Shown: one piece after another, positions 1 through 44,096 of the stretch
Numbering within the stretch: the first letter of the stretch is position 1
Layout of the letters: every line of letters starts with the position of its first letter
Assembly: GCA_964545345.1 (NCBI GenBank)
Contig: CAZJFE010000003.1
Span: forward strand, 1-44,096
DNA length: 44,096 nucleotides
DNA from: an uncultured Candidatus Saccharibacteria bacterium
GTDB lineage: Bacteria > Patescibacteriota > Minisyncoccia > UBA6257 > WO2-44-18
Direction of reading: 5' to 3'
Made by a program: the position numbers and the translations under genes
Notes under the pieces: generated by a model
Seen by the model: the letters and a program-made list of their open reading frames with translations, nothing else
Told to the model about the DNA's origin: nothing
Databases searched by the model: none

Positions 1-274
1 CATCAACCTGCGTAGCTAGTTCTCGAGTTGGGAGTACCACCAATCCCCTGCCTTTGATTTGTTGAAGACGCTGGATCATCGGAATTCCGAAGGCCAAGGT
101 CTTGCCGGTTCCGGTTTGGGCGATACCCACTAAATCTTTGCCCTGAATTGCCGCCGGAATGGCTTGCTGTTGGATTGGAGTAGGATTTTCGTACTTCAAT
201 TTAGCCAGTGTGCTCAAAAGGTTCGGCGCGATTCCTAATCCACTAAATCCCTGCTCGTTATTCATTAGTTTCAT
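1..274 (-). CDS. DEAD-box RNA helicase, N-terminal part (runs off the window)
   Basis: Hand translation gives the Q motif [10 protein letters not shown], Walker A AQTGTGKT and motif Ia PTRELA. In-frame ATGs at 274 and 265. Confidence 0.9.
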
Positions 275-327
275 AGAATATCATATTTCAATAAAAAAAT
301 CAACAAAAGACCACGCTTAGCGTGGTT

Positions 328-579
328 CTAGTCTTTTCCACCCCAACGCCATCTTGCCGGCTCCCCTTTCCGCCAGCAAATTGTAATAAGTAGTAAAGTT
401 AGCAGTATCGCTTGAGGCAAGAAGTTTATGAGTGTGTCACTGACCGAATGAGACCGCGAATCAATCCGGTAAAAATTTCCCAATAGCGCCGCCAGCCAAA
501 TTGCCATCACTAGCCAGCCCTGCCAGGTGGATGGGTACCAGCCGTAGCCGTATCTCTTCGCCTTGAACCAATACTTCAT
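328..579 (-). CDS. Small two-TM membrane protein
   Basis: 83 aa, WFKAKRYGYGWYP N-terminus, two hydrophobic segments, hairpin downstream. Confidence 0.75.
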   Translation of the reverse strand: MKYWFKAKRYGYGWYPSTWQGWLVMAIWLAALLGNFYRIDSRSHSVSDTLINFLPQAILLTLLLITICWRKGEPARWRWGGKD

Positions 580-626
580 TTATATAGTTTAACAAAAAGG
601 CCCCTCTTGTCGGGGGCTTGATTGAT

Positions 627-947
627 TTACGTCAGATTTTTTCCTTTGAGAATTGTCTTTGTCTCTTCCACTTCCACCAGCTTCTTGGTCTGCTCGCTTC
701 CGGTTTCCGCGGTCCAGATCGGTTTAATCTCCCGGAGCGTGACCTTACAAGACTGGAAATTGATCTCTCCATACGATCCCTGCTTCGGGTATTCCTTGAC
801 TCGGTTTTCAACAAACGCGGCGGATTCCTCAATCGCCATTGTGTAGGATTCCGATTCAAATTCGTAGTCAATATTGACCCTTCTCTCGCCGCCATCGTTG
901 TGAACTTCTTCCCAAAGTTTCATCACGCCAACCAACTGGAATCTCAC
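627..947 (-). CDS. Hypothetical protein
   Basis: AAAGGAG RBS upstream; hairpin plus T-tract downstream (~594-619). Confidence 0.65.
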   Translation of the reverse strand: MRFQLVGVMKLWEEVHNDGGERRVNIDYEFESESYTMAIEESAAFVENRVKEYPKQGSYGEINFQSCKVTLREIKPIWTAETGSEQTKKLVEVEETKTILKGKNLT

Positions 948-992
948 CGTAGTCTCCTTTCTGGAACTAGCCAGATTATATCGGCTTTAGAA

Positions 993-1445
993 CTACTTGT
1001 AAAGCGCAATTAGTTTTTTCAAATCAGCTAAAACTTCTTCAGCGTGGACTTCCGGTTTGACCCGATCATACTTCTTGGCGACTTTGCCGGTCGGATCAAT
1101 CAAAAAGGACATTCGCAATGTTCCCATATAGGACCGGCCCATGAATCTTTTTTCCGCCCACGCGCCCCATCTTTTGATGGTGATTCTTTTCTCATCCGAA
1201 AGTAGAGTGAACGGTAAGGTGTATTTCTCAACAAATTTAAAGTGACTTTTTTCCGAATCCGAGCTGATCCCGAATACTTGGATCCCTAGCTTTTGGAATT
1301 CCGGGAAGTTATCGCGGATCGCGCAGGCTTCTTTAACGCATCCGGGTGTGTCGTCTTTCGGATAAAAATAGACCAGCACCCACTGGCCGTTGTAATCGCT
1401 TAGCTTATGAATTTTTCCGTTCTGATCCGGCAATTCAAATTCCAT
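993..1445 (-). CDS. bcp: Peroxiredoxin, BCP/PrxQ family
   Basis: YFYPKDDTPGCVKEAC motif. Confidence 0.95.
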   Translation of the reverse strand: MEFELPDQNGKIHKLSDYNGQWVLVYFYPKDDTPGCVKEACAIRDNFPEFQKLGIQVFGISSDSEKSHFKFVEKYTLPFTLLSDEKRITIKRWGAWAEKRFMGRSYMGTLRMSFLIDPTGKVAKKYDRVKPEVHAEEVLADLKKLIALYK

Positions 1446-1828
1446 TATTTTTCGCTGTAAGTTGAGTAGTCCACTGTTAGCTCCTCCCCTTCCTTGATGT
1501 CGCGGTTGCTGTGAAATACCAGATTTTTATCACAGCGGACATTCGGATTTTCACTGGAATGGTTGATGAACCAGCCGACGGTGATGTCATTGAAGTCCCG
1601 CGGGCAAATATATTTTTCTCCGCGGATGACACAGAAGTCGTCATAGAGTTTGATCGTTTCAGGATCAAGTCCATCAAATTCCGATTTTTCCAGGGAGATC
1701 ATTTTTACGTCGTCGTCTCCGAAGAGATTAGTGTCGGCCGGAATGTCTTTAATAGCAAAAACACCAACGCCGCTAATCCTTGAGGGCATCAAGCGAGTAT
1801 AGACGTTGGTGTGGGGTAGTTTTTTCAT
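1445..1828 (-). CDS. SET domain protein
   Basis: GVGVFA, FINHS and EELTVDY SET motifs. Confidence 0.9.
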   Translation of the reverse strand: MKKLPHTNVYTRLMPSRISGVGVFAIKDIPADTNLFGDDDVKMISLEKSEFDGLDPETIKLYDDFCVIRGEKYICPRDFNDITVGWFINHSSENPNVRCDKNLVFHSNRDIKEGEELTVDYSTYSEK

Positions 1829-1845
1829 TTCTTTGTCGTTCGCCG

Positions 1846-2232
1846 TTAGTTAGCAATAAACCCTTGATATAGAAGGAAGGCGCCAACTACCAGGACGACA
1901 ATTTCTCCCAGGATAAACCAACGGACGGTGCGTTTCTTTTCAATCATATATTTGACCGCTTCCGGGAAGAAAATTCTTCCGGTTCCTTTGAGCAACATAG
2001 ACCAGCCGAGAATCGTGATGATCACGGGCCAATCCGCTATCCAAATATTGTGGCTCACCACCATCAGGGCTCCGAGAACCAGAATTCCGAATCCGGCGAG
2101 GAGCATCAACCCCGGAATTTTCGTGACCTCTATTTCCAGCTCTATCATTTTCCGGTAGCGCGTCAACATCGCTAATGAGGCGATCACTGCAATTAAGCCG
2201 ATTACTTTCGCGAGAAAAATTGATGTTTCCAT
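1846..2232 (-). CDS. Four-TM membrane protein
   Basis: Four hydrophobic helices; HNIW motif. Confidence 0.75.
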   Translation of the reverse strand: METSIFLAKVIGLIAVIASLAMLTRYRKMIELEIEVTKIPGLMLLAGFGILVLGALMVVSHNIWIADWPVIITILGWSMLLKGTGRIFFPEAVKYMIEKKRTVRWFILGEIVVLVVGAFLLYQGFIAN

Positions 2233-2328
2233 ATTTATTTTCTATTTAATGCTAATTATAGACTATCACAGATTTAGCGGGCCAGCTCCCGCTTCTATAA
2301 AAAAATTCGCCCACGGGGGCGAAGTTAG

Positions 2329-2778
2329 TTATAGGTTAGTCAGCGCGTCTTGCTCAACTTCGGCGAGCTTTTCGTTCATCCGTTTTAAAACCAACCGGCT
2401 TACCCAAATACTGAAAGGCCAGGGAACGCCGATGTAAGAAATGAAGTAGCTCACCCGGACGCCGTCTTCAACCGGCTCAATCACGAATCTCTGCGAATGA
2501 TCCATCCACCAATGCCTCGGATTTTTCTCGTTGATCGCCACCTCCCCTAGCGGCTGCCAGGCGCTCACCGTGCACATCACCCGATCGGAGCCGAATGGGA
2601 AAATTGGCTTGTAGTTGTGTTCCACGGAGAATTTCGCGCCGACGCCTTCACGTTGCTCGCTTTCAAACTTAAAATCTGAATGAAAAGGATCGTTCTTGGC
2701 GAAATGCCGCAAGTCGCTCAATAAATCCCAAATTTTTTGGGGATCCGCCTTAATCACCCGGGAAGCCGAGTAGATCAT
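2329..2778 (-). CDS. SRPBCC/START-like protein
   Basis: IKADPQKIWDLLSD N-terminus, GVGAKF, C-terminal helix; AGGAGG RBS. Confidence 0.8.
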   Translation of the reverse strand: MIYSASRVIKADPQKIWDLLSDLRHFAKNDPFHSDFKFESEQREGVGAKFSVEHNYKPIFPFGSDRVMCTVSAWQPLGEVAINEKNPRHWWMDHSQRFVIEPVEDGVRVSYFISYIGVPWPFSIWVSRLVLKRMNEKLAEVEQDALTNL

Positions 2779-2931
2779 TCAACCCTCCTTATTTCTTAAA
2801 AGCTGGCTTCAATATAGTTATTTGGCGCTGTTTTAGCAATCCATACTTCACAAAAGCTAACTTTTTCATTATTCTATGAAAAGACTTTGCTCCACAGCTC
2901 CAATGCAAATTGGGGCCTGGGCAAGTCCAGA

Positions 2932-3016
2932 GGAGGCGTCGCATAGTGGCCTAGTGCGCACGCTTGGAAAGCGTGTATACCGAAAGGTATCGAAGGTTCG
3001 AATCCTTCCGCCTCCG
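2932..3016 (+). tRNA. tRNA-Ser(GGA)
   Basis: Acceptor stem GGAGGCG/CGCCTCC, anticodon arm CACGC-TTGGAAA-GCGTG, long variable arm, GGTTCGAATCC T-arm. Confidence 0.97.
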
Positions 3017-3029
3017 CAGAAAACACAAA

Positions 3030-3644
3030 ATGTGCTTAGAGCAAAAATCTGGAATGGGTCGTTCTATTTTTGAAACTGTGACCTTCATATTTGTCGCTGT
3101 AGGTTTTATAGCCAACGCATATCAACTTTCCGAGCTGACAGCAAAAGCAGATATATTATTACGAGCTACGCCTGCCACATTAGAAGCTACAAGAGGGCCA
3201 AAGGTAACCGAATTTTCAATTAGCCTAATTCCTTATAACCAAGGGAGTCTTTCACCCAATTCGTGGAATGCCCTTGCAACTTTTTGTGATGAGATAACTA
3301 TCACAAAATTTGATTCAAATTGGCTAAGAGATCCATCTCACTATGCATTTTATTTGGAATCTAAGAAATCCATCTCTAAGGAGCCAAGGTATCGAAATAG
3401 TGGAGTTGATTCTGTTGGGGAATTTATTATTAATGTCCCAAACGAAAAGAGGGGTCGAACTCCTGTGGTGTTCTTTCAGACTTGGAGAGATAGAAGTAAG
3501 GAAAGGCTAACTGTAACTTACATTGACATGGACTCAAAAGAATTCAGCAATGAGACGGTTTACGACGCCACTTCTTTAGAGGATGGCACCTGTAAAAAGC
3601 TTAAAAGAAGACCAGGACCTGGAGTTTCTTTAAAATACGAATAA
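3030..3644 (+). CDS. Hypothetical protein with N-terminal TM anchor
   Basis: AT-rich ORF directly after the tRNA. Start moved to ATG 3030 (or 3054) to avoid overlapping the tRNA. Confidence 0.6.
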   Translation: MCLEQKSGMGRSIFETVTFIFVAVGFIANAYQLSELTAKADILLRATPATLEATRGPKVTEFSISLIPYNQGSLSPNSWNALATFCDEITITKFDSNWLRDPSHYAFYLESKKSISKEPRYRNSGVDSVGEFIINVPNEKRGRTPVVFFQTWRDRSKERLTVTYIDMDSKEFSNETVYDATSLEDGTCKKLKRRPGPGVSLKYE

Positions 3645-3750
3645 AAACTCGCTTTATTCAAATCGCGCCTCCCAGCATTTCTTACGGCCTTATTCGCGCG
3701 AATGGTGGAATAAGAAAAAATGAAAATCCCCTCATGTTGAGGGGATGGGT

Positions 3751-3972
3751 CTATAGGACGTAGATGTGCTTTCGGCAATCCAGACAAGTTTGGTATCTAT
3801 CATAGCCGGAGATTTCCAGGCCGTCTCCGCAGTAGCTTTTCCAGGGCTTACTCCTTCGGGAATGTTTGCAGGTCGCCTGGAGTTTATCAAGAGTGGTTCT
3901 AGCGGCTTTGCCAAGTTCAATGCACTTCTTCAAAACGGTGGCCTGCTTCCGAATCTCCCTTTGACCGGTCAT
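3751..3972 (-). CDS. Small putative zinc-binding protein
   Basis: CKH...CLDC pattern; AAAGGA RBS; hairpin downstream. Confidence 0.5.
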   Translation of the reverse strand: MTGQREIRKQATVLKKCIELGKAARTTLDKLQATCKHSRRSKPWKSYCGDGLEISGYDRYQTCLDCRKHIYVL

Positions 3973-4107
3973 TGGATTTCCTTTGGTTTAGTTCCACGGA
4001 GATTATAAATAAAAAACCCGCTTTAGGCAAGCGGGGTTAATGGGCATCTTTTTTGCTGGTGGCTTTGGTAGAAATCTTGATCAAGAATGAAACGCAGGGA
4101 TTTGAGA

Positions 4108-4521
4108 TTAAAAACCTATCACGCGAAAAAAATCTGTTCGGCGCGCAAGTTCAAGAGAAATCAGCGCAAGACCTGCGCCTATCCACCAACCAGCCAATAC
4201 GCAAAAAGCTATCCGAAAGCAATTATGTAGAATTAACTTTTGGTATTTTTTATGCTTTCCGCGTAGCTCCGAGAAGACTAAAAGAGTAAAGCTAGGTATA
4301 TAGATCGCGGTTACGGCGAGAGTAATCAATCCAATGAGTTTCGTAGCTCCCCACCAGTCAGTCCAACACATTGGGGCTGAAAAGAAGATGAAGATCAGAG
4401 CAAAAAGACAGCTACAAATAGTGATGCCCTTTTTCGGAAAAATCGGAATTTGATAACCGCAATCAGCGCAGACCATTTCTGAAATATGCGAATGAGGACA
4501 CGACATTTGAAGCTCGGTCAT
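4108..4521 (-). CDS. Membrane protein with N-terminal CPH...CADC motif
   Basis: Cys motif followed by three hydrophobic segments. Confidence 0.55.
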   Translation of the reverse strand: MTELQMSCPHSHISEMVCADCGYQIPIFPKKGITICSCLFALIFIFFSAPMCWTDWWGATKLIGLITLAVTAIYIPSFTLLVFSELRGKHKKYQKLILHNCFRIAFCVLAGWWIGAGLALISLELARRTDFFRVIGF

Positions 4522-4595
4522 AATTATGCTTTCAATGTCCCGCTGGGATTGTAAAAGAAACTATCGCTTTTGTGAAGTCTGATATAATTTCAAAA

Positions 4596-5153
4596 ATGAA
4601 ACTTGGTAAACTTTTTTATGCTCCGAACAGAAAAATCTGGCGGAAGTGGCTGGAGAAGAATCACGCCAAGCAGAAAGAAATCTGGTTGGTCTATTACAAA
4701 AAAAGTTCCGGGAAACCACGGGTGGAATATGGCGACGCGGTGGACGAAGCGCTCTGCTTTGGCTGGATAGATAGCACCGTAAAAACGGTAGATAAATATT
4801 CCTTTGCACAAAGGTTTAGCCCGCGCAATCCGAGAAGCGACTGGTCGGAGTTGAATAAAGAAAAGGCCCGCCGATTATTCAAAGCCGGCCTGATGCATCC
4901 GGCCGGAATCGCCGCCACCAAAGGCCACCATAAAGCCGAGAGCGCCGGGAAGATCATAATCCCCCTCTGGCTACAAAAGGCGATGAAAAAAGATATGCGG
5001 GTCTGGAATAATTTTAAAAAGTTTCCGGAGCACTACCGCCGCATTCGCATCGCCTGGATTACCGCTTCGGCCTGGAATCGCGGCCGTAAGACCCGCCTCG
5101 CCTACTTCCTGAAAATGACGGCGAAGAATAAGAAATACGGAATGCTGCAGTAG
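4596..5153 (+). CDS. YdeI/OmpD-associated family protein
   Basis: WRKWLEKNH, EALCFGWIDS and RFSPRNPRSDWSELNK motifs. Confidence 0.9.
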   Translation: MKLGKLFYAPNRKIWRKWLEKNHAKQKEIWLVYYKKSSGKPRVEYGDAVDEALCFGWIDSTVKTVDKYSFAQRFSPRNPRSDWSELNKEKARRLFKAGLMHPAGIAATKGHHKAESAGKIIIPLWLQKAMKKDMRVWNNFKKFPEHYRRIRIAWITASAWNRGRKTRLAYFLKMTAKNKKYGMLQ

Positions 5154-5933
5154 TTAGTTAAAGAACTTTAGGAGTTCCCTACCGAGTTTCGGTTCGCCGC
5201 GTTGAGGACTTGGATGGCAGCCATCGGAGACTGTTTCAGTGTTCTGCGCTGTTGCCCCGGTGGAAGGAATCTGGTCGTCAGAGATAAGATCGCCGACATC
5301 AGGACCGGTTTTCGCTCGGCCTTCTTTAACTAATCGATTAGCTAATAGTTGTGCCCGTAGCGGGCCGTTTTTCCCGGTAATACCACAGACGTGCGGCTCC
5401 ACGAATCCATTTAAAGCGGAGACATAGATCGTTACACCGGGAATTTTGCGTTTGACTTCATCTATGGTGGCAACCGCTCCGTTGTAGCTGGCCTGATCGG
5501 ATTCTACAGCACGAAGACATAGGCCCATCCAGAGAGTTTTTGCTCCGGGATTCGCTTTGTTCATCACGTCAAACTCATCCCAATACTTCAAGTTAGGATC
5601 ACTAATACTCTTAGCCCAAGCCACGGGCGTGCCGCCACCATAAGTTTTGTCCGTGGTAGGATTCCAAATTCGCTTGCCGCCCACCGCGCGATAACCCTGC
5701 ACGGTATCGCGAATATTTGAACAACCGACAAAACCAATCGGGCCGCCGGGGATTCCGCTTGTTGGAGAAGGAGTGGGAGTTGGGGAGGGCGGTGGATTAA
5801 CCGGTAGTGTTGCCGGGGGTGGTGGGGTGCCGACCGGAGAGGGATTACTATATTGCTGGCCAATATAAAAAGCTCCGCTAACCAAAACGGTAATAAATGC
5901 TATTAAAACTGCTATTCGCGCTCCGAATCCCAT
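5154..5933 (-). CDS. Membrane-anchored/secreted protein with Pro/Thr-rich linker and possible SGNH-like domain
   Basis: N-terminal TM, PPPPATLPVNPPPSPTPTPSPT linker, FVGCS and DGCHP motifs. Confidence 0.65.
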   Translation of the reverse strand: MGFGARIAVLIAFITVLVSGAFYIGQQYSNPSPVGTPPPPATLPVNPPPSPTPTPSPTSGIPGGPIGFVGCSNIRDTVQGYRAVGGKRIWNPTTDKTYGGGTPVAWAKSISDPNLKYWDEFDVMNKANPGAKTLWMGLCLRAVESDQASYNGAVATIDEVKRKIPGVTIYVSALNGFVEPHVCGITGKNGPLRAQLLANRLVKEGRAKTGPDVGDLISDDQIPSTGATAQNTETVSDGCHPSPQRGEPKLGRELLKFFN

Positions 5934-5968
5934 TAAAAGTATTTTAGCACATGTGATATTCTAGAAAT

Positions 5969-6244
5969 ATGGGTTTTGAGAAAATAAATAATTTTGAACA
6001 ATCGGAACCGCAGAGACCGGAAGCCGTGCCATATTTAGAAAATTACGCGACTGCCGCTCAAGATCAAGCTCACATCAAACCCGAACTGGAGAGGATTTTT
6101 AACAACGCCGACTACGACACAAAACAGCATTTTGAGAATTGCAGTAAGTGTCAGAAAAAAGCCGGAGAGATGATTAAGCGCGACACCAGAAAATTCAAAA
6201 AGCCACGGACCGATCCCGCCTGGATGCTGAAAAAAGAAATATAA
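5969..6244 (+). CDS. Hypothetical protein
   Basis: ATG ORF with HFENCSKC motif; hairpin at ~6254-6277. Confidence 0.6.
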   Translation: MGFEKINNFEQSEPQRPEAVPYLENYATAAQDQAHIKPELERIFNNADYDTKQHFENCSKCQKKAGEMIKRDTRKFKKPRTDPAWMLKKEI

Positions 6245-6288
6245 TTAAATAAAAACTCCCCTCGCGTTGAGGGGAGTCGGTATTTTGG

Positions 6289-6717
6289 TTAACCCTGGGA
6301 ACCGAGCGCCTTAACTTCCAACTCCATCAGCTTGGCGTCCAATGCACTCTGGGTGTCGTCCACCAACTTGTCGCAGGCGATTCTGGCCTTCCCCAGGGCA
6401 TCCTTGTAACTTCTGTGGGCGTTGGACTCGTAATAGTCAGCAACCTGTTCTATCTCATCATGGCTCATATTCTTCATGACAAGCTCATCTTCCGTCTTCG
6501 TCAGTTCAGCGTGCAGCTTCTGTTCTGTCTCAATCGCCAGCCGCTTGCTCTCCACCAGGAGTTTAGTCGTTGGGTCAATCATTTCTCCGGCCGCGGTAGC
6601 AAGCGCGTTAACGACATCCAGACTGCGTCTCAGATGCTCCGCCTTCCTCGCGCGCCCCTCCGCCACGCCCGTCACCGCCAACAGCCGAGCCAGCATCATT
6701 GACTTCGCCGTCTCCAT
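6289..6717 (-). CDS. Hypothetical helical protein
   Basis: AAAGGAG RBS; TTGACT...TATAAT promoter-like sequence at ~6759-6787. Confidence 0.7.
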   Translation of the reverse strand: METAKSMMLARLLAVTGVAEGRARKAEHLRRSLDVVNALATAAGEMIDPTTKLLVESKRLAIETEQKLHAELTKTEDELVMKNMSHDEIEQVADYYESNAHRSYKDALGKARIACDKLVDDTQSALDAKLMELEVKALGSQG

Positions 6718-6856
6718 CGCTTGCTCCTTTCAAAAGGGTTATGAAACGTCCGGGTGGGATTATAGCAGACTACAGTTATTTAGTCAATCTTTGTTTATTT
6801 GGTCTTTAAATTGAGAGTCTGGTAAAATATCTTTAGTTTTTTAAAAGGAGTAACCG

Positions 6857-7762
6857 GTGGAAAAACCCACAAAGGTTGAAGTTCTGAAAAGCGTGGAAGA
6901 TGAATCAGTGAACTTTGTTTTCAGCGGTGAATTTCCCGGATTTGTTGAAGCCCGTTACGTGCGCCGGTCGCCGAAATATTTTGCCGCCTACCTTTCTTCA
7001 CAGACCGGTTGTAAGCAGGGATGCCGGATGTGCCATCTGACGGCTACGAAACAGACTGAGGCGGTGAATGTGGATTGCGGGATGTATCACCAGCAGATAC
7101 GCACGATCTTCAAGTACTATGACGAGCTTTGCGCCGCCGATCCATCTAAGAAGGCCGAGATTATCCATTTCAACTTCATGGCCCGGGGTGAAGCTTTTGA
7201 TAATCCTAGTTTTTTGGAAAACGCGAAGCCCATGTTTGATTTTATGGGAGCGGAATCGGCTCAAAGAAACCTTTTCCCGCGGTTCCTGATCTCTACGATT
7301 ATGCCCAAGAGTTTGATTGGTCAGTCGTTGTCTAAAATTTTCCCGATCATCCATCCGGAAATTTATTATTCCATCTACAGTGTTAAGGAAGAATTTCGGA
7401 GAAAGTGGTTGCCGAAAGCGATGCCGGTGAATGAAGCGCTGAAGATGCTCAAGGAGTATCAGGAAAACACCAAAAAGATCATCAAACTTCACTGGGCATT
7501 TATTGCAGGCGAAAACGACAGCGAAGAAGATATTGCGCTTTTGTGCCACAAAGTTCGCGCCTCGGGAGTGCGGGTGGACATCGCCATCGTGCGTTATAAC
7601 TCATACGACGCGAGCTATGGCGAGGAATCCAGTGAAGCGGTGATTGAGCGGAACAAAGAAATTTTGAAGTCGCTCCTCCCCTTTTCTAAGATCAAAGTGA
7701 TTACCCGGGTCGGTCGTGACGTGAAAGCGTCTTGCGGTATGTTTGTTGAACCGTCTGAGTAA
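6857..7762 (+). CDS. Radical SAM protein, divergent RlmN/Cfr-like
   Basis: SSQTGCKQGCRMC (CxxxCxxC), MARGE, C-terminal ASCGM; AAGGAG RBS before GTG. Confidence 0.85.
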   Translation: MEKPTKVEVLKSVEDESVNFVFSGEFPGFVEARYVRRSPKYFAAYLSSQTGCKQGCRMCHLTATKQTEAVNVDCGMYHQQIRTIFKYYDELCAADPSKKAEIIHFNFMARGEAFDNPSFLENAKPMFDFMGAESAQRNLFPRFLISTIMPKSLIGQSLSKIFPIIHPEIYYSIYSVKEEFRRKWLPKAMPVNEALKMLKEYQENTKKIIKLHWAFIAGENDSEEDIALLCHKVRASGVRVDIAIVRYNSYDASYGEESSEAVIERNKEILKSLLPFSKIKVITRVGRDVKASCGMFVEPSE

Positions 7763-7795
7763 AATAATACCCCTCTGAATAAGAGGGGTACTTTA

Positions 7796-8506
7796 TTAAC
7801 TAGCCGGGGGGTTCTTTTTTTCTCGCTCAATCCGAGCGGCTTCACAGGCCGGGCAGGTGTCATCCATGCTATAGCCGAAGTCTACCGCGCCGCAAACATG
7901 TTCTACCGGCTTATCAAACGGATTGGCCTTCCTCGCTTGCAGATACCGGTTGGACTGGTAGAAGTCTTCTACCGAGCCGGGTTCGGCCCATTTTGGTACC
8001 ACTGATGGCGCAACGATCATTCCGGGAATGTGGAAAGGAACTCGGCCGGGAGAAAGCGTCATGCTCAGGGGGTGGTTTCCTTTTTCCTGGCGGATGCGAA
8101 TCAATTCTTTTCCTTTGAACGAGCGTCCCATGCGGACCAAGCAGTTGCGGATGGAAATGTCTTGGACGTGGGTGCGGCTAGTTTCCTGTTTTGTGTAATC
8201 CAGACCACAGCTGACGTTGGATGGCTCGTCATCATAAACTTCCGAGGCCTCGGCCACCAGCTGATCAACAATCAGCGGATTTTCCCGTAGATACTTGAAG
8301 TAGGCGTCTTCATAAACCCGGCAGGCGCCGAGGAAATCCAGCGTGGCATCGCCAAAGCGCCACACTAAACGCCAATTGAGTTCGCCATAGCCGTTCCGGC
8401 CGTATTGTTCAGTCCATTTCTTGAATTTCTCTTCCCGGTGTTTACCAAGATATCCCGGTCGTTCAACATCCTGCCAAACGCCCCACATCTGGAATCCGGT
8501 ATCCAT
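7796..8506 (-). CDS. Hypothetical protein with C-terminal HxC...CPAC motif
   Basis: Long ORF; probable start MDTGFQ with AAAGGA RBS. Confidence 0.7.
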   Translation of the reverse strand: MDTGFQMWGVWQDVERPGYLGKHREEKFKKWTEQYGRNGYGELNWRLVWRFGDATLDFLGACRVYEDAYFKYLRENPLIVDQLVAEASEVYDDEPSNVSCGLDYTKQETSRTHVQDISIRNCLVRMGRSFKGKELIRIRQEKGNHPLSMTLSPGRVPFHIPGMIVAPSVVPKWAEPGSVEDFYQSNRYLQARKANPFDKPVEHVCGAVDFGYSMDDTCPACEAARIEREKKNPPAS

Positions 8507-8609
8507 TACCGATCCTTTCTTCAAAGAGCAGAGTCCCATCATAAATAAAAAGACCCCTCTTATCAAGGGGTTTTTACTTTATAACTTTATAAACTTTATT
8601 AACTAGCCG

Positions 8610-10127
8610 CTATTTTTTCGTTCCTTCTCGCAATCCGGCCGGTGTTTGAGTTCTTCCCGGGAATTTTGCTTTTTCCCGGAGCTCTTTAACGCTCCAGGTT
8701 CCCAGATAGCTCATCGCCGAACGCATACCGTCCAGCAAATCTTCAACAATTTCTTTGACCGTACCGACGACCTTCACAGTTTTAGCGACACCCTCCGGGC
8801 GTCTCCGGCGATTCAGTGTTTTATTCTGCAGACGGCTCTTCTGAGCGGCGAAAGAGGCGGAGCCCTGATAAACCTTGATCTTGGATCCATCCTGATCGTC
8901 GCGATCGCTGTCGGCTTCCGATTCCTCGGCCTGGATAAACAAACTACCGGACATAATTGCTGATGCTCCGGCAATGATGGCTTTGGTAATATCGTCCGGG
9001 CCTTCCATTCCACCGTCGCCCACCACGGTTTTTCCGTAGAGATCAGCAATAGCGGCTGACTCAGCGATGGCCGTGACTTGAGGAGTGCCGATTCCGACTC
9101 GTCTGGTCCGACAAACTTTTCCGGGGCCGATGCCAACTTTCACGATATCCGCTCCTGCTTCAATCAGGAATTTTGTGCCTTCAGCGCAGGAAGTGTTGCC
9201 GACCATCAGCGGCAGATCCGGGAAACGCTTTTTCACGGCTACCACCATATCTCTGGCGTTGTCGGAAAAGGCGCGCGCGGTATCAATCAACAACAGGCAG
9301 ATCCCCTTCGCTACTTGCCGCTCAACTTCCAGCAATCTGGCTTTGGTAACTTGCTCGCCGACGCCAACGCTACCCACCAGCAAGAATCTTCCGAACTGGT
9401 TGTCGCGAGTGGCGCGTGGATAGAGTCGTTCATAAAAAAGTCCGTGCGTGGTCAGCAGTCCGACCAATTTATTGTTTCGGTTTACCAGCGGAAGTTTCTC
9501 AATTTTATTTTGACGAAGAATCTTCGCCGCTTCCGCGAACGGAGTTCCGGCCGGCGCGGTGTACAGTTTGCGTTTTCCGCCCATCAATTCAAAAATTTTC
9601 TTCGTGTCATCCGTTTCATAGAACCAATCCCGGTTGCTAAGCATACCAATCGGATGATTTTTTTCATCAACAACCACTAAGCTGTTGATTCCAAATCGCT
9701 CCATGATTACTTTCGCTTCTTTTAGAGTCTTGTGTGGAGCAATCGTCAGCGGATCATCAATCAGAGCGCAATCCGCCCGGCGAATCGCATCCAGCTGAGC
9801 TTCCCGCTCTTCAATCTGATCCATTTGAGGAATGATCGCGAGACCGCCCAAGCTCATTAGCTCTCTAGCGAGCCGCGGTCCGGTCACGCCCTTCATGTTC
9901 GCGCTGATAAATGGAAGATTAATCCCGATTTTCGGAGTCAATTGAGTCCGGAAATCCTGAATTGCCGAGCGCGAAGGAATTTTAGTGTAACGATCCGGCA
10001 AATACATATCCGCAAAAGTAACAGCTCGATCAGTTGGAATGCCTTTTCTCAAACAATGTTCCAAAATTGCTTCCTGCTCTCGGACAGTCAGACCACCATA
10101 GTCTTCAGTCATTGGTTTTATTCTCAA
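8610..10127 (-). CDS. IMP dehydrogenase/GMP reductase family protein with CBS pair
   Basis: SANM, CBS repeats (IEKLPLV), KVGIGPGKVCRTR catalytic Cys loop, GDGG, PEGV, MSYLG. Confidence 0.9.
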   Translation of the reverse strand: MRIKPMTEDYGGLTVREQEAILEHCLRKGIPTDRAVTFADMYLPDRYTKIPSRSAIQDFRTQLTPKIGINLPFISANMKGVTGPRLARELMSLGGLAIIPQMDQIEEREAQLDAIRRADCALIDDPLTIAPHKTLKEAKVIMERFGINSLVVVDEKNHPIGMLSNRDWFYETDDTKKIFELMGGKRKLYTAPAGTPFAEAAKILRQNKIEKLPLVNRNNKLVGLLTTHGLFYERLYPRATRDNQFGRFLLVGSVGVGEQVTKARLLEVERQVAKGICLLLIDTARAFSDNARDMVVAVKKRFPDLPLMVGNTSCAEGTKFLIEAGADIVKVGIGPGKVCRTRRVGIGTPQVTAIAESAAIADLYGKTVVGDGGMEGPDDITKAIIAGASAIMSGSLFIQAEESEADSDRDDQDGSKIKVYQGSASFAAQKSRLQNKTLNRRRRPEGVAKTVKVVGTVKEIVEDLLDGMRSAMSYLGTWSVKELREKAKFPGRTQTPAGLREGTKK

Positions 10128-10174
10128 GTAACCTGAATCAGAGTAATAAAAAAACCACCTCGTGTCGAGGTGGT

Positions 10175-10402
10175 CTATTTTTCTTCTTCAGCTTTCTCCG
10201 GCTTCTTTATTTCCTTTTTCTCGTCTAGCTTTATTTCAACTTTTTCAAGTCGTTCATCCATCTTTTTCAGGCGCTTGTTGTCTTCGCAGGAATTTAGGCA
10301 GGTTATTAAGACCATGAAAAACATGATAATCATGCCGCATCCCCACTCGTTGTCGCTTTTTCTGTAATTACACGGACGCGCATTGCAGGTATTGTCACCC
10401 AC
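10175..10402 (-). CDS. Small single-TM protein with charged tail
   Basis: Overlaps the end of the upstream ORF; hydrophobic segment then K/E-rich tail. Confidence 0.6.
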   Translation of the reverse strand: MGDNTCNARPCNYRKSDNEWGCGMIIMFFMVLITCLNSCEDNKRLKKMDERLEKVEIKLDEKKEIKKPEKAEEEK

Positions 10403-10658
10403 TGGGATTCTCCTTTTTTTCGAGCAGCTCCTTACGCAATTCGGCGATGTCTTTACGGACTACGAACGAATTCGCGCGGACTGTCCAGGCGATCGCAATA
10501 ATCGCGCCTCCGACAGCGGTTGCTCCAATAATGGACGTAAGTAAGTTTTGCGTCAGCATATTAATGAAGATGAATGATAAGACCAAGGAGAACAGAAAGC
10601 AGGGCACAGCAATGTCTCTAGCGGACTTCTTTTTCTCTTCCATCTCTTGCGGCGTCAT
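10395..10658 (-). CDS. Small two-TM membrane protein
   Basis: AGGAG RBS; promoter-like TTGACA...TATAAT at ~10704-10732. Confidence 0.7.
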   Translation of the reverse strand: MTPQEMEEKKKSARDIAVPCFLFSLVLSFIFINMLTQNLLTSIIGATAVGGAIIAIAWTVRANSFVVRKDIAELRKELLEKKENPSG

Positions 10659-10767
10659 GACTTATTCTCCTGTAAAAGGGTGGGTTTGAATTAGCTGAGG
10701 GTGATTATACGGTATAAGCTCTATTTTGTCAAATAAAAACCGCCTTGAATTAAGGCGGCTCTCTGTT

Positions 10768-11034
10768 TTACCCATTGATGTCTACCTTATCGCCCTGGTC
10801 GCCTTTGGCGCCGCCACAGGCGGGTAAACCCTTGGAGTTGTAGAGCTCTTTGTTCTTTACGGAAAGTTTCTCATCAATGCTTTTGACGTAGGAATGGATG
10901 CCAGACAGAACACACACTAAGAGGAATACCCCCAATCCTACACCAACTCCAATCAAAGGAATTCCCGATCCCACGCCGATACAAATCCCGACAATGGCCG
11001 AGAGCCCTATAACCGGAATGAATGCGTCGTCCAT
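10768..11034 (-). CDS. Small two-TM membrane protein
   Basis: AAGGAG RBS before ATG 11034 (MDDAF). Confidence 0.65.
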   Translation of the reverse strand: MDDAFIPVIGLSAIVGICIGVGSGIPLIGVGVGLGVFLLVCVLSGIHSYVKSIDEKLSVKNKELYNSKGLPACGGAKGDQGDKVDING

Positions 11035-11096
11035 GCAAAACTCCTTAAATGTTCCACCGATATAATAACAAAAAACCACCCCATTGTCGAGGTGGC

Positions 11097-11357
11097 CTAT
11101 AGATACCAGCCATTGTCACCATCTTTCTCACGCCTTCTTCGCGCCTTCTCTCCGGTAATGGTCCCGCTCTGCACAAGGCAAATTCCGAAACAGATCAGTC
11201 CAAACATCAAAGCGATGATTGAAAGTACATCTGAGTAGTTGTTAAGGCAAAAGGCGAGAACTATTCCAACGGTTGTGCCAAGAGCCCCAAAAGAAAAGAT
11301 GCGCTGACACTTCTCGACCTTCTCCGCCAACTCCCTGTCTTTTTCTTTCTCGTCCAC
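11097..11357 (-). CDS. Small two-TM membrane protein
   Basis: AGGAG RBS before GTG 11357. Confidence 0.6.
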   Translation of the reverse strand: MDEKEKDRELAEKVEKCQRIFSFGALGTTVGIVLAFCLNNYSDVLSIIALMFGLICFGICLVQSGTITGEKARRRREKDGDNGWYL

Positions 11358-11429
11358 GATTCTACTCCTGTTAAGATCTGGCAATAGAGTAATAAAAAAT
11401 CCGCCTTTTAACAAGACGGATTTTTTATT

Positions 11430-13037
11430 CTAGTAATCCCCCATTCCCGGCATTTGCGGGGCGGCTGGCGATTCTTTTTTAGGAATTTCGGTAACAGCGG
11501 CGCCGATAGTCAGATAGTTGGCGGCAACCGAAACGGCGTTCAACAAAGCGGTCTTAGTAACTTTCAGTGGATCAACGATGCCGGCGGTTTTCAAATCGCC
11601 GATTTTTCCTTTGTTGGCGTCAAATCCCTGCCAGCCGGCTTTCTTCGGAATCTGATTCAAAACGAAATCCGGAGATTGACCGCAATTTTCCACGATTGCC
11701 CGCAAGGGAGCTTCAGTGGCGGCGATTAAAATATCGTTGGCTACGCTTGGCTGGCTCCGTAGTTCCATACCGGCGTAGAACAAAGCCATTCCGCCTCCCG
11801 GCACGATTCCCTCTTCCATGGCGGCTTTCGTAGCGGCCACCGCGTCTTCAACCCGGTCCTTCAATTCTTTCTGAGCGGATTCGGTAGGGGCGCCAACTTT
11901 AATTACCGCTACTCCACCGGCCAACTTACCCAACCGTTCATTCAATTTATCTTTATCAAAACCGGAATCAGCTTTTTGGAGTTGAGCCCTGATTTGAGAA
12001 GCGCGCTCTTCAATCTGCTTCTTATTGCCCTTACCGCCAACGATCGTAGTGGTGTCTTTATTGGAAACTACCCGATGGGCGGAACCCAAATCTGCTACTT
12101 CCACCGTGTCCAATTTCTTACCAAGTTCTTCGGAAATAAATTGGGCGCCGGTAACCACGGCGATATCCTGCAACATCTCTTTACGGCGATCGCCAAAACC
12201 CGGAGCTTTAATGGCTAAAACGCTGAAGATGCCGCGGAGTTTGTTGACCACCAAGGTCGTCAACGCTTCACCATCAACTTCATCGGCAATAATTACTAAT
12301 TCTTTCTTGCCGCTCTGAATTACTTTTTCCAGAATCGGCAAAACTTCCTGAATAGCCGAGATTTTTTTATCTGTTACCAAAATATGCGGCGCCTCCAACG
12401 AGGCCTCCATCCGCTCGCTATTGGTAATCATATATTGCGAAATGAAACCGCGATCAAACTGCATGCCTTCCACCAATTCATAAGAATTGTTGATGGTATT
12501 GGAATCTTCCACGGTGACTACGCCCTCGCGGCCAACCTTATGGATTACTTCGGCGATTAAAAGACCGATAGTTTTATCTTTGGCCGACAAAGCGGCGACT
12601 TCGGACAGTTTCGCCAAATCATTGACCATCTCTTTTTGCGCCTCCAATCCTTTAATCAGACCCTGGGCTCCTTTTTTAAGATCTTCAGCAAGCTGAATCA
12701 CGTTGATATCTTTGGATTTCAATACTTTCTCACCTTCTTCTATTAAAGAGTGCGCTAATACAATAGAAGTAGTGGTACCGTCGCCTACCGCGTCGTTGGT
12801 TTTATCAGCGGCTTGTTTGATTAGTTCGGCGCCAAGATTTTCAAATTTATCTTCCAGCTCAATCTCTTTGGCCACAGTAACGCCGTCAAAAGTGACTTGG
12901 GGCGCTCCATATCCCTTCTCCAAAACCACGGCTTTGCCACGAGGGCCAAGAGTCGCGATTACCGCGCGGGAAAGCTTATCCACGCCCTTCTTCAGAGCTT
13001 CTCTAGCTTTTTCGTTGAATAGAATCTGCTTAGGCAT
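11430..13037 (-). CDS. groL: Chaperonin GroEL
   Basis: TLGPRG, GDGTTT, APGFGDRRK, GIVPGGG. Confidence 0.99.
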   Translation of the reverse strand: MPKQILFNEKAREALKKGVDKLSRAVIATLGPRGKAVVLEKGYGAPQVTFDGVTVAKEIELEDKFENLGAELIKQAADKTNDAVGDGTTTSIVLAHSLIEEGEKVLKSKDINVIQLAEDLKKGAQGLIKGLEAQKEMVNDLAKLSEVAALSAKDKTIGLLIAEVIHKVGREGVVTVEDSNTINNSYELVEGMQFDRGFISQYMITNSERMEASLEAPHILVTDKKISAIQEVLPILEKVIQSGKKELVIIADEVDGEALTTLVVNKLRGIFSVLAIKAPGFGDRRKEMLQDIAVVTGAQFISEELGKKLDTVEVADLGSAHRVVSNKDTTTIVGGKGNKKQIEERASQIRAQLQKADSGFDKDKLNERLGKLAGGVAVIKVGAPTESAQKELKDRVEDAVAATKAAMEEGIVPGGGMALFYAGMELRSQPSVANDILIAATEAPLRAIVENCGQSPDFVLNQIPKKAGWQGFDANKGKIGDLKTAGIVDPLKVTKTALLNAVSVAANYLTIGAAVTEIPKKESPAAPQMPGMGDY

Positions 13038-13045
13038 ATTATTCT

Positions 13046-13098
13046 TAGTTATTTGTTATTGGTTATAAGTCGTTGGTCGTCAGTCGTTCGTCGTTAGT
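13046..13098. repeat. Degenerate heptamer tandem repeat (NNGTYRT, 7+ units)
   Basis: tagttat ttgttat tggttat aagtcgt tggtcgt cagtcgt tcgtcgt tagtc between groS and groL. Confidence 0.85.
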
Positions 13099-13384
13099 CC
13101 AGTATGGCCAGCACATCATCCTCATCTCCGACCAGATACTTTTTCCCGTCCACCTCAATCTCATCCGGGCCGTATTTTTTAAATAAAATCTTATCGCCAA
13201 CCTTAACCGACATTGGGGTCACTTCACCTTTTTCGTTTTTCTTCCCCGGTCCGGCGGCAACAACTTTGCCGATCATTGGTTTTTCTTTCTCGGCGTTTTC
13301 AGGCAAAACAATCCCGGATTTAGTGGCCTTTTCCTGAGCCAGCGGCTCAATAAACAGATGATTAGATAAAGGTTTGAAATTCAT
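13094..13384 (-). CDS. groS: Co-chaperonin GroES
   Basis: KPL...TKSGIVLP...GKVVAAGPG...VKVGD. Confidence 0.99.
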   Translation of the reverse strand: MNFKPLSNHLFIEPLAQEKATKSGIVLPENAEKEKPMIGKVVAAGPGKKNEKGEVTPMSVKVGDKILFKKYGPDEIEVDGKKYLVGDEDDVLAILD

Positions 13385-13457
13385 TGTTAGCTTATTATAG
13401 TCAATTTTTCTGGTTTGTCAATTAAAGTAAAACGCCGCATATAGCGACGTTTTACGC

Positions 13458-13532
13458 TGGGGTGCCCAACGGGATTCGAACCCGTGATAAGAGTTCCACA
13501 AACTCTGGTGTTGCCGCTACACTATGGGCACC
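13458..13532 (-). tRNA. tRNA-His(GTG)
   Basis: G-1, anticodon arm AGAGT-TTGTGGA-ACTCT, GGTTCGAATCC, encoded CCA. Confidence 0.97.
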
Positions 13533-13603
13533 ATACTTTGACTAACGACTCACCACTAACAATTTACAACCGACAGAGATAAAAATAAAGGCCCGTTGGG
13601 GCC

Positions 13604-13750
13604 TTACGGACGGAGCTGGCGGTATTTCTTGGCTTCTTTCTCCCAGTCCTTCTTTTTGCTGTTGAACTTACAGATGTTCCACCCGCAAATAACTGCCCAG
13701 ATCAATCCTACCGCAATCATCGCCGTCAGTATGACTGTGATGATATTCAT
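13604..13750 (-). CDS. 48-aa single-TM microprotein (below ORF track cutoff)
   Basis: MNIITVILTAMIAVGLIWAVICGWNICKFNSKKKDWEKEAKKYRQLRP; GAGGA RBS. Confidence 0.65.
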   Translation of the reverse strand: MNIITVILTAMIAVGLIWAVICGWNICKFNSKKKDWEKEAKKYRQLRP

Positions 13751-13752
13751 GA

Positions 13753-13893
13753 TTAATCCTCGTCTTTTTGTTTCTTGCTTTTACTGCCGTAAGGATCAGA
13801 GAAAAGCATGATGACTGAGAGACCAAGCAGGACAACGCAGAAGGTCACAAAGCCATCCGCTAAGCTAATGCTGGACATCCAGGATTCATCCAT
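13753..13893 (-). CDS. 46-aa single-TM microprotein
   Basis: MDESWMSSISLADGFVTFCVVLLGLSVIMLFSDPYGSKSKKQKDED; GAGGA RBS. Confidence 0.65.
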   Translation of the reverse strand: MDESWMSSISLADGFVTFCVVLLGLSVIMLFSDPYGSKSKKQKDED

Positions 13894-13894
13894 T

Positions 13895-14026
13895 TTAATC
13901 CTCTTTCTCTTCCGGTTTTTGCTTCGGATTGTTCATCCAACAAAACGCGGCGGCGGTAAGCCCTACTAGCACAACCGTGTAGATGACCGTTCCGGCATCA
14001 CCTAACAGAATCTCCAGGAATCCCAC
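13895..14026 (-). CDS. 43-aa single-TM microprotein
   Basis: GTG start after AAGGAGGAG; MGFLEILLGDAGTVIYTVVLVGLTAAAFCWMNNPKQKPEEKED; TTGCAT-17-TATAAT promoter upstream. Confidence 0.65.
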   Translation of the reverse strand: MGFLEILLGDAGTVIYTVVLVGLTAAAFCWMNNPKQKPEEKED

Positions 14027-14313
14027 AGCGTCTCCTCCTTTGGTTTGCTGGTGGAAATTATAGCACGTTGAAAATTAAAATGCAAGCTTATTTTTTTGGG
14101 TGGCTGTGAAAACCCACGCACAGCTTTGTATCAAAATAATCCTTCGCAAAAGTTTTTGCGAACTGCATCGCCTTGCGGCTCTAATTTCCTCAAATCAAGT
14201 TTATTCCGCAAAGTGTGCGGGGTTATTATTCGGCAGCTGTTCTCGGACATCACAGGCCGAATAATAAAAATGGCCCGTCCATGAAGTCTGTGCTTCATTG
14301 GACGGGCCAACTG

Positions 14314-14850
14314 CTACGCGGCTTCCGCGAGGGCGAAATCCCGGCGGATCCGGCACTTCCGGCCGATCGGCTGGAAGATACCCCGGCCACGCTTGTCGAT
14401 TCCGACCAGTGTGGCCTCTCTCTTTCCGTATTTACAGGAGGCGATTTTCGCCGTCCTGCCGACGCGGATCTTGTGCCGGTTCTCTTCCCGGCGGATGCGC
14501 CGCTGAATTTCTCTTTCGGCGGCGTCGCGAATCGCGTTTTCCTTCAGCGCCTTGGTCATATCTCGGAAGAACTTCCGGGTATGTTCCGTGTCGCGCCGAG
14601 CCCGGAGGTCATCCGTGATGACCGATGCCTCCAGTTGAATTTCCGGCGGTACTTCACTGGGGATCATCTGGCCACCAGCTCTCCTGGCGACCTTTTCCCA
14701 GCGTTCTGTCCACGCCTTTGATCCAACGACGACGGGATGAGCCACCATCTGGCTGGATTTCTTCAGCCCGACGTTGGTGAAGAAGAACATCCCGCAGACG
14801 ACGAGCACCGCGCCGAGCACGAGCCCGATTTCCGGCAGGATATCAAACAT
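14314..14850 (-). CDS. Hypothetical protein with N-terminal TM and basic C-terminus
   Basis: GAGGAG RBS; GC-rich coding style. Confidence 0.65.
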   Translation of the reverse strand: MFDILPEIGLVLGAVLVVCGMFFFTNVGLKKSSQMVAHPVVVGSKAWTERWEKVARRAGGQMIPSEVPPEIQLEASVITDDLRARRDTEHTRKFFRDMTKALKENAIRDAAEREIQRRIRREENRHKIRVGRTAKIASCKYGKREATLVGIDKRGRGIFQPIGRKCRIRRDFALAEAA

Positions 14851-14911
14851 AGTTCTCTCCTCAGTTGGGGTTTTCGGTGAATCCCGTAGCGTATTGCTAC
14901 GAGAGTAGGCG

Positions 14912-15196
14912 TTAAGACTTTTTTTCCTCGCGTCTTTTCGCGATCTCCGCTTGGAGCTTCACGAAGTCCGCCCCTTCAATGATCACCGCGGGCTGGTCCA
15001 CTTTCGTTAGTTCGAACGGACGGAGCATCTTGTGCTTCTCGTTCTCCTCAAACCTCCTGCGGAGTTCCTCGGGGTCCATGATCTTCACCACGCCAGTCTT
15101 GGGGACGCGCACAATGCAGGTCACTAGAACCACTACCAGTCCGGCAACGAGGCCGAAGACGGCGCCGCTCACGAACCCGATGCTGTAGGCATCCAT
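14912..15196 (-). CDS. Small single-TM protein
   Basis: AAGGAG RBS; promoter-like TTGACA...TATAAT at ~15254-15283. Confidence 0.7.
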   Translation of the reverse strand: MDAYSIGFVSGAVFGLVAGLVVVLVTCIVRVPKTGVVKIMDPEELRRRFEENEKHKMLRPFELTKVDQPAVIIEGADFVKLQAEIAKRREEKKS

Positions 15197-15311
15197 GTCC
15201 TGTCTCCTTTGAGTTAGTTTTCTATTTGGTTATCGAAGTGCAACTACCTGGCTATTATACCATGTAAACCTGCTATTTGTCAAGTATAATAGAAGGCCCC
15301 TTAAGAGGGGC

Positions 15312-15548
15312 CTAAAACTGAAAGAATTGCCTTATTTTCAGCCAAATCCACTCCCCTAGCGTAATCACCATAATCATCACTATTACTGCCATTAGAGTTG
15401 AGAGGGCGATGTTCATCAACAATAAAATAGCAAAAAGAACCTCGTTCCAATGAGAAATTCCGAACCACGTCGCCATTAGGAAGAAACCAAGGGTAACCGC
15501 GATAAAAACTTTAAGTAGCGTTAGAATGTCTTTGATGAAGTCGGTCAT
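15312..15548 (-). CDS. Small two-TM membrane protein
   Basis: GGAGG RBS before ATG 15548 (MTDF). The longer ORF call runs through the tRNA. Confidence 0.65.
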   Translation of the reverse strand: MTDFIKDILTLLKVFIAVTLGFFLMATWFGISHWNEVLFAILLLMNIALSTLMAVIVMIMVITLGEWIWLKIRQFFQF

Positions 15549-15631
15549 GGTAAACCTCCCATCGTTGACCAGATCCCTGTTTAAGAAGCTAAATAGATAA
15601 TAACAAAACCGGCGCAAGGCCGGTTCTGAAA

Positions 15632-15837
15632 TTTGTGCCCCCGCGAGGAACAAGGGTTTCTCCGCCGACTGGCGGATCAACCTCGAACACTTTCGCCGCA
15701 CCCCGGCCCCCATCTCGGACACCTTCTGGTTTCCGAGGGCCTTCCAACACGGGGTGCGTCTGGTTCGATTCCCTAAAGACAAAAAATCAAAAATCCCGGA
15801 CAAACCGGGATGTTTGATTTTGTGCCCCCGCGAGGAA
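15632..15837 (-). repeat. tRNA-linked structured module A, bounded by a 19-bp direct repeat of the tRNA-Arg 3' end
   Basis: tttgtgcccccgcgaggaa at 15632-15650 and 15819-15837, 187 bp apart. The internal hairpin is homologous to 24871-24956. Confidence 0.85.
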
Positions 15838-15894
15838 TCGAACCTCGATCGCAAGATCCGCAATCTTGCGTCCTAACCATTGAACGACAGGGGC
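15823..15894 (-). tRNA. tRNA-Arg(GCG)
   Basis: Acceptor GCCCCTG/CGGGGGC, anticodon arm CAAGA-TTGCGGA-TCTTG, GGTTCGATTCC. Confidence 0.95.
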
Positions 15895-15928
15895 GTTTAT
15901 TTAACTTTACGTATTTTACAACTTTTTG

Positions 15929-16405
15929 CTAGAAGCGCAATAACCGCGAAAGATGTTCTACTAGAGAATCCTCATACTCAATTTCCGGAAGATGGTGATT
16001 TACTACGTGGCGGATATTCTGAACTTCCCGGTTAGGGGTCATGATTTTCAAAAAGGTGCTGAATTTTCCTTTTCGGCGTAAAACTAACTCGGAAAATCCT
16101 TCCTCCGCGTGGTGTAGCTGATGAATCGCGAAGCCCTCAAATTCATGATAGGGATGTGGCATATTGCCACCAAGTCCAACACCGGATGGTCCAATTTCAA
16201 AATCCATATCCAAAGGTTGGCGTCTCCCCCATTGGATCGTTAATATCCCGGCGATAATTATGAAAACGGCAAAGAGAAAATTACCTTTCCAGAAAGCGAA
16301 AAGCAGTAAGGCGATCATTGAGAACACCACCATCCAAGTCCATTGATGGGTTTTTTCGTGATATTCAAACTCCGGGGCTGACCAGCGAACGATCTTTTCT
16401 TCCAT
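15929..16405 (-). CDS. Conserved two-TM membrane protein with soluble C-terminal domain
   Basis: WSAPEFEYHEK N-terminus, two TMs, C-terminal LSRLLRF. Confidence 0.75.
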   Translation of the reverse strand: MEEKIVRWSAPEFEYHEKTHQWTWMVVFSMIALLLFAFWKGNFLFAVFIIIAGILTIQWGRRQPLDMDFEIGPSGVGLGGNMPHPYHEFEGFAIHQLHHAEEGFSELVLRRKGKFSTFLKIMTPNREVQNIRHVVNHHLPEIEYEDSLVEHLSRLLRF

Positions 16406-16439
16406 ATTAATATTTTACCATAAACAAAACCGCGCTTGG

Positions 16440-17399
16440 TTAGCGCGGTTTATTTTTGTTTTTGGTAACGAACTCAATCAACTTAATTACTTCTTTTGGT
16501 GTCTGACAACTTCCGTTCCGCCTGGAGGATCCACCGATTGTATTGCTCCCTCCGCAGTGTTTTCCCGGTGTCTTCCGGCCAAGCTTTTTACTCTCGCGTT
16601 TGTTGAATTCTCTGTAGATATCCGGGTTCGGGAAGTGCACGAACGGCGACATTCGCAAAAAGATATAATGGGAGATCTTTTTGTTTTCCGGATCTGGCCG
16701 AACGGTAACGCAGGCGCCTCCGTATCTTTCGCAGGCGATCAGTCGACCCTCGCGGCCGATCTCGCGGATCATCGCCCAACCCTTGCCGACATACAGCGTT
16801 TTGAATCTGGTATCGGAGGGGATCTGTCCGGATCGGCCGGCTATATATCGCGAAATACGCCTGCCAACCGCACTGATCAGAGCCACCATTTCCTTACCGG
16901 TCATCTTGCTGATTTTCCCGGCTTTTCTGGCGATGGCGTATGGCTCAAAGATCCAGTTGAGCCGCTGGCGGATTAAAGATTTCGGATCTAACGGATAGGT
17001 GCCTCCGGTGGCGTCCAAAGCGTCCACCAAATGAACCAACTGCTCAATCCGCGGATGGCTCTTACTGCCGTCAATCCGTTTATGATTCTGTAGTAGCCAG
17101 TAGGCCAGACAGACGTCCTGATCGCAATCATTCGCGTAGATTGTAGCCGTTGGCCGTCCGTTTTTTTGGAAACTTTTGAATAGCCATTGGCTGACACAGA
17201 TCAAAACTTGTCCGCTGGAACTTCTGGTCGCCAGTCGGTCAACGCCGGAATGGTGGTCCAGGTTGAGCCATGGTCCGGAGCCGTCAAAGCAGGGCGATTC
17301 TTCCACATACCCGTCTAAAGCGATGGAATAGGGTGGATTCTGTCTACGAAATTGCTTCCAGGATTTTGTTACGTCCGGCTCTACGATTAGTCGGATCAA
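16440..17399 (-). CDS. Putative DHH-like phosphoesterase
   Basis: IALDGY, LNLDHH, DCDQD motifs and C-terminal GGS; AAGGAG RBS. Confidence 0.55.
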   Translation of the reverse strand: MIRLIVEPDVTKSWKQFRRQNPPYSIALDGYVEESPCFDGSGPWLNLDHHSGVDRLATRSSSGQVLICVSQWLFKSFQKNGRPTATIYANDCDQDVCLAYWLLQNHKRIDGSKSHPRIEQLVHLVDALDATGGTYPLDPKSLIRQRLNWIFEPYAIARKAGKISKMTGKEMVALISAVGRRISRYIAGRSGQIPSDTRFKTLYVGKGWAMIREIGREGRLIACERYGGACVTVRPDPENKKISHYIFLRMSPFVHFPNPDIYREFNKRESKKLGRKTPGKHCGGSNTIGGSSRRNGSCQTPKEVIKLIEFVTKNKNKPR

Positions 17400-17434
17400 C
17401 TAGTCTCCTTCTTTCAATGAACCAACCTATTTTA

Positions 17435-18406
17435 CTACTTTTCCAATGCGTTGGCAATGATCAAATCTAGCAGTTTTGGGAACTCAATACCGGCCACTTT
17501 GGCCTCTTGGGGCAGCAAACTGGTGGCGGTCATACCGGGAATAGTGTTGATTTCCAATATCCAATAGTTTCCTTTTTCGTCTTGCATAAAATCGGAGCGC
17601 GACATGCCACTGGCCTTAATCGCTTGATGAGCTTTGAGTGACATTGTCTGAATTTTCTTGATTTCTTTGCCATCAATTCTTGGCGGGGTGATTTCCCTGG
17701 AAGCCCCGGCGGTGTACTTAGAGTAGTAATCAAAAAATCCCCGTAGTTTCGGCACGATTTCAGTCGGCGGTAACGCTTTTGGTTTTCCTTTGATTTCTAC
17801 TACGCCGCAAGTGAACTCCCGTCCTTCAATATATTGCTGGAGCATCACGTTGGGAGAAAATTTTGCCGCTTCTTCAATAGCTTTGGGTAGTTCCTGAATC
17901 TTTTTTACAAGGTTCGTGCCGGCGCTGGATCCCCGGTCAGCCGGTTTCACTACCAGAGGAATCCGGAAAGAATGCTGGCGGCCAAGAGGGAGAAACCCAT
18001 TTTTACGAATCTTCAAGATTGAGAAATCCGGCACTTTTAATCCGGCCTTCCGGAAAATCATAGATGAAGCTTCCTTATCCATTCCAATTTGGCTGGCTTT
18101 TGCTCCTGATCCGGTATACAGAATGCGGGCTTTGTCTAAAATTTTCTGAATTGTGCCGTCTTCGCCGTATTCACCATGCATAGCGATAAAGGCGACATCA
18201 AAATTATTTTTCAGCTCTTTGAGAGTAGTCGGCCACTTCCCCTTCTTGCTGATTACAATCCCCTTACCCAGATATTTTTCAGGATCCAAATTTTCCAGCA
18301 CCTTTTTTCCGGTATTTAAAGAAACCTCGTGTTCCGCGGATGGTCCACCCATCAGCACCGCTACCCGGATTTTTTCTTTATTCAGATTTTTTCTTTTTTT
18401 CAGCAT
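17435..18406 (-). CDS. ddl: D-alanine--D-alanine ligase
   Basis: GGPSAEHEVS, HGEYGEDG, GSSAG, DYYSKY, LEINTIPGMT. Confidence 0.97.
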   Translation of the reverse strand: MLKKRKNLNKEKIRVAVLMGGPSAEHEVSLNTGKKVLENLDPEKYLGKGIVISKKGKWPTTLKELKNNFDVAFIAMHGEYGEDGTIQKILDKARILYTGSGAKASQIGMDKEASSMIFRKAGLKVPDFSILKIRKNGFLPLGRQHSFRIPLVVKPADRGSSAGTNLVKKIQELPKAIEEAAKFSPNVMLQQYIEGREFTCGVVEIKGKPKALPPTEIVPKLRGFFDYYSKYTAGASREITPPRIDGKEIKKIQTMSLKAHQAIKASGMSRSDFMQDEKGNYWILEINTIPGMTATSLLPQEAKVAGIEFPKLLDLIIANALEK

Positions 18407-19592
18407 AGATTCTTTTGACTACTTTCGGCCATTTTGCCAGCGGCTCGCGTTCCAGAAAAGCTACTGTTTTTTCTTTGGAAAAATGCAGTTTGTCGGTCAG
18501 CGCTTTGAAGGAAGCGATGCCTTTGGATAAAACATCATAATATTCCCGGAAGAAAAATTGGCGGATTGATTCATGAACTGTCGCGTCAACGTCCGGAACA
18601 TTCTTTAGCAACCCAGCTTTCTTCCAATGTTTTACCAGATTAGGAATGTCGGTCTCGCGCGCTTTCACGAGATAGTCATAAATACCGTCATCCGCTTCCA
18701 TTTCCGTCAAATTAGTAAATAATTTTCGCTCATTCGCGTTCGGTTCTTTCATGGTAGCTAAAATCTCATCCCGCGCCTTATCTTCGGCCTCCACTCTGAG
18801 CGCGCGCAAATCCACTTTTAGCATTTCCTGGAATTGTTTTGTGGCCTCCCCCGGATCATTAGAAGTCACCCCCGATTCTATCAGCGCTGGGAGAAATTCT
18901 AGCGCGGAACTCGTCAGCAAGCGGTAGAAAGCGTGCTGCTCTTCATGGAGCATGGTTGATTTACTTTTCTCCGGATCCGGCATTTCCTGGACGTTCTCAA
19001 TATTAATTAATCCGGTCAGATCCGGTAATGGACTGGTCGGCAAACTGGCTCCCCCGGAAAGGTTAGACTTCCCGATCTCCTCCGGTGTGGCCTCTCTCTG
19101 AATCAGAAAAGTTTGCTGGTGCAACATGGCGTAATCTTTTGGATTGCCGCATTTGATATAGAGAGTCATCGGCCCCTTCAAGATTTCAATCCGGCCAAGA
19201 GGTTCCCGGCCGAACAAATCTTTAAACATATCCGAGTCGCGATTCGGCGATTTACTAAAACGATTCCAGAAAGTCTCAATCGCCTCATGCTTTTTCGTGT
19301 ATTTTTCCGCTAAGAGCTTAGCGATTCCCTTTTCCAGAGTGCCGAGCTTGATTTCTTTTCCCATTTCTTCAATGCGCGGGTAGAGCTCATCAGTTTTTAT
19401 ATCCGGGTTTTCTCTAATCATCCGGATCACTTCTTCCTGCAAGTCGGCGATTCCTTCTTTTTGTTCGGCCAGTTCTTTTTTAAATTCCGCGACAAGTTTC
19501 CGGCGCTCCGGTTTTGGGGCTTCTTTGATTTTCTTTATCTCTTTTTTTGGGTTGAAAACCGGACTTTCGGCTTCCGGTACTTTTTCAAACAT
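18378..19592 (-). CDS. Hypothetical protein with HExxH motif (possible zincin-like)
   Basis: 404-aa ORF containing TMLHEEQHAF. Confidence 0.65.
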   Translation of the reverse strand: MFEKVPEAESPVFNPKKEIKKIKEAPKPERRKLVAEFKKELAEQKEGIADLQEEVIRMIRENPDIKTDELYPRIEEMGKEIKLGTLEKGIAKLLAEKYTKKHEAIETFWNRFSKSPNRDSDMFKDLFGREPLGRIEILKGPMTLYIKCGNPKDYAMLHQQTFLIQREATPEEIGKSNLSGGASLPTSPLPDLTGLINIENVQEMPDPEKSKSTMLHEEQHAFYRLLTSSALEFLPALIESGVTSNDPGEATKQFQEMLKVDLRALRVEAEDKARDEILATMKEPNANERKLFTNLTEMEADDGIYDYLVKARETDIPNLVKHWKKAGLLKNVPDVDATVHESIRQFFFREYYDVLSKGIASFKALTDKLHFSKEKTVAFLEREPLAKWPKVVKRIYAEKKKKSE

Positions 19593-19639
19593 TGCCTATA
19601 TTTTAACACAAAAAACCGCCCCGTAGTGGGGCGGTTGGT

Positions 19640-20014
19640 TTAAGATTTAATTTGCACTGCTAACTCATCATAGTAAGTCATTTTCAGCGGCGGGAGATAG
19701 ATATGAAGCGACACCGCCTCTTCAATGCCATACTGACCGACTACATGAATCATTTCCGGCGTTTCCTTGAACTCGGCTCCCGGCTTATCAAATGTCCGGA
19801 GACGGCGCAGCTCTTTGGTTTTCTGATCAAAGATTTGCTCAAACAGCCCTCCGGAAATAAGAATCGTGAATCCCATTGAATCACCGTGGTCATGGGGGCG
19901 AGTTCGGGAACCGATTGGCCAAAAAATCATTACAACCTGCACCTGATCGTCGTGATAAAGAATGATTCTTTTGTACGGAGGAAATCTTCGATCAGCGCTT
20001 TCCGGATTTTCCAT
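19640..20014 (-). CDS. Cysteine dioxygenase-like cupin
   Basis: WPIG...PHDHG, IHVV, SLHIYLPP. Confidence 0.85.
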   Translation of the reverse strand: MENPESADRRFPPYKRIILYHDDQVQVVMIFWPIGSRTRPHDHGDSMGFTILISGGLFEQIFDQKTKELRRLRTFDKPGAEFKETPEMIHVVGQYGIEEAVSLHIYLPPLKMTYYDELAVQIKS

Positions 20015-20567
20015 GCGTCCCCCTTTGGGTTAAAAATGGAATCAAGCTAAAGATTTTTACGTCTACCAGAAGATTTTTCCGCGGCCGCAGAAGAAATGGA
20101 ATCAGTCGTTTAATTGGCACTTTGACCACCTTGATATCTTCTCCGCCTTCCAACTGCGGCTCTCGGACTTTTTTCGCGTCCCAGCCGAGGAAAATTACCA
20201 ATTGATCATTTTGCATTCCGGCGTTAAATGGTCCGCACATCAATCGCTTCATTTCGCCGACTTCGTAGCCCATTTCTTCCATGAGTTCACGGCGAGCGGC
20301 CGCTTCCTCGCTGGCGTCGCTTTCTTCAATCATTCCGGCGCACATCTCAATCGTCCACTTTTTCAATGGCACCCGGTAGCTTTTGGTAAGCAGGAGTTCG
20401 TTTTCGGTAGTAACCGCTCCCACTAGGGCAATCGGCCGCCGGCTGGGCCGCTCCACCACTTCCCAGGTTCCTTTATGTCCGGTTACTTTGTTACGGAATT
20501 TTCTTTCAATCACCTTCAGCCATTTTCCGGTATAAACAACCCGGTCTCTGCCAAGTTCTAATTTCAT
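19992..20567 (-). CDS. NUDIX hydrolase (ADP-ribose pyrophosphatase-like)
   Basis: Nudix box AGMIEESDASEEAAARRELMEEMGY. Confidence 0.92.
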   Translation of the reverse strand: MKLELGRDRVVYTGKWLKVIERKFRNKVTGHKGTWEVVERPSRRPIALVGAVTTENELLLTKSYRVPLKKWTIEMCAGMIEESDASEEAAARRELMEEMGYEVGEMKRLMCGPFNAGMQNDQLVIFLGWDAKKVREPQLEGGEDIKVVKVPIKRLIPFLLRPRKNLLVDVKIFSLIPFLTQRGTHGKSGKR

Positions 20568-20884
20568 CTCGCCTTCTTTTTAGCGTAGAAGATTACTCCC
20601 ATCACCATGTCCTTGCTCACTTTTGTCATTCTGCGGAAGGCAACAACTTTTTCCGGAAAATCCTCGCAGTAATTTGCCGCTTTGTTAACGCAGAGCATAA
20701 AGTTAGCGTCAAATTCCAATCCGGGCATATAGGGCAACGTGGCTAAACCACTTTCCGATTCGCATAATTTCACGTATTGATCCAGCTCGTCAGGAAAAAT
20801 CTCGTAGATCGTCTTACCGTAAACGCGCTTTTTGGTGATTATGTTCCAGCTGAATTTTTCACGAACTGGCCTGTTTTTGCTCAC
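20564..20884 (-). CDS. Hypothetical protein
   Basis: GAGGAGG RBS; 4-nt overlap with the NUDIX gene. Confidence 0.65.
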   Translation of the reverse strand: MSKNRPVREKFSWNIITKKRVYGKTIYEIFPDELDQYVKLCESESGLATLPYMPGLEFDANFMLCVNKAANYCEDFPEKVVAFRRMTKVSKDMVMGVIFYAKKKAR

Positions 20885-20977
20885 AGAACCTCCTCTTTGC
20901 TTGTTGAAGAACCATAAGGATTCTAAAACAAAAAATAGACACTAGCAATTACCGGGGGAAACGCCTGGCGAGCCGGA

Positions 20978-21361
20978 TTATTTCTTCAGATTCAAAACCG
21001 CGTCTAAAAAGTTTACGTTGGCAGACATTGGCTCGCCATATTCATTTTTTCCTTTGACTCCCTTGGCGAAAATTAAGTACAGACCAACGAAAAAATTCAC
21101 CATCGGCACAATCAGAATCAGCGCCCACCAACCGTTTTTTCCAAGATCATGCCAGCGCCGGGCGTGTAAAGAGAAAACAAAGATCGCGCCTAACAAGTTA
21201 ATGATCCCCGTGAAGACGTTGAACCGATAATGTCCGTCAGCAAAGAACATTCCCGCCATCCCGCCGAAAAATAGCCCGGCAATCAAAATACCGAGAAAAT
21301 AATTTTTCCGTCCGATTCGTCCGCTATAAAGATTTTTTATATAGTCAGTCGCTTTTTCCAT
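20978..21361 (-). CDS. DUF805 membrane protein
   Basis: SGRIGRKNYF, RRWHDLGKNGW, NEYG. Confidence 0.92.
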   Translation of the reverse strand: MEKATDYIKNLYSGRIGRKNYFLGILIAGLFFGGMAGMFFADGHYRFNVFTGIINLLGAIFVFSLHARRWHDLGKNGWWALILIVPMVNFFVGLYLIFAKGVKGKNEYGEPMSANVNFLDAVLNLKK

Positions 21362-21370
21362 TTGATCAGT

Positions 21371-22141
21371 TTATAAAGCTGTCCAACCGCCATCAACGAT
21401 CAGATTAGCGCCGGTCACATAGCTGGAGGCGTCGGAAGCCAGATACAAAACCGCCCCATTGTATTCATCTTTCTTGGCCATTCTGCCAAGAATAGTTTTG
21501 TCGCTATATTTTTTTACAAACTCTTCTTTCTGCCCGGCAAAGACTCCGCCGGGAGTAAGTGTATTTACCCGAATGCCGGTTTCACGCAAATAAGACGCCA
21601 AACTGCGGGTAAAATTAGGCACCGCTCCCTTAACGCTGGCATAGCCAATTGATTTAAATTTACCTTCGTCGTAAATCCGGTTGTCGGGCGCGACGATTCC
21701 ATATGTAGAGCAAACATTGATGATTGATCCGCTCTTTTGCTTTTTCATCACCGGGATTACCGCTTGGGCGCAAATCAACATTCCGGTCAGGCCGACGGCA
21801 ATTTCTTTCGTCCAAAGTTCAATCGGATAATCTTCATATGGGCTGAATTGCTTGGCGGATTCGTCCGTATTCGGGACAGGATTCATCGCGGCGTTGTTGA
21901 TTAATACATCCACCCGGCCGAGCTTTTTAACTACATCGGCAACCGCCGCGTTCACATCTTCTTTCTTGGTAATGTCTACTTTGTAATACAAAAAATTGGG
22001 ATCGGGAAAACCATCTTTAATATCCAGCAAAACCACCTTTGCTCCGGCCGCGTGGAGAGTTTTGGCATACTCCATCCCTAATAGGCCGGTTCCGCCGGTG
22101 ATTAAAGCAACCTTGTCTTTAAGTGAAAACATTTCGTTCAT
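21371..22141 (-). CDS. Short-chain dehydrogenase/reductase
   Basis: TGGTGLLG, NNAA, YASVK, DGGWT. Confidence 0.93.
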   Translation of the reverse strand: MNEMFSLKDKVALITGGTGLLGMEYAKTLHAAGAKVVLLDIKDGFPDPNFLYYKVDITKKEDVNAAVADVVKKLGRVDVLINNAAMNPVPNTDESAKQFSPYEDYPIELWTKEIAVGLTGMLICAQAVIPVMKKQKSGSIINVCSTYGIVAPDNRIYDEGKFKSIGYASVKGAVPNFTRSLASYLRETGIRVNTLTPGGVFAGQKEEFVKKYSDKTILGRMAKKDEYNGAVLYLASDASSYVTGANLIVDGGWTAL

Positions 22142-22142
22142 A

Positions 22143-23147
22143 TTATAGTTGTATAACTTTTTTGTCTTTTATGGAATCCTTCATTGCTAAAGCAATCTTT
22201 AGCACGTCCGCCCCTTGCTCAAAATTAATCAACGGCTTTTCCTTGCCTTCAACGCAACGGATGAACTGCTTAGTTTCGTCCAGGAACATCACATTTCTTT
22301 CAAAATCGGCCGGCTCCTTCATAATCTCCGACTGACTACCGGTCTCAAACGGGATTAGGGTCAAAGTTTTTTCCTGATAATCCCAAGTCATCCTGCCTTT
22401 ACTACCAACCACTTCAAAACGGCGTTTCGGCGGCCGTTTCACGTAATCCATATGCAAAGAAGCGGTCACTCCGGATTTAAATTGGAAAATCGCGTCCACG
22501 ATGCTGTCCACTTCAATTTTTAATTCACTTCCTTTGTTTTCAAAAGCGGATACTTGCTGGGGCATCCCGAAAAACCAATACAAGTAATCAATGTCGTGGC
22601 TCTGGGTGAGAATCACTCCTCCTCCCAAATCGGCGCGGGCGGCATAGGTTTTCAAATAATCTTCCCAAGAATGCCAATCCGGCAGATACTCCCCAATTTC
22701 CGCGTGCGCGCTTAATGGCTCGCCGATTTTTCCTTCCTCTAACCATTCTTTCATCTGCCGGAGTAACGGATGAAAACGGAAATTATAGCCAACATAGCCG
22801 ACCAAATTTTTCTTTTTAGCCAGCGCTATCAGATCGGCCACGCCGTCCAAATTATGCGATAAAGGTTTTTCAGTTAACACATGCGCGCCGGCTTCCATCG
22901 CCTTTTTCGCGGTTTCCAAATGCAATGAAGTCGGGTTTGCCAACACAACCGCGTCCGGTTTTTGCGCTAAGGCCTCATCCAGATCAAAAAAAACTTTTGG
23001 ATTATGCTCTTGGGAAAATTTATCAACAAAATCTTTGTTGGATCCCTTCTGTGATCGGTAAACAATAATTTCCCCGGCATTTAACTGTTTGAGGTTGCGG
23101 TAGTGCCGCTGACCGATTGAACCCAATCCTGTAATAAGAAATTTCAT
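22143..23147 (-). CDS. Gfo/Idh/MocA family oxidoreductase
   Basis: GLGSIG, EKP, GYNFRF, SHDID; probable start ATG 23147. Confidence 0.93.
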   Translation of the reverse strand: MKFLITGLGSIGQRHYRNLKQLNAGEIIVYRSQKGSNKDFVDKFSQEHNPKVFFDLDEALAQKPDAVVLANPTSLHLETAKKAMEAGAHVLTEKPLSHNLDGVADLIALAKKKNLVGYVGYNFRFHPLLRQMKEWLEEGKIGEPLSAHAEIGEYLPDWHSWEDYLKTYAARADLGGGVILTQSHDIDYLYWFFGMPQQVSAFENKGSELKIEVDSIVDAIFQFKSGVTASLHMDYVKRPPKRRFEVVGSKGRMTWDYQEKTLTLIPFETGSQSEIMKEPADFERNVMFLDETKQFIRCVEGKEKPLINFEQGADVLKIALAMKDSIKDKKVIQL

Positions 23148-23268
23148 CCCGTTAGAAGCAGGGTGCGCCCACTGGGCGTACCCGTGAGACAAAGACTACT
23201 TTGTTATTTACGACTGTTTTTTGTGAATTGATTGTCATGGTTATTTAAATTTAGCTGCTTCTAACGGG
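23148..23268. mobile_element. 121-bp MITE-like element
   Basis: Perfect 14-bp terminal inverted repeats CCCGTTAGAAGCAG/CTGCTTCTAACGGG, flanked by a 7-bp direct repeat ATTTCAT (23141-23147, 23269-23275). Confidence 0.85.
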
Positions 23269-23304
23269 ATTTCATTTTTATAAAAACACCCGGAATACAC
23301 CGGG

Positions 23305-23808
23305 TTAGATTTCTAGCTTGATTCCCTTGGCTTCCAGGATCATCTCCGCGATTTCACGAATCGCATGATGTCCACCGGAGGCCTTGGTTGTGTAGTGAGC
23401 AACTTCTTTTACCAACGGATGGCCGTCGGCGACCGTCAGAGCGACGCCGGCGAATTTTAAGGTTGGCAAATCATTAATGTCGTCTCCGACGAAGGCCACT
23501 TCTTCAACGGAAAGCTTTTGTTCAGCCATAATTCTTTTCAAAATCTCCAGCTTTCCTTCGCCGGTGCCGATCCCCTGCCAGACCGGAATTTTTAGCTTGT
23601 TGCATCTGGCGGTCACTACCGGATTAGTCTCTTTGGAAAGGACTCCAACGGTAATTCCGTGCTTCTTCAGCAATTCCACGCCCATGCCGTCTTTCCGACT
23701 GCAACGGACGGTCTCGTGGCCATCTTGATCAACATAAACCAGACCGTCGGTCATCACGCCGTCAAAGTCGGTCGCCAGTAATTTGATTTTGGAAAGTGTG
23801 TCTTTCAA
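23305..23808 (-). CDS. KdsC-like HAD phosphatase
   Basis: DFDGVMTDG, KDGMG, FVGDDIND, GGHHAIRE. Confidence 0.92.
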   Translation of the reverse strand: MKDTLSKIKLLATDFDGVMTDGLVYVDQDGHETVRCSRKDGMGVELLKKHGITVGVLSKETNPVVTARCNKLKIPVWQGIGTGEGKLEILKRIMAEQKLSVEEVAFVGDDINDLPTLKFAGVALTVADGHPLVKEVAHYTTKASGGHHAIREIAEMILEAKGIKLEI

Positions 23809-24035
23809 GTTCGTAGCTCCTTTATCGCCGATTTACCTTCTAGATAATACCTAATTTAAGGCAAAATGTCCACCCCACGTAATGGTTAAATGGCTTGGGG
23901 TATTCCATGCTTTTCACCATTACGTTCTATTGACTTCTACGCAAAGTATTGCTACACTATGTGCAGTAGTTCGGGGGGTTGCGGCATAGTGCTGTCCCCA
24001 TTGAAATCAAACCACCACAAGAAAGGAGAAGTGTA

Positions 24036-24653
24036 ATGCAACTCTCTAAAGAGGCGCTGTTCTTTCAGTCAGTAGAGGGAAGCATCATTCTTTACGGCAA
24101 TAGCTGGGGTCGCCCCCTACTTTTTAGCCCAGATGGACAAACGTTTTTCGAGCTAAATCAAACTGGTTTCGGAGGAACATCCGAGGAGCACGACATTTCG
24201 TTTGAAGACCCTCATAGCAATAAGAAAGGTCGTTTCTATCGAAAGGGCGATGAGCTGGAGATGGACGGCAAGGTCTACAAGAAGGTTGATGGTCGTTCCG
24301 AGGTTGAGGTTGTGCCTCTGCCAACAATCCGTCAACCAGAGTATCTTTTCGGCGCACCTGATGGAAATTACATCTACGTAAGTGCCGATAAGTTCAGATA
24401 CTCTTACGAGTCGTTCAAATTGTTCATCGGCGGCGGGGAAAAGATGAGAGAGGTCTCAATCAAACACGTTGATCGTTATAGAGATGGCGGCACTACCAAC
24501 ATCGAGACCGCCGAGGGAGTGTTGTATTCGCCCACACCTTTCCGAAGCGATGCAGTCGCGACCTGGCAAGGAGATGTCAAACTCACGAAACTCGACCCAA
24601 CTCAATTCCACATCGTCGAGACCGAAAGTGGTGTTCAACTACAACGTAACTAA
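24036..24653 (+). CDS. Hypothetical beta-rich protein
   Basis: AAAGGAG RBS before ATG 24036; TTGACT-17-TACACT promoter at ~23930-23959; hairpin plus T-tract downstream. Confidence 0.7.
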   Translation: MQLSKEALFFQSVEGSIILYGNSWGRPLLFSPDGQTFFELNQTGFGGTSEEHDISFEDPHSNKKGRFYRKGDELEMDGKVYKKVDGRSEVEVVPLPTIRQPEYLFGAPDGNYIYVSADKFRYSYESFKLFIGGGEKMREVSIKHVDRYRDGGTTNIETAEGVLYSPTPFRSDAVATWQGDVKLTKLDPTQFHIVETESGVQLQRN

Positions 24654-24812
24654 CCAGTCTAACACCCGAAGGGTGTGCGTGGAGAAATCTGCGCACACCC
24701 TATTTTTTATGGTAAAATTAAAGTGAAACGATAGGATGCCCTTTCAATATAATCCCTGTATATCCTGTTAGTATTTTCATAACTTTCATCACACCAAAAC
24801 AGATTCCAGTAA

Positions 24813-25005
24813 TGCGGAGGCGGAAATTGGATTTACGCTTCGGTTTGTGCCAGATGGCCCCAAACCTCGCCGAACCATTCGCCTCACCCCGACCCCCAGT
24901 CGGACACCTTCGGTTTCCGAATCCTTCCTGGACGGGGTGATGCTTGGTTCGAATCCATCGCCAGAAAATTTACTACCACCGCGAGGGTGGTGCGAAATTT
25001 TGCGG
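24813..25005 (-). repeat. tRNA-linked structured module B, starting with a 13-bp copy of the tRNA-Ser 3' end
   Basis: tgcggaggcggaa at 24813-24825 equals 39524-39536. Hairpin homologous to module A. Residual tgcgg at 25001, 188 bp from the first copy. Confidence 0.8.
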
Positions 25006-25155
25006 GCAGTATCGGTCTAGTACCAACCCACTGCAAGGATCCAAGGGCTTTCTTGGGGCTCATTCCAATTAGCCGTTTGAGGTGTCTCGGTCTGGGGCGT
25101 TTGTTCGGAAAACGGGACAAATGAGACACTGGAGAGGCGTTTTAATAATTCGGTC

Positions 25156-26517
25156 TCATTCTGTCTTATAAGCTTCAAATATTTTCTGAACGAGATTCCT
25201 AAGGTTACTCATGTCTGTTGCGATGCGACCTACTGGATCAAACATAAATTGTTGGCCGTCTTTTTCTATTAGAGCAAAGTGGTCAATGCCCTTTTTGGAT
25301 TTAGAGATTCTATAATTAATCCGATCCAAAATCTTTTGGTGCTCGATTAACTCCGGCGAAAACATATGCGCGATATCTTTTGGCACCGGGGGCTCGTCTT
25401 TATAAATAATTTTATCTATCTCATCGTCTGATATTGTAGACTCGTCCGTAGTTATTAAAAGTGGAGAGGCCGAAAACATTTCTCTGTGGGCATTTTTATG
25501 CCTCAGTTGACCGAAAAAATACAGCCATTCTTGAAAATCATTTGATACTATAAAATCATAAAGAGCCACATTTTTGGCTTTTATTTTTGCTAAAAATTCT
25601 TTTTTAGAATTATGTAATCCGACAGCTTTGCGATCTTGGGATTTGCTAGGGCTGTACCCAAAAGAGAATATGTCATTGATTATCCACGCCAAATGATCGA
25701 TGGCGCCCCAAAGTAAAAACAAGTAATAGTTGAGATAATAACGAATGTACCCATGTAAGTGAGGTCTTTTGTTGCCACCATCCTTAATCAACTCATGCTC
25801 CACATCGTAAATTATTTGCTGCAATTTAAAAAAGTTGATTTGATCAATTGTAGTTAAAATATCTATGTAGCGATTGTGGACGAAAGAACGAACCCTTTCC
25901 TTTAGTTCTTCGCTTGGTTGCTTCTTGTTAATTTCTGACTCCAAAGAAATTAGTACTTTATTGTGAAATTCATCAGACATGGCATGCGCTATATCGGATG
26001 AATTTATCCCATATACAGAGTTTCGGAATTTGAAATAATTATAGAATCCTTGTGTGTATGACTCAATTTTTTTATATAGCTCTAATAAATTAACAATTTG
26101 CAGCCCGTATTGTTTCTCAATCTCACCCTTCTTCGCTGTATCGAATTCATTTTCGGTTAAGTAGAGAACGCATTTATTCTTAATTGCGATGGAAAGGAAC
26201 TCATTGAGCATCTTCCCGGCCTTTCCTAATTCCGTAGGCACAACATCAGGATGGATAGGGAAAACGTCAATTACAGCTTCCGGTTGGTTTTCAATGAGAG
26301 TGACTTTATCCTGGGGAAAAAAGGTCCGTCTGACACCCAATTTATCCTCTATATATTTTGGAAAGAAAAAGGTCACATCACACAAACTAGGGTCTATTTT
26401 TGTCAGATAATCTTGAAATGTATTAATTAAAAGAATCCTCTGTTCAAGGTTTTTCAACCCTATAAACGTAAGGGGGTCGATGAATATTTTTAAATTGTTA
26501 TTGATTAGATTCCACAT
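25156..26517 (-). CDS. HEPN-domain protein (Cthe_2314-like C-terminus), possible degenerate PIN-like N-terminus
   Basis: LWGAIDHLAWIIN and LRHKNAHR (RxxxxH); AT-rich gene. Confidence 0.6.
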   Translation of the reverse strand: MWNLINNNLKIFIDPLTFIGLKNLEQRILLINTFQDYLTKIDPSLCDVTFFFPKYIEDKLGVRRTFFPQDKVTLIENQPEAVIDVFPIHPDVVPTELGKAGKMLNEFLSIAIKNKCVLYLTENEFDTAKKGEIEKQYGLQIVNLLELYKKIESYTQGFYNYFKFRNSVYGINSSDIAHAMSDEFHNKVLISLESEINKKQPSEELKERVRSFVHNRYIDILTTIDQINFFKLQQIIYDVEHELIKDGGNKRPHLHGYIRYYLNYYLFLLWGAIDHLAWIINDIFSFGYSPSKSQDRKAVGLHNSKKEFLAKIKAKNVALYDFIVSNDFQEWLYFFGQLRHKNAHREMFSASPLLITTDESTISDDEIDKIIYKDEPPVPKDIAHMFSPELIEHQKILDRINYRISKSKKGIDHFALIEKDGQQFMFDPVGRIATDMSNLRNLVQKIFEAYKTE

Positions 26518-26628
26518 TTCCGTTTCCAAAAAACAAAGTGACAAGCCCATCGATACCGAGATCAAATCTCCATCATTCTATTCATCCATCTATTAAATTG
26601 TACGGCCTCCTAATGTTATAATCCAAGC

Positions 26629-26886
26629 ATGGAAAATGGAATATTATATCGTTGCCCCATATGCGACACGCCGATGTTTGAAAAGGTTGGCCTGAAACTT
26701 TTCGTCCAACGCATTCAAAACGGCAAGACAATCAAAATGGAGATCGATAGGAAAGATAGCGAGGGCGTTATGCGCATAGGCTGTGGCTCATGCGGCAAAG
26801 GCGGCCACATTCTTGCCGCCATACACGAAATGATCGGTATAGACGAAGTGGTTTCAGTTAAAAAAGAATCTGTTGTGGAGAAATAG
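26629..26886 (+). CDS. Zinc-ribbon protein
   Basis: CPIC and CGSC pairs. Confidence 0.7.
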   Translation: MENGILYRCPICDTPMFEKVGLKLFVQRIQNGKTIKMEIDRKDSEGVMRIGCGSCGKGGHILAAIHEMIGIDEVVSVKKESVVEK

Positions 26887-27067
26887 CTTGACGCAAAAAT
26901 CTGCAGTAGTATTATAAAAGAGTAAGTTGAAAATTTAATCGAGCATCGTCTGGAACGCCCAGGCACTAGTCGCAACTTTTTTGTTGGGACCCGTGCCTGG
27001 GCGTTTTTTATTTCTCGATTAGGTCGATTACGACTTACGCATTACAAAAATTAATAAAAATAAACAA

Positions 27068-28387
27068 ATGGAAAAGAAATTAAACATCCAGTACGTTCCG
27101 GTCGCCGATTTGCGGCCAGCACCGTACAATCCTCGAGTTCACACCAAGGAGCAGGCGGATCAGCTGAAAGAGAGCATTAAAAAATTCGGCGTTGTAGATC
27201 CAATTTTGGCTAACTCCGCCCCGAACCGGAAGAACATCGTAATTGGCGGTCATTTCCGGCTGGAGGTAGTTAAAGAAATGGGATTCAAAGAAGTGCCAGT
27301 CGTCTACATAAATGTTCCCGACATCGAAAAGGAAAAAGAAATTTGCATCAGACTAAATTTGAACACGGGCGAATTTGACTGGACTCTGCTTGCGGACTTC
27401 GATGAAATCTTTCTGAAAGACGTTGGCTTCTCCTCCGAAGATTTAGACGAAGTGTTTGGCGTGGACGACAATCCGGAAATCTTTGATCTCCAAAAGGAGT
27501 TAAAGAAACTCAACATAACCAAAATTCTTATTAAGAAGGGCGACGTTTGGAAATTGGGCGAGCATCGGCTTATGTGCGGAGACTCCACCATTGAATCTGA
27601 CATCTTGAAGCTGATGGGCGGCGAAAAGGCGTCGCTAGCGTTCACGGATCCCCCGTATATTTTGGATTATCTCAAAGGAAAGAAGAAAAATGGTAAGGCC
27701 ACTGAAGGGTTCGGGTACAAGCGTGATCGCAAATACTTGGAGACCGATTCAATTCCGGAGGACTTCACAGAAAAGTGGATGGCGAACATTGCCAAGATCG
27801 CCAAAGAGGATTTCCATATCATCGTATATGAAAACTGGAAAAATATCAGGACTATCTGGGGAGAGATGGAAAAGCATTGGAAGGTTCGCAATATGATTGT
27901 TTGGCATTTGCCAAACCGGATGCAGGGCTTCGCCGCGAAGTATAGGTTCTTCAATAAGCACGACATTGCCATGGTTGGATCTTCGGGCAAATCAGAACTC
28001 CGCCTGAATTCCGAGGGAGAGTTGTTGGATAACGAATACCGGACCGCGCTTTACGCCACCGCCGGGAAGCCGCACTGGGAGGGCTACGAGAAAGGAAAGA
28101 AAATCTGCCCGACTGATTTCATTGAGTATAAATCGGCAGACGCAAAAAGTTCCGGACAAGGAATTATTTTCGGAACCAAACCAGTCGAGATATTGATTCC
28201 GTATATGAAGGTTCTAACCAAGCGTGGAGATTTAGTAGTTGAGCCGTTCGGTGGTAGCGGATCAACTCTGATCACAGCTGAGAAAATGAAACGGCGTTGT
28301 TTCCTGATGGAAAAGTCGCCGGTCTACGCCGAAGTGATAAAGCATCGCTGGGAAAAGTTGACCGGCCTTAAAGCTAAAAAACTATGA
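27068..28387 (+). CDS. ParB-like N-terminal domain fused to an N6A/N4C DNA methyltransferase (phage type)
   Basis: LRPAPYNPR...IGGHFRL, HRLMCGDST, FTDPPY, TKPVE, EPFGGSGSTL. Confidence 0.92.
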   Translation: MEKKLNIQYVPVADLRPAPYNPRVHTKEQADQLKESIKKFGVVDPILANSAPNRKNIVIGGHFRLEVVKEMGFKEVPVVYINVPDIEKEKEICIRLNLNTGEFDWTLLADFDEIFLKDVGFSSEDLDEVFGVDDNPEIFDLQKELKKLNITKILIKKGDVWKLGEHRLMCGDSTIESDILKLMGGEKASLAFTDPPYILDYLKGKKKNGKATEGFGYKRDRKYLETDSIPEDFTEKWMANIAKIAKEDFHIIVYENWKNIRTIWGEMEKHWKVRNMIVWHLPNRMQGFAAKYRFFNKHDIAMVGSSGKSELRLNSEGELLDNEYRTALYATAGKPHWEGYEKGKKICPTDFIEYKSADAKSSGQGIIFGTKPVEILIPYMKVLTKRGDLVVEPFGGSGSTLITAEKMKRRCFLMEKSPVYAEVIKHRWEKLTGLKAKKL

Positions 28388-28803
28388 AGCGGGCAACTAA
28401 AACGTTGCTCCTAGAGCAGCTGAAGAAAACTCCAATAGTTCAGATTGCTTGTGAGAAAGCTGGCGTGGGCCGGGCAACATACTATCGCTGGCGTAAGGAA
28501 GATTTGGAATTCTCTAAGATGGCAGACGAAGCCATCTTAGAGGGCAGTTTTCTCGTTAATGACATGGCCGAAACCCAGCTTATGTCGGCAATTCGCGACA
28601 GGAATCTCACCGCCATAATCTTTTGGCTGAAACATCACCACTCTCAATACACTAACCGCCTGGAGATCAGCGGCCAGATTACTCATTTGCGCAAAGAACT
28701 CACCGAAGAAGAAAAGCAGATGGTCGAAAAAGCATTGCGATTGGCAATGCCGCAGGAAAATGAAGAACCGAATCAAAACAATGGAGAACCAACTACCCAA
28801 TAA
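28384..28803 (+). CDS. HTH protein, probable terminase small subunit
   Basis: ACEKAGVGRATYYRW HTH and AIIFWLK; directly upstream of terL. Confidence 0.75.
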   Translation: MKRATKTLLLEQLKKTPIVQIACEKAGVGRATYYRWRKEDLEFSKMADEAILEGSFLVNDMAETQLMSAIRDRNLTAIIFWLKHHHSQYTNRLEISGQITHLRKELTEEEKQMVEKALRLAMPQENEEPNQNNGEPTTQ

Positions 28804-30253
28804 ACCGGAAGAGATCATCCGAAGAATGATTGAGGATCCGAACTTCCGGCTAGAGCTGGTTCGGAACAGCCATTACTGGTTTATGCATTTTTATTTTCCT
28901 CATTATGTCACCTATCCGACCGCGGAGTTCCAGAAAGAAATATTCCAGCTTACGGAATCCCTAGATAGGACAGTGGTGATCACGGCTTTCCGTGGATCGG
29001 CAAAATCAACTATCTGCACCCTCTCGTATGCTATTTGGGCAATTCTCGGGAAGCAGGGAAAGAAGTTCGTAATCATGACTAGCCAAACTCAACGCCAAGC
29101 TCGTCAACATCTTATGAACCTGAAGCGTGAGTTGGAGAGTAACCCTTTCCTTTTGCGCGATTTAGGGCCATTTCATGAAGAACAAGATGAGTGGGGCGGC
29201 TATTCATTAGTTATTACGAAATACGGCGCAAGGATTACTGCCGCATCATCCGAGCAAAGCATTAGAGGATTGCGCCATATGAATTTCCGACCTGATTTAA
29301 TCATTGCCGACGATATCGAGGACCTACAATCAACGAGGACCAAAGAAGGGCGCGACAAGACTTACGATTGGCTATTGGGCGACGTAATCCCAGCTGGTGA
29401 TCAAAATACCAAGTTGATTATCGTAGGAAATCTTCTTCACGAGGATTCAGTAATGATGCGGCTGAAGTCGAGTATTGAGGAAGGGAAAATCGATGGAGTT
29501 TTCCGGGCGTACCCGATAATCGGTGAGGACAACAAAATACTTTGGCCGGGTAAATATCCAACGTTAGAAGCGGTAGAAAATGAAAAACGTAAAACCGGAA
29601 ACGAATCTGCTTGGAATCGGGAATACTTGTTACGGATCGTCAGCAATTCAGAACGAGTCGTTCATCCCGAATGGATTCAGCATTATAAAGAGCTGCCTGA
29701 TAAAGATCATCTGCGCTATACCGCAACAGGAGTTGATCTGGCTATATCGCTAAAAGAAACCGCTGACCGCACAGCAATGGTTTCGGCAAATATTTATGGC
29801 TATGGCGAGGATCTTAAAATCTACATCCTTCCCAATCCCATCAATGAGCGGCTGACATTTCCGCAGACGGTCGACCGGATAAAACTTTTGTCCAAGGTTC
29901 TTGGAGAGGGAGTGCAATCGCATATGTATATAGAAGAGGTTAGCTACCAGCGCTCGTTGATCGAACAACTTAACCGCGAGGGATACCACGCAGAAGGAGT
30001 TAAACTGCACGGCCAAGACAAACGCTCTCGGCTGGCTTTGACGACCGCCATGATTCAAAACGGTCAGATTGTTTTTCCCGAAAAAGGAGCCGAGGATTTA
30101 ATTCAACAGCTGACTGGTTTTGGGGTGGAAAGATTCGATGATCTTGCCGATGCCTTTTCCTTGTTAATACTAAAAACTACAACGGGAACTCATGTTGAGC
30201 CGAACATAACCTGGATAGATCTCGGGCCGCCGCGTGGGTGGCAAAGTTGGTAA
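28781..30253 (+). CDS. Phage terminase large subunit
   Basis: FRGSAKS Walker A, LIIADDIE Walker B, GVDLA and DDLADA nuclease motifs. Confidence 0.9.
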   Translation: MENQLPNKPEEIIRRMIEDPNFRLELVRNSHYWFMHFYFPHYVTYPTAEFQKEIFQLTESLDRTVVITAFRGSAKSTICTLSYAIWAILGKQGKKFVIMTSQTQRQARQHLMNLKRELESNPFLLRDLGPFHEEQDEWGGYSLVITKYGARITAASSEQSIRGLRHMNFRPDLIIADDIEDLQSTRTKEGRDKTYDWLLGDVIPAGDQNTKLIIVGNLLHEDSVMMRLKSSIEEGKIDGVFRAYPIIGEDNKILWPGKYPTLEAVENEKRKTGNESAWNREYLLRIVSNSERVVHPEWIQHYKELPDKDHLRYTATGVDLAISLKETADRTAMVSANIYGYGEDLKIYILPNPINERLTFPQTVDRIKLLSKVLGEGVQSHMYIEEVSYQRSLIEQLNREGYHAEGVKLHGQDKRSRLALTTAMIQNGQIVFPEKGAEDLIQQLTGFGVERFDDLADAFSLLILKTTTGTHVEPNITWIDLGPPRGWQSW

Positions 30254-30264
30254 AAGCTCCCAGC

Positions 30265-30810
30265 CTATTCAAATTTTATATTCAGGCTACCCTTCTTAAT
30301 TTTCTCCGGATCCGGAACCCCTTTCACTAGGCTAAGAACGAGCTTCCAAAGATATGGATTCTTTACCATAAAGAAAGAGCTTTTTGATTTTCCTTCAAAT
30401 GAAATTTCGAGTCCGTCGGTGTAGATTTCTATTGAGAGCATTTTATCTAAGTCTAATGATTTGTTTTCAATCATCCCGTCAAAGACGAGTCTTTTATTGG
30501 TTAGGATAAGAGCCCCGCTATCTATATCTCTAAGCTCGGGCAGACTTCTTGATTCACTCTGGCCACCACCGACGTATACTCCTTTGAACAATCGAACGCC
30601 CATCCCTCCGCCACTTCTCTTACTAACCATCCGGACTTCTTTTAGCGGCACTTTTTCTTCTGAGAAAAAAGCTTTTTCGTCTTTCTTCAATAAGATAGAT
30701 GTTTGCACTGGTCGGAGGCCGCCATTTTGTTCTGTGCTAGAAACAAAATCCTGCGCCTCCTTTATCTTTTCTTCCTTCTTATTGTTTTTAAATATTGAGA
30801 ATAAGCCCAT
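30265..30810 (-). CDS. Hypothetical protein (PH-like fold suspected)
   Basis: IDSGALILTNKRLVFDG motif; Gly-rich GMGVRLFKGVYVGGG. Confidence 0.7.
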   Translation of the reverse strand: MGLFSIFKNNKKEEKIKEAQDFVSSTEQNGGLRPVQTSILLKKDEKAFFSEEKVPLKEVRMVSKRSGGGMGVRLFKGVYVGGGQSESRSLPELRDIDSGALILTNKRLVFDGMIENKSLDLDKMLSIEIYTDGLEISFEGKSKSSFFMVKNPYLWKLVLSLVKGVPDPEKIKKGSLNIKFE

Positions 30811-30817
30811 TTTATTT

Positions 30818-31453
30818 TTAATTCGGCTTTACCCATTCATATGGAACCCATCCTGATCGACCAATTTTGTCTTGGTCAACTGGATTAACTCCTTGTACGA
30901 TCCTCACTCCCCGAGTTCCAACTCCAGAGTCAATCACTTTTATTCGCGTACCATTAGTAACTCCAAAGGCTTTTCCTTCAATAGCTAATTGCAATAAACC
31001 GACAGCATCTTTCGCGATGATAGTTTTAGTTAACTGATTTAAAGCCTCCGGCGTGGTTGCGAGGAATACAGTACCGCTCGGATCGTCGCTTGATCGCAAC
31101 ACGCCCTCACCGCCAATACTAACTACCGACTGTGTTTTTACGGACTGCTGCGGACTAGAAGAAATGGAACCGATAACGATGACAAGGATCATAAGAAAAA
31201 ATCCGCAGACAATGCTTGTGCCAATAATTAAAATTTTCTTTTTTTCTTTAATCTGACTTTCTATATTTTCACGAGCATCTTTGCTGGTTAGATCGGCGGT
31301 GCAATGTGAACATTTGGTGGCATTGGACGGAATTGTGTCCTTACAAAATGGACATTTAACCTTTATGCGTTCGAGGCGTGCTTCTTTGGCTGCTTTTTTT
31401 CGACCTTCCCTTGCGTCCCGCATTTTTTGATTTAAGTTCTTCAACCACTCCAT
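30818..31453 (-). CDS. Zinc-ribbon plus single-TM protein
   Basis: CPFC...CSHC, TM helix, SH3-like GWVPYEW ending. Confidence 0.75.
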   Translation of the reverse strand: MEWLKNLNQKMRDAREGRKKAAKEARLERIKVKCPFCKDTIPSNATKCSHCTADLTSKDARENIESQIKEKKKILIIGTSIVCGFFLMILVIVIGSISSSPQQSVKTQSVVSIGGEGVLRSSDDPSGTVFLATTPEALNQLTKTIIAKDAVGLLQLAIEGKAFGVTNGTRIKVIDSGVGTRGVRIVQGVNPVDQDKIGRSGWVPYEWVKPN

Positions 31454-31752
31454 ACTTTTTATTATTAATTTTTAATGTGCTGGCGAGAACATAAAACTCC
31501 CCGCCAGCGATCTCTTGCGAGACCCACATCCCTTTCGAGATGTGACTATCCCTAGTGCTCTGACGAGGAGTTTGATACTAGGGATAGATTCTTAGGCCAT
31601 ATCCTACGAGGATCGTAGGGGTTAGGTCTGCTTTATAGCTATTAAGTTGTAAATACATTTTAACTTACATACGGAACCTTGCGAAGTCCTTGCAACTACG
31701 GCCTGTACTGTTTTATAAACAGGCAGCTCAAGTTATTATTCTTATAAGAAAT

Positions 31753-32193
31753 ATGGACATGGATAACAAAAATGAACTTATAGCCGAAATTCAAAACAGG
31801 CTCAACCTTATTATGGTTGTAGTCGTTCTTTTCCCAACGCTAGTTTCTAGCTTATTCCAGCTCGCGAACGCACAAGCTCAGGCAAATAAAATGTTGCTTT
31901 CTTTGTCGGTTAACGCCGGGATTTATATATTCAGTTATTTTTTATTTGAGGCTAGAAAAAAGACAATGGGATTGGGATTTCTTAAAACAATTAATATTAT
32001 GTCGTTGATTGGCATAGGAACTTTTATATTTCCAATCTTGCTCATATCGACCAACCCAAATGGCCCATTAACATTTTGGAATGGATTATTTTTTACCGCA
32101 TCTCTATGGGGCATGCCCATCATCACTCTTGTCGTGTTTTGTATAATCCTAACGGCATTCATAACCTCTTTTCAGAATCATGACGGAAAATAA
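31753..32193 (+). CDS. Four-TM membrane protein
   Basis: Hydrophobic and AT-rich; overlaps the GNAT start. Confidence 0.65.
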   Translation: MDMDNKNELIAEIQNRLNLIMVVVVLFPTLVSSLFQLANAQAQANKMLLSLSVNAGIYIFSYFLFEARKKTMGLGFLKTINIMSLIGIGTFIFPILLISTNPNGPLTFWNGLFFTASLWGMPIITLVVFCIILTAFITSFQNHDGK

Positions 32194-32665
32194 ATTTGAA
32201 AATTCCGAAAGCGTGGAAATTGTTGAAGTTCCGACTTCGGACGAAGGAACGCTTGAGGCTGCGGCATTATTGATCACCGAGTATTCCTGGGGCAAAGATT
32301 ATCCGATAACTCCCCTAGATGAACTTCGGAAGAGTGAGTACTGTGTCGGGGCATACTCGGGAGATAAGTTAGTAGGATTCGCGGCGATTAACCGTTTTGC
32401 GAGCCCGGACGGCATAGACAGTGGCGAGCTTTGGTTGGGGTACGCAGTAGTTATTCCCGAATTCCGCGAACGGGGTATATACCAGAAACTATATTCCCAT
32501 CAAATGACGTACGCTGAAAAAGAATCGGGAAGGATTTTGTCCTGCACTAACAATCCAATTATTGCAAAATTTCTGTTGGGAAAAGGGTGGAAAGAGATTA
32601 GGAAAACAAAAGATGAGGGCGGCGAATACTGCTCAGTCTTTGAGTATATGAGACACTCGGCCTAA
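32180..32665 (+). CDS. GNAT family acetyltransferase
   Basis: LVGFA, VIPEFRERGIYQKL, FLLGKGW. Confidence 0.85.
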   Translation: MTENKFENSESVEIVEVPTSDEGTLEAAALLITEYSWGKDYPITPLDELRKSEYCVGAYSGDKLVGFAAINRFASPDGIDSGELWLGYAVVIPEFRERGIYQKLYSHQMTYAEKESGRILSCTNNPIIAKFLLGKGWKEIRKTKDEGGEYCSVFEYMRHSA

Positions 32666-32717
32666 ACCAACGCCACTCTGGACTTCATCGCGGGGTTGCG
32701 TCATCCATTGTCTTGCA

Positions 32718-34034
32718 ATGAAAGCAGCAACCCCAACGGGGCAGGCTTTGGATACTAAGCAGGTCCAGCCGCCAATCAAAATCAGATACTGCGTCTACGC
32801 TAGAAAAAGCACCGAATCCGAAGAACGGCAGGTGCTTTCCATTGATTCACAAACTAAAGAGATGCTTGAGCTCGCAGACAAAGAAGGCCTTGAGATCGTA
32901 GAGATCAAACGAGAATCGCACTCGGCTAAAGCTACCGGCCAGCGGCCGATCTTCAATGAACTTCTCAATGACATTCGCGCAGGGAAATTTAATGCCATTC
33001 TCACCTGGGCACCGGATCGCTTAAGCCGTAACGCCGGAGACTTAGGGGCGTTGGTAGATTTGATAGATCAGAAGCTGCTACTGGAAATCAGAACCTTCGG
33101 ACAAAAATTCACCAACTCACCGAATGAGAAGTTCCTTCTAATGATCTTGGGGTCGCAGGCCAAACTGGAAAACGACCAGAAAGGCGTGAACGTGAAGCGA
33201 GGACTAAGGTCGCGATGCGAGATGGGACTACGACCAGGAATCGCACCAACTGGATATATCAATGAAAAGCGAATGGACCGAAAGTGCCACGCCCTCGTTG
33301 ATCCAGAACGCGCTCCAGTGATAAAACAGATATTTGAAAAAGTGGCCAACGATAAGTGGAGCGGCAGAAGGGTCTATCACTGGTTGAGATACGAAATAAA
33401 CTTCTACACGAGAAGGAATAAGAACCTAACCTTAAGTAACATTTTTACTATTCTCCAAAACCCGTTTTATTACGGCGTCTTCGAGTATCCGGTAAAAAGC
33501 GACAATTGGTACACCGGTAAACATGAACCGCTTATTACCAAAGAATTATTCGATAAGGCCCGGGAACAGCTAAAGCGTGATCGCATCCAGCGAGAAAGCA
33601 AAGAATTCGCCTTCACTAAATTGATTACTTGCGGTCACTGCGGATCGGGCATAACAGCTGACGAAAAATTCAAACAACTAGCTGACGGAACCGTCGCCAG
33701 ATATGTCTACTACGGCTGCACCCGGAGCCGAGATCTGCATTGCAAGGGCGGATATATGAGAGAAGAAGATTTGATAGCTCAGCTTCTGTTGGTTATCGAT
33801 CAGATCGATATCAACGAGTTGGGAGTGCAGATTAAGTTTGAACAAGAGGTCGTGCGATATAACAAGTTCCGAAGAAACGTGCTCGGCGCGCAGGGAAAAT
33901 CTGAGGCCGAGGACATTAACTTAAAAACTTACGCCAAATATCTCCTCAGAGAAGGAAGCGTCATTGAGAAGCGCGAATTATTGTCCTCCTTCAAGAGCAA
34001 GCTAATTTTGAAGGACAAGCGGATCTCCCTCTAG
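32718..34034 (+). CDS. Large serine recombinase
   Basis: YARKS, DRLSRN, APTGY, HEPLIT, zinc ribbon CGHCG...YYGC...C. Confidence 0.95.
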   Translation: MKAATPTGQALDTKQVQPPIKIRYCVYARKSTESEERQVLSIDSQTKEMLELADKEGLEIVEIKRESHSAKATGQRPIFNELLNDIRAGKFNAILTWAPDRLSRNAGDLGALVDLIDQKLLLEIRTFGQKFTNSPNEKFLLMILGSQAKLENDQKGVNVKRGLRSRCEMGLRPGIAPTGYINEKRMDRKCHALVDPERAPVIKQIFEKVANDKWSGRRVYHWLRYEINFYTRRNKNLTLSNIFTILQNPFYYGVFEYPVKSDNWYTGKHEPLITKELFDKAREQLKRDRIQRESKEFAFTKLITCGHCGSGITADEKFKQLADGTVARYVYYGCTRSRDLHCKGGYMREEDLIAQLLLVIDQIDINELGVQIKFEQEVVRYNKFRRNVLGAQGKSEAEDINLKTYAKYLLREGSVIEKRELLSSFKSKLILKDKRISL

Positions 34035-35000
34035 CTCAACTTTTATTTTATTTGTATTCCCATGCCTCAACATTCCCAAATAGGACTGCCTTCGTGATTC
34101 GCTGGTATTATCTTTCATATTTCTGATCATTCTCCTCTTGGTGGCGCTTCGTAAAACCCGATGATCCGGAAAATGCACCCAGCCCAGAAAATCCACACCG
34201 GAGGCAATGGTCTTCAAGAAAATCTTGCTGGGGTGCAGATCTAGCTTCAAACGCTGCGTCAAAAACTCCCTCAACTTAGGGATTAGCTCTTCCAGCTCCC
34301 CTTTCTCTTGCGACAGAAAAACAAAGTCGTCAGCATAACGAGCGTAGTTTCTCACTTTCAATTTATGCTTCACGAACTGGTCAAACTCATTCATATAAAC
34401 GTTGGCGAATAACTGCGAGGTTAAATTTCCCAACGGCAACCCGATGCCGGGCGCGGAAGAAAAGCTCCCGATCACATTTCCCAACAACCATACGACTTTT
34501 TTGTCAGCTATATGCTCGTTCAGTAATTTCAACAATATTTCGTGGTCAATGCTAGCAAAAAATTTCCTAATATCGCACTTCAACACCCAGCAGGTCTTGG
34601 TGTGGTTCTTGCTAACCCGATAATTAACCGCCCTGAAACGATCCAGCGCCTTGTGCGTTCCCTTATTTGCCTGGCAAGAGAACGAATCAGCGATAAATCT
34701 CTTGGCAAAGTAAGGATAGAGGGCCAGGTGGATTGCGTGATGGAGTAACCGGTCGCGAACTCCCGCCTTGTGAATGATCCGAGGCTTCGGATCGGAGATA
34801 TTGAATCGATGATACCCGCCGTGTTTGTAGGTTCCGCTTGACAATTCCTGAAAAATCGCTAAAATATTAGCGAAGAACTTTGATTCGAAGGTCTGTACGT
34901 CTTTCTTGTTGGTCTTTCCTGGCAAAAACTGCCGCCATGCGGTTAGTAAACTTTCCACGGAGGTGATTTCTTGAAAACTATGGACGAATTGTTCAATCAT
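34002..35000 (-). CDS. DGR reverse transcriptase
   Basis: KPRII, RDRLLHHA, KCDIRKFFASIDH, GLPLGNLTSQLFAN, RYADDF, DFLG; adjacent TR/VR pair. Confidence 0.97.
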   Translation of the reverse strand: MIEQFVHSFQEITSVESLLTAWRQFLPGKTNKKDVQTFESKFFANILAIFQELSSGTYKHGGYHRFNISDPKPRIIHKAGVRDRLLHHAIHLALYPYFAKRFIADSFSCQANKGTHKALDRFRAVNYRVSKNHTKTCWVLKCDIRKFFASIDHEILLKLLNEHIADKKVVWLLGNVIGSFSSAPGIGLPLGNLTSQLFANVYMNEFDQFVKHKLKVRNYARYADDFVFLSQEKGELEELIPKLREFLTQRLKLDLHPSKIFLKTIASGVDFLGWVHFPDHRVLRSATKRRMIRNMKDNTSESRRQSYLGMLRHGNTNKIKVELEGDPLVLQN

Positions 35001-35354
35001 AAGTCAGTTAATATTACAGATCCGCCGATAGTTAGAAAAACTATCAGTTCTTATCGTATTCTCCACGAATTTCTAGATAAAATTCCTAAGACTTACCGCT
35101 ATACCCTCGGTTCGCGGATCGACAACACTTTCATCGCCTTTGGCGAAGAAATAGTTTCCGCCACCTATACAAAAGATCAGCAAAAAATAAGCCATCTAAA
35201 CCTAGCCAGCCAAAAACTGGACTCTTTGAATTTCCTATTAAGGATCAGCTGGGAGATACGGATCCTAGATACCAAGAAATATGCCGCCTTAGGCCAAGCA
35301 TTCGCCGAGATCGGCAGAATGCTTGGCGGTTGGCAGAAGCAAGTAATGAAGTAA
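34980..35354 (+). CDS. avd: Avd-like four-helix-bundle DGR accessory protein
   Basis: PKTYRYTLGSRI and EIGRMLGGW motifs; ~124 aa; ATG 34980. Confidence 0.9.
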   Translation: MDELFNHKSVNITDPPIVRKTISSYRILHEFLDKIPKTYRYTLGSRIDNTFIAFGEEIVSATYTKDQQKISHLNLASQKLDSLNFLLRISWEIRILDTKKYAALGQAFAEIGRMLGGWQKQVMK

Positions 35355-35359
35355 AGGGT

Positions 35360-35484
35360 TTGCGGACGGCGAGGAACCGGTAGTTCGCATTCCAGTCGTT
35401 GTCATACCAGTTCAGGTTCAGCTTGCGTTCGCTGTTGAAGTACAGGTACGGCACGTTGCGGTTACCGTTCGAGTCCCGCCAGGT
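35360..35484 (-). ncRNA. DGR template repeat (TR)
   Basis: Ungapped match to both VRs with differences almost only at TR adenines; 8 AAC and 1 AAT codons in the target frame. Confidence 0.96.
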
Positions 35485-35634
35485 ATGTGCAAAGCTCCTT
35501 CCGCGCCACCACCCCTCGAATACTCTTAGGGTTGAATCGAATTCTGTGTCTTGAACACAATAGCGCCTTGCACCAACTCCTAAACTTCATAATGACCGCT
35601 CGAAGCCGTAGCCGCGAGCTGTTTCGTCCCCTTT

Positions 35635-35640
35635 ATTATA
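35635..35640 (-). promoter_or_regulatory. Candidate -10 box for a TR(-RT) transcript
   Basis: Perfect TATAAT just past the target-1 terminator, ~150 nt upstream of TR; no clear -35. Confidence 0.45.
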
Positions 35641-35649
35641 CATTTTTTG

Positions 35650-35689
35650 AAAAAAGAAAAAGCCCCTGTTCTCTAAAGAGAACAGGGGC
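35650..35689 (-). terminator. Intrinsic terminator of DGR target 1
   Basis: GCCCCTGTTCTC-TTTA-GAGAACAGGGGC followed by TTTTTCTTTTTT. Confidence 0.85.
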
Positions 35690-35723
35690 GTAAGGACCAA
35701 GACCCAAGGGACTAAGGACCAGG

Positions 35724-35738
35724 CTCCGCTTCGCGGAG
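35724..35738 (-). other. GAA-loop hairpin immediately after the VR1 stop codon (candidate DGR homing hairpin)
   Basis: CTCCGC-GAA-GCGGAG. Confidence 0.65.
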
Positions 35739-36380
35739 TTAGGAGTTGCGGACGGCGAGGAACCGGCAGCCCGCATCCCAGCCGCCGTCATCCCAGCCCA
35801 GGTCCAGCCCGCGCTCGCCGCCGAAGCACAGGCACGGCACGTCGCGGCCACCGCCCGAGTCCCGCCATTCCTGTCCGAGAGCCACGACCCAGTCCTTGCC
35901 GTTCCAGTTCGCAGACATCCAGGTAAGGAGTTCGCGAAGGTTGGCAGGGCGGTAGCCTTCTTTCTTCATCTCGGCGACCATCTGATCGGAGGAAACGACC
36001 TTGTTGGGATAGAAGACCTTGAAGTCTGTCTTCACTCCGACGTCCGGGAAGTTCGCTTCGGTGATGTTCACGTTGACGTAGCCGAAGCTTCCAGACTGGA
36101 TCATCTTCTGCAGATCCTTGCCGCAGATCGCGCCGCCCTTCGGGTCCTCGATCCGAGCGAGCAGCTTGTCGATCGTGCCGCAGAGGCCTTCCGAGAACTT
36201 CTGAACTTCACTCTTGAAATCCACCAGAGCCGATTTCAGCTCCGGACTGGCCAGCCTCCCCTCCGCCACTTCCAGCTTCTTCTTGAGACCTTCGTTGATC
36301 TCCGTCAGGGCTGCGATCGTCGGCTGGGTCAGATCCTGGCTCACCTCAACGGATGCCTCGCTCTTTTCCGCGTCGGTCAT
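35739..36380 (-). CDS. DGR target protein 1 (helical N-terminus, C-terminal variable domain, CLec-like fold inferred)
   Basis: Ends in VR1 (...WDAGCRFLAVRNS); AAGGAG RBS before ATG 36380. Confidence 0.92.
   Translation of the reverse strand: MTDAEKSEASVEVSQDLTQPTIAALTEINEGLKKKLEVAEGRLASPELKSALVDFKSEVQKFSEGLCGTIDKLLARIEDPKGGAICGKDLQKMIQSGSFGYVNVNITEANFPDVGVKTDFKVFYPNKVVSSDQMVAEMKKEGYRPANLRELLTWMSANWNGKDWVVALGQEWRDSGGGRDVPCLCFGGERGLDLGWDDGGWDAGCRFLAVRNS
35746..35867 (-). repeat. DGR variable repeat VR1
   Basis: Versus TR: 23 A->G, 1 T->G, no gaps. Confidence 0.96.
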
Positions 36381-36425
36381 GGCTCTCTCCTTTGCTTGGG
36401 TTTTTGTTTGTACAGAACTGCTGTG

Positions 36426-36455
36426 AATATAGCACACTTTAGGCCTATTTGTCAA
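36426..36455 (-). promoter_or_regulatory. Sigma70-type promoter of target 1
   Basis: TTGACA-18-TATATT with TGn extension. Confidence 0.7.
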
Positions 36456-36481
36456 GCTAAAAACTTGCCGAATTCGGGAAC

Positions 36482-36516
36482 AAAAAATCCCCGCATTCTC
36501 GAAAGAATGCGGGGAT
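36482..36516 (-). terminator. Intrinsic terminator of DGR target 2
   Basis: ATCCCCGCATTCT-TTCG-AGAATGCGGGGAT followed by a T-tract. Confidence 0.85.
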
Positions 36517-36545
36517 AAGTACCAAGGGCCAAGAGCCCAAGGGTC

Positions 36546-37391
36546 TTAGGAGTTGCGGACGGCGAGGACCCGGCAGCCCGCATCCCAGCCGCCGCCACAC
36601 CAGCCCAGGCCCAGCCCGCGCGCGCCGCCGAAGCACAGGCACGGCACGCCGCGGCGACCGCCCGAGCCCCGCCAGGTCTGGCCGAGAGCAACGATCGGGT
36701 TCTCCTTCTGCCGGTTGGGATGATCCAATCCCAGCGAAAGGAGAGCGACGGGCTTGGCCGCCTTGAGCTTCAGGACCTTCATCATCTTCAGGATGTCCTT
36801 GGTGCTGGCGTCACGGCCCATGCTCACCAAGACGAGTTCCTGCTTCTTGGCAGAGCCCTTCTTGGCCGGGTAGTTCTTGCTGGTCACGGCCTCATTGGCC
36901 CAGGCCAGCTTGTTCGCCTTGACCAGCTCGTCGACCGAGAGATCATGACGCACACCCACTTCCAGCACTTCGGTCTTCACGTCCCGCATCGGGATCGCCG
37001 CGAGGGCCGCTCGGCAGAAGGACTTGAGGCCCTTCCACTTCTTGTCGCTGGGGGCGTTCTGGATGATATATTCCAGATCGTCCTCTTGGGCGAACTGCGT
37101 GATCATACGACCGAAGTTCTTCTTGAAGCTCTCGAAATCATGCAGTTTGGCCTGGATCTCCTTGGGAAGCTTATCGCTTTCCCAGAAGTTCTTCTCTTCC
37201 CCATGCTTGCCGCCTTTGCAAAGCGAGCCCCAGATGTTGTCGATGGCGTGATGGCCAAGGAAATCATTGTCCTTCAGACCCTCCAGCATCTCACGGCCGC
37301 GCTCGGAAAAGACTTCATCGTCGGTAAGGAAAAAGACTGTCTTCTTGCTACCCTTAGCCTCAACTTCTTTCCAGCTGACGAATTCGCACAT
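36546..37391 (-). CDS. DGR target protein 2
   Basis: Ends in VR2 (...WDAGCRVLAVRNS); AAGGAGG RBS before ATG 37391. Confidence 0.92.
   Translation of the reverse strand: MCEFVSWKEVEAKGSKKTVFFLTDDEVFSERGREMLEGLKDNDFLGHHAIDNIWGSLCKGGKHGEEKNFWESDKLPKEIQAKLHDFESFKKNFGRMITQFAQEDDLEYIIQNAPSDKKWKGLKSFCRAALAAIPMRDVKTEVLEVGVRHDLSVDELVKANKLAWANEAVTSKNYPAKKGSAKKQELVLVSMGRDASTKDILKMMKVLKLKAAKPVALLSLGLDHPNRQKENPIVALGQTWRGSGGRRGVPCLCFGGARGLGLGWCGGGWDAGCRVLAVRNS
36553..36677 (-). repeat. DGR variable repeat VR2
   Basis: Versus TR: 27 A->G, 2 A->C, 1 T->G, no gaps. Confidence 0.96.
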
Positions 37392-37458
37392 CGGAGCCCC
37401 TCCTTGTTTGGGTTTTTCAGTTTTTATCCATCGCATGATGGATTTGTGAACTGCCGTA

Positions 37459-37487
37459 AATATAGCAGAATTGAGCTAAAAAGTCAA
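37459..37487 (-). promoter_or_regulatory. Sigma70-type promoter of target 2
   Basis: TTGACT-17-TATATT with TGn extension. Confidence 0.7.
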
Positions 37488-37520
37488 GGGGATGAAATTC
37501 ACAAAATAATAACTACCCCC

Positions 37521-37556
37521 TACTAAAATCCCCGGGGTGCCCCGGGGATTTTAGTA
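37521..37556. terminator. Long inverted repeat, probable terminator
   Basis: Perfect 17-bp arms TACTAAAATCCCCGGGG/CCCCGGGGATTTTAGTA around a 2-nt centre, directly after a stop codon. Confidence 0.75.
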
Positions 37557-37763
37557 CTACTTTTTGCGCCGATTATAAGGCGGCTGGTTCGGAGGATCAA
37601 GGCTGATCCTCTTCTGAGAAGCCATATTGCTTACAGCAGCAGGAGTCCTGCCAAGCTTTAGGCTAATAACACGAGTGGGGGTATTTCCAAGAGCAAGATC
37701 GCGTAGCTTAGAAACCTCGCCAGGAGTCCACTGTTTACCAGAATTTCTATTATATTTTGCCAT
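37557..37763 (-). CDS. Small basic HTH/Myb-like protein
   Basis: KQWTPGEVSKL...ISLKLGRTPAAV pattern. Confidence 0.7.
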   Translation of the reverse strand: MAKYNRNSGKQWTPGEVSKLRDLALGNTPTRVISLKLGRTPAAVSNMASQKRISLDPPNQPPYNRRKK

Positions 37764-37794
37764 TTGAATTTTTTATTTACAATCTTTGACCGAG

Positions 37795-37822
37795 CGTTCC
37801 GGCAGCGGCCGCTGCCGGAACG
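37795..37822. repeat. Perfect 28-bp palindrome
   Basis: CGTTCCGGCAGCGG|CCGCTGCCGGAACG. Confidence 0.9.
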
Positions 37823-37836
37823 ACCCAGCTAGCAAG

Positions 37837-38115
37837 TTACAAGAACTTACGCTTGTGCAGCCAGTTCAGGCCATCACTCTCGTTGATCTTCCCATACCAA
37901 TCGCCTTGGAGCCGAAAAACGACTATTTCGTCATTGGCGTCTAAAGCGTAGGGACTGATCAAGTCATACACCTGCTTAGCAGATAATGGGGTCTCCACGA
38001 GCCAAGCAGAAGTAGTGTGATGCCAGTAAGTACCAGAGATACTCTCAATTGCCTTATAAAGGCGTGAATATTCCTGGCCCGGCCGATGCAGCGAGTAAGA
38101 AATGAGGTGAGTCAT
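37837..38115 (-). CDS. Small Cas2/VapD-like (ferredoxin-fold) protein
   Basis: LISYSL...GQEYSRLYKAI...SAWLV...DEIVV pattern. Confidence 0.55.
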   Translation of the reverse strand: MTHLISYSLHRPGQEYSRLYKAIESISGTYWHHTTSAWLVETPLSAKQVYDLISPYALDANDEIVVFRLQGDWYGKINESDGLNWLHKRKFL

Positions 38116-38386
38116 TTTGTTTACTTAACTAGATTGTCTTATGAGGGGCTTAACTGGTAGACTACAACCGTACAGTATCCGCCCTAAGAACCACTCGACT
38201 TTTAGCGAGCCCGCGAGCCTGCTAGTCCAGGCAATACGAGTCCCGCTGTGGCCTAGGCGGTGGGATAAGATTAAGCCCCCAAGAAACCGTCCCGATGGGG
38301 CGGTTTCTTGGTTGTTCAATCTCTTTGTGATTATATTTGTAGTCATAGTCAGCTTACTTTGCTTAAATAATAATAAAAATTTTTTA

Positions 38387-39070
38387 CTAGGTCAATGCCG
38401 GATATAGAAGATCTAGCCGGGCCTTTGCGGCGGCCGGGTTCACGTTAAAAACTTCGGCAAGAATCTCAATAGCTCGACTTCTCAGTGAAGGATCCAAGAC
38501 CTTAAGCTCAAACGGTCCCCCGGTTGAAAGTAGCCCGGCTATCGACTTTTCTACTAAATCGCTCGGGAGAAGCAAGCTTCCAATCGCTTGATTAGCCTGA
38601 TATTCCCACCATTTACCATCATAGCCAGTTCTTAGAACGTCAGAACTTTCATTCTCCCGACATAGAATCTTGGGCTCATCCAGACCGTCAACAAAAAGTG
38701 CCTTGGGTTTCTTACCAAGTACGAATAGATGGCCCTGGAAGAGGGCGTGTCCGGCCTCGTGAGCTAGCGTTGTGCGAATCCGGCGCTCTGAGCTTAAGGA
38801 TCCGTCTTCATCTAAAGATCGGGCTACAACCACTTCTTCTAATCCACGCTTACCGAAACGAGAAAACCCCAGCACCCCCTCCGGCATATCAATATATTGA
38901 TGGACAACGCCGAATCTTTTTTCTATAAAGCGATCGATGCGAACTGGGGCGGGCTTGTCGGGCAATAATCCAACCATCCGTAATTCATTGGAGCATGTTC
39001 TTTCAATCTCGTCCTGTTTATAAAAAGGCCGTGTTTGAAATGGACCAGATTTTGCTCTCAATGTATGCAT
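38387..39070 (-). CDS. ImmA/IrrE family metallopeptidase
   Basis: RIRTTLAHEAGH and EYQANQAIGSLLLP. Confidence 0.9.
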   Translation of the reverse strand: MHTLRAKSGPFQTRPFYKQDEIERTCSNELRMVGLLPDKPAPVRIDRFIEKRFGVVHQYIDMPEGVLGFSRFGKRGLEEVVVARSLDEDGSLSSERRIRTTLAHEAGHALFQGHLFVLGKKPKALFVDGLDEPKILCRENESSDVLRTGYDGKWWEYQANQAIGSLLLPSDLVEKSIAGLLSTGGPFELKVLDPSLRSRAIEILAEVFNVNPAAAKARLDLLYPALT

Positions 39071-39417
39071 TAATTTTTATTACTTTTCCTTGCCTTGTCG
39101 GCGAGCTTTATTAATTCCTCTGGGGTAACGCCCTCGTCTATCACTTTTCGGAAAGCAAGACCGTACCCAGGATTCTTTTTCGTCGCCTCCTTCATGCCTT
39201 CAATAGGTGGCCGATTATCATATTCCTTGAGCTTTTCTAAGCTAATCCCGAGTACGCGGGCCATGTCCGCCAATACCTCATCGGATGGATAGCGACGCCC
39301 GAGTTCGATATCGGAAAGAAAGGCTGCGGAGAGATCACCGAGCTTCTCGCCGAACTCGCGCAAGGACAAATCCTTACCGTCTCTCAGCTCACGTATAAAT
39401 TCTCCCAGAGTCTTCAT
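39070..39417 (-). CDS. XRE family HTH regulator
   Basis: LSLREFG...SAAFLSDIELGRRYPS; TAATG coupling to the ImmA gene. Confidence 0.92.
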   Translation of the reverse strand: MKTLGEFIRELRDGKDLSLREFGEKLGDLSAAFLSDIELGRRYPSDEVLADMARVLGISLEKLKEYDNRPPIEGMKEATKKNPGYGLAFRKVIDEGVTPEELIKLADKARKSNKN

Positions 39418-39525
39418 ACTAGTAAGCTTACAGCATTACAGATTAGGAGTCAATGCCCAATGTAGGTAATATGTTTATAACAAAACATAGAAGACTCTCG
39501 GTCTCTCGATAAAAAGTTTCAAGTG

Positions 39526-39612
39526 CGGAGGCGGAAGGATTCGAACCTTCGGAACCCTTTCGGGTTCAACGCATTAGCAGTGCGCTGCTTTCGGCCACTC
39601 AGCCACGCCTCC
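39526..39612 (-). tRNA. tRNA-Ser(GCT)
   Basis: GGAGGCG/CGCCTCC acceptor, GCGCA-CTGCTAA-TGCGT anticodon arm, long variable arm. Confidence 0.97.
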
Positions 39613-39817
39613 ATAAATATTTATTTTCTCGGCAGAGCCTCAATCAAAAATCAGAGGAGTCGCGTCTGCCAGGGTTGCCTTTGCAACCCGCCCAGCCGAG
39701 CTGGGCCCACGCCTCCAAACTTTATATATAATACCAGCATTTTAGGGAAAATCCAATTGCTTTAGTTACAACGATAATAGTATATTGCAGTCAGTTATTT
39801 GATTGGTAAGGAGAATA

Positions 39818-40561
39818 ATGTTCCACCCGAATGGTCCGAGCTTGAAGGAATTGATTAAGCAAGCGCTGTCGTCCACGAAAGAGGGATATGACCAACTGGC
39901 TCCTAAATTTGATTACACTCCGTTTCTAACACCGAAACAGCTCGTTGATCAGGTGGTAAAATATCTCACCGAAGATGCCGACAGCAAACCCATCAATACG
40001 CACGAGTTCAATTCCACGATTGATCTCTGCACCGGCACCGGAGCGGGCGTGGAAGGATTGATTCCAATCGTCAGTAACGAGATAGTCGGCGTGGACTGGA
40101 GCGAACCAATGCTAGCGGAGGCGAAAAAGAAATTCGCCGGCGTGACTAAGCCAAGAATTCGTTTTGTCTGCGAGAATATCTTTAAAATTAATTATCCGGA
40201 AAAGTTTGATCTGGTTACTTGCTTTGGGGCGCTGGGTCACATTGAAAAGAGTCGGCAGAAAGAGTTTGTTGATCTAATCTATCGCCTGCTGAAGCCCGGC
40301 GGACGATTCGCTTTCGTTACTGCTGATAAGCCGAAGTGGTATCAGCCGAGCGCCTGGCCGTATTTCATCTTTGACGCGGTGATGAAGGTTAGAAATTGGG
40401 CGATCAAACCGGAGTTCGTGATGTATTACATTAATTTCCTTCTGCCGGACGCCCTCCGCTTGTTTCGCATTAGCGATTGGACCATCACGCTAGTTGCTCC
40501 TCTAGAGATTAATGGGAGGAGCACCTCGGCCAAACTCGTGGTTGTTCAAAAAGACATTTAA
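39818..40561 (+). CDS. Class I SAM-dependent methyltransferase
   Basis: IDLCTGTG, GVDWSEPML, LLKPGGRF; AAGGAG RBS. Confidence 0.92.
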   Translation: MFHPNGPSLKELIKQALSSTKEGYDQLAPKFDYTPFLTPKQLVDQVVKYLTEDADSKPINTHEFNSTIDLCTGTGAGVEGLIPIVSNEIVGVDWSEPMLAEAKKKFAGVTKPRIRFVCENIFKINYPEKFDLVTCFGALGHIEKSRQKEFVDLIYRLLKPGGRFAFVTADKPKWYQPSAWPYFIFDAVMKVRNWAIKPEFVMYYINFLLPDALRLFRISDWTITLVAPLEINGRSTSAKLVVVQKDI

Positions 40562-40603
40562 AAAAATCGCCCCCGAATTTCGGGGGCTTTGTTTTTTGTT
40601 GTA

Positions 40604-40993
40604 TTACTCAGTAGAACTCACTCTCGTGAGTACTTCCTTATAACCTTCCACGACGTTCTTGAGAATGTTGGAATCGTCCACCATTCTTTGGAGCTTCTGA
40701 TTGATCGCGGAGATGCTCAGTGCGATAGTCTGTCGGCAGTGCGCGCAATTCCGGAGATGTTCCTGAACTTCCGCCATCATCGCCTCATCCGGCTTGAACT
40801 GGGGATCTCTGGACGCGGGATCCACCAGATCAGCAGACAGGGTATCCATCATTGCGGTGCAGATAGCCAACGCCACTCTCGGAAGAATCGTTTCCATCCT
40901 GCCTCCTCCTTCTCTGTAAAGCTCTATCGCGACACAGCGAATTTTATTCTTAGAGCGAGGCGTGAGGATTGGAGAATAGAAATCTATCTCCAA
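40604..40993 (-). CDS. Hypothetical protein with HLRNCAHC zinc-finger-like motif
   Basis: Motif seen. Start uncertain; an alternative at METILP has an AGGAGGAGG RBS. Confidence 0.55.
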   Translation of the reverse strand: MEIDFYSPILTPRSKNKIRCVAIELYREGGGRMETILPRVALAICTAMMDTLSADLVDPASRDPQFKPDEAMMAEVQEHLRNCAHCRQTIALSISAINQKLQRMVDDSNILKNVVEGYKEVLTRVSSTE

Positions 40994-41281
40994 TCCTCAC
41001 AACAAAGCTATCAGATAAAATTTGCGTGTCCCGTGAGCGGGTTGCGGGATAAATTACCGAATAACGGCGTCATTCGTCGTTATCGTATCCCGATACAATT
41101 GCCTCCTCATTCCTTGTTCTCGGTAATTTCTCCCCGCAACGCGAAGAGAGTTTACAGAGAAGGAGGAGGCTGCTCCTCAGTTGTTTTGGTATCAGTCCAA
41201 GTGGGCTGAACCGCTTTTCAATGTTGTCGGTATTATAGCAAGAATCCTAAAATTTTGCAACTCTAAAGAAAAAACCGCTGG

Positions 41282-42595
41282 TTAGGCGGTTTTGAAGTTG
41301 GTGATATCATAAGCCATTGTGCCGTGCCGGCTTTCCAGAAAGTAGGGACGGTCTTGGAAGTAGCCGCCAATCTTACTAATCGTTTTTGGGAGTATGATCA
41401 CCGGAAGGTCGTTGGTCTCAACATCAATCTGAATTTGTCTTCTCTGGCCATCTTTCATCAGCGGCCCGTTCTTACCAATCAGAACCCGTTTAGCTCTGAT
41501 CTTTGTGGCGAAGTTCTTCAGAAAACGGAACAAGCAGGACCGCACCGCTCTCTTTCGCGGCCGGGAATATATTCTTTCCGAATCAATATCAATTGAATCA
41601 GCAATCAGATCAGCGGTGCCATCTTCGTTGGGTGTAAGAAAAAGCCATGCCTGTCCGACCACTCCCCACCCCTTTTCCGAAATTTCCGCCACCTGAATTC
41701 CTTTATCAATCAGAAATTCCAGGATTCCGGCCGGATATTTTTTGTAGTCAACATCATCCAACGGCAGTTCGGGAGCCGGATAGACACCGCGCTTTCCTAT
41801 CGCGATGCAGCAGCCACTCCAGTTACCCTGGAAAATATCCCGTTGCGGGATCCGTTCCCAAAGCTTAACCGTATACTGTTTAAGACTGCCCTCTCCAGCC
41901 AATGCCCGGAAGATATCATGTATCCCCCAATAAACCTGGTTAGTTCCATCCACCGGGTCGATTATTTTCTTACCCTTTTTCTTGAGGTAGGAAAAGGTTT
42001 TATTGAAAGTCGGAAAAAATGGGCTTTCTTTCGATATAGGGAGATTAATCTTCCCCTTCTTGAGCTCTTTCTTATTTTTCCTGATACCCATCACGTCCTT
42101 CGCGATACTGCGCTGAAGGTTACTGCCAATATAGCCGGTTATTAAGGCGGCGAGCTTTTTTTCCAGTTCTTCCCACAGCTCATCAACCTTGGATGGGTCA
42201 TATTCCAGCAGATCTTCCGTTTCCGAAAGCGTGGTGTAAATCCAGTAAAAATAATCAATCCCGTGATTTAGAAATTCATGCTTACTCTTTAGGTTGTGGT
42301 CAGCGACTGCATTCCAGAATGAGTCTGCCGGATCTCCCATGCTGATCAAATTCTGAAAATCTTGTTTAACTAGAATGGCTTGAAGAATCTTGAAAAAAAG
42401 TCTTTGGGTGGAAGATGACTCCTTGCTTAGCGCCTTCATGTGATTCAAAAAAAGTTTGGCGGGTAGTTGGAGTCCTTCACCGTTTTTCGCGCAAAATTCC
42501 AGAAACTCCCTCATGCCCCACGGACTGGAAATACGGTCTAAGATTTTCCCTACTCTGAGGCCATCCAGAATCCCGTCATCCGTGTCTTGGACCAA
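41282..42595 (-). CDS. Hypothetical protein
   Basis: 437-aa ORF with QGNWSGCCIA motif; no family recognised. Confidence 0.7.
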   Translation of the reverse strand: MVQDTDDGILDGLRVGKILDRISSPWGMREFLEFCAKNGEGLQLPAKLFLNHMKALSKESSSTQRLFFKILQAILVKQDFQNLISMGDPADSFWNAVADHNLKSKHEFLNHGIDYFYWIYTTLSETEDLLEYDPSKVDELWEELEKKLAALITGYIGSNLQRSIAKDVMGIRKNKKELKKGKINLPISKESPFFPTFNKTFSYLKKKGKKIIDPVDGTNQVYWGIHDIFRALAGEGSLKQYTVKLWERIPQRDIFQGNWSGCCIAIGKRGVYPAPELPLDDVDYKKYPAGILEFLIDKGIQVAEISEKGWGVVGQAWLFLTPNEDGTADLIADSIDIDSERIYSRPRKRAVRSCLFRFLKNFATKIRAKRVLIGKNGPLMKDGQRRQIQIDVETNDLPVIILPKTISKIGGYFQDRPYFLESRHGTMAYDITNFKTA

Positions 42596-42645
42596 TTTTC
42601 ACCTATGTTGTTAAAAACCTGCCCATATAATATAATTTTTCCGCT

Positions 42646-43875
42646 ATGAATGCAAGCGTTATCAGAAAAATTAAAGAGGCGCCGAGCGATCCGGGAGTTT
42701 ACACCTTCTATGCCGGCCAAACCGTCCTATATATAGGAAAGGCGGCTAATTTGAAAAACCGGCTTAAATCCTACTTGCCCGCCTCTGGAGGGTTAAAAAT
42801 CACCGATCTGAAGACTCAGTCACTCCATGAGGAGGCGGACAATTTGGAATACAAAGTTTTGCGTTCTGATATTGAAGCGTTGATAGAAGAATCCCGGCTG
42901 ATTAAATCTTTGAAGCCGAAGTACAATGTTTTGTGGATGGATGACAAATCTTATCACTATGTCTACTTCACAAAAGAAGTTTACCCAAAGATTTTTGTTG
43001 GGCATAAAAATCCTCCTCGTCGTTTGTTGTCAGTTGTTAGTTATTCCGGGATTGGCCCCTTCACCGACGGAAGCGCTTTACGGATCGTTTTGAAATTACT
43101 CCGCAGGCCATTCCCCTACTGCACTTGTTTCCAACTTCATTTGCGGGATTGTCTAAACGCGCAGATTGGGAAATGTTTTGGGTTTTGTTGCAAAAGATTA
43201 ACCAACGACGAACAACTTACGACTAATGATGATTACAAGAAAAACATCAGGGCGATTAAGATGGTTTTAAATGGGCGCGGGAAGAAGCTGCTGGAGTCGC
43301 TGAAGGATGAAAAGGAGCGGTGGGCGCTGGAGAGAATTTTTGAACACAAAGAATTTCTAAACAATGACGTCATTAGACCTTCGGAATTGGATATTCAAAA
43401 AATAGAGTGTTACGACAATTCCAATTTCGCCGGAAAAGAAGCGGTTGGGGCGATGACAACACTAACAAGAAACGACAAACGACAAACGACTAACGACGGC
43501 TGGACGACAGACAAAAACCAGTGGCGGAAATTCAAAATTAAAAGCACGCCGACTCGCGACGACCCAAGAATGATTGAGGAAATTTTGAGTCGTCGCTTAA
43601 ATCATCCGGAATGGCCGTATCCCGATTTGATTGTGATTGATGGAGGCATTACGCAGTATCGGGCGGCGAAACGAGTACTTGACGAGTTTCATAAACGACA
43701 CACAACTAACAACATACGACTCGTGTCGTATGCCAAGCCGCAGAGAAAAATAATCGGTATGTCTGAAGCTCCGCGCGAGCTTCAGGAGTTAATTGAGCGG
43801 ATTATACATCAGACTCACAACTTCGTGATCCGCTATCACCGTCAGGTTCGTGAGCGAGAGTTTATTCCGAGATAA
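42646..43875 (+). CDS. uvrC: Short UvrC-like excinuclease (GIY-YIG plus RNase H-like domain)
   Basis: PGVY...LYIGKA, KPKYN, IECYDNS, PDLIVIDGG; no C-terminal HhH domain. Confidence 0.88.
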   Translation: MNASVIRKIKEAPSDPGVYTFYAGQTVLYIGKAANLKNRLKSYLPASGGLKITDLKTQSLHEEADNLEYKVLRSDIEALIEESRLIKSLKPKYNVLWMDDKSYHYVYFTKEVYPKIFVGHKNPPRRLLSVVSYSGIGPFTDGSALRIVLKLLRRPFPYCTCFQLHLRDCLNAQIGKCFGFCCKRLTNDEQLTTNDDYKKNIRAIKMVLNGRGKKLLESLKDEKERWALERIFEHKEFLNNDVIRPSELDIQKIECYDNSNFAGKEAVGAMTTLTRNDKRQTTNDGWTTDKNQWRKFKIKSTPTRDDPRMIEEILSRRLNHPEWPYPDLIVIDGGITQYRAAKRVLDEFHKRHTTNNIRLVSYAKPQRKIIGMSEAPRELQELIERIIHQTHNFVIRYHRQVREREFIPR

Positions 43876-44007
43876 AAAAATACACCAACAGACCCGCTCT
43901 ATTGGTGCTAAGTGTCCCCTGACGGGGTCCAAGGATGTGGGATACCTCGTGACTCTACGGGGTTGGTCCAGAGTCGTTTCTCCGAGTACAGCCCACAACA
44001 CACTTGT
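43874..44007 (-). ncRNA. Candidate standalone structured small RNA
   Basis: TTGACA-16-TATAAT promoter with TGn at 44014-44041, nested stems, terminal hairpin plus T7; no credible ORF. Confidence 0.55.
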
Positions 44008-44096
44008 AGGGGCATTATAGCAAACCCACAGAATTTGTCAAGTACCTCCAAGAATAGGCCTGTTTTGTTATAATGTTTAGATGGTTAGGATTTTGA

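Follow-up and report, generated by a model that had tools for sequence, protein, structure and literature searches.

Repeat cassettes behind tRNA genes of Parcubacteria that resemble in architecture the tRNA-linked repeats of Escherichia coli

Two modules in a 44,096-nucleotide stretch of Parcubacteria DNA, the whole of which is called the window, are built on one plan around copies of a tRNA 3′ end. Our working interpretation, held at about even confidence, is that they are members of a lineage-specific family of tRNA-linked repeat cassettes, the Parcubacteria counterpart, by architecture, of the RtT or tRNA-linked repeats (TLRs) of E. coli, and that the cassettes are co-transcribed with the tRNA and turned over by host recombination. 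The cassettes are 125–200 nt long, contain no open reading frame, and follow a same-strand tRNA or tmRNA gene at a distance of 7–66 nt. About 60 copies, from one bacterial order, are distributed over more than 15 host tRNA species. In these groundwater bacteria with tiny genomes, approximately one-fifth of the tRNA genes are followed by a cassette, and the 857-kb genome from which the window originates (G000, 85.6% complete) contains seven copies.

A cassette usually opens with a terminator-like hairpin, followed by an inverted copy of the T-arm, a conserved core of two helices (P1 and P2) with purine-rich loops, and a direct copy that spans the tRNA from its T-loop through its 3′ end; a second terminator often closes the unit. 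The direct copy is split at T-loop position 57–59 by a variable hairpin, P3. No family of Rfam 15 matches the cassettes at or above its gathering threshold, and a literature search for such a cassette in Patescibacteria returned no relevant description. The original prediction of a family that could not be assigned to a named one holds with respect to Rfam, but a named analogue of the same architecture exists in the E. coli RtT/TLR. In our reading, the family would be a structural variant of tRNA-linked repeats that has not been described before, the E. coli architecture being already known.

Organization of the two cassettes in the window

Cassette A is positioned directly behind tRNA-Arg(GCG), as had been predicted, and the predicted repeat spacing of 187 corresponds to an exact 19-nt repeat (Table 1). 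The purine-rich loops between P1 and P2 read GGAAGG on one side and GGGGG on the other. The spacer at 15773–15782 resembles a complement of the acceptor 3′ strand that has decayed. In other cassettes, the copy of the 5′ half of the T-loop tracks local tRNA variants such as TTCAA and TCCGA. No promoter-like site was found in 15400–16100. Contigs of three DNA runs gave no clean empty-site or excision joint, and the contig joints near 15604–15785 trace to other cassette loci. Hairpins homologous to hairpin 1 of cassette A occur in cassettes of other tRNAs.

Table 1. Features of cassettes A and B and of the associated tRNA genes and island, in window coordinates
Feature	Position	Strand	Basis
tRNA-Arg(GCG), host gene of cassette A	15823..15894	minus	ARAGORN; Rfam 62.8 bits
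Cassette A, repeat copy 1: last 15 nt of tRNA-Arg and 4 flanking nt	15819–15837	minus	exact repeat
Cassette A, hairpin 1, terminator-like, A-tract on one side and T-tract on the other	15783..15821	minus	terminator-like site 15811–15793; fold
Cassette A, inverted T-arm box GGAATCGAACC	15762..15772	minus	exact complement of tRNA-Arg GGTTCGATTCC
Cassette A, conserved core	15695..15760	minus	covariance model R1, 101.1 bits; compensatory changes
Cassette A, P1, 11-bp stem	15750–15760 with 15695–15705	minus	model R1
Cassette A, P2, 9-bp hairpin with conserved A.G mismatch	15715–15736	minus	model R1
Cassette A, direct copy of T-loop 5′ half (GTTCGA)	15683..15688	minus	pairs with inverted box (P0)
Cassette A, P3, variable hairpin inside T-loop copy, ends CCTTG	15651..15682	minus	holds small palindrome CCGCCAGTCGGCGG
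Cassette A, repeat copy 2: tRNA-Arg positions 59–73 and CAAA	15632..15650	minus	identical to 15819–15837
Second terminator-like hairpin closing the cassette A unit	15604..15628	minus	terminator scan
Cassette B, whole	24813..25001	minus	model R1, 85 bits
Cassette B, hairpin 1	24965–25001	minus	sequence
Cassette B, inverted box GGATTCGAACC	24946–24956	minus	sequence
Cassette B, core	24870–24945	minus	model R1
Cassette B, P3	24835–24869	minus	sequence
Cassette B, AAATCC and 3-nt AAT insert	24826–24834	minus	sequence
Cassette B, 13-nt copy of tRNA-Ser(GCT) 3′ end	24813–24825	minus	sequence comparison
Prophage-like island between tRNA-Ser(GCT) and cassette B	25005..39524	minus	Pfam; Rfam
tRNA-Ser(GCT), source of the T-arm and 3′ end copied in cassette B	39526..39612	minus	ARAGORN; Rfam

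The cores of the two cassettes (15684–15772 and 24871–24956) are alike, as predicted, with 80% identity over 90 aligned columns. The original prediction had also placed module B behind a tRNA-Ser gene and between duplicated tRNA ends. ARAGORN and Rfam find no tRNA at 24600–25300, the sequence near 25005 matches over about 5 bases only, and cassette B carries a single 13-nt copy. The proposal of a shared tRNA-linked module at both sites was thus borne out for the core, module A, the stems, and the T-arm match, but not for the placement of module B. The tRNA-Ser(GCT) gene is located 14.5 kb from cassette B, in the same orientation, across a prophage-like island that encodes an XRE regulator, a ParB-methylase, a terminase, a large serine recombinase, and a reverse transcriptase, together with a LOOT RNA (Pfam, Rfam). 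In another genome (locus L052), the same island end adjoins a cassette of the Ser(GCT) type. Since tRNA-Ser(GCT) and its cassette are uninterrupted and without the island at two further loci (L026 and L020), the island is a later insertion.

The late arrival of the island bears on the idea that the cassettes are decaying attR scars of larger islands or prophages that were once integrated in tRNA genes and later deleted. A tRNA 3′-end repeat from the T-loop onward is a signature of tRNA-integrating elements, and a 14.5-kb island has cassette B at its far end. The attL and attR repeats of such islands and prophages, with their tyrosine integrases and T-loop sublocation, are reportedly the subject of work by Williams in 2002; like the cassettes, they carry the tRNA 3′ end, from the T-loop on, as a direct repeat, affect both tRNA and tmRNA targets, and leave the tRNA intact. 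In contrast, the cassettes have no integrase and no cargo, their insert is just 125–200 nt long, they contain the additional inverted T-arm copy, and the same insert is found at more than 15 tRNA species with matching ends. Independent scars would not share a core of approximately 90 nt with compensatory changes that recurs about 60 times, and no integrase was found beyond a single housekeeping-type recombinase. An origin of the cassettes as attR scars, which was already disfavored, is very improbable.

Match to the local tRNA and covariation of the core

Covariance-model searches of the genome and its relatives confirmed the predicted structured, non-coding, tRNA-linked family. Six of the seven matches in G000 follow a same-strand tRNA gene at a distance of 42–52 nt, and such positions make up well under 1% of the genome; the seventh, cassette B, is split off by the island. 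All ten copies in G002, a genome with 46 tRNAs in total, follow nine tRNAs and the tmRNA. A same-strand tRNA or tmRNA is located upstream of 30/30 matches at the loci of relatives and of 9/9 further loci from other families of the order. Outside the order, the same core is found without T-arm flanks; it is antisense to the neighboring tRNA at least twice (L039 and L044), and at L048/L050 it is part of a larger repeat with no adjoining tRNA.

In 42 cassette–tRNA pairs, the direct copy matches its own tRNA exactly over a median of 16 nt, compared to 6 nt for other tRNAs. The match is exact over 12–23 nt, the length range of the direct repeat, in 33 of the pairs (19 nt in cassette A), and a 3-nt insert is often present. 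The inverted T-arm box had been suspected to track its own tRNA, a claim doubted as resting on one base. The agreement is real: the median exact match is 11 nt to the own tRNA and 7 nt to others in the same 42 pairs. Both copies follow the own tRNA even in stem bases specific to that tRNA and, for tmRNA, in its particular T-arm. A survey of the 96 tRNA and tmRNA genes in G000 and G002 recovered one weak case of a core-less inverted T-arm box. Such boxes would favor a purely local origin of the cassettes, and their near-absence gives no such support.

Tandem inversion duplications form locally, by snap-back at quasi-palindromes. They resemble the cassettes in their direct–inverted–direct segments with hairpins at both junctions (here the terminator hairpin and the T-arm or core). 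However, duplications of local origin would not carry a common 90-nt core, and the flanks beyond the repeat are not duplicated in the cassettes.

The predicted compensatory stem CACCCCG..CGGGGTG and the inner hairpin covary across the family. Both-sided changes occur in 18 of 26 base pairs, a number reached by none of 500 shuffles, and the covariation and loop conservation span several families of the order. According to hand-registered counts, 537/561 cells of P1 are Watson–Crick pairs, with three to four pair types at three positions, and P2 contains 432/486 Watson–Crick cells and an A.G mismatch in 51/54 copies. The MAFFT alignments A2 and A3 were misregistered and were excluded from the counts. 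In the hand-registered helices, there is no preference for G.U pairs (7 G.U versus 6 A.C in P1; 1 versus 0 in P2). Such a lack of G.U bias is not typical of functional RNAs and is equally compatible with a DNA hairpin. An apparent excess of 67 G.U over 10 A.C pairs in a model-fitted alignment, which had pointed to an RNA on the tRNA strand, was rejected as an alignment artifact after hand re-registering of the helices.

The cassettes could be functional RNAs tailored to their tRNAs, in which the inverted box and the acceptor-strand copy pair with the precursor or mature form of the own tRNA and control its processing, folding, or stability, with selection keeping the copies matched. The tracking of the own tRNA by both copies, including the tmRNA-specific T-arms, is consistent with this function, as are the conserved loops and the core covariation over several families. 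The spacer pairs better with its own acceptor-strand copy than with those of other cassettes (−3.73 versus −2.74 kcal/mol; 5 of 2000 permutations reach the own value), and in the Arg/Lys subfamily the pairing uses G.U pairs that are present solely on the tRNA-sense strand. However, the G.U-dependent pairing stems from this single related subfamily, and near-identical cores retain one inverted box behind different tRNAs even when it is mismatched. Only about one-fifth of tRNAs are occupied and the set is almost wholly different between two genomes of one genus, and therefore no particular tRNA can depend on its cassette. In E. coli, CsrA has been shown to be the partner of rrn TLRs; a search of 21 genomes of the family did not recover it, and a role as a CsrA sponge, as for E. 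coli RrA/B/F, was rejected for this reason. A tRNA-tailored regulatory RNA is quite unlikely.

Comparison with known repeats, turnover, and possible routes of spread

E. coli tRNA-linked repeats have been known since 1978. The units of the tyrT–tyrV operon (rttR; RF00391) are positioned directly behind a tRNA (or, for other TLRs, rRNA) gene in the same orientation, end in a copy of the upstream gene 3′ end (18–19 nt there, 12–23 nt here), and form tandem arrays with a dual-terminator layout, like the Parcubacteria cassettes. The E. coli units are part of the transcription unit of the gene that they follow, as the cassettes probably are. The order of parts in the tyrV unit also matches: a spacer, an inverted T-arm copy (GGGGAAGGAT), a direct T-arm half (AAGGTTCGA), a hairpin insert, and a 19-nt tail copy from the T-loop. 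E. coli TLRs carry 18–19 bp identical to the 3′ end of the upstream gene, and those of rrn operons arise when the first terminator is read through (PMC8144298); that source assigns the repeats neither function nor origin. Unlike the Parcubacteria cassettes, the E. coli RtT unit has only about 7–14 nt in place of the 65-nt covarying P1–P2 core, and the strong differences in occupancy between genomes of one genus set the cassettes apart from E. coli TLRs. The RtT model RF00391 has no match in G000 at E up to 1, with its control recovered in E. coli, and RtT is absent from the Rfam matches at E up to 10 around modules A and B. Model R1 finds nothing real at the E. coli locus (best score 11.2 bits). 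The link to E. coli TLRs therefore rests on architecture, not on demonstrated homology.

Only one of 16 occupied sites is common to G000 and G002, which belong to one genus, and therefore cassettes come and go. Empty sites, proposed earlier as a check, were found: the Ser–Ala and Lys–Val tRNA pairs abut in G002 and have a cassette between them in G000, G004, and L046. Insertion places within the same tRNA operon differ between genomes, and cassettes also occur in tandem and nested. The core, hairpin 1, and P3 are swapped between cassettes as a mosaic, with exchange of P3 alleles. Nearly identical cores follow tRNA-Arg(GCG) in G003 and tRNA-Ala(TGC) in G004; the hairpin 1 and P3 of these two cassettes are unrelated. 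In a tree of the cores, 22 of 39 inner forks are open, and the tRNA label changes 26 times compared to a shuffled mean of 30.8; this weak clustering by tRNA is partly circular because the T-arm boxes were included in the alignment.

Gain and loss within a genus fit the predicted tRNA-targeting mini-element, but its transposition by an enzyme is unsupported, as no dedicated recombinase, transposase, or reverse transcriptase among those tested tracks the cassettes. Y1 (HUH) transposase (PF01797) has no match in the five genomes of the cassette-rich genus (G000–G004) and is present in several cassette-free genomes. Cas1 (PF01867) was found in 0/21 genomes of the family, and IS110-type DEDD transposase (PF01548) has no match in G000, the one genome searched for it and 85.6% complete. 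For tyrosine recombinase (PF00589), 41 genomes were searched: 36, among them G000 and G002, have a single match that passes the cut-off and 5 have two, irrespective of cassettes. Reverse transcriptase is encoded by 8/15 genomes with cassettes and 9/26 without. REP/REPIN and IS200/IS605-derived mini-elements are, like the cassettes, short, imperfectly palindromic, multi-copy, and non-coding, and their stems pair without G.U bias. In contrast to the cassettes, REPs are not bound to tRNA ends, nor do they duplicate their flanking sequence, and the Y1 transposase or RAYT that would move them was not found in the cassette-rich genus.

Movement in trans by an unrecognized dedicated enzyme is nevertheless conceivable, if doubtful. 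Such an enzyme would cleave one strand within the T-loop and the other just beyond the tRNA 3′ end; the 12–23-nt repeat would then be a target-site duplication or an att identity block, and the inverted box a terminal repeat or guide. Everything common to cassettes at different tRNAs lies within the direct repeats, and the differing insertion places, the tandem and nested copies, and the lack of G.U bias expected of DNA hairpins agree with such an element. In addition, integrases and casposons classically target tRNA and tmRNA genes. Besides the distribution of the enzymes, the variable repeat length with its frequent 3-nt insert speaks against the non-autonomous element, and a simple target duplication leaves unexplained why the T-loop half upstream of P3 also tracks the local tRNA.

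In the interpretation that we favor, turnover by host recombination, a cassette and its tRNA would share one transcript, formed by read-through where hairpin 1 is present and directly where it is missing. The constant orientation, the position of some cassettes within tRNA operons, and the lack of a promoter-like site around cassette A point to co-transcription, although hairpin 1 scores as an intrinsic terminator and would restrict read-through. The tRNA-processing enzymes may release the cassette as a stable folded RNA, which has been shown for E. coli TLRs. At the DNA level, the two direct repeats could recombine and thereby remove it. Spread among tRNA loci may proceed by host recombination or template switching, with the near-universal T-loop sequence as homology, and gene conversion or quasi-palindrome correction would keep both copies, inverted and direct, in agreement with the local tRNA. 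However, moves between tRNAs with unlike acceptor stems are hard to account for by host recombination alone, and the occurrence of the core without T-arm flanks outside the order also counts against this interpretation.

A more speculative mechanism, which we regard as unlikely, assigns the spread to the core itself. P1–P2 would be the active part of a new self-propagating tRNA-end cassette, an RNA or single-stranded DNA hairpin bounded by T-loop-like inverted repeats, for which the near-universal T-loop of any tRNA or tmRNA gene serves as a landing pad. Host replication and repair would suffice, copying of the local tail to both sides would be incidental, and E. coli TLRs would be core-less relics. 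If true, self-propagation of the core would provide a mechanism for a 45-year-old unexplained class of repeats.

For genome annotation, the cassettes matter as mimics of att sites of integrated islands and of partial tRNA genes. The occupancy of about one-fifth of tRNA genes, combined with fast turnover, provides many natural pairs of occupied and empty sites for working out the mechanism. That an E. coli-like architecture, built on a different, strongly conserved and covarying core, occurs in ultra-small bacteria of a distant phylum suggests a general process at tRNA 3′ ends rather than an enterobacterial oddity.

Architecture of the tRNA-linked cassettes

Modules A and B were originally predicted to be copies of one structured module located behind two different tRNAs, each ending in a duplicate of the 3′ end of its tRNA, and this is right for the most part. 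The module cores share 80% identity over 90 alignment columns. Among the four tRNA genes detected in the window by ARAGORN and Rfam, tRNA-Arg(GCG) directly precedes module A, which is framed by an exact 19-nt repeat composed of the final 15 nt of the tRNA followed by CAAA. Neither the position behind a tRNA nor the duplication of its end holds for module B: no tRNA-like sequence was detected at 24600-25300 by ARAGORN or Rfam, and the module contains a single 13-nt tail copy, which matches the end of tRNA-Ser(GCT) on its 3′ side exactly.

The source genome (G000; 857 kb, 77 contigs, of which the window is C3, 47% G+C, 85.6% completeness) contains exactly seven copies of the cassette, identified by BLAST and by R1, a covariance model of the cassette core. 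Followed in the tRNA direction, the parts have the same order in all seven. Behind the tRNA comes hairpin 1, which is terminator-like and bears both an A-tract and a T-tract; a short spacer separates it from the T-arm's inverted copy, and the 11-bp stem P1 follows. Next come a purine-rich loop with GGAAGG, the 9-bp hairpin P2 with a conserved A·G mismatch, a GGGGG-bearing loop, and the return strand of P1. The cassette continues with the T-loop's 5′ half as a direct copy, which together with the inverted box constitutes P0, and the variable hairpin P3. It ends with the remaining T-loop, the 3′ strands of the T-stem and acceptor, and up to about six bases flanking the tRNA gene. In several copies, 3 nt are inserted within the T-stem portion of the direct copy, and a second terminator-like hairpin often lies next after the cassette. 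The minimum-free-energy fold of cassette A (z = -3.9) recovers hairpin 1, P0, P1, P2, and P3.

Features of the window and of other contigs (C, contigs of G000; G002, related genome)
Feature	Location	Strand	Source or remark
tRNA-Arg(GCG)	15823-15894	-	ARAGORN, Rfam
Exact 19-nt repeat framing module A	15632-15650 and 15819-15837		sequence comparison
CCGCCA..TGGCGG palindrome	about 15660-15675		in P3 of cassette A
tRNA-tail copy of module B	24813-24825		13 nt
tRNA-Ser(GCT)	39526-39612		same orientation as module B
Prophage-like island	25005-39524		14.5 kb
Non-coding island end	25005-25150		final ~150 nt of island
LOOT RNA	31509-31628	-	Rfam RF03000, 82.8 bits; in island
Large serine recombinase	32718-34034		in island
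Reverse transcriptase	34002-35000		in island
XRE regulator/repressor	39070-39417		in island
Second cassette body	C1:12600-12830; C18:7270-7510; C62:480-653; C65:1450-1654; G002 locus L080		
Third core type	C33:2870-3026		behind tRNA-Val(GAC); own inverted T-arm box, 15-nt tail copy
CCTGCCTGCCGGCAGGCAGG palindrome	C1:12715; C1:12811; C18:7360; C41:3466; C65:1527		
Partial tRNA-like 3′ half	C2:32865-32930		directly behind tRNA-Pro(CGG)
tRNA with four-base anticodon (ctgc)	C16:14845		identity unassigned by ARAGORN

Linkage of cassettes to their own tRNAs

The resemblance of the inverted box to the T-arm of its own tRNA, which the original prediction allowed might be chance, is strong. In 42 cassette-tRNA pairs, the longest exact match of the box has a median length of 11 nt to the own tRNA and 7 nt to others; for the distal region the corresponding medians are 16 nt against the tail of the own tRNA and 6 nt against other tRNAs. 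Bases specific to individual tRNAs are copied, including GCCGGGAATCGAACC behind tRNA-Pro, the T-loop TTCAA in cassettes of tmRNA and tRNA-Leu(TAG), and a TCCGA loop in one tRNA-Val copy. For eight of the 50 ARAGORN genes of G000, a stretch of at least 11 nt from the last 20 nt of the gene recurs exactly within 600 nt downstream; no gene has such a copy upstream.

Six of the seven copies in G000 are positioned 42–52 nt downstream of a tRNA on the same strand, the remaining one being B. All ten copies in the related genome G002 (97% complete, six contigs, 46 tRNAs) lie 12–50 nt downstream of nine tRNAs and the tmRNA. The association extends to further copies: among loci drawn from 14 further genomes of the family, 30/30 profile hits have a tRNA or tmRNA upstream on their own strand, within 66 nt in 27 of them. 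At locus L035, the 3′ end of a tRNA is visible directly upstream of the cassette, and ARAGORN missed this gene because most of it is masked by N; at L030 and L102, a degenerate second tRNA copy intervenes between tRNA and cassette. An order-wide sample of 151 genomes gave matches in 15 genomes from seven families, and all nine new loci inspected are behind a tRNA and share its orientation. More than 15 tRNA species are used, in addition to tmRNA.

Beyond the order, 185,579 species were scanned for exact matches to the pattern, and the core was detected in a few more Parcubacteria. The T-arm flanks are absent at six of these loci; at two of the six, L039 and L044, the core runs antisense to the tRNA nearest it. 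In contigs of Candidatus Paceibacter sp. (L048, L050), the P1-P2 core is inside a ~250-nt repeat with 20-nt inverted repeats at its ends, which occurs twice in inverted orientation in one genome and has no adjoining tRNA.

The prophage-like island sits exactly between tRNA-Ser(GCT) and cassette B. It also codes for a ParB-methylase and terminase subunits. In two relatives (L026, L020), the cassette is directly behind tRNA-Ser(GCT), and in a third genome (L052) a matching island end abuts a Ser(GCT)-type cassette. These arrangements indicate that B is an ordinary cassette that was later parted from its tRNA by a site-specific island. It is very improbable that the cassettes themselves are scars left by lost islands. 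CCGCA terminates both island junctions, and the non-coding island end is conserved in L052. The LOOT RNA and the reverse transcriptase gene of the island are about 2.4 kb apart, and many relatives have similar reverse transcriptases of ~330 aa.

Paired helices with compensatory changes

In a model-fitted alignment of 47 distinct copies, changes on both sides were found in 18 of 26 pairs, and the observed values were unmatched in 500 shuffles. P0 does not provide independent evidence, because its two strands copy one tRNA. Registration by hand gave 537 Watson-Crick, seven G·U, six A·C, and 11 other cells for P1 (51 copies), and 432 Watson-Crick, one G·U, and no A·C cells for P2 (54 copies), in which the A·G mismatch is retained in 51/54 copies. 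Fully compensated variants also occur, such as TCGGA../..TCCGA, TAAGA../..TCTTA, and TGGAG../..CTCCA. Therefore, P1 and P2, be they RNA or DNA hairpins, are real, and are either under selection or kept paired by a copying process. A count of 67 G·U versus 10 A·C pairs, considered as proof of RNA from the tRNA strand, was rejected after the hand registration of P1 and P2, since the alignment underlying the model was partly out of register.

The remaining hint of strand specificity comes from the spacer ahead of the inverted box, which pairs with its own acceptor-strand copy at -3.73 kcal/mol and with others at -2.74 kcal/mol, a difference reached by 5/2000 permutations. In the Arg/Lys subfamily this pairing relies on G·U pairs, which amount to little more than one observation because the copies are related.

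Rapid gain, loss and mosaic exchange of cassettes

The genomes G000 and G002 belong to one genus and have one of 16 occupied sites in common, that of tRNA-Arg(TCG). Empty sites exist: in G002, tRNA-Ser(CGA) abuts tRNA-Ala and tRNA-Lys(CTT) abuts tRNA-Val, whereas the Ser-Ala interval holds a cassette in G000 and the related genome G004, and the Lys-Val interval in L046. The cassette is after tRNA-Val in the related genome G003, and after tRNA-Lys, with Val inverted, in G000. The empty Ser-Ala junction is too tight for a terminator, so hairpin 1 must have come with the cassette. That the cassette is a functional RNA specific to its tRNA is weakened by this patchy occupancy, differing between genomes, and we regard it as quite unlikely.

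Cassettes exchange parts. The cores of the G003 Arg(GCG) and G004 Ala(TGC) cassettes differ at two to three positions, and their hairpins 1 and P3 are unrelated; the former shares hairpin 1, core, and P3 with the G002 Arg(TCG) cassette, the differences being confined to the repeats. The right end, CCTG or CCTTG before the tRNA tail, is also used by other cassette bodies, among them the third core behind tRNA-Val(GAC). A second, unrelated body begins with GCTCAAACAGTTCTCTCGC and ends with CCTG and the copied tail of the tRNA or tmRNA. It is found behind tmRNA, behind tRNA-Arg(TCT), and in tandem after the Arg(TCG) cassette; it can stand by itself or follow an R1 cassette in tandem. In G000, the cassette of the tmRNA is chimeric and retains the 3′ part of the R1 core. 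A motif resembling the third core type is located upstream of the core in L054.

The perfect 20-nt palindrome CCTGCCTGCCGGCAGGCAGG has five copies in G000, four of them within tRNA-linked cassettes, and is also found in P2 of L018 and adjoining a tRNA in L035. The position of the smaller palindrome CCGCCA..TGGCGG varies among cassettes. The partial tRNA-like half in G000 consists of a T-arm and acceptor strand, followed by a terminator; behind tRNA-Pro(CGG) of G002, an R1 cassette is in its place.

A protein tracking the cassettes was sought among a handful of protein families in 41 genomes. IS110-type transposase is absent from G000, Y1/HUH transposase from all five genomes of the cassette-rich genus, although it is found in cassette-free relatives, and neither Cas1 nor CsrA was found in 21 genomes of the family. 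Tyrosine recombinase gave one match above the cut-off in 36/41 genomes and two in the other five, regardless of cassettes. Reverse transcriptase is present in 8/15 genomes with cassettes and 9/26 without. A dedicated but unrecognised enzyme producing a long target duplication is possible, but we consider it doubtful.

An architectural analogue is provided by the tRNA-linked repeats (TLR, or RtT; RF00391) of E. coli. The passages on these repeats in PMC8144298 describe 22 of them at ten loci in strain K-12, give as their hallmark 18–19 bp shared exactly with the tRNA or rRNA upstream, at its 3′ end, and state that no function has been known for them since 1978. The three behind rrn operons are transcribed when a first terminator is read through and are also processed close to the repeat (PMC8144298). 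Each 178-nt unit of tyrT-tyrV-rttR contains, in order, a spacer, GGGGAAGGAT, which is the complement of ATCCTTCCCC of tRNA-Tyr, AAGGTTCGA, which is the T-arm's 5′ half, a hairpin of ~66 nt, and a copy of 19 nt (AATCC..CCA) starting within the T-loop. The Parcubacteria cassette has the same order of parts, plus the P1-P2 core that the E. coli unit lacks. The search of G000 with RF00391 gave no match, and that of the E. coli locus with R1 no real match. Because homology is undetectable, we class the cassettes with RtT in kind, but not as members of its family.

We give about an even chance to the reading, taken as a whole, that the cassettes are co-transcribed with their tRNAs and driven by host recombination. 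The cassette would be carried in the tRNA transcription unit and freed by tRNA-processing enzymes. It could be lost cleanly if the two direct repeats recombined, and its spread may be due to template switching or host recombination for which the near-universal T-loop sequence provides the seed. Conversion would keep the tRNA matched to the direct and inverted copies near it. New here are the family-wide census, the finding that an island separated B from its tRNA, the enzyme profile with its negative outcome, the strand test by hand registration, and the agreement with the E. coli RtT unit part by part.

Follow-up and report, generated by a model that had tools for sequence, protein, structure and literature searches.

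A complete two-target DGR of the Patescibacteria type on an inserted island in a Candidatus Saccharibacteria genome

The window, meaning the whole stretch of 44,096 nucleotides that was analysed, contains an inserted block beside a tRNA gene, and within this block a DGR with two target genes. The DGR parts follow each other in the order target(s) with VR, promoter, folded leader, TR, inverted avd, and RT. The features and their coordinates in the window are as follows.

25100..39523: inserted island beside tRNA-Ser(gct), ~14.4 kb, absent from this site in the congeners G001 and G002
32718..34034 (+): large serine recombinase, 438 aa, with Resolvase, Recombinase, and Zn_ribbon_recom domains
35000..34002 (-): DGR reverse transcriptase (RT), 332 aa, RVT_1 match with E 1.8e-24
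34838-34865: promoter-like site near avd, TTGACA/16/TAAAAT
34980..35354 (+): accessory gene avd from its ATG, opposite to all other DGR parts, 124 aa, match to bAvd PF22296 with E 2.2e-16
about 35484..35359 (-): template repeat TR1, rich in adenine (33 A), the cognate template of VR1 and VR2
35484..35594 (-): structured leader RNA of ~110 nt directly 5' of TR1, covariance model R1
35662..35689 (-): terminator of target 1 (12-bp stem, then a T run)
35724..35738 (-): DGR target-site element, a hairpin just past VR1 and the stop codon with a 6-bp GC-rich stem and 3-nt loop
36380..35739 (-): target 1 (T1), 213 aa, N-terminal helical hairpin and C-terminal lectin-like domain with VR1
35867..35746 (-): VR1, 3' end of target 1
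36426..36455 (-): promoter of target 1, TTGACA/18/TATATT with TG, 11/12 matches
36487..36516 (-): terminator of target 2 (13-bp stem, then a T run)
37391..36546 (-): target 2 (T2), 281 aa, N-terminal domain and C-terminal lectin-like domain with VR2
36677..36553 (-): VR2, 3' end of target 2
37459..37487 (-): promoter of target 2, TTGACT/17/TATATT with TG
39525..39612 (-): tRNA-Ser(gct), right border of the island

The translation of the RT contains the motifs YADD and GNLTSQ, the latter being typical of DGR RTs. The 857-kb genome (85.6% complete, 77 contigs) has no other RVT_1 match. A search for relatives of the RT returned 562 proteins, and the loci of the best 80 of these 562 were surveyed. 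Nearly all of the 80 stem from Patescibacteria MAGs, with identities of 57-67%, and TR/VR pairs lie beside the RT in 61 of them, always at equal spacing, which together with the RVT_1 match places the RT in the DGR lineage. The avd product scored 60.7 bits against bAvd (cut-off 40) and 81.2 bits against NCBIfam NF033474 DivGenRetAVD (cut-off 80), and is thus an Avd protein. Its start overlaps that of the RT in divergent orientation. At its other end, the RT converges with the recombinase gene, and the 33-nt overlap of their 3' ends described in the earlier note was found at 34002-34034. RT, avd, and both leaders and both TRs of the genome are intact, with neither stops nor frameshifts.

In register with TR1, VR1 shows 27 mismatches, 24 of them at TR adenines, and VR2 shows 32, of which 30 fall on adenines. 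The complete two-target DGR that the earlier note had placed at 34002-37487, comprising RT, Avd, TR, and two tandem targets with adenine-specific VRs at their 3' ends, was confirmed. In addition, another contig (C10) holds a second template repeat (TR2) and a third target with VR3, whose 21 mismatches to TR2 are all located at adenines. Each VR pairs with one TR only; non-cognate pairings gave 47-49 mismatches, about half of them off A. Each of the three VRs runs up to the stop codon of its ORF, and the TR copies carry an AAC-codon pattern. If the IMH letters and the 5' boundary are set aside, changes off adenine amount to one or two T>G per VR. Among the TR1 adenines, 24/33 are changed in VR1 and 30/33 in VR2; in the relatives, the changed share averages 57% and reaches 81% at most. 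In this genome, the changes from TR to VR are A>G in 70 cases, A>C in 4, and A>T in none, while the 61 related loci show 59% A>G, 18% A>C, and 23% A>T. The A-to-G bias is strong to an unusual degree, and three independent VRs depart from the 61 relatives in this respect.

The VRs and TR1 have the GC-rich end CCTCGCCGTCCGC in common, with the final letters AACTCC in the VRs as opposed to AAACCC in TR1 (IMH and IMH* ends). The hairpin following VR1 has a DNA fold of -6.4 kcal/mol, and a similar 7-bp hairpin is present 3' of VR3 on C10 (-7.5 kcal/mol); that of VR2 is weaker. Such a hairpin follows the VR but not the TR.

The leader upstream of TR1 matched covariance model R1 with 93.4 bits (E 3.8e-17). 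Across 60 sequences the fold comprises 23 pairs, with 96.5% of cells paired and compensatory changes in 20 pairs. None of 500 shuffles reached the observed value, and slid controls were paired to 31-53%. The genome contains exactly two copies of the leader, which precede TR1 and TR2, are close in sequence, and fit the same model with 93 and 83 bits. Neither Rfam nor the searchable literature yielded a match. A terminator hairpin follows the TR in 56 of the 61 related loci and is absent after TR1, which is abutted by the avd stop. The same arrangement was seen in the closest relative, L096, and, by the printed flanks, in three of the five relatives without the hairpin.

The second template gene, on the 26-kb contig C10, stands alone as a self-contained unit of leader, TR2, and its own terminator; its leader has the same fold as that of TR1, and its own target, carrying VR3, has 603 aa. 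No RT was found up to 18 kb from TR2 in either direction, whereas the RT of related loci starts about 0.4 kb past the TR. TR2 is most likely served in trans by RT and Avd of the window.

The two targets of the window have unrelated N-termini and related C-termini, as the earlier note had described. The N-terminal domain of target 2 is an alpha/beta domain without an assigned fold and with the conserved motifs MCEF.SW and DNDxxGHH; neither it nor the helical hairpin of target 1 matched a signalling or defence family. The C-terminal domains of ~100 aa, which carry the VRs, have a compact C-type-lectin-like fold, the fold of DGR variable proteins such as Mtd and TvpA. Their best structural match, by its title, is the C-terminal domain of Bd2740, part of a predator's cell-surface fibre. 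The domain family comprises 6,863 clusters at E≤0.001 and is without a Pfam model. The targets may have a ligand-binding role.

Each target has its own promoter, ribosome-binding site (AAGGAG(G), 7-8 nt upstream of the ATG), and terminator, in agreement with the earlier note; in the underlying scan, promoter-like sites numbered 7 (2.8 expected) and terminator-like sites 11 (5.0 expected). The ATGs at 36380 and 37391 are the likely starts, rather than those of the longest ORFs. The target bodies are richer in GC than the RT (55-57% vs 45%), as noted before, but this excess is a trait of the whole clade, a point that had been missed. In neither target was a signal peptide or membrane segment found, the maximum Kyte-Doolittle 19-aa means being 0.35 and 1.06, so that no hydrophobic segment is present. 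Both look like soluble, non-exported proteins and may reside in the cytoplasm.

Besides the serine recombinase and the DGR, the island contains a 469-aa ORF without an assigned family, a ParB-methylase, TerS, TerL, a LOOT RNA, a GNAT protein, and an XRE/ImmA-like pair. Two of the four congeners that have the flanking gene were inspected, and both lack the block at this site. In G002, tRNA-Ser(gct) is directly followed by homologs of window position ~19990 and downward, and in G001 the region from 25.1 to 39.5 kb is replaced by 1.1 kb of other DNA. The description as a mobile island is supported by this synteny. The 3' end of the tRNA is directly repeated over 13 nt at 24813 and 39524; as a sign of att sites this is weak, with a chance expectation of about 0.06, and it lies off the synteny break (~25.1 kb). 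Serine recombinases are not generally expected to leave such repeats. Recombinase homologs are found near the DGR in 5 of the 80 related loci. When the 28 proteins of the window were compared with PHROGs, TerS and TerL were the only such matches, with no capsid, portal, or tail family on the island. For this reason the block is not classed as a complete prophage; with its serine recombinase, terminase genes, and XRE/ImmA-like switch, it is regarded as a remnant or island related to phages.

The gene order, with the TR upstream of a reverse-strand avd and then the RT, is architecture B3, TR-(avd)-RT, which has a 90% share within the CPR set in the accessible part of Wu 2018 (PMC5758913), and avd is inverted in 74 of the 80 related loci. 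L096 possesses a homolog of target 2, a TR, and an inverted avd, and the first 81 residues of its RT are 94% identical to those of the window. In addition, CPR clade 2 is described as almost entirely cellular in the available text of Roux 2021 (PMC8144416). The element belongs to these CPR DGRs, as far as the two sources portray them. It shares with them the gene order, the inverted avd, an RT 57-67% identical to those of 80 CPR loci, a C-terminal VR in a small target without a recognisable transmembrane or Pfam domain, and the groundwater habitat. It differs from their usual form, as described there, in the second stand-alone template gene with a target on another contig, the location on an island with recombinase and terminase genes, and the extreme share of A>G. 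The inverted avd, the standard CPR layout, and the second template gene with the third target were not mentioned in the earlier note.

With the prototype DGR of Bordetella phage BPP-1 (mtd-avd-TR-brt), the element has in common an RT and an Avd, the adenine-specific flow from TR to VR, a VR on the C-terminus of a C-type-lectin fold, a GC-rich IMH, and a hairpin that follows the VR. Unlike in BPP-1, an inverted avd stands between TR and RT, the targets are not read as tail fibres, and the RT is only distantly related. The conserved folded RNA is located 5' of the TR, whereas BPP-1 has the RT-10 motif between TR and RT, according to the portion of Weinberg 2017 at hand (PMC5737381). In E. coli, BPP-1 misincorporated 59.3% C, 26.4% G, and 14.3% A, by the figures in the accessible part of PMC12875486, to which the spectrum of the related loci is close.

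Taken together, this is very probably a genuine, complete DGR of the Patescibacteria type on an inserted block, whose RT and Avd diversify the targets and probably also use TR2 in trans. Because of the homology to the Bordetella DGR, a retrohoming mechanism can be proposed. The template RNA, consisting of leader and TR1, would be transcribed, and the RT with Avd would convert it into cDNA while misreading template adenines. The cDNA would then replace the homologous 3' ends, VR1 and VR2, of the two separately transcribed genes, presumably guided by the GC-rich IMH end and the small hairpin after the VR. In each target, about a dozen codons on the compact C-type-lectin-like domain would be recoded.

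As nearly all differences set an A in the TR against a G in the VR, the direction might also be reversed, the 'TR' copies being G-to-A hypermutated pseudo-copies of gene ends and not templates. This is hardly tenable, given that the A-rich copies carry the AAC-codon pattern and are placed exactly like the TRs of 61 related loci, behind the conserved folded leader and by avd and RT, that the four A>C changes are incompatible with deamination, and that it is the VR copies that lie inside intact genes and are followed by IMH hairpins. A DGR that worked in the direction from TR to VR could still be a fossil: its targets would have been diversified at an earlier time, the cassette would now be silent or defective in the present lineage, and the VRs would be frozen alleles. 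The source run (X1) and a second sample (X2) of the same study were compared as assembled contigs only; VR1 and VR2 were letter-identical in both, and in the source assembly both lie within one 4,990-nt contig with 0 differences. The missing terminator hairpin after TR1 and the unusual saturation of the VRs point the same way. However, RT, avd, both leaders, and both TRs are intact, and the few off-adenine changes per VR indicate little drift since the last event. Moreover, contigs cannot reveal minor variants, and one contig of X1 does carry another letter at 36661, a TR-adenine site, 17 nt from the contig end. We consider a fossil rather doubtful, and the DGR may be active at present.

For TR2 and target 3, the incomplete genome in its 77 contigs leaves room for a separate second DGR, whose RT and avd would be unassembled or lost, and CPR genomes often carry several independent DGR loci (as cited in the available text of PMC10907252). 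Such a second element is unlikely in view of the 18 kb without an RT around TR2, compared to the 0.4 kb of the surveyed loci, the self-contained unit with its own terminator, and the similarity of the two leaders. The targets of the window, in turn, could be receptor-binding proteins of a particle, phage-like or satellite, that the island encodes, and not cytoplasmic. In accordance with this, TerS and TerL are located 5-7 kb away on the same block, a signal peptide is not required in virion proteins, the lectin-like head of target 1 is preceded by a helical hairpin, and Bd2740, by its title, was the best structural match. Nevertheless, the island has no capsid, portal, or tail family, terminase homologs occur in only 2 of the 80 related loci, the targets are not part of a late operon but have a sigma-70-like promoter and a terminator each, and the clade is almost entirely cellular in Roux 2021, as far as available; we regard particle components as quite improbable. 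The proposal of the earlier note that the targets are cytoplasmic binders rather than tail fibres therefore stands in part: the lack of signal peptides and membrane segments and the CPR clade-2 targets as presented in Roux 2021 favour it, and the terminase genes on the island and the signal-peptide-free nature of virion proteins count against it. Its suggestion of phage sensing found no direct support. Among 16 proteins, PADLOC detected no defence system; besides weak capH/capP-like matches of the XRE/ImmA-like regulator pair, only an orphan-type methylase and generic RT models were matched. A published precedent exists in the DGR-diversified 'antigen sensors' of multicellular bacteria (Dore 2024, PMC10907252), which, in the accessible part of that paper, likewise have CLec-type variable domains and are predicted cytoplasmic proteins. 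Those carry fusions to STAND NTPase, MoxR, or further conflict-system domains and depend on clade-5 RTs, while the N-terminal parts found here match no such family.

The element is an ordinary one for Patescibacteria, ultra-small groundwater bacteria in which DGRs of this type are known to abound, and chiefly confirms published surveys. Beyond this, it is conceivable, at somewhat less than even chances, that in CPR-type DGRs the ~110-nt folded leader, and not an element adjacent to the RT, is the handle by which RT and Avd recognise the template and prime on it. Leader, TR, and terminator would then form portable cassettes, several of which the RT and Avd of the island would drive in trans (TR1 for the two adjacent targets, TR2 for the remote one), and in this genome the enzyme or its cellular context would be a near-pure A-to-G writer. 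If true, this would be a natural, near-pure A-to-G targeted editor (70 G, 4 C, 0 T), for which misincorporation of C, inosine formation in the template, and GC-biased repair of the retrohoming heteroduplex are candidate routes. A near-exclusive A-to-G change, if enzymatic, bears on how the RT selects the misincorporated base, a question of current interest for engineered DGR mutagenesis as treated in the available part of PMC12875486. With one RT-Avd pair, two template genes, and three cognate VRs, this small genome offers a clean natural test case for cassettes acting in trans and for the leader RNA, and the C-terminal domain of its targets defines a very large, unnamed family of compact lectin-like variable domains.

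The cassette between 37487 and 34002 is a real, complete diversity-generating retroelement (DGR) of a well-described kind. It lies on contig C3, the whole of which forms the window, in an 857-kb genome assembly of 77 contigs that is 85.6% complete. Read along the minus strand from 37487 to 34002, the order is target 2 unit, target 1 unit, TATAAT box, leader, template repeat (TR1), inverted avd and reverse transcriptase (RT):

ATG at 37391, minus strand: target 2 unit, with promoter, RBS, a 281-aa target ending in the variable repeat VR2, and terminator
ATG at 36380, minus strand: target 1 unit, with promoter, RBS, a 213-aa target ending in VR1, a small hairpin and terminator
Minus strand: leader of ~110 nt, preceded by a TATAAT box and followed by TR1
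35484–35359, minus strand: TR1
34980–35354, strand opposite to the other cassette genes: avd, with a bAvd match
35000–34002, minus strand: RT, with an RVT_1 match (E 1.8e-24)

Avd scored above the cut-off of the NCBI DivGenRetAVD equivalog (81.2 vs 80 bits). Compared in register with TR1, VR1 showed 27 mismatches, 24 of them at TR adenines, and VR2 showed 32, 30 of them at TR adenines; what remained were the IMH/IMH* letters, the 5' boundary and, once in each repeat, a T>G. As the differences fall almost only at TR adenines and the parts were identified by matches, the two-target DGR with RT, Avd and TR described in the earlier note is confirmed. The parts of its layout stood as well, with one correction: avd is inverted, and its start (ATG 34980, plus strand) overlaps that of the RT gene (ATG 35000, minus strand) divergently by 21 nt in the stretch 34957–35000. 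The best promoter-like site for avd was located at 34838–34865, within the RT coding region.

RT relatives were collected by scanning one genome per species, which gave 562, and locus statistics were determined on the best 80 (57–67% identity, nearly all from Patescibacteria MAGs). The RT relatives of this genome point to groundwater Patescibacteria. In 74 of the best 80 loci avd lay between TR and RT in inverted orientation; in five others the RT was at a contig edge and gave no data, and the single "same-strand" case was part of a second DGR. A-biased TR/VR pairs were detected by script in 61 of the best 80 loci, always ~0.4–0.5 kb upstream of the RT. The DGR in the window thus shares the standard layout of CPR (Patescibacteria) elements with the TR-(avd)-RT architecture B3, which makes up 90% of Wu 2018's CPR set (PMC5758913). 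The closest relative, L096, was the one locus returned by a search with the target 2 protein alone. This locus (L096:9001–10813) is a mosaic: identity is 94% over RT residues 1–81, where the DNA is near-identical too, but 69% for Avd and 64% for the target 2 homolog; it has only one target, and ordinary host genes lie upstream.

Immediately 5' of the TR lie ~110 conserved nt with a three-helix fold. In an alignment of 60 leader sequences, 23 pairs were 96.5% paired, with compensatory changes in 20 of them; the observed value was reached in 0 of 500 shuffles, and slid partners were only 31–53% paired. Rfam gave no match in the TR/leader region. A covariance model of the leader found exactly two copies in the genome, one ahead of TR1 and one on contig C10. 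The related features outside the window are as follows:

C10:18636–18892: second template repeat (TR2) with its leader (L002; leader 83 bits), TR2 itself at C10:18636–18761
C10:19105–20916: target 3, a 603-aa ORF ending in VR3, 0.35 kb upstream of the C10 template
C60:1737–2375 (L003), C28:7868–8863 (L004) and perhaps C10:16875–17504: paralogs of the target C-terminal domain

TR2 is A-rich and a terminator hairpin comes after it; leader, TR2 and terminator form a stand-alone template gene. All 21 differences between VR3 and TR2 fall on adenines, with 19 changed to G and 2 to C. Non-cognate pairings gave 47 (VR3 with TR1), 47 (VR1 with TR2) and 49 mismatches (VR2 with TR2); VR1 and VR2 pair with TR1, showing 28 and 31 mismatches in this comparison, and VR3 pairs with TR2. 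Neither RT nor avd was found on the 26-kb contig C10, and the whole assembly contained a single RVT_1 match. The simplest reading is that one RT–Avd pair serves two template genes; a second RT could possibly reside in the unassembled part of the genome. Wording for multiple TRs was absent from the available portions of Wu 2018 (PMC5758913) and Roux 2021 (PMC8144416). Of 61 relatives, 56 have a terminator-like hairpin downstream of the TR; TR1 is atypical in having none. The avd stop abuts TR1, as it does in L096 and, judged by the printed flanks, in three of the five hairpin-less relatives.

The paralogs on C60 and C28 were ruled out as further targets, since A accounted for 24 of 53 mismatches in the former and 15 of 45 in the latter. 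The VR-like ends of the paralogs carry many non-adenine differences from either TR, which indicates former or never-served targets. The C28 paralog contains a borderline hydrophobic segment (KD 1.35).

Target 1 has 44 homologs, of which three are full length and the others share only the last ~125 residues, whereas 11 full-length homologs were found for target 2. A profile search with the target domain returned 6,863 clusters at the E≤0.001 threshold and 4,442 at E≤1e-10; in some of them the domain is repeated in tandem. No family match to the targets was obtained in Pfam, PHROG, NCBIfam or PADLOC, and a sequence-profile search of the PDB gave chance-level rows only (E 0.058 and above). The structure prediction called for in the earlier note yielded confident AlphaFold models of targets 1 and 2 (pLDDT 85 and 89.5; C-terminal domains >90), in which the N-terminal part of target 1 is a helical hairpin. 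For target 2, Foldseek with the whole model gave no clear match to the N-terminal domain, and residues 1–136 gave no usable Atlas hit. In its 11 homologs this domain (residues 1–136 of gene 36546–37391) has a near-invariant MCEF(I/V)SW start and a DNDxxGHH motif; the Cys at position 2 is reminiscent of N-terminal-nucleophile enzymes. The N-terminal region of target 3 matched only unnamed Atlas clusters.

Neither a hydrophobic segment nor an N-terminal signal-like stretch was present in any of the three targets. Judged from sequence, a cytoplasmic location, as suggested before, is plausible and fits this absence, which is not proof; the accompanying idea of phage sensing found no support. In Roux 2021 (PMC8144416), CPR DGRs fall into clade 2 and their targets are typically without transmembrane or other known domains.

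The higher GC content of the targets, also pointed out earlier, holds (target bodies 55–57%, RT 45%) and is clade-wide rather than peculiar to the window. In the relatives, the mean excess of target bodies over their own RT was 12.2 GC points (62 pairs, sd 7.4; maximum 30 points in L072), so the difference in the window is typical. The available portion of Roux 2021 (PMC8144416) does not mention "GC content". In 60 relatives' pairs, A3/(A3+T3) was 0.455 for targets and 0.443 for RTs; third-position A and T drop together and the GC enrichment is thus strand-symmetric, which rules out off-target adenine mutagenesis as its cause.

The view that the DGR is carried on a mobile island is supported by synteny. 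The right flank consists of a methyltransferase gene, conserved in all four same-genus genomes searched, and tRNA-Ser(gct). In G002, homologs of window ~19990 and downward lie within 0.5 kb of the tRNA; in G001, 1.1 kb of other DNA separates the tRNA from a homolog of window 25090–24815. Window 25.1–39.5 kb is therefore an insertion relative to both genomes, missing at the tRNA-Ser(gct) site. Thirteen nt of the tRNA 3' end are repeated at 24813 and 39524, which could be chance. The cargo comprises a large serine recombinase, ParB-methylase, TerS, TerL, LOOT RNA, GNAT, the DGR and an XRE/ImmA-like pair; capsid, portal and tail families were not detected in the island. Among the best 80 related loci, serine recombinase homologs were near the DGR in five, and ParB-methylase plus terminase genes in two (L009, L022). 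Such neighbours being rare, and host genes lying upstream in L096, the DGR is only sometimes island-borne.

The LOOT RNA (Rfam RF03000; 31509–31628, minus strand; 82.8 bits vs gathering 46.4) has two unknown genes on one side and a membrane-protein gene on the other. An XRE-type HTH gene overlaps an ImmA-like metallopeptidase gene with a HEAGH motif at 38387–39417 (minus strand), on the upstream side of the targets where the island ends; PADLOC gave weak matches, with E 1.6e-10 for capH and E 1.5e-7 for capP, and the pair may be a damage-responsive switch. A non-coding block of ~280 nt (24815–25090, minus strand), ~84% conserved with G001 in a six-frame comparison, contains the T-loop-like motif GGATTCGAACC, and its last 13 nt equal the tRNA-Ser 3' end. 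At 24.8–25.1 kb Rfam gave no match and ARAGORN no call; the block could represent either an att-side remnant or some unknown RNA. A second block, 20014–24800, is wholly or partly missing here in G001 and G002; its genes are Nudix, FabG-like, GFO/IDH/MocA oxidoreductase, HAD hydrolase and a 224-aa orphan. The tRNA-Ser flank thus appears to be a hot spot of variation within the genus.

Summed over VR1–VR3, 70 adenines were changed to G, 4 to C and none to T. Counted in register, VR1 and VR2 together had 50 changes to G and 4 to C, and one of the latter in each repeat is the IMH letter. In contrast, 63 TR/VR pairs from 61 related loci gave 670 changes of A to G, 206 to C and 263 to T (59/18/23%), and at least 85% A>G was reached in only five of these pairs. 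This clade spectrum resembles that of the Bordetella enzyme in cells, which misincorporates 59.3% C, 26.4% G and 14.3% A according to PMC12875486. The first A of AAC changed to G/C/T in 75/10/0% in this genome vs 30/25/20% in the relatives. For at least 70 of 76 changes being A>G at p = 0.59, P is ~9e-11 assuming independent sites, a rough figure only, since cell and enzyme are common to all sites. VR1 and VR2 are also unusually saturated, with 24 and 30 of 33 TR adenines changed (relatives' mean 57%, maximum 81%).

General GC pressure on the VRs can be ruled out, since none of 21 TR T residues was changed to C and the change is thus adenine-specific. A trait of the nearest RT lineage is unsupported, as the adenine changes in L096 are 12 to G, 1 to C and 3 to T. 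The A>G excess may stem from a skew in the enzyme or the dNTP pool, from inosine on the template, from GC-biased heteroduplex repair or from selection for Gly/Asp/Ser.

Variation in the VRs was compared in assembled contigs of four runs. At contig level, VR1 and VR2 were identical in the probable source run (X1) and a second sample of the same study (X2); a single X1 contig differed at 36661, a TR-adenine site. The value of this DGR for follow-up lies in its extra template gene, TR2, and in the extreme A>G outcome.

What the first reader, a model, noticed from the sequence alone, without database searches (positions are those of the whole stretch)
35360..36677. Near-saturating, almost purely A->G mutagenesis in both VRs
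Seen (hand alignment of the 30 TR adenines in 35380-35479): VR1 has 23 changed, all to G. VR2 has 29 changed, 27 to G and 2 to C. There is no A->T. The only two non-adenine differences are both T->G (35792, 36569). The Asn/Tyr-rich TR frame becomes Gly/Cys-rich (WYDNDWNANY -> WDDGGWDAGC and WCGGGWDAGC). Established: characterised DGRs change A to a mixture of bases and leave many adenines intact. Inference: an RT that preferentially inserts dC, giving a near-binary library; or a skewed dNTP pool; or selection for a Gly-rich state. Caveat: a consensus assembly of a hypervariable population would look like this if G is merely the most frequent base.
Basis: partly seen in the sequence, partly recalled or inferred. 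Interest (0 to 1): 0.85.

Follow-up and report, generated by a model that had tools for sequence, protein, structure and literature searches.

The report
DGR with almost all-G variable regions
A standard diversity-generating retroelement in a tiny groundwater bacterium has rewritten two genes so that nearly every template adenine became guanine, which is the extreme end of a bias already seen in related elements and not a new kind of system.

Summary
There are 30 TR adenines in 35380-35479. VR1 has 23 changed, all to G. VR2 has 29 changed, 27 to G and 2 to C. There is no A>T, and the only two non-adenine changes are both T>G.

The locus is a complete DGR of the Patescibacteria type: RT, divergent Avd, TR, and two small targets with a C-type-lectin-like end.

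A survey of 948 DGRs found about half of replaced adenines become G (PMC6642488). BPP-1 RT in E. coli mostly inserts dC (PMC12875486).

I compared 102 TR/VR pairs from RT relatives (56-67% identity). A>G made up 59% of changes, and 64% of adenines were changed. The window lies in the upper tail: beta-binomial P = 0.0026 for 50 G of 54. It has near peers, L105 (22 G of 24) and L130 (18 G of 20).

The bias does not follow RT phylogeny or GC content. The same-genus orthologue has 12 G, 3 T and 1 C, with half its adenines intact.

A column-consensus artefact is unlikely. An independent k-mer contig reproduces both VRs with no differences, and VR1 is identical in a second sample. Per-read spectra could not be obtained.

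Most likely the excess arises at cDNA synthesis as excess dC insertion, but selection is not excluded.

The parts
34002..35000 (-). DGR reverse transcriptase, 332 aa, with an intact YADD box and an LGNLTSQ motif
   Evidence: Pfam RVT_1, E = 1.8e-24. The best solved structure is 8ub7_A 'Reverse transcriptase', E = 5.9e-47. The motif was read in the translation. 562-582 relatives were confirmed in each of two collections.
34980..35354 (+). Avd accessory protein, 124 aa, divergent from the RT, with overlapping gene starts
   Evidence: Pfam bAvd, E = 2e-16. NCBIfam DivGenRetAVD scores 81.2 bits against a cut-off of 80. In 37 of 101 related loci the longest ATG ORF in the TR-RT gap is at least 95 aa and on the opposite strand; in 40 more it is opposite but shorter, and in 24 it is on the same strand and shorter. 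None has a same-strand ORF of that size.
35360..35484 (-). Template repeat (TR), intergenic, with 32-33 adenines mostly in AAC codons. Its 3' end (35360-35381) is invariant and IMH-like.
   Evidence: Repeat family D1. In-register alignment. 27 of the 32 adenines are conserved in the sister species' TR.
35746..35867 (-). VR1, the 3' end of target 1. 23 of 32 TR adenines are changed, all to G, plus one T>G at 35792.
   Evidence: Identical in contigs of a second sample (records 12 and 13).
35739..36380 (-). Target gene 1, 213 aa: an N-terminal helical part and a C-terminal C-type-lectin-like domain that ends in VR1
   Evidence: ORF. AlphaFold2 on a 25-sequence alignment gives block-mean pLDDT 75-97 (mostly 84-97) over about residues 121-213. 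The top Foldseek PDB hits are almost all C-type lectin-like domains, E = 0.015-0.07, TM to target 0.4-0.54 for most. No Pfam, PHROG or NCBIfam hit.
36553..36677 (-). VR2, the 3' end of target 2. 29 of 33 TR adenines are changed (27 G, 2 C), plus one T>G at 36569.
36546..37391 (-). Target gene 2, 281 aa from the internal ATG (296 aa from 37436). Its N-terminal part is unrelated to target 1; its C-terminal VR domain is the same type. It has an orthologue next to the TR in the sister species.
   Evidence: ORF. blastn to G015 contig 14 gives 71% identity over 941 nt.
35662..35689 (-). Terminator-like hairpin after target 1, upstream of the TR
   Evidence: 12 pairs followed by a T run. This is a consensus match only.
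36487..36516 (-). Terminator-like hairpin after target 2
   Evidence: 13 pairs followed by a T run. This is a consensus match only.

Best explanation
This is a complete, canonical diversity-generating retroelement of the Patescibacteria (CPR) type.

Inferred mechanism, by analogy with BPP-1: the minus-strand TR RNA is copied by RT-Avd into cDNA, and the cDNA has overwritten the 3' ends of two C-type-lectin-like genes.

Shown: in both overwriting events dC was placed opposite almost every template adenine (50 G among 52 adenine changes), and also opposite two uracils. This turned Asn/Tyr/Lys codons into Gly/Cys/Asp/Arg codons.

The two VRs are real, dominant haplotypes. The pattern is the extreme upper end of a dC-insertion preference shared by this whole RT clade and by BPP-1 RT in cells.

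My reading is that the excess over the clade average arose at the cDNA-synthesis step. That means an element-specific or event-specific excess of dC misinsertion, with correct dT insertion nearly lost. I do not attribute it to assembly, and I do not attribute it mainly to protein-level selection. Whether the cause is the RT-Avd-template complex itself or the nucleotide supply at the time is not resolved.
For: DGR identity:
- RVT_1 and bAvd hits.
- DivGenRetAVD above its cut-off.
- bRT structure 8ub7 is the best PDB match, E = 5.9e-47.
- 52 of 54 TR/VR differences lie at TR adenines.
- Only these three copies of the repeat exist in the 857-kb genome.

Real haplotypes:
- A 4,990-nt Logan contig of run X1 covers 34564-39000 with 0 differences.
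- Run X2 contigs cover 35651-35862 and 35835-36230 with 0 differences.

Clade-wide dC preference:
- 102 unique TR/VR pairs from 100 of 160 related loci give G 1089, T 436, C 332, with 63.5% of adenines changed.
- The commonest non-adenine error is also T>G, 15 of 39.
- Literature: about half of replaced adenines become G in 948 DGRs (PMC6642488).
- bRT cDNA in E. coli is dominated by C misincorporation.
- bRT can make cDNA without TTP, and then it must misincorporate at every adenine (PMC6182149).

The window is an outlier with peers:
- Beta-binomial P(>= 50 of 54 G) = 0.0026, and P(no T in 54) = 0.0028.
- G per adenine is 0.82 (VR2, highest of 104) and 0.72 (VR1, fourth).
- Peers are L105 at 0.76 and L130 at 0.72.

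Mutational rather than selective origin:
- Both non-adenine changes are again dC insertions (T>G). The clade rate predicts about 0.37 such changes; Poisson P = 0.055.
- GAA>GAG in VR1 is synonymous.
- Two proteins with unrelated N-terminal parts show the same bias.
- Three to four Tyr>Cys changes are forced by A>G.

The spectrum looks like a property of the element:
- VRs that share one TR agree with each other, while groups differ. G fractions are 0.37/0.50/0.33, 0.76/0.71, 0.63/0.74/0.50 and 0.64/0.62.
- Between-group chi2 = 10.6, df 3, p = 0.014, with the window left out.
Against: - There is no sign that the RT itself differs where it matters. The residues aligned to bRT R74 and I181 are R and L in all 101 RTs.
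- None of 520 residue-association tests passes Bonferroni correction (best p = 6.7e-4).
- Nearest-neighbour RTs do not share G fraction (r = 0.03, permutation p = 0.35).
- The same-genus orthologue has 12 G, 3 T, 1 C. Its G share does not differ significantly from the window's (Fisher p = 0.07). Its share of changed adenines does (16 of 32 against 52 of 65, p = 0.004).
- The genome encodes thymidylate synthase ThyA, as its congeners do, so gene content does not suggest dTTP shortage.
- Agreement between VRs that share a TR is equally expected if selection on the shared target scaffold sets the outcome.
- A single snapshot of two VRs cannot separate mutation from selection.
- No read-level spectrum was obtained.
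The fitted clade distribution predicts about 1 element in 1000 with a true G share above 0.9.
Confidence: 0.5

Rival explanations
1. There is no locus-specific mechanism. The element has the ordinary clade spectrum (about 59% G). The two VRs are chance or selection extremes, in which G-encoded residues (Gly, Asp, Cys, Arg) were favoured in both lectin-like pockets, perhaps as a non-binding or reset surface.
For: - The distribution of G share among 102 relatives is continuous from 0.15 to 1.0. Near peers are L105 (22 G of 24), L130 (18 of 20), L047 (14 of 15) and L157 (14 of 14).
- There is no RT phylogenetic signal.
- The sister orthologue is ordinary.
- The locus was selected for being extreme.
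- Both VRs sit in the same scaffold, so they could share selection.
Against: - Beta-binomial P = 0.0026 for the two VRs together.
- The context-matched expectation is 12 G per VR against 23 and 27 observed.
- The extra T>G changes and the synonymous GAA>GAG are not explained by selection for Gly.
- 80% of adenines are changed against 64% in the clade.
Confidence: 0.3
2. The bias arises after cDNA synthesis. During repeated homing, cDNA-target heteroduplexes are repaired towards G:C (for example G.T mismatches fixed to G:C). G then becomes an absorbing state and VRs ratchet towards all-G.
For: - It would explain near-saturation and near-purity together.
- Target genes in this clade are about 14 GC points richer than their RT genes.
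- A cDNA-annealing route at the replication fork is proposed for BPP-1 (passages).
Against: - Across 102 pairs, G share does not rise with the fraction of adenines changed (Spearman 0.06, p = 0.54). A general ratchet would predict a rise.
- The GC excess of targets lowers both A and T over the whole gene, not only where the TR is homologous.
- No repair gene was examined.
Confidence: 0.08
3. This is an assembly artefact. A hypervariable population was collapsed to the most frequent base per column.
For: - The window comes from a metagenome-assembled genome.
- Depth is only about 17x.
Against: - An independent contig of run X1 reproduces 34564-39000, both VRs included, with 0 differences.
- VR1 is identical in run X2.
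- Such contigs follow k-mer paths present in reads and are not column votes (how Logan contigs are built is recalled, not tested).
- A truly hypervariable VR at 17x should break the contig.
- X1 may be the source sample and X2 is from the same study, so independence is limited.
Confidence: 0.04
4. The direction or the chemistry is different. Either the TR gained adenines by G>A change while the VRs kept ancestral G, or TR RNA adenosines are deaminated to inosine before reverse transcription.
For: A pure A/G difference is also the signature of a deamination process.
Against: - 27 of 32 TR adenines are A in the sister species' TR.
- Nearly all TR adenines differ, but only 24-27 of 56-59 VR guanines do.
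- None of the 18 neighbouring ORFs scanned matched a deaminase family.
- Two A>C and two T>G changes do not fit deamination.
Confidence: 0.03

Closest known systems
Bordetella phage BPP-1 DGR (brt-avd-TR-mtd), the prototype
   Same: - The RT is the best structural-database match (8ub7, E = 5.9e-47).
- It also has an Avd partner and adenine-specific TR-to-VR transfer into the C-terminal lectin-fold end of the target.
- dC is the preferred misinsertion in cells (passages of 10.1101/2025.08.18.670894 and PMC12875486).
- AG contexts give almost only A>G, both in bRT (DGRec preprint) and in this clade (85-100%).
   Different: - Here avd is divergent and lies between the TR and the RT.
- There are two small cellular targets and no tail fibre.
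- About 80% of adenines are changed and 96% of changes are to G. For bRT the reported figures are about 30% (E. coli) to 50% (in vitro and in phage), with A, C and G all inserted.
- At NAC contexts this clade shows at most 4% A>C, whereas bRT is reported to insert G there often.
Patescibacteria (CPR) DGRs. 'DGR clade 2' is the label in Roux et al. 2021 (PMC8144416); placement in their tree was not tested here.
   Same: - RT identity is 56-68% to hundreds of loci, most of them titled as Patescibacteria MAGs, and 80-94% to the same-genus genome G015.
- The layout is the same: VR, TR, opposite-strand avd, RT.
- Targets are about 200 aa with the same C-terminal domain.
- A>G is the commonest change.
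   Different: - It has the highest G-per-adenine of 104 VRs examined.
- It has no A>T at all (4 of 102 relatives also have none).
- It has two targets, where most related loci showed one within the flank.
Near-peer elements L105 (MAG titled Candidatus Staskawiczbacteria) and L130 (MAG titled uncultured Candidatus Saccharibacteria)
   Same: They show almost pure A>G with high saturation: 22 G, 1 T, 1 C of 29 adenines in L105, and 18 G, 2 T of 25 adenines in L130. They give the same Gly/Cys-rich outcome, for example WNWNYNW > WGWGCGW.
   Different: - Their RTs are only 61-64% identical to the window's and do not cluster with it.
- Each shows one VR.
- The L130 contig also carries a second, unrelated DGR with the opposite spectrum (4 G, 10 T, 3 C).

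Membership tests
Diversity-generating retroelement (DGR) | Reverse transcriptase of the DGR type | tested here: met
   RVT_1, E = 1.8e-24. The best PDB match is bRT entry 8ub7, E = 5.9e-47 over residues 9-297. The LGNLTSQ motif aligns to bRT IGSLTSQ. That [ILV]GxxxSQ is the DGR signature is recalled, not tested.
Diversity-generating retroelement (DGR) | Avd accessory four-helix-bundle protein next to the RT | tested here: met
   Pfam bAvd scores 60.8 bits against a cut-off of 40. NCBIfam DivGenRetAVD scores 81.2 bits against a cut-off of 80.
Diversity-generating retroelement (DGR) | TR/VR repeat whose mismatches lie at template adenines | tested here: met
   52 of 54 differences within the repeat lie at TR adenines. 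The other two are T>G.
Diversity-generating retroelement (DGR) | VR at the 3' end of a target ORF, within a C-type-lectin fold | tested here: met
   Both VRs end 7 nt before the stop codon. The AlphaFold2 model of target 1 has a confident C-terminal domain. Its best Foldseek PDB matches are almost all C-type lectin-like domains, but they are weak: E = 0.015-0.07, none at or below 0.001.
Diversity-generating retroelement (DGR) | Invariant IMH-like 3' end shared by VR and TR, followed by a TR/VR-specific difference | tested here: met
   A 22-nt GC-rich stretch is shared by the TR and both VRs, with one T>G in VR2. After it the VRs read CTCC and the TR reads ACCC. Its function was not testable. 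The hairpin after VR1 (6 bp) is no better than shuffles, z = -1.3.
Diversity-generating retroelement (DGR) | Ongoing diversification (VR variation within or between populations) | tested here: inconclusive
   VR1 is identical in two samples of one study. VR1 and VR2 differ from each other at 8 of 33 TR-adenine columns (one at the boundary of VR1's homology). Related elements with identical TRs carry different VRs (L032/L035/L112, L049/L050). No raw reads were available.
Patescibacteria DGR clade | RT groups with CPR DGR RTs and shares their locus layout | tested here: met
   Most of the best 80 genome hits carry Patescibacteria-type MAG titles. 12 of 21 genomes of the same family, the window's own included, hold a match. 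The VR-TR-RT spacing is like that of 100 relatives. The published clade tree was not rebuilt.

The most novel reading that the evidence does not exclude
This element's RT-Avd-template complex has shifted from promiscuity at adenine to near-obligatory dC insertion, at more than 80% of adenines and more than 90% of errors. It would then write an essentially binary A/G library (Asn, Ser, Asp or Gly per AAC codon). That would make it a natural near-deterministic A>G writer. The same trait would have arisen sporadically in a few other CPR DGRs (L105, L130).
Probability: 0.2. Interest if true: 0.55.

Novelty: new member of a known kind. Interest (0 to 1): 0.3.

Why it matters
If the extreme A>G spectrum is a property of this RT-Avd-template complex, there are two consequences. 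It would be a natural variant with a different error profile from BPP-1 RT, which is useful for understanding what sets base choice opposite adenine and for programmable mutagenesis tools. It would also mean that some natural DGR libraries are far smaller than the usual 20-amino-acid estimate.

As the evidence stands, the finding mostly recalibrates the baseline. In this large CPR clade A>G is the majority outcome and about two thirds of adenines are changed, so near-all-G VRs are the tail of a continuum. The comparative table of 102 TR/VR pairs, with its context dependence, is the more general result.

Tried and rejected
- **Read-level spectra.** The three runs found are kept only as contigs, so per-read base counts at TR-adenine columns could not be made. 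Run X2 cover over the TR and VR2, and run X3 cover overall, were too thin or absent to use. The variant table was truncated ('50 more are not shown') and its listed rows lie in the recombinase and RT genes, at least partly from other organisms' homologues at 80% likeness.\n- **Other copies of this element.** The VR pattern with adenines left open found only the three known copies in the own genome and none in viral contigs. The closest RT is 67% identical in the metagenome and genome collections and at most 61% in viral contigs, where only 10 loci were found.\n- **Selection-free sites.** Only 26 fourfold-degenerate third-position adenines exist in the 74 pairs with a unique reading frame. 14 of them are the fixed CGA/CGC boundary difference, so the raw spectrum could not be read.\n- **RT residue association.** 520 tests gave a best p of 6.7e-4, and none passes multiple-test correction. 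Eight window-specific departures at conserved columns were found (S17, Q24, F42, I49, L92, A99, Q110, S285), with no link to the spectrum.\n- **Composition.** G share does not correlate with locus, RT or target GC.\n- **Nucleotide supply.** ThyA is present in G000 and in three of four congeners. ThyX was not found in G000, which is 85.6% complete. This gives no discriminating signal.\n- **Target annotation.** Pfam, PHROGs and NCBIfam gave nothing for either target, and Pfam gave nothing meaningful for the 25 aligned targets.\n- **Homing hairpins.** Hairpins after the VRs are no better than shuffles.\n- **Earlier notes of this scan.** Nothing near this place, and nothing on base spectra.
Full report
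**What is there**

Window 34002-37391 holds a complete diversity-generating retroelement.
- The RT gene lies on the minus strand at 34002-35000. It hits Pfam RVT_1 with E = 1.8e-24. Its best solved-structure match is the Bordetella phage RT entry 8ub7, E = 5.9e-47.
- Diverging from it, with overlapping starts, is an Avd gene at 34980-35354 (+). It hits Pfam bAvd and scores 81.2 bits against the 80-bit cut-off of NCBIfam DivGenRetAVD.
- A 125-nt template repeat (TR, 35360-35484) lies on the minus strand just beyond avd.
- Two minus-strand genes end in copies of it: target 1 (35739-36380, VR1 at 35746-35867) and target 2 (36546-37391, VR2 at 36553-36677).
- The own genome is 857 kb in 77 contigs and 85.6% complete. 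It holds only these three copies of the repeat.
- Runs that hold the stretch are labelled groundwater metagenome.
- Most of the best RT relatives are titled as Patescibacteria MAGs.

The targets match no Pfam, PHROG or NCBIfam family. They belong to a family of roughly 160-290-aa proteins (one of 646 aa) that sit next to related RTs. An AlphaFold2 model of target 1, built on a 25-sequence alignment, has a confident C-terminal domain. Its best PDB matches are almost all C-type lectin-like domains, though weakly (E = 0.015-0.07).

**The observation**

- There are 30 TR adenines in 35380-35479.
- VR1 has 23 changed, all to G.
- VR2 has 29 changed, 27 to G and 2 to C.
- There is no A>T.
- The only non-adenine differences are T>G at 35792 and at 36569.

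The direction is from TR to VR. 27 of the 32 TR adenines are also A in the TR of a same-genus genome. Nearly all TR adenines differ from the VRs, whereas only 24-27 of the 56-59 VR guanines lie over a TR adenine.

**Is it an assembly consensus?**

Raw reads were not available; the three runs found are held as contigs only.
- An independent contig of run X1 (4,990 nt, depth 17) covers 34564-39000, both VRs included, with no difference. X1 may be the source sample.
- In a second sample of the same study (X2), two contigs cover 35651-35862 and 35835-36230 with no difference, so VR1 is the same there.
- Such contigs follow k-mer paths present in reads and do not vote column by column (how they are built is recalled, not tested).
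- A truly hypervariable region at 17x would be expected to break the contig.

I therefore treat both VRs as dominant real haplotypes. Minor variants cannot be excluded.

**What the baseline really is**

The papers I read in passages qualify this.
- A survey of 948 non-redundant DGRs reports that about half of replaced adenines become guanine (PMC6642488).
- cDNA made by BPP-1 RT in E. coli is dominated by C misincorporation, giving 'primarily A-to-G' in the target (10.1101/2025.08.18.670894, and its published form PMC12875486).
- A template G next to the adenine forces A>G, and one error raises the error rate at the next position (10.1101/2025.03.24.644984).
- In vitro the enzyme can make cDNA without TTP, and it then misincorporates at every adenine (PMC6182149).

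**Relatives**

I fetched the 80 best loci each from metagenome and genome contigs using the RT protein (56-67% identity). I then searched each locus for repeat pairs.
- The criteria were at least 50 nt, at least 7 mismatches, and at least 75% of mismatches at one base. The filter does not look at which base replaces the adenine.
- 100 of the 160 loci gave 102 unique pairs. The other loci were too short or had no pair within the flank.
- Pooled, the 1,857 adenine changes are 58.6% G, 23.5% T and 17.9% C.
- 63.5% of adenines between the first and last changed one are changed.
- Median G share is 0.565, with a 5-95% range of 0.33-0.89.
- The spread exceeds binomial expectation (chi2 = 205, df 101, p = 4e-9).

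Under a beta-binomial fit, 50 G of 54 has P = 0.0026, and no T in 54 has P = 0.0028. These BLAST-based counts for the window include one fixed boundary A>C per VR.

G per adenine is 0.82 for VR2, the highest of 104 VRs. It is 0.72 for VR1, the fourth highest. Near peers exist:
- L105: 22 G, 1 T, 1 C; 24 of 29 adenines changed.
- L130: 18 G, 2 T; 20 of 25 adenines changed.
- L047: 14 G, 1 C.
- L157: 14 G of 14.

L105 and L130 show the same Gly/Cys-rich outcome as the window.

A null that uses the clade's spectra for each trinucleotide context expects about 12 G per VR, against 23 and 27 observed.

**What the bias does not follow**

- G share does not correlate with the GC content of the locus, the RT gene or the target (|rho| at most 0.16, n = 96).
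- It does not correlate with the fraction of adenines changed (rho = 0.06).
- It does not follow RT relatedness. The nearest-neighbour correlation is 0.03, permutation p = 0.35, n = 101. RTs 81-84% identical differ as much as 0.93 against 0.37.
- The residues aligned to bRT R74 and I181 are R and L in all 101 RTs. That these two positions affect fidelity is recalled, not read here.
- No residue is associated with G share after correction for 520 tests.

The closest relative is in same-genus genome G015. Its RT is 94% identical over residues 1-80 and 80% identical over residues 93-328, on two contig ends. It carries an orthologue of target 2.
- Its changes are 12 G, 3 T and 1 C.
- 16 of its 32 adenines are intact.
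- Its G share does not differ significantly from the window's (Fisher p = 0.07).
- Its share of changed adenines does differ (p = 0.004).

Two elements in one host can differ. The L130 contig carries a second, unrelated DGR with 4 G, 10 T and 3 C. This argues against a purely host-wide nucleotide-pool cause in that case.

The own genome encodes ThyA, as do three of its four congeners.

**What speaks for a mutational origin**

- Both non-adenine changes are T>G, which is again dC inserted, this time opposite U. T>G is also the clade's commonest non-adenine change (15 of 39; 0.89% of TR thymines). The window has 2 where about 0.37 are expected (P = 0.055).
- The one third-position adenine inside the tract became G in both VRs. 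In VR1 that change is synonymous, GAA>GAG.
- Two proteins with unrelated N-terminal parts show the same bias.
- VRs that share one TR agree with each other while groups differ (chi2 = 10.6, df 3, p = 0.014 without the window). Shared selection on one scaffold would give the same agreement, so this point is not decisive.

**Verdict**

The locus is an ordinary, complete CPR-type DGR. Its two VRs are the most G-saturated of 104 examined. That is a real but not isolated extreme of a known and clade-wide preference for inserting dC opposite adenine.

I rank the explanations as follows:
1. The excess arose at cDNA synthesis, through the element itself or the nucleotide supply (0.5).
2. It is ordinary mutagenesis plus selection or chance (0.3).
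3. It is a repair ratchet towards G (0.08).
4. It is an assembly artefact (0.04).
5. The direction is reversed, or the TR RNA is edited (0.03).

The near-binary-library idea remains possible (0.2), but it is not supported by any RT feature or by the nearest relative. Raw-read spectra and a reconstituted cDNA assay would settle it.

Noticed in passing
window 27068-30253, 32718-34034, 38387-39612: Phage-like genes flank the DGR. They are a ParB-methyltransferase fusion (27068-28387), terminase small and large subunits (28384-28803, 28760-30253), and a large serine recombinase (32718-34034) whose 3' end overlaps the 3' end of the RT gene. There is also an HTH repressor-like gene (39070-39417) beside a weak M78/IrrE-like gene (38387-39070), and tRNA-Ser at 39525-39612. 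The DGR may sit in a prophage remnant or an integrated element. No capsid or portal genes were identified.
   Followed up: partly
related loci L004-L163 and window 35739-37391: Across the clade, the 600 nt of target gene upstream of the VR are much richer in GC than the RT gene of the same locus. The medians are 55% against 38%, and the median difference is +14 points. In the window the difference is +10 and +12 points. Both A and T are lowered, so this is not adenine avoidance. No explanation was found.
   Followed up: partly
102 TR/VR pairs of related loci: The clade-wide spectrum depends strongly on context. The first A of AA is changed in about 80% of cases, with C at 24-30%. The A before C (AAC, GAC, TAC) is changed in 55-61% of cases, with C at 4% or less. 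A before G gives G in 85-100% of changes. The low A>C at NAC contexts is the opposite of the high G misincorporation reported for BPP-1 RT there. Selection and mutation are not separated here.
   Followed up: partly
L032, L035, L112; L049, L050; L057, L063, L119: Loci from different records share identical or near-identical TRs (a shared 60-mer) but carry different VRs. This is direct evidence that elements of this clade diversify in nature.
   Followed up: partly
L130 (contig titled uncultured Candidatus Saccharibacteria MAG): One contig holds two different DGRs with opposite spectra. The clade relative has 18 G and 2 T. A second element has an RT only 29% identical to the window's and a target ending in VRCVR. 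Its changes are 4 G, 10 T and 3 C.
   Followed up: no
window 34002-35000 (RT residues 17, 24, 42, 49, 92, 99, 110, 285): The RT departs from the residue shared by at least 90% of 100 relatives at eight columns: S17, Q24, F42, I49, L92, A99, Q110 and S285. Five of these are unique to it. Q110 aligns to an arginine of bRT. No link to the spectrum could be shown.
   Followed up: partly
window 34980-35354 and 101 related loci: avd lies on the strand opposite to the TR and RT, between them. An RNA running from the TR into the RT gene would therefore be antisense to avd. In 37 of 101 related loci the longest ATG ORF in the TR-RT gap is at least 95 aa and on the opposite strand. No locus has a same-strand ORF of that size.
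   Followed up: partly
G015 contig 14 (L176 6440-8341): The sister species has only the target 2 orthologue directly upstream of its TR. No counterpart of target 1 aligned there, so target 1 may be a recent addition in the window's lineage.
   Followed up: no
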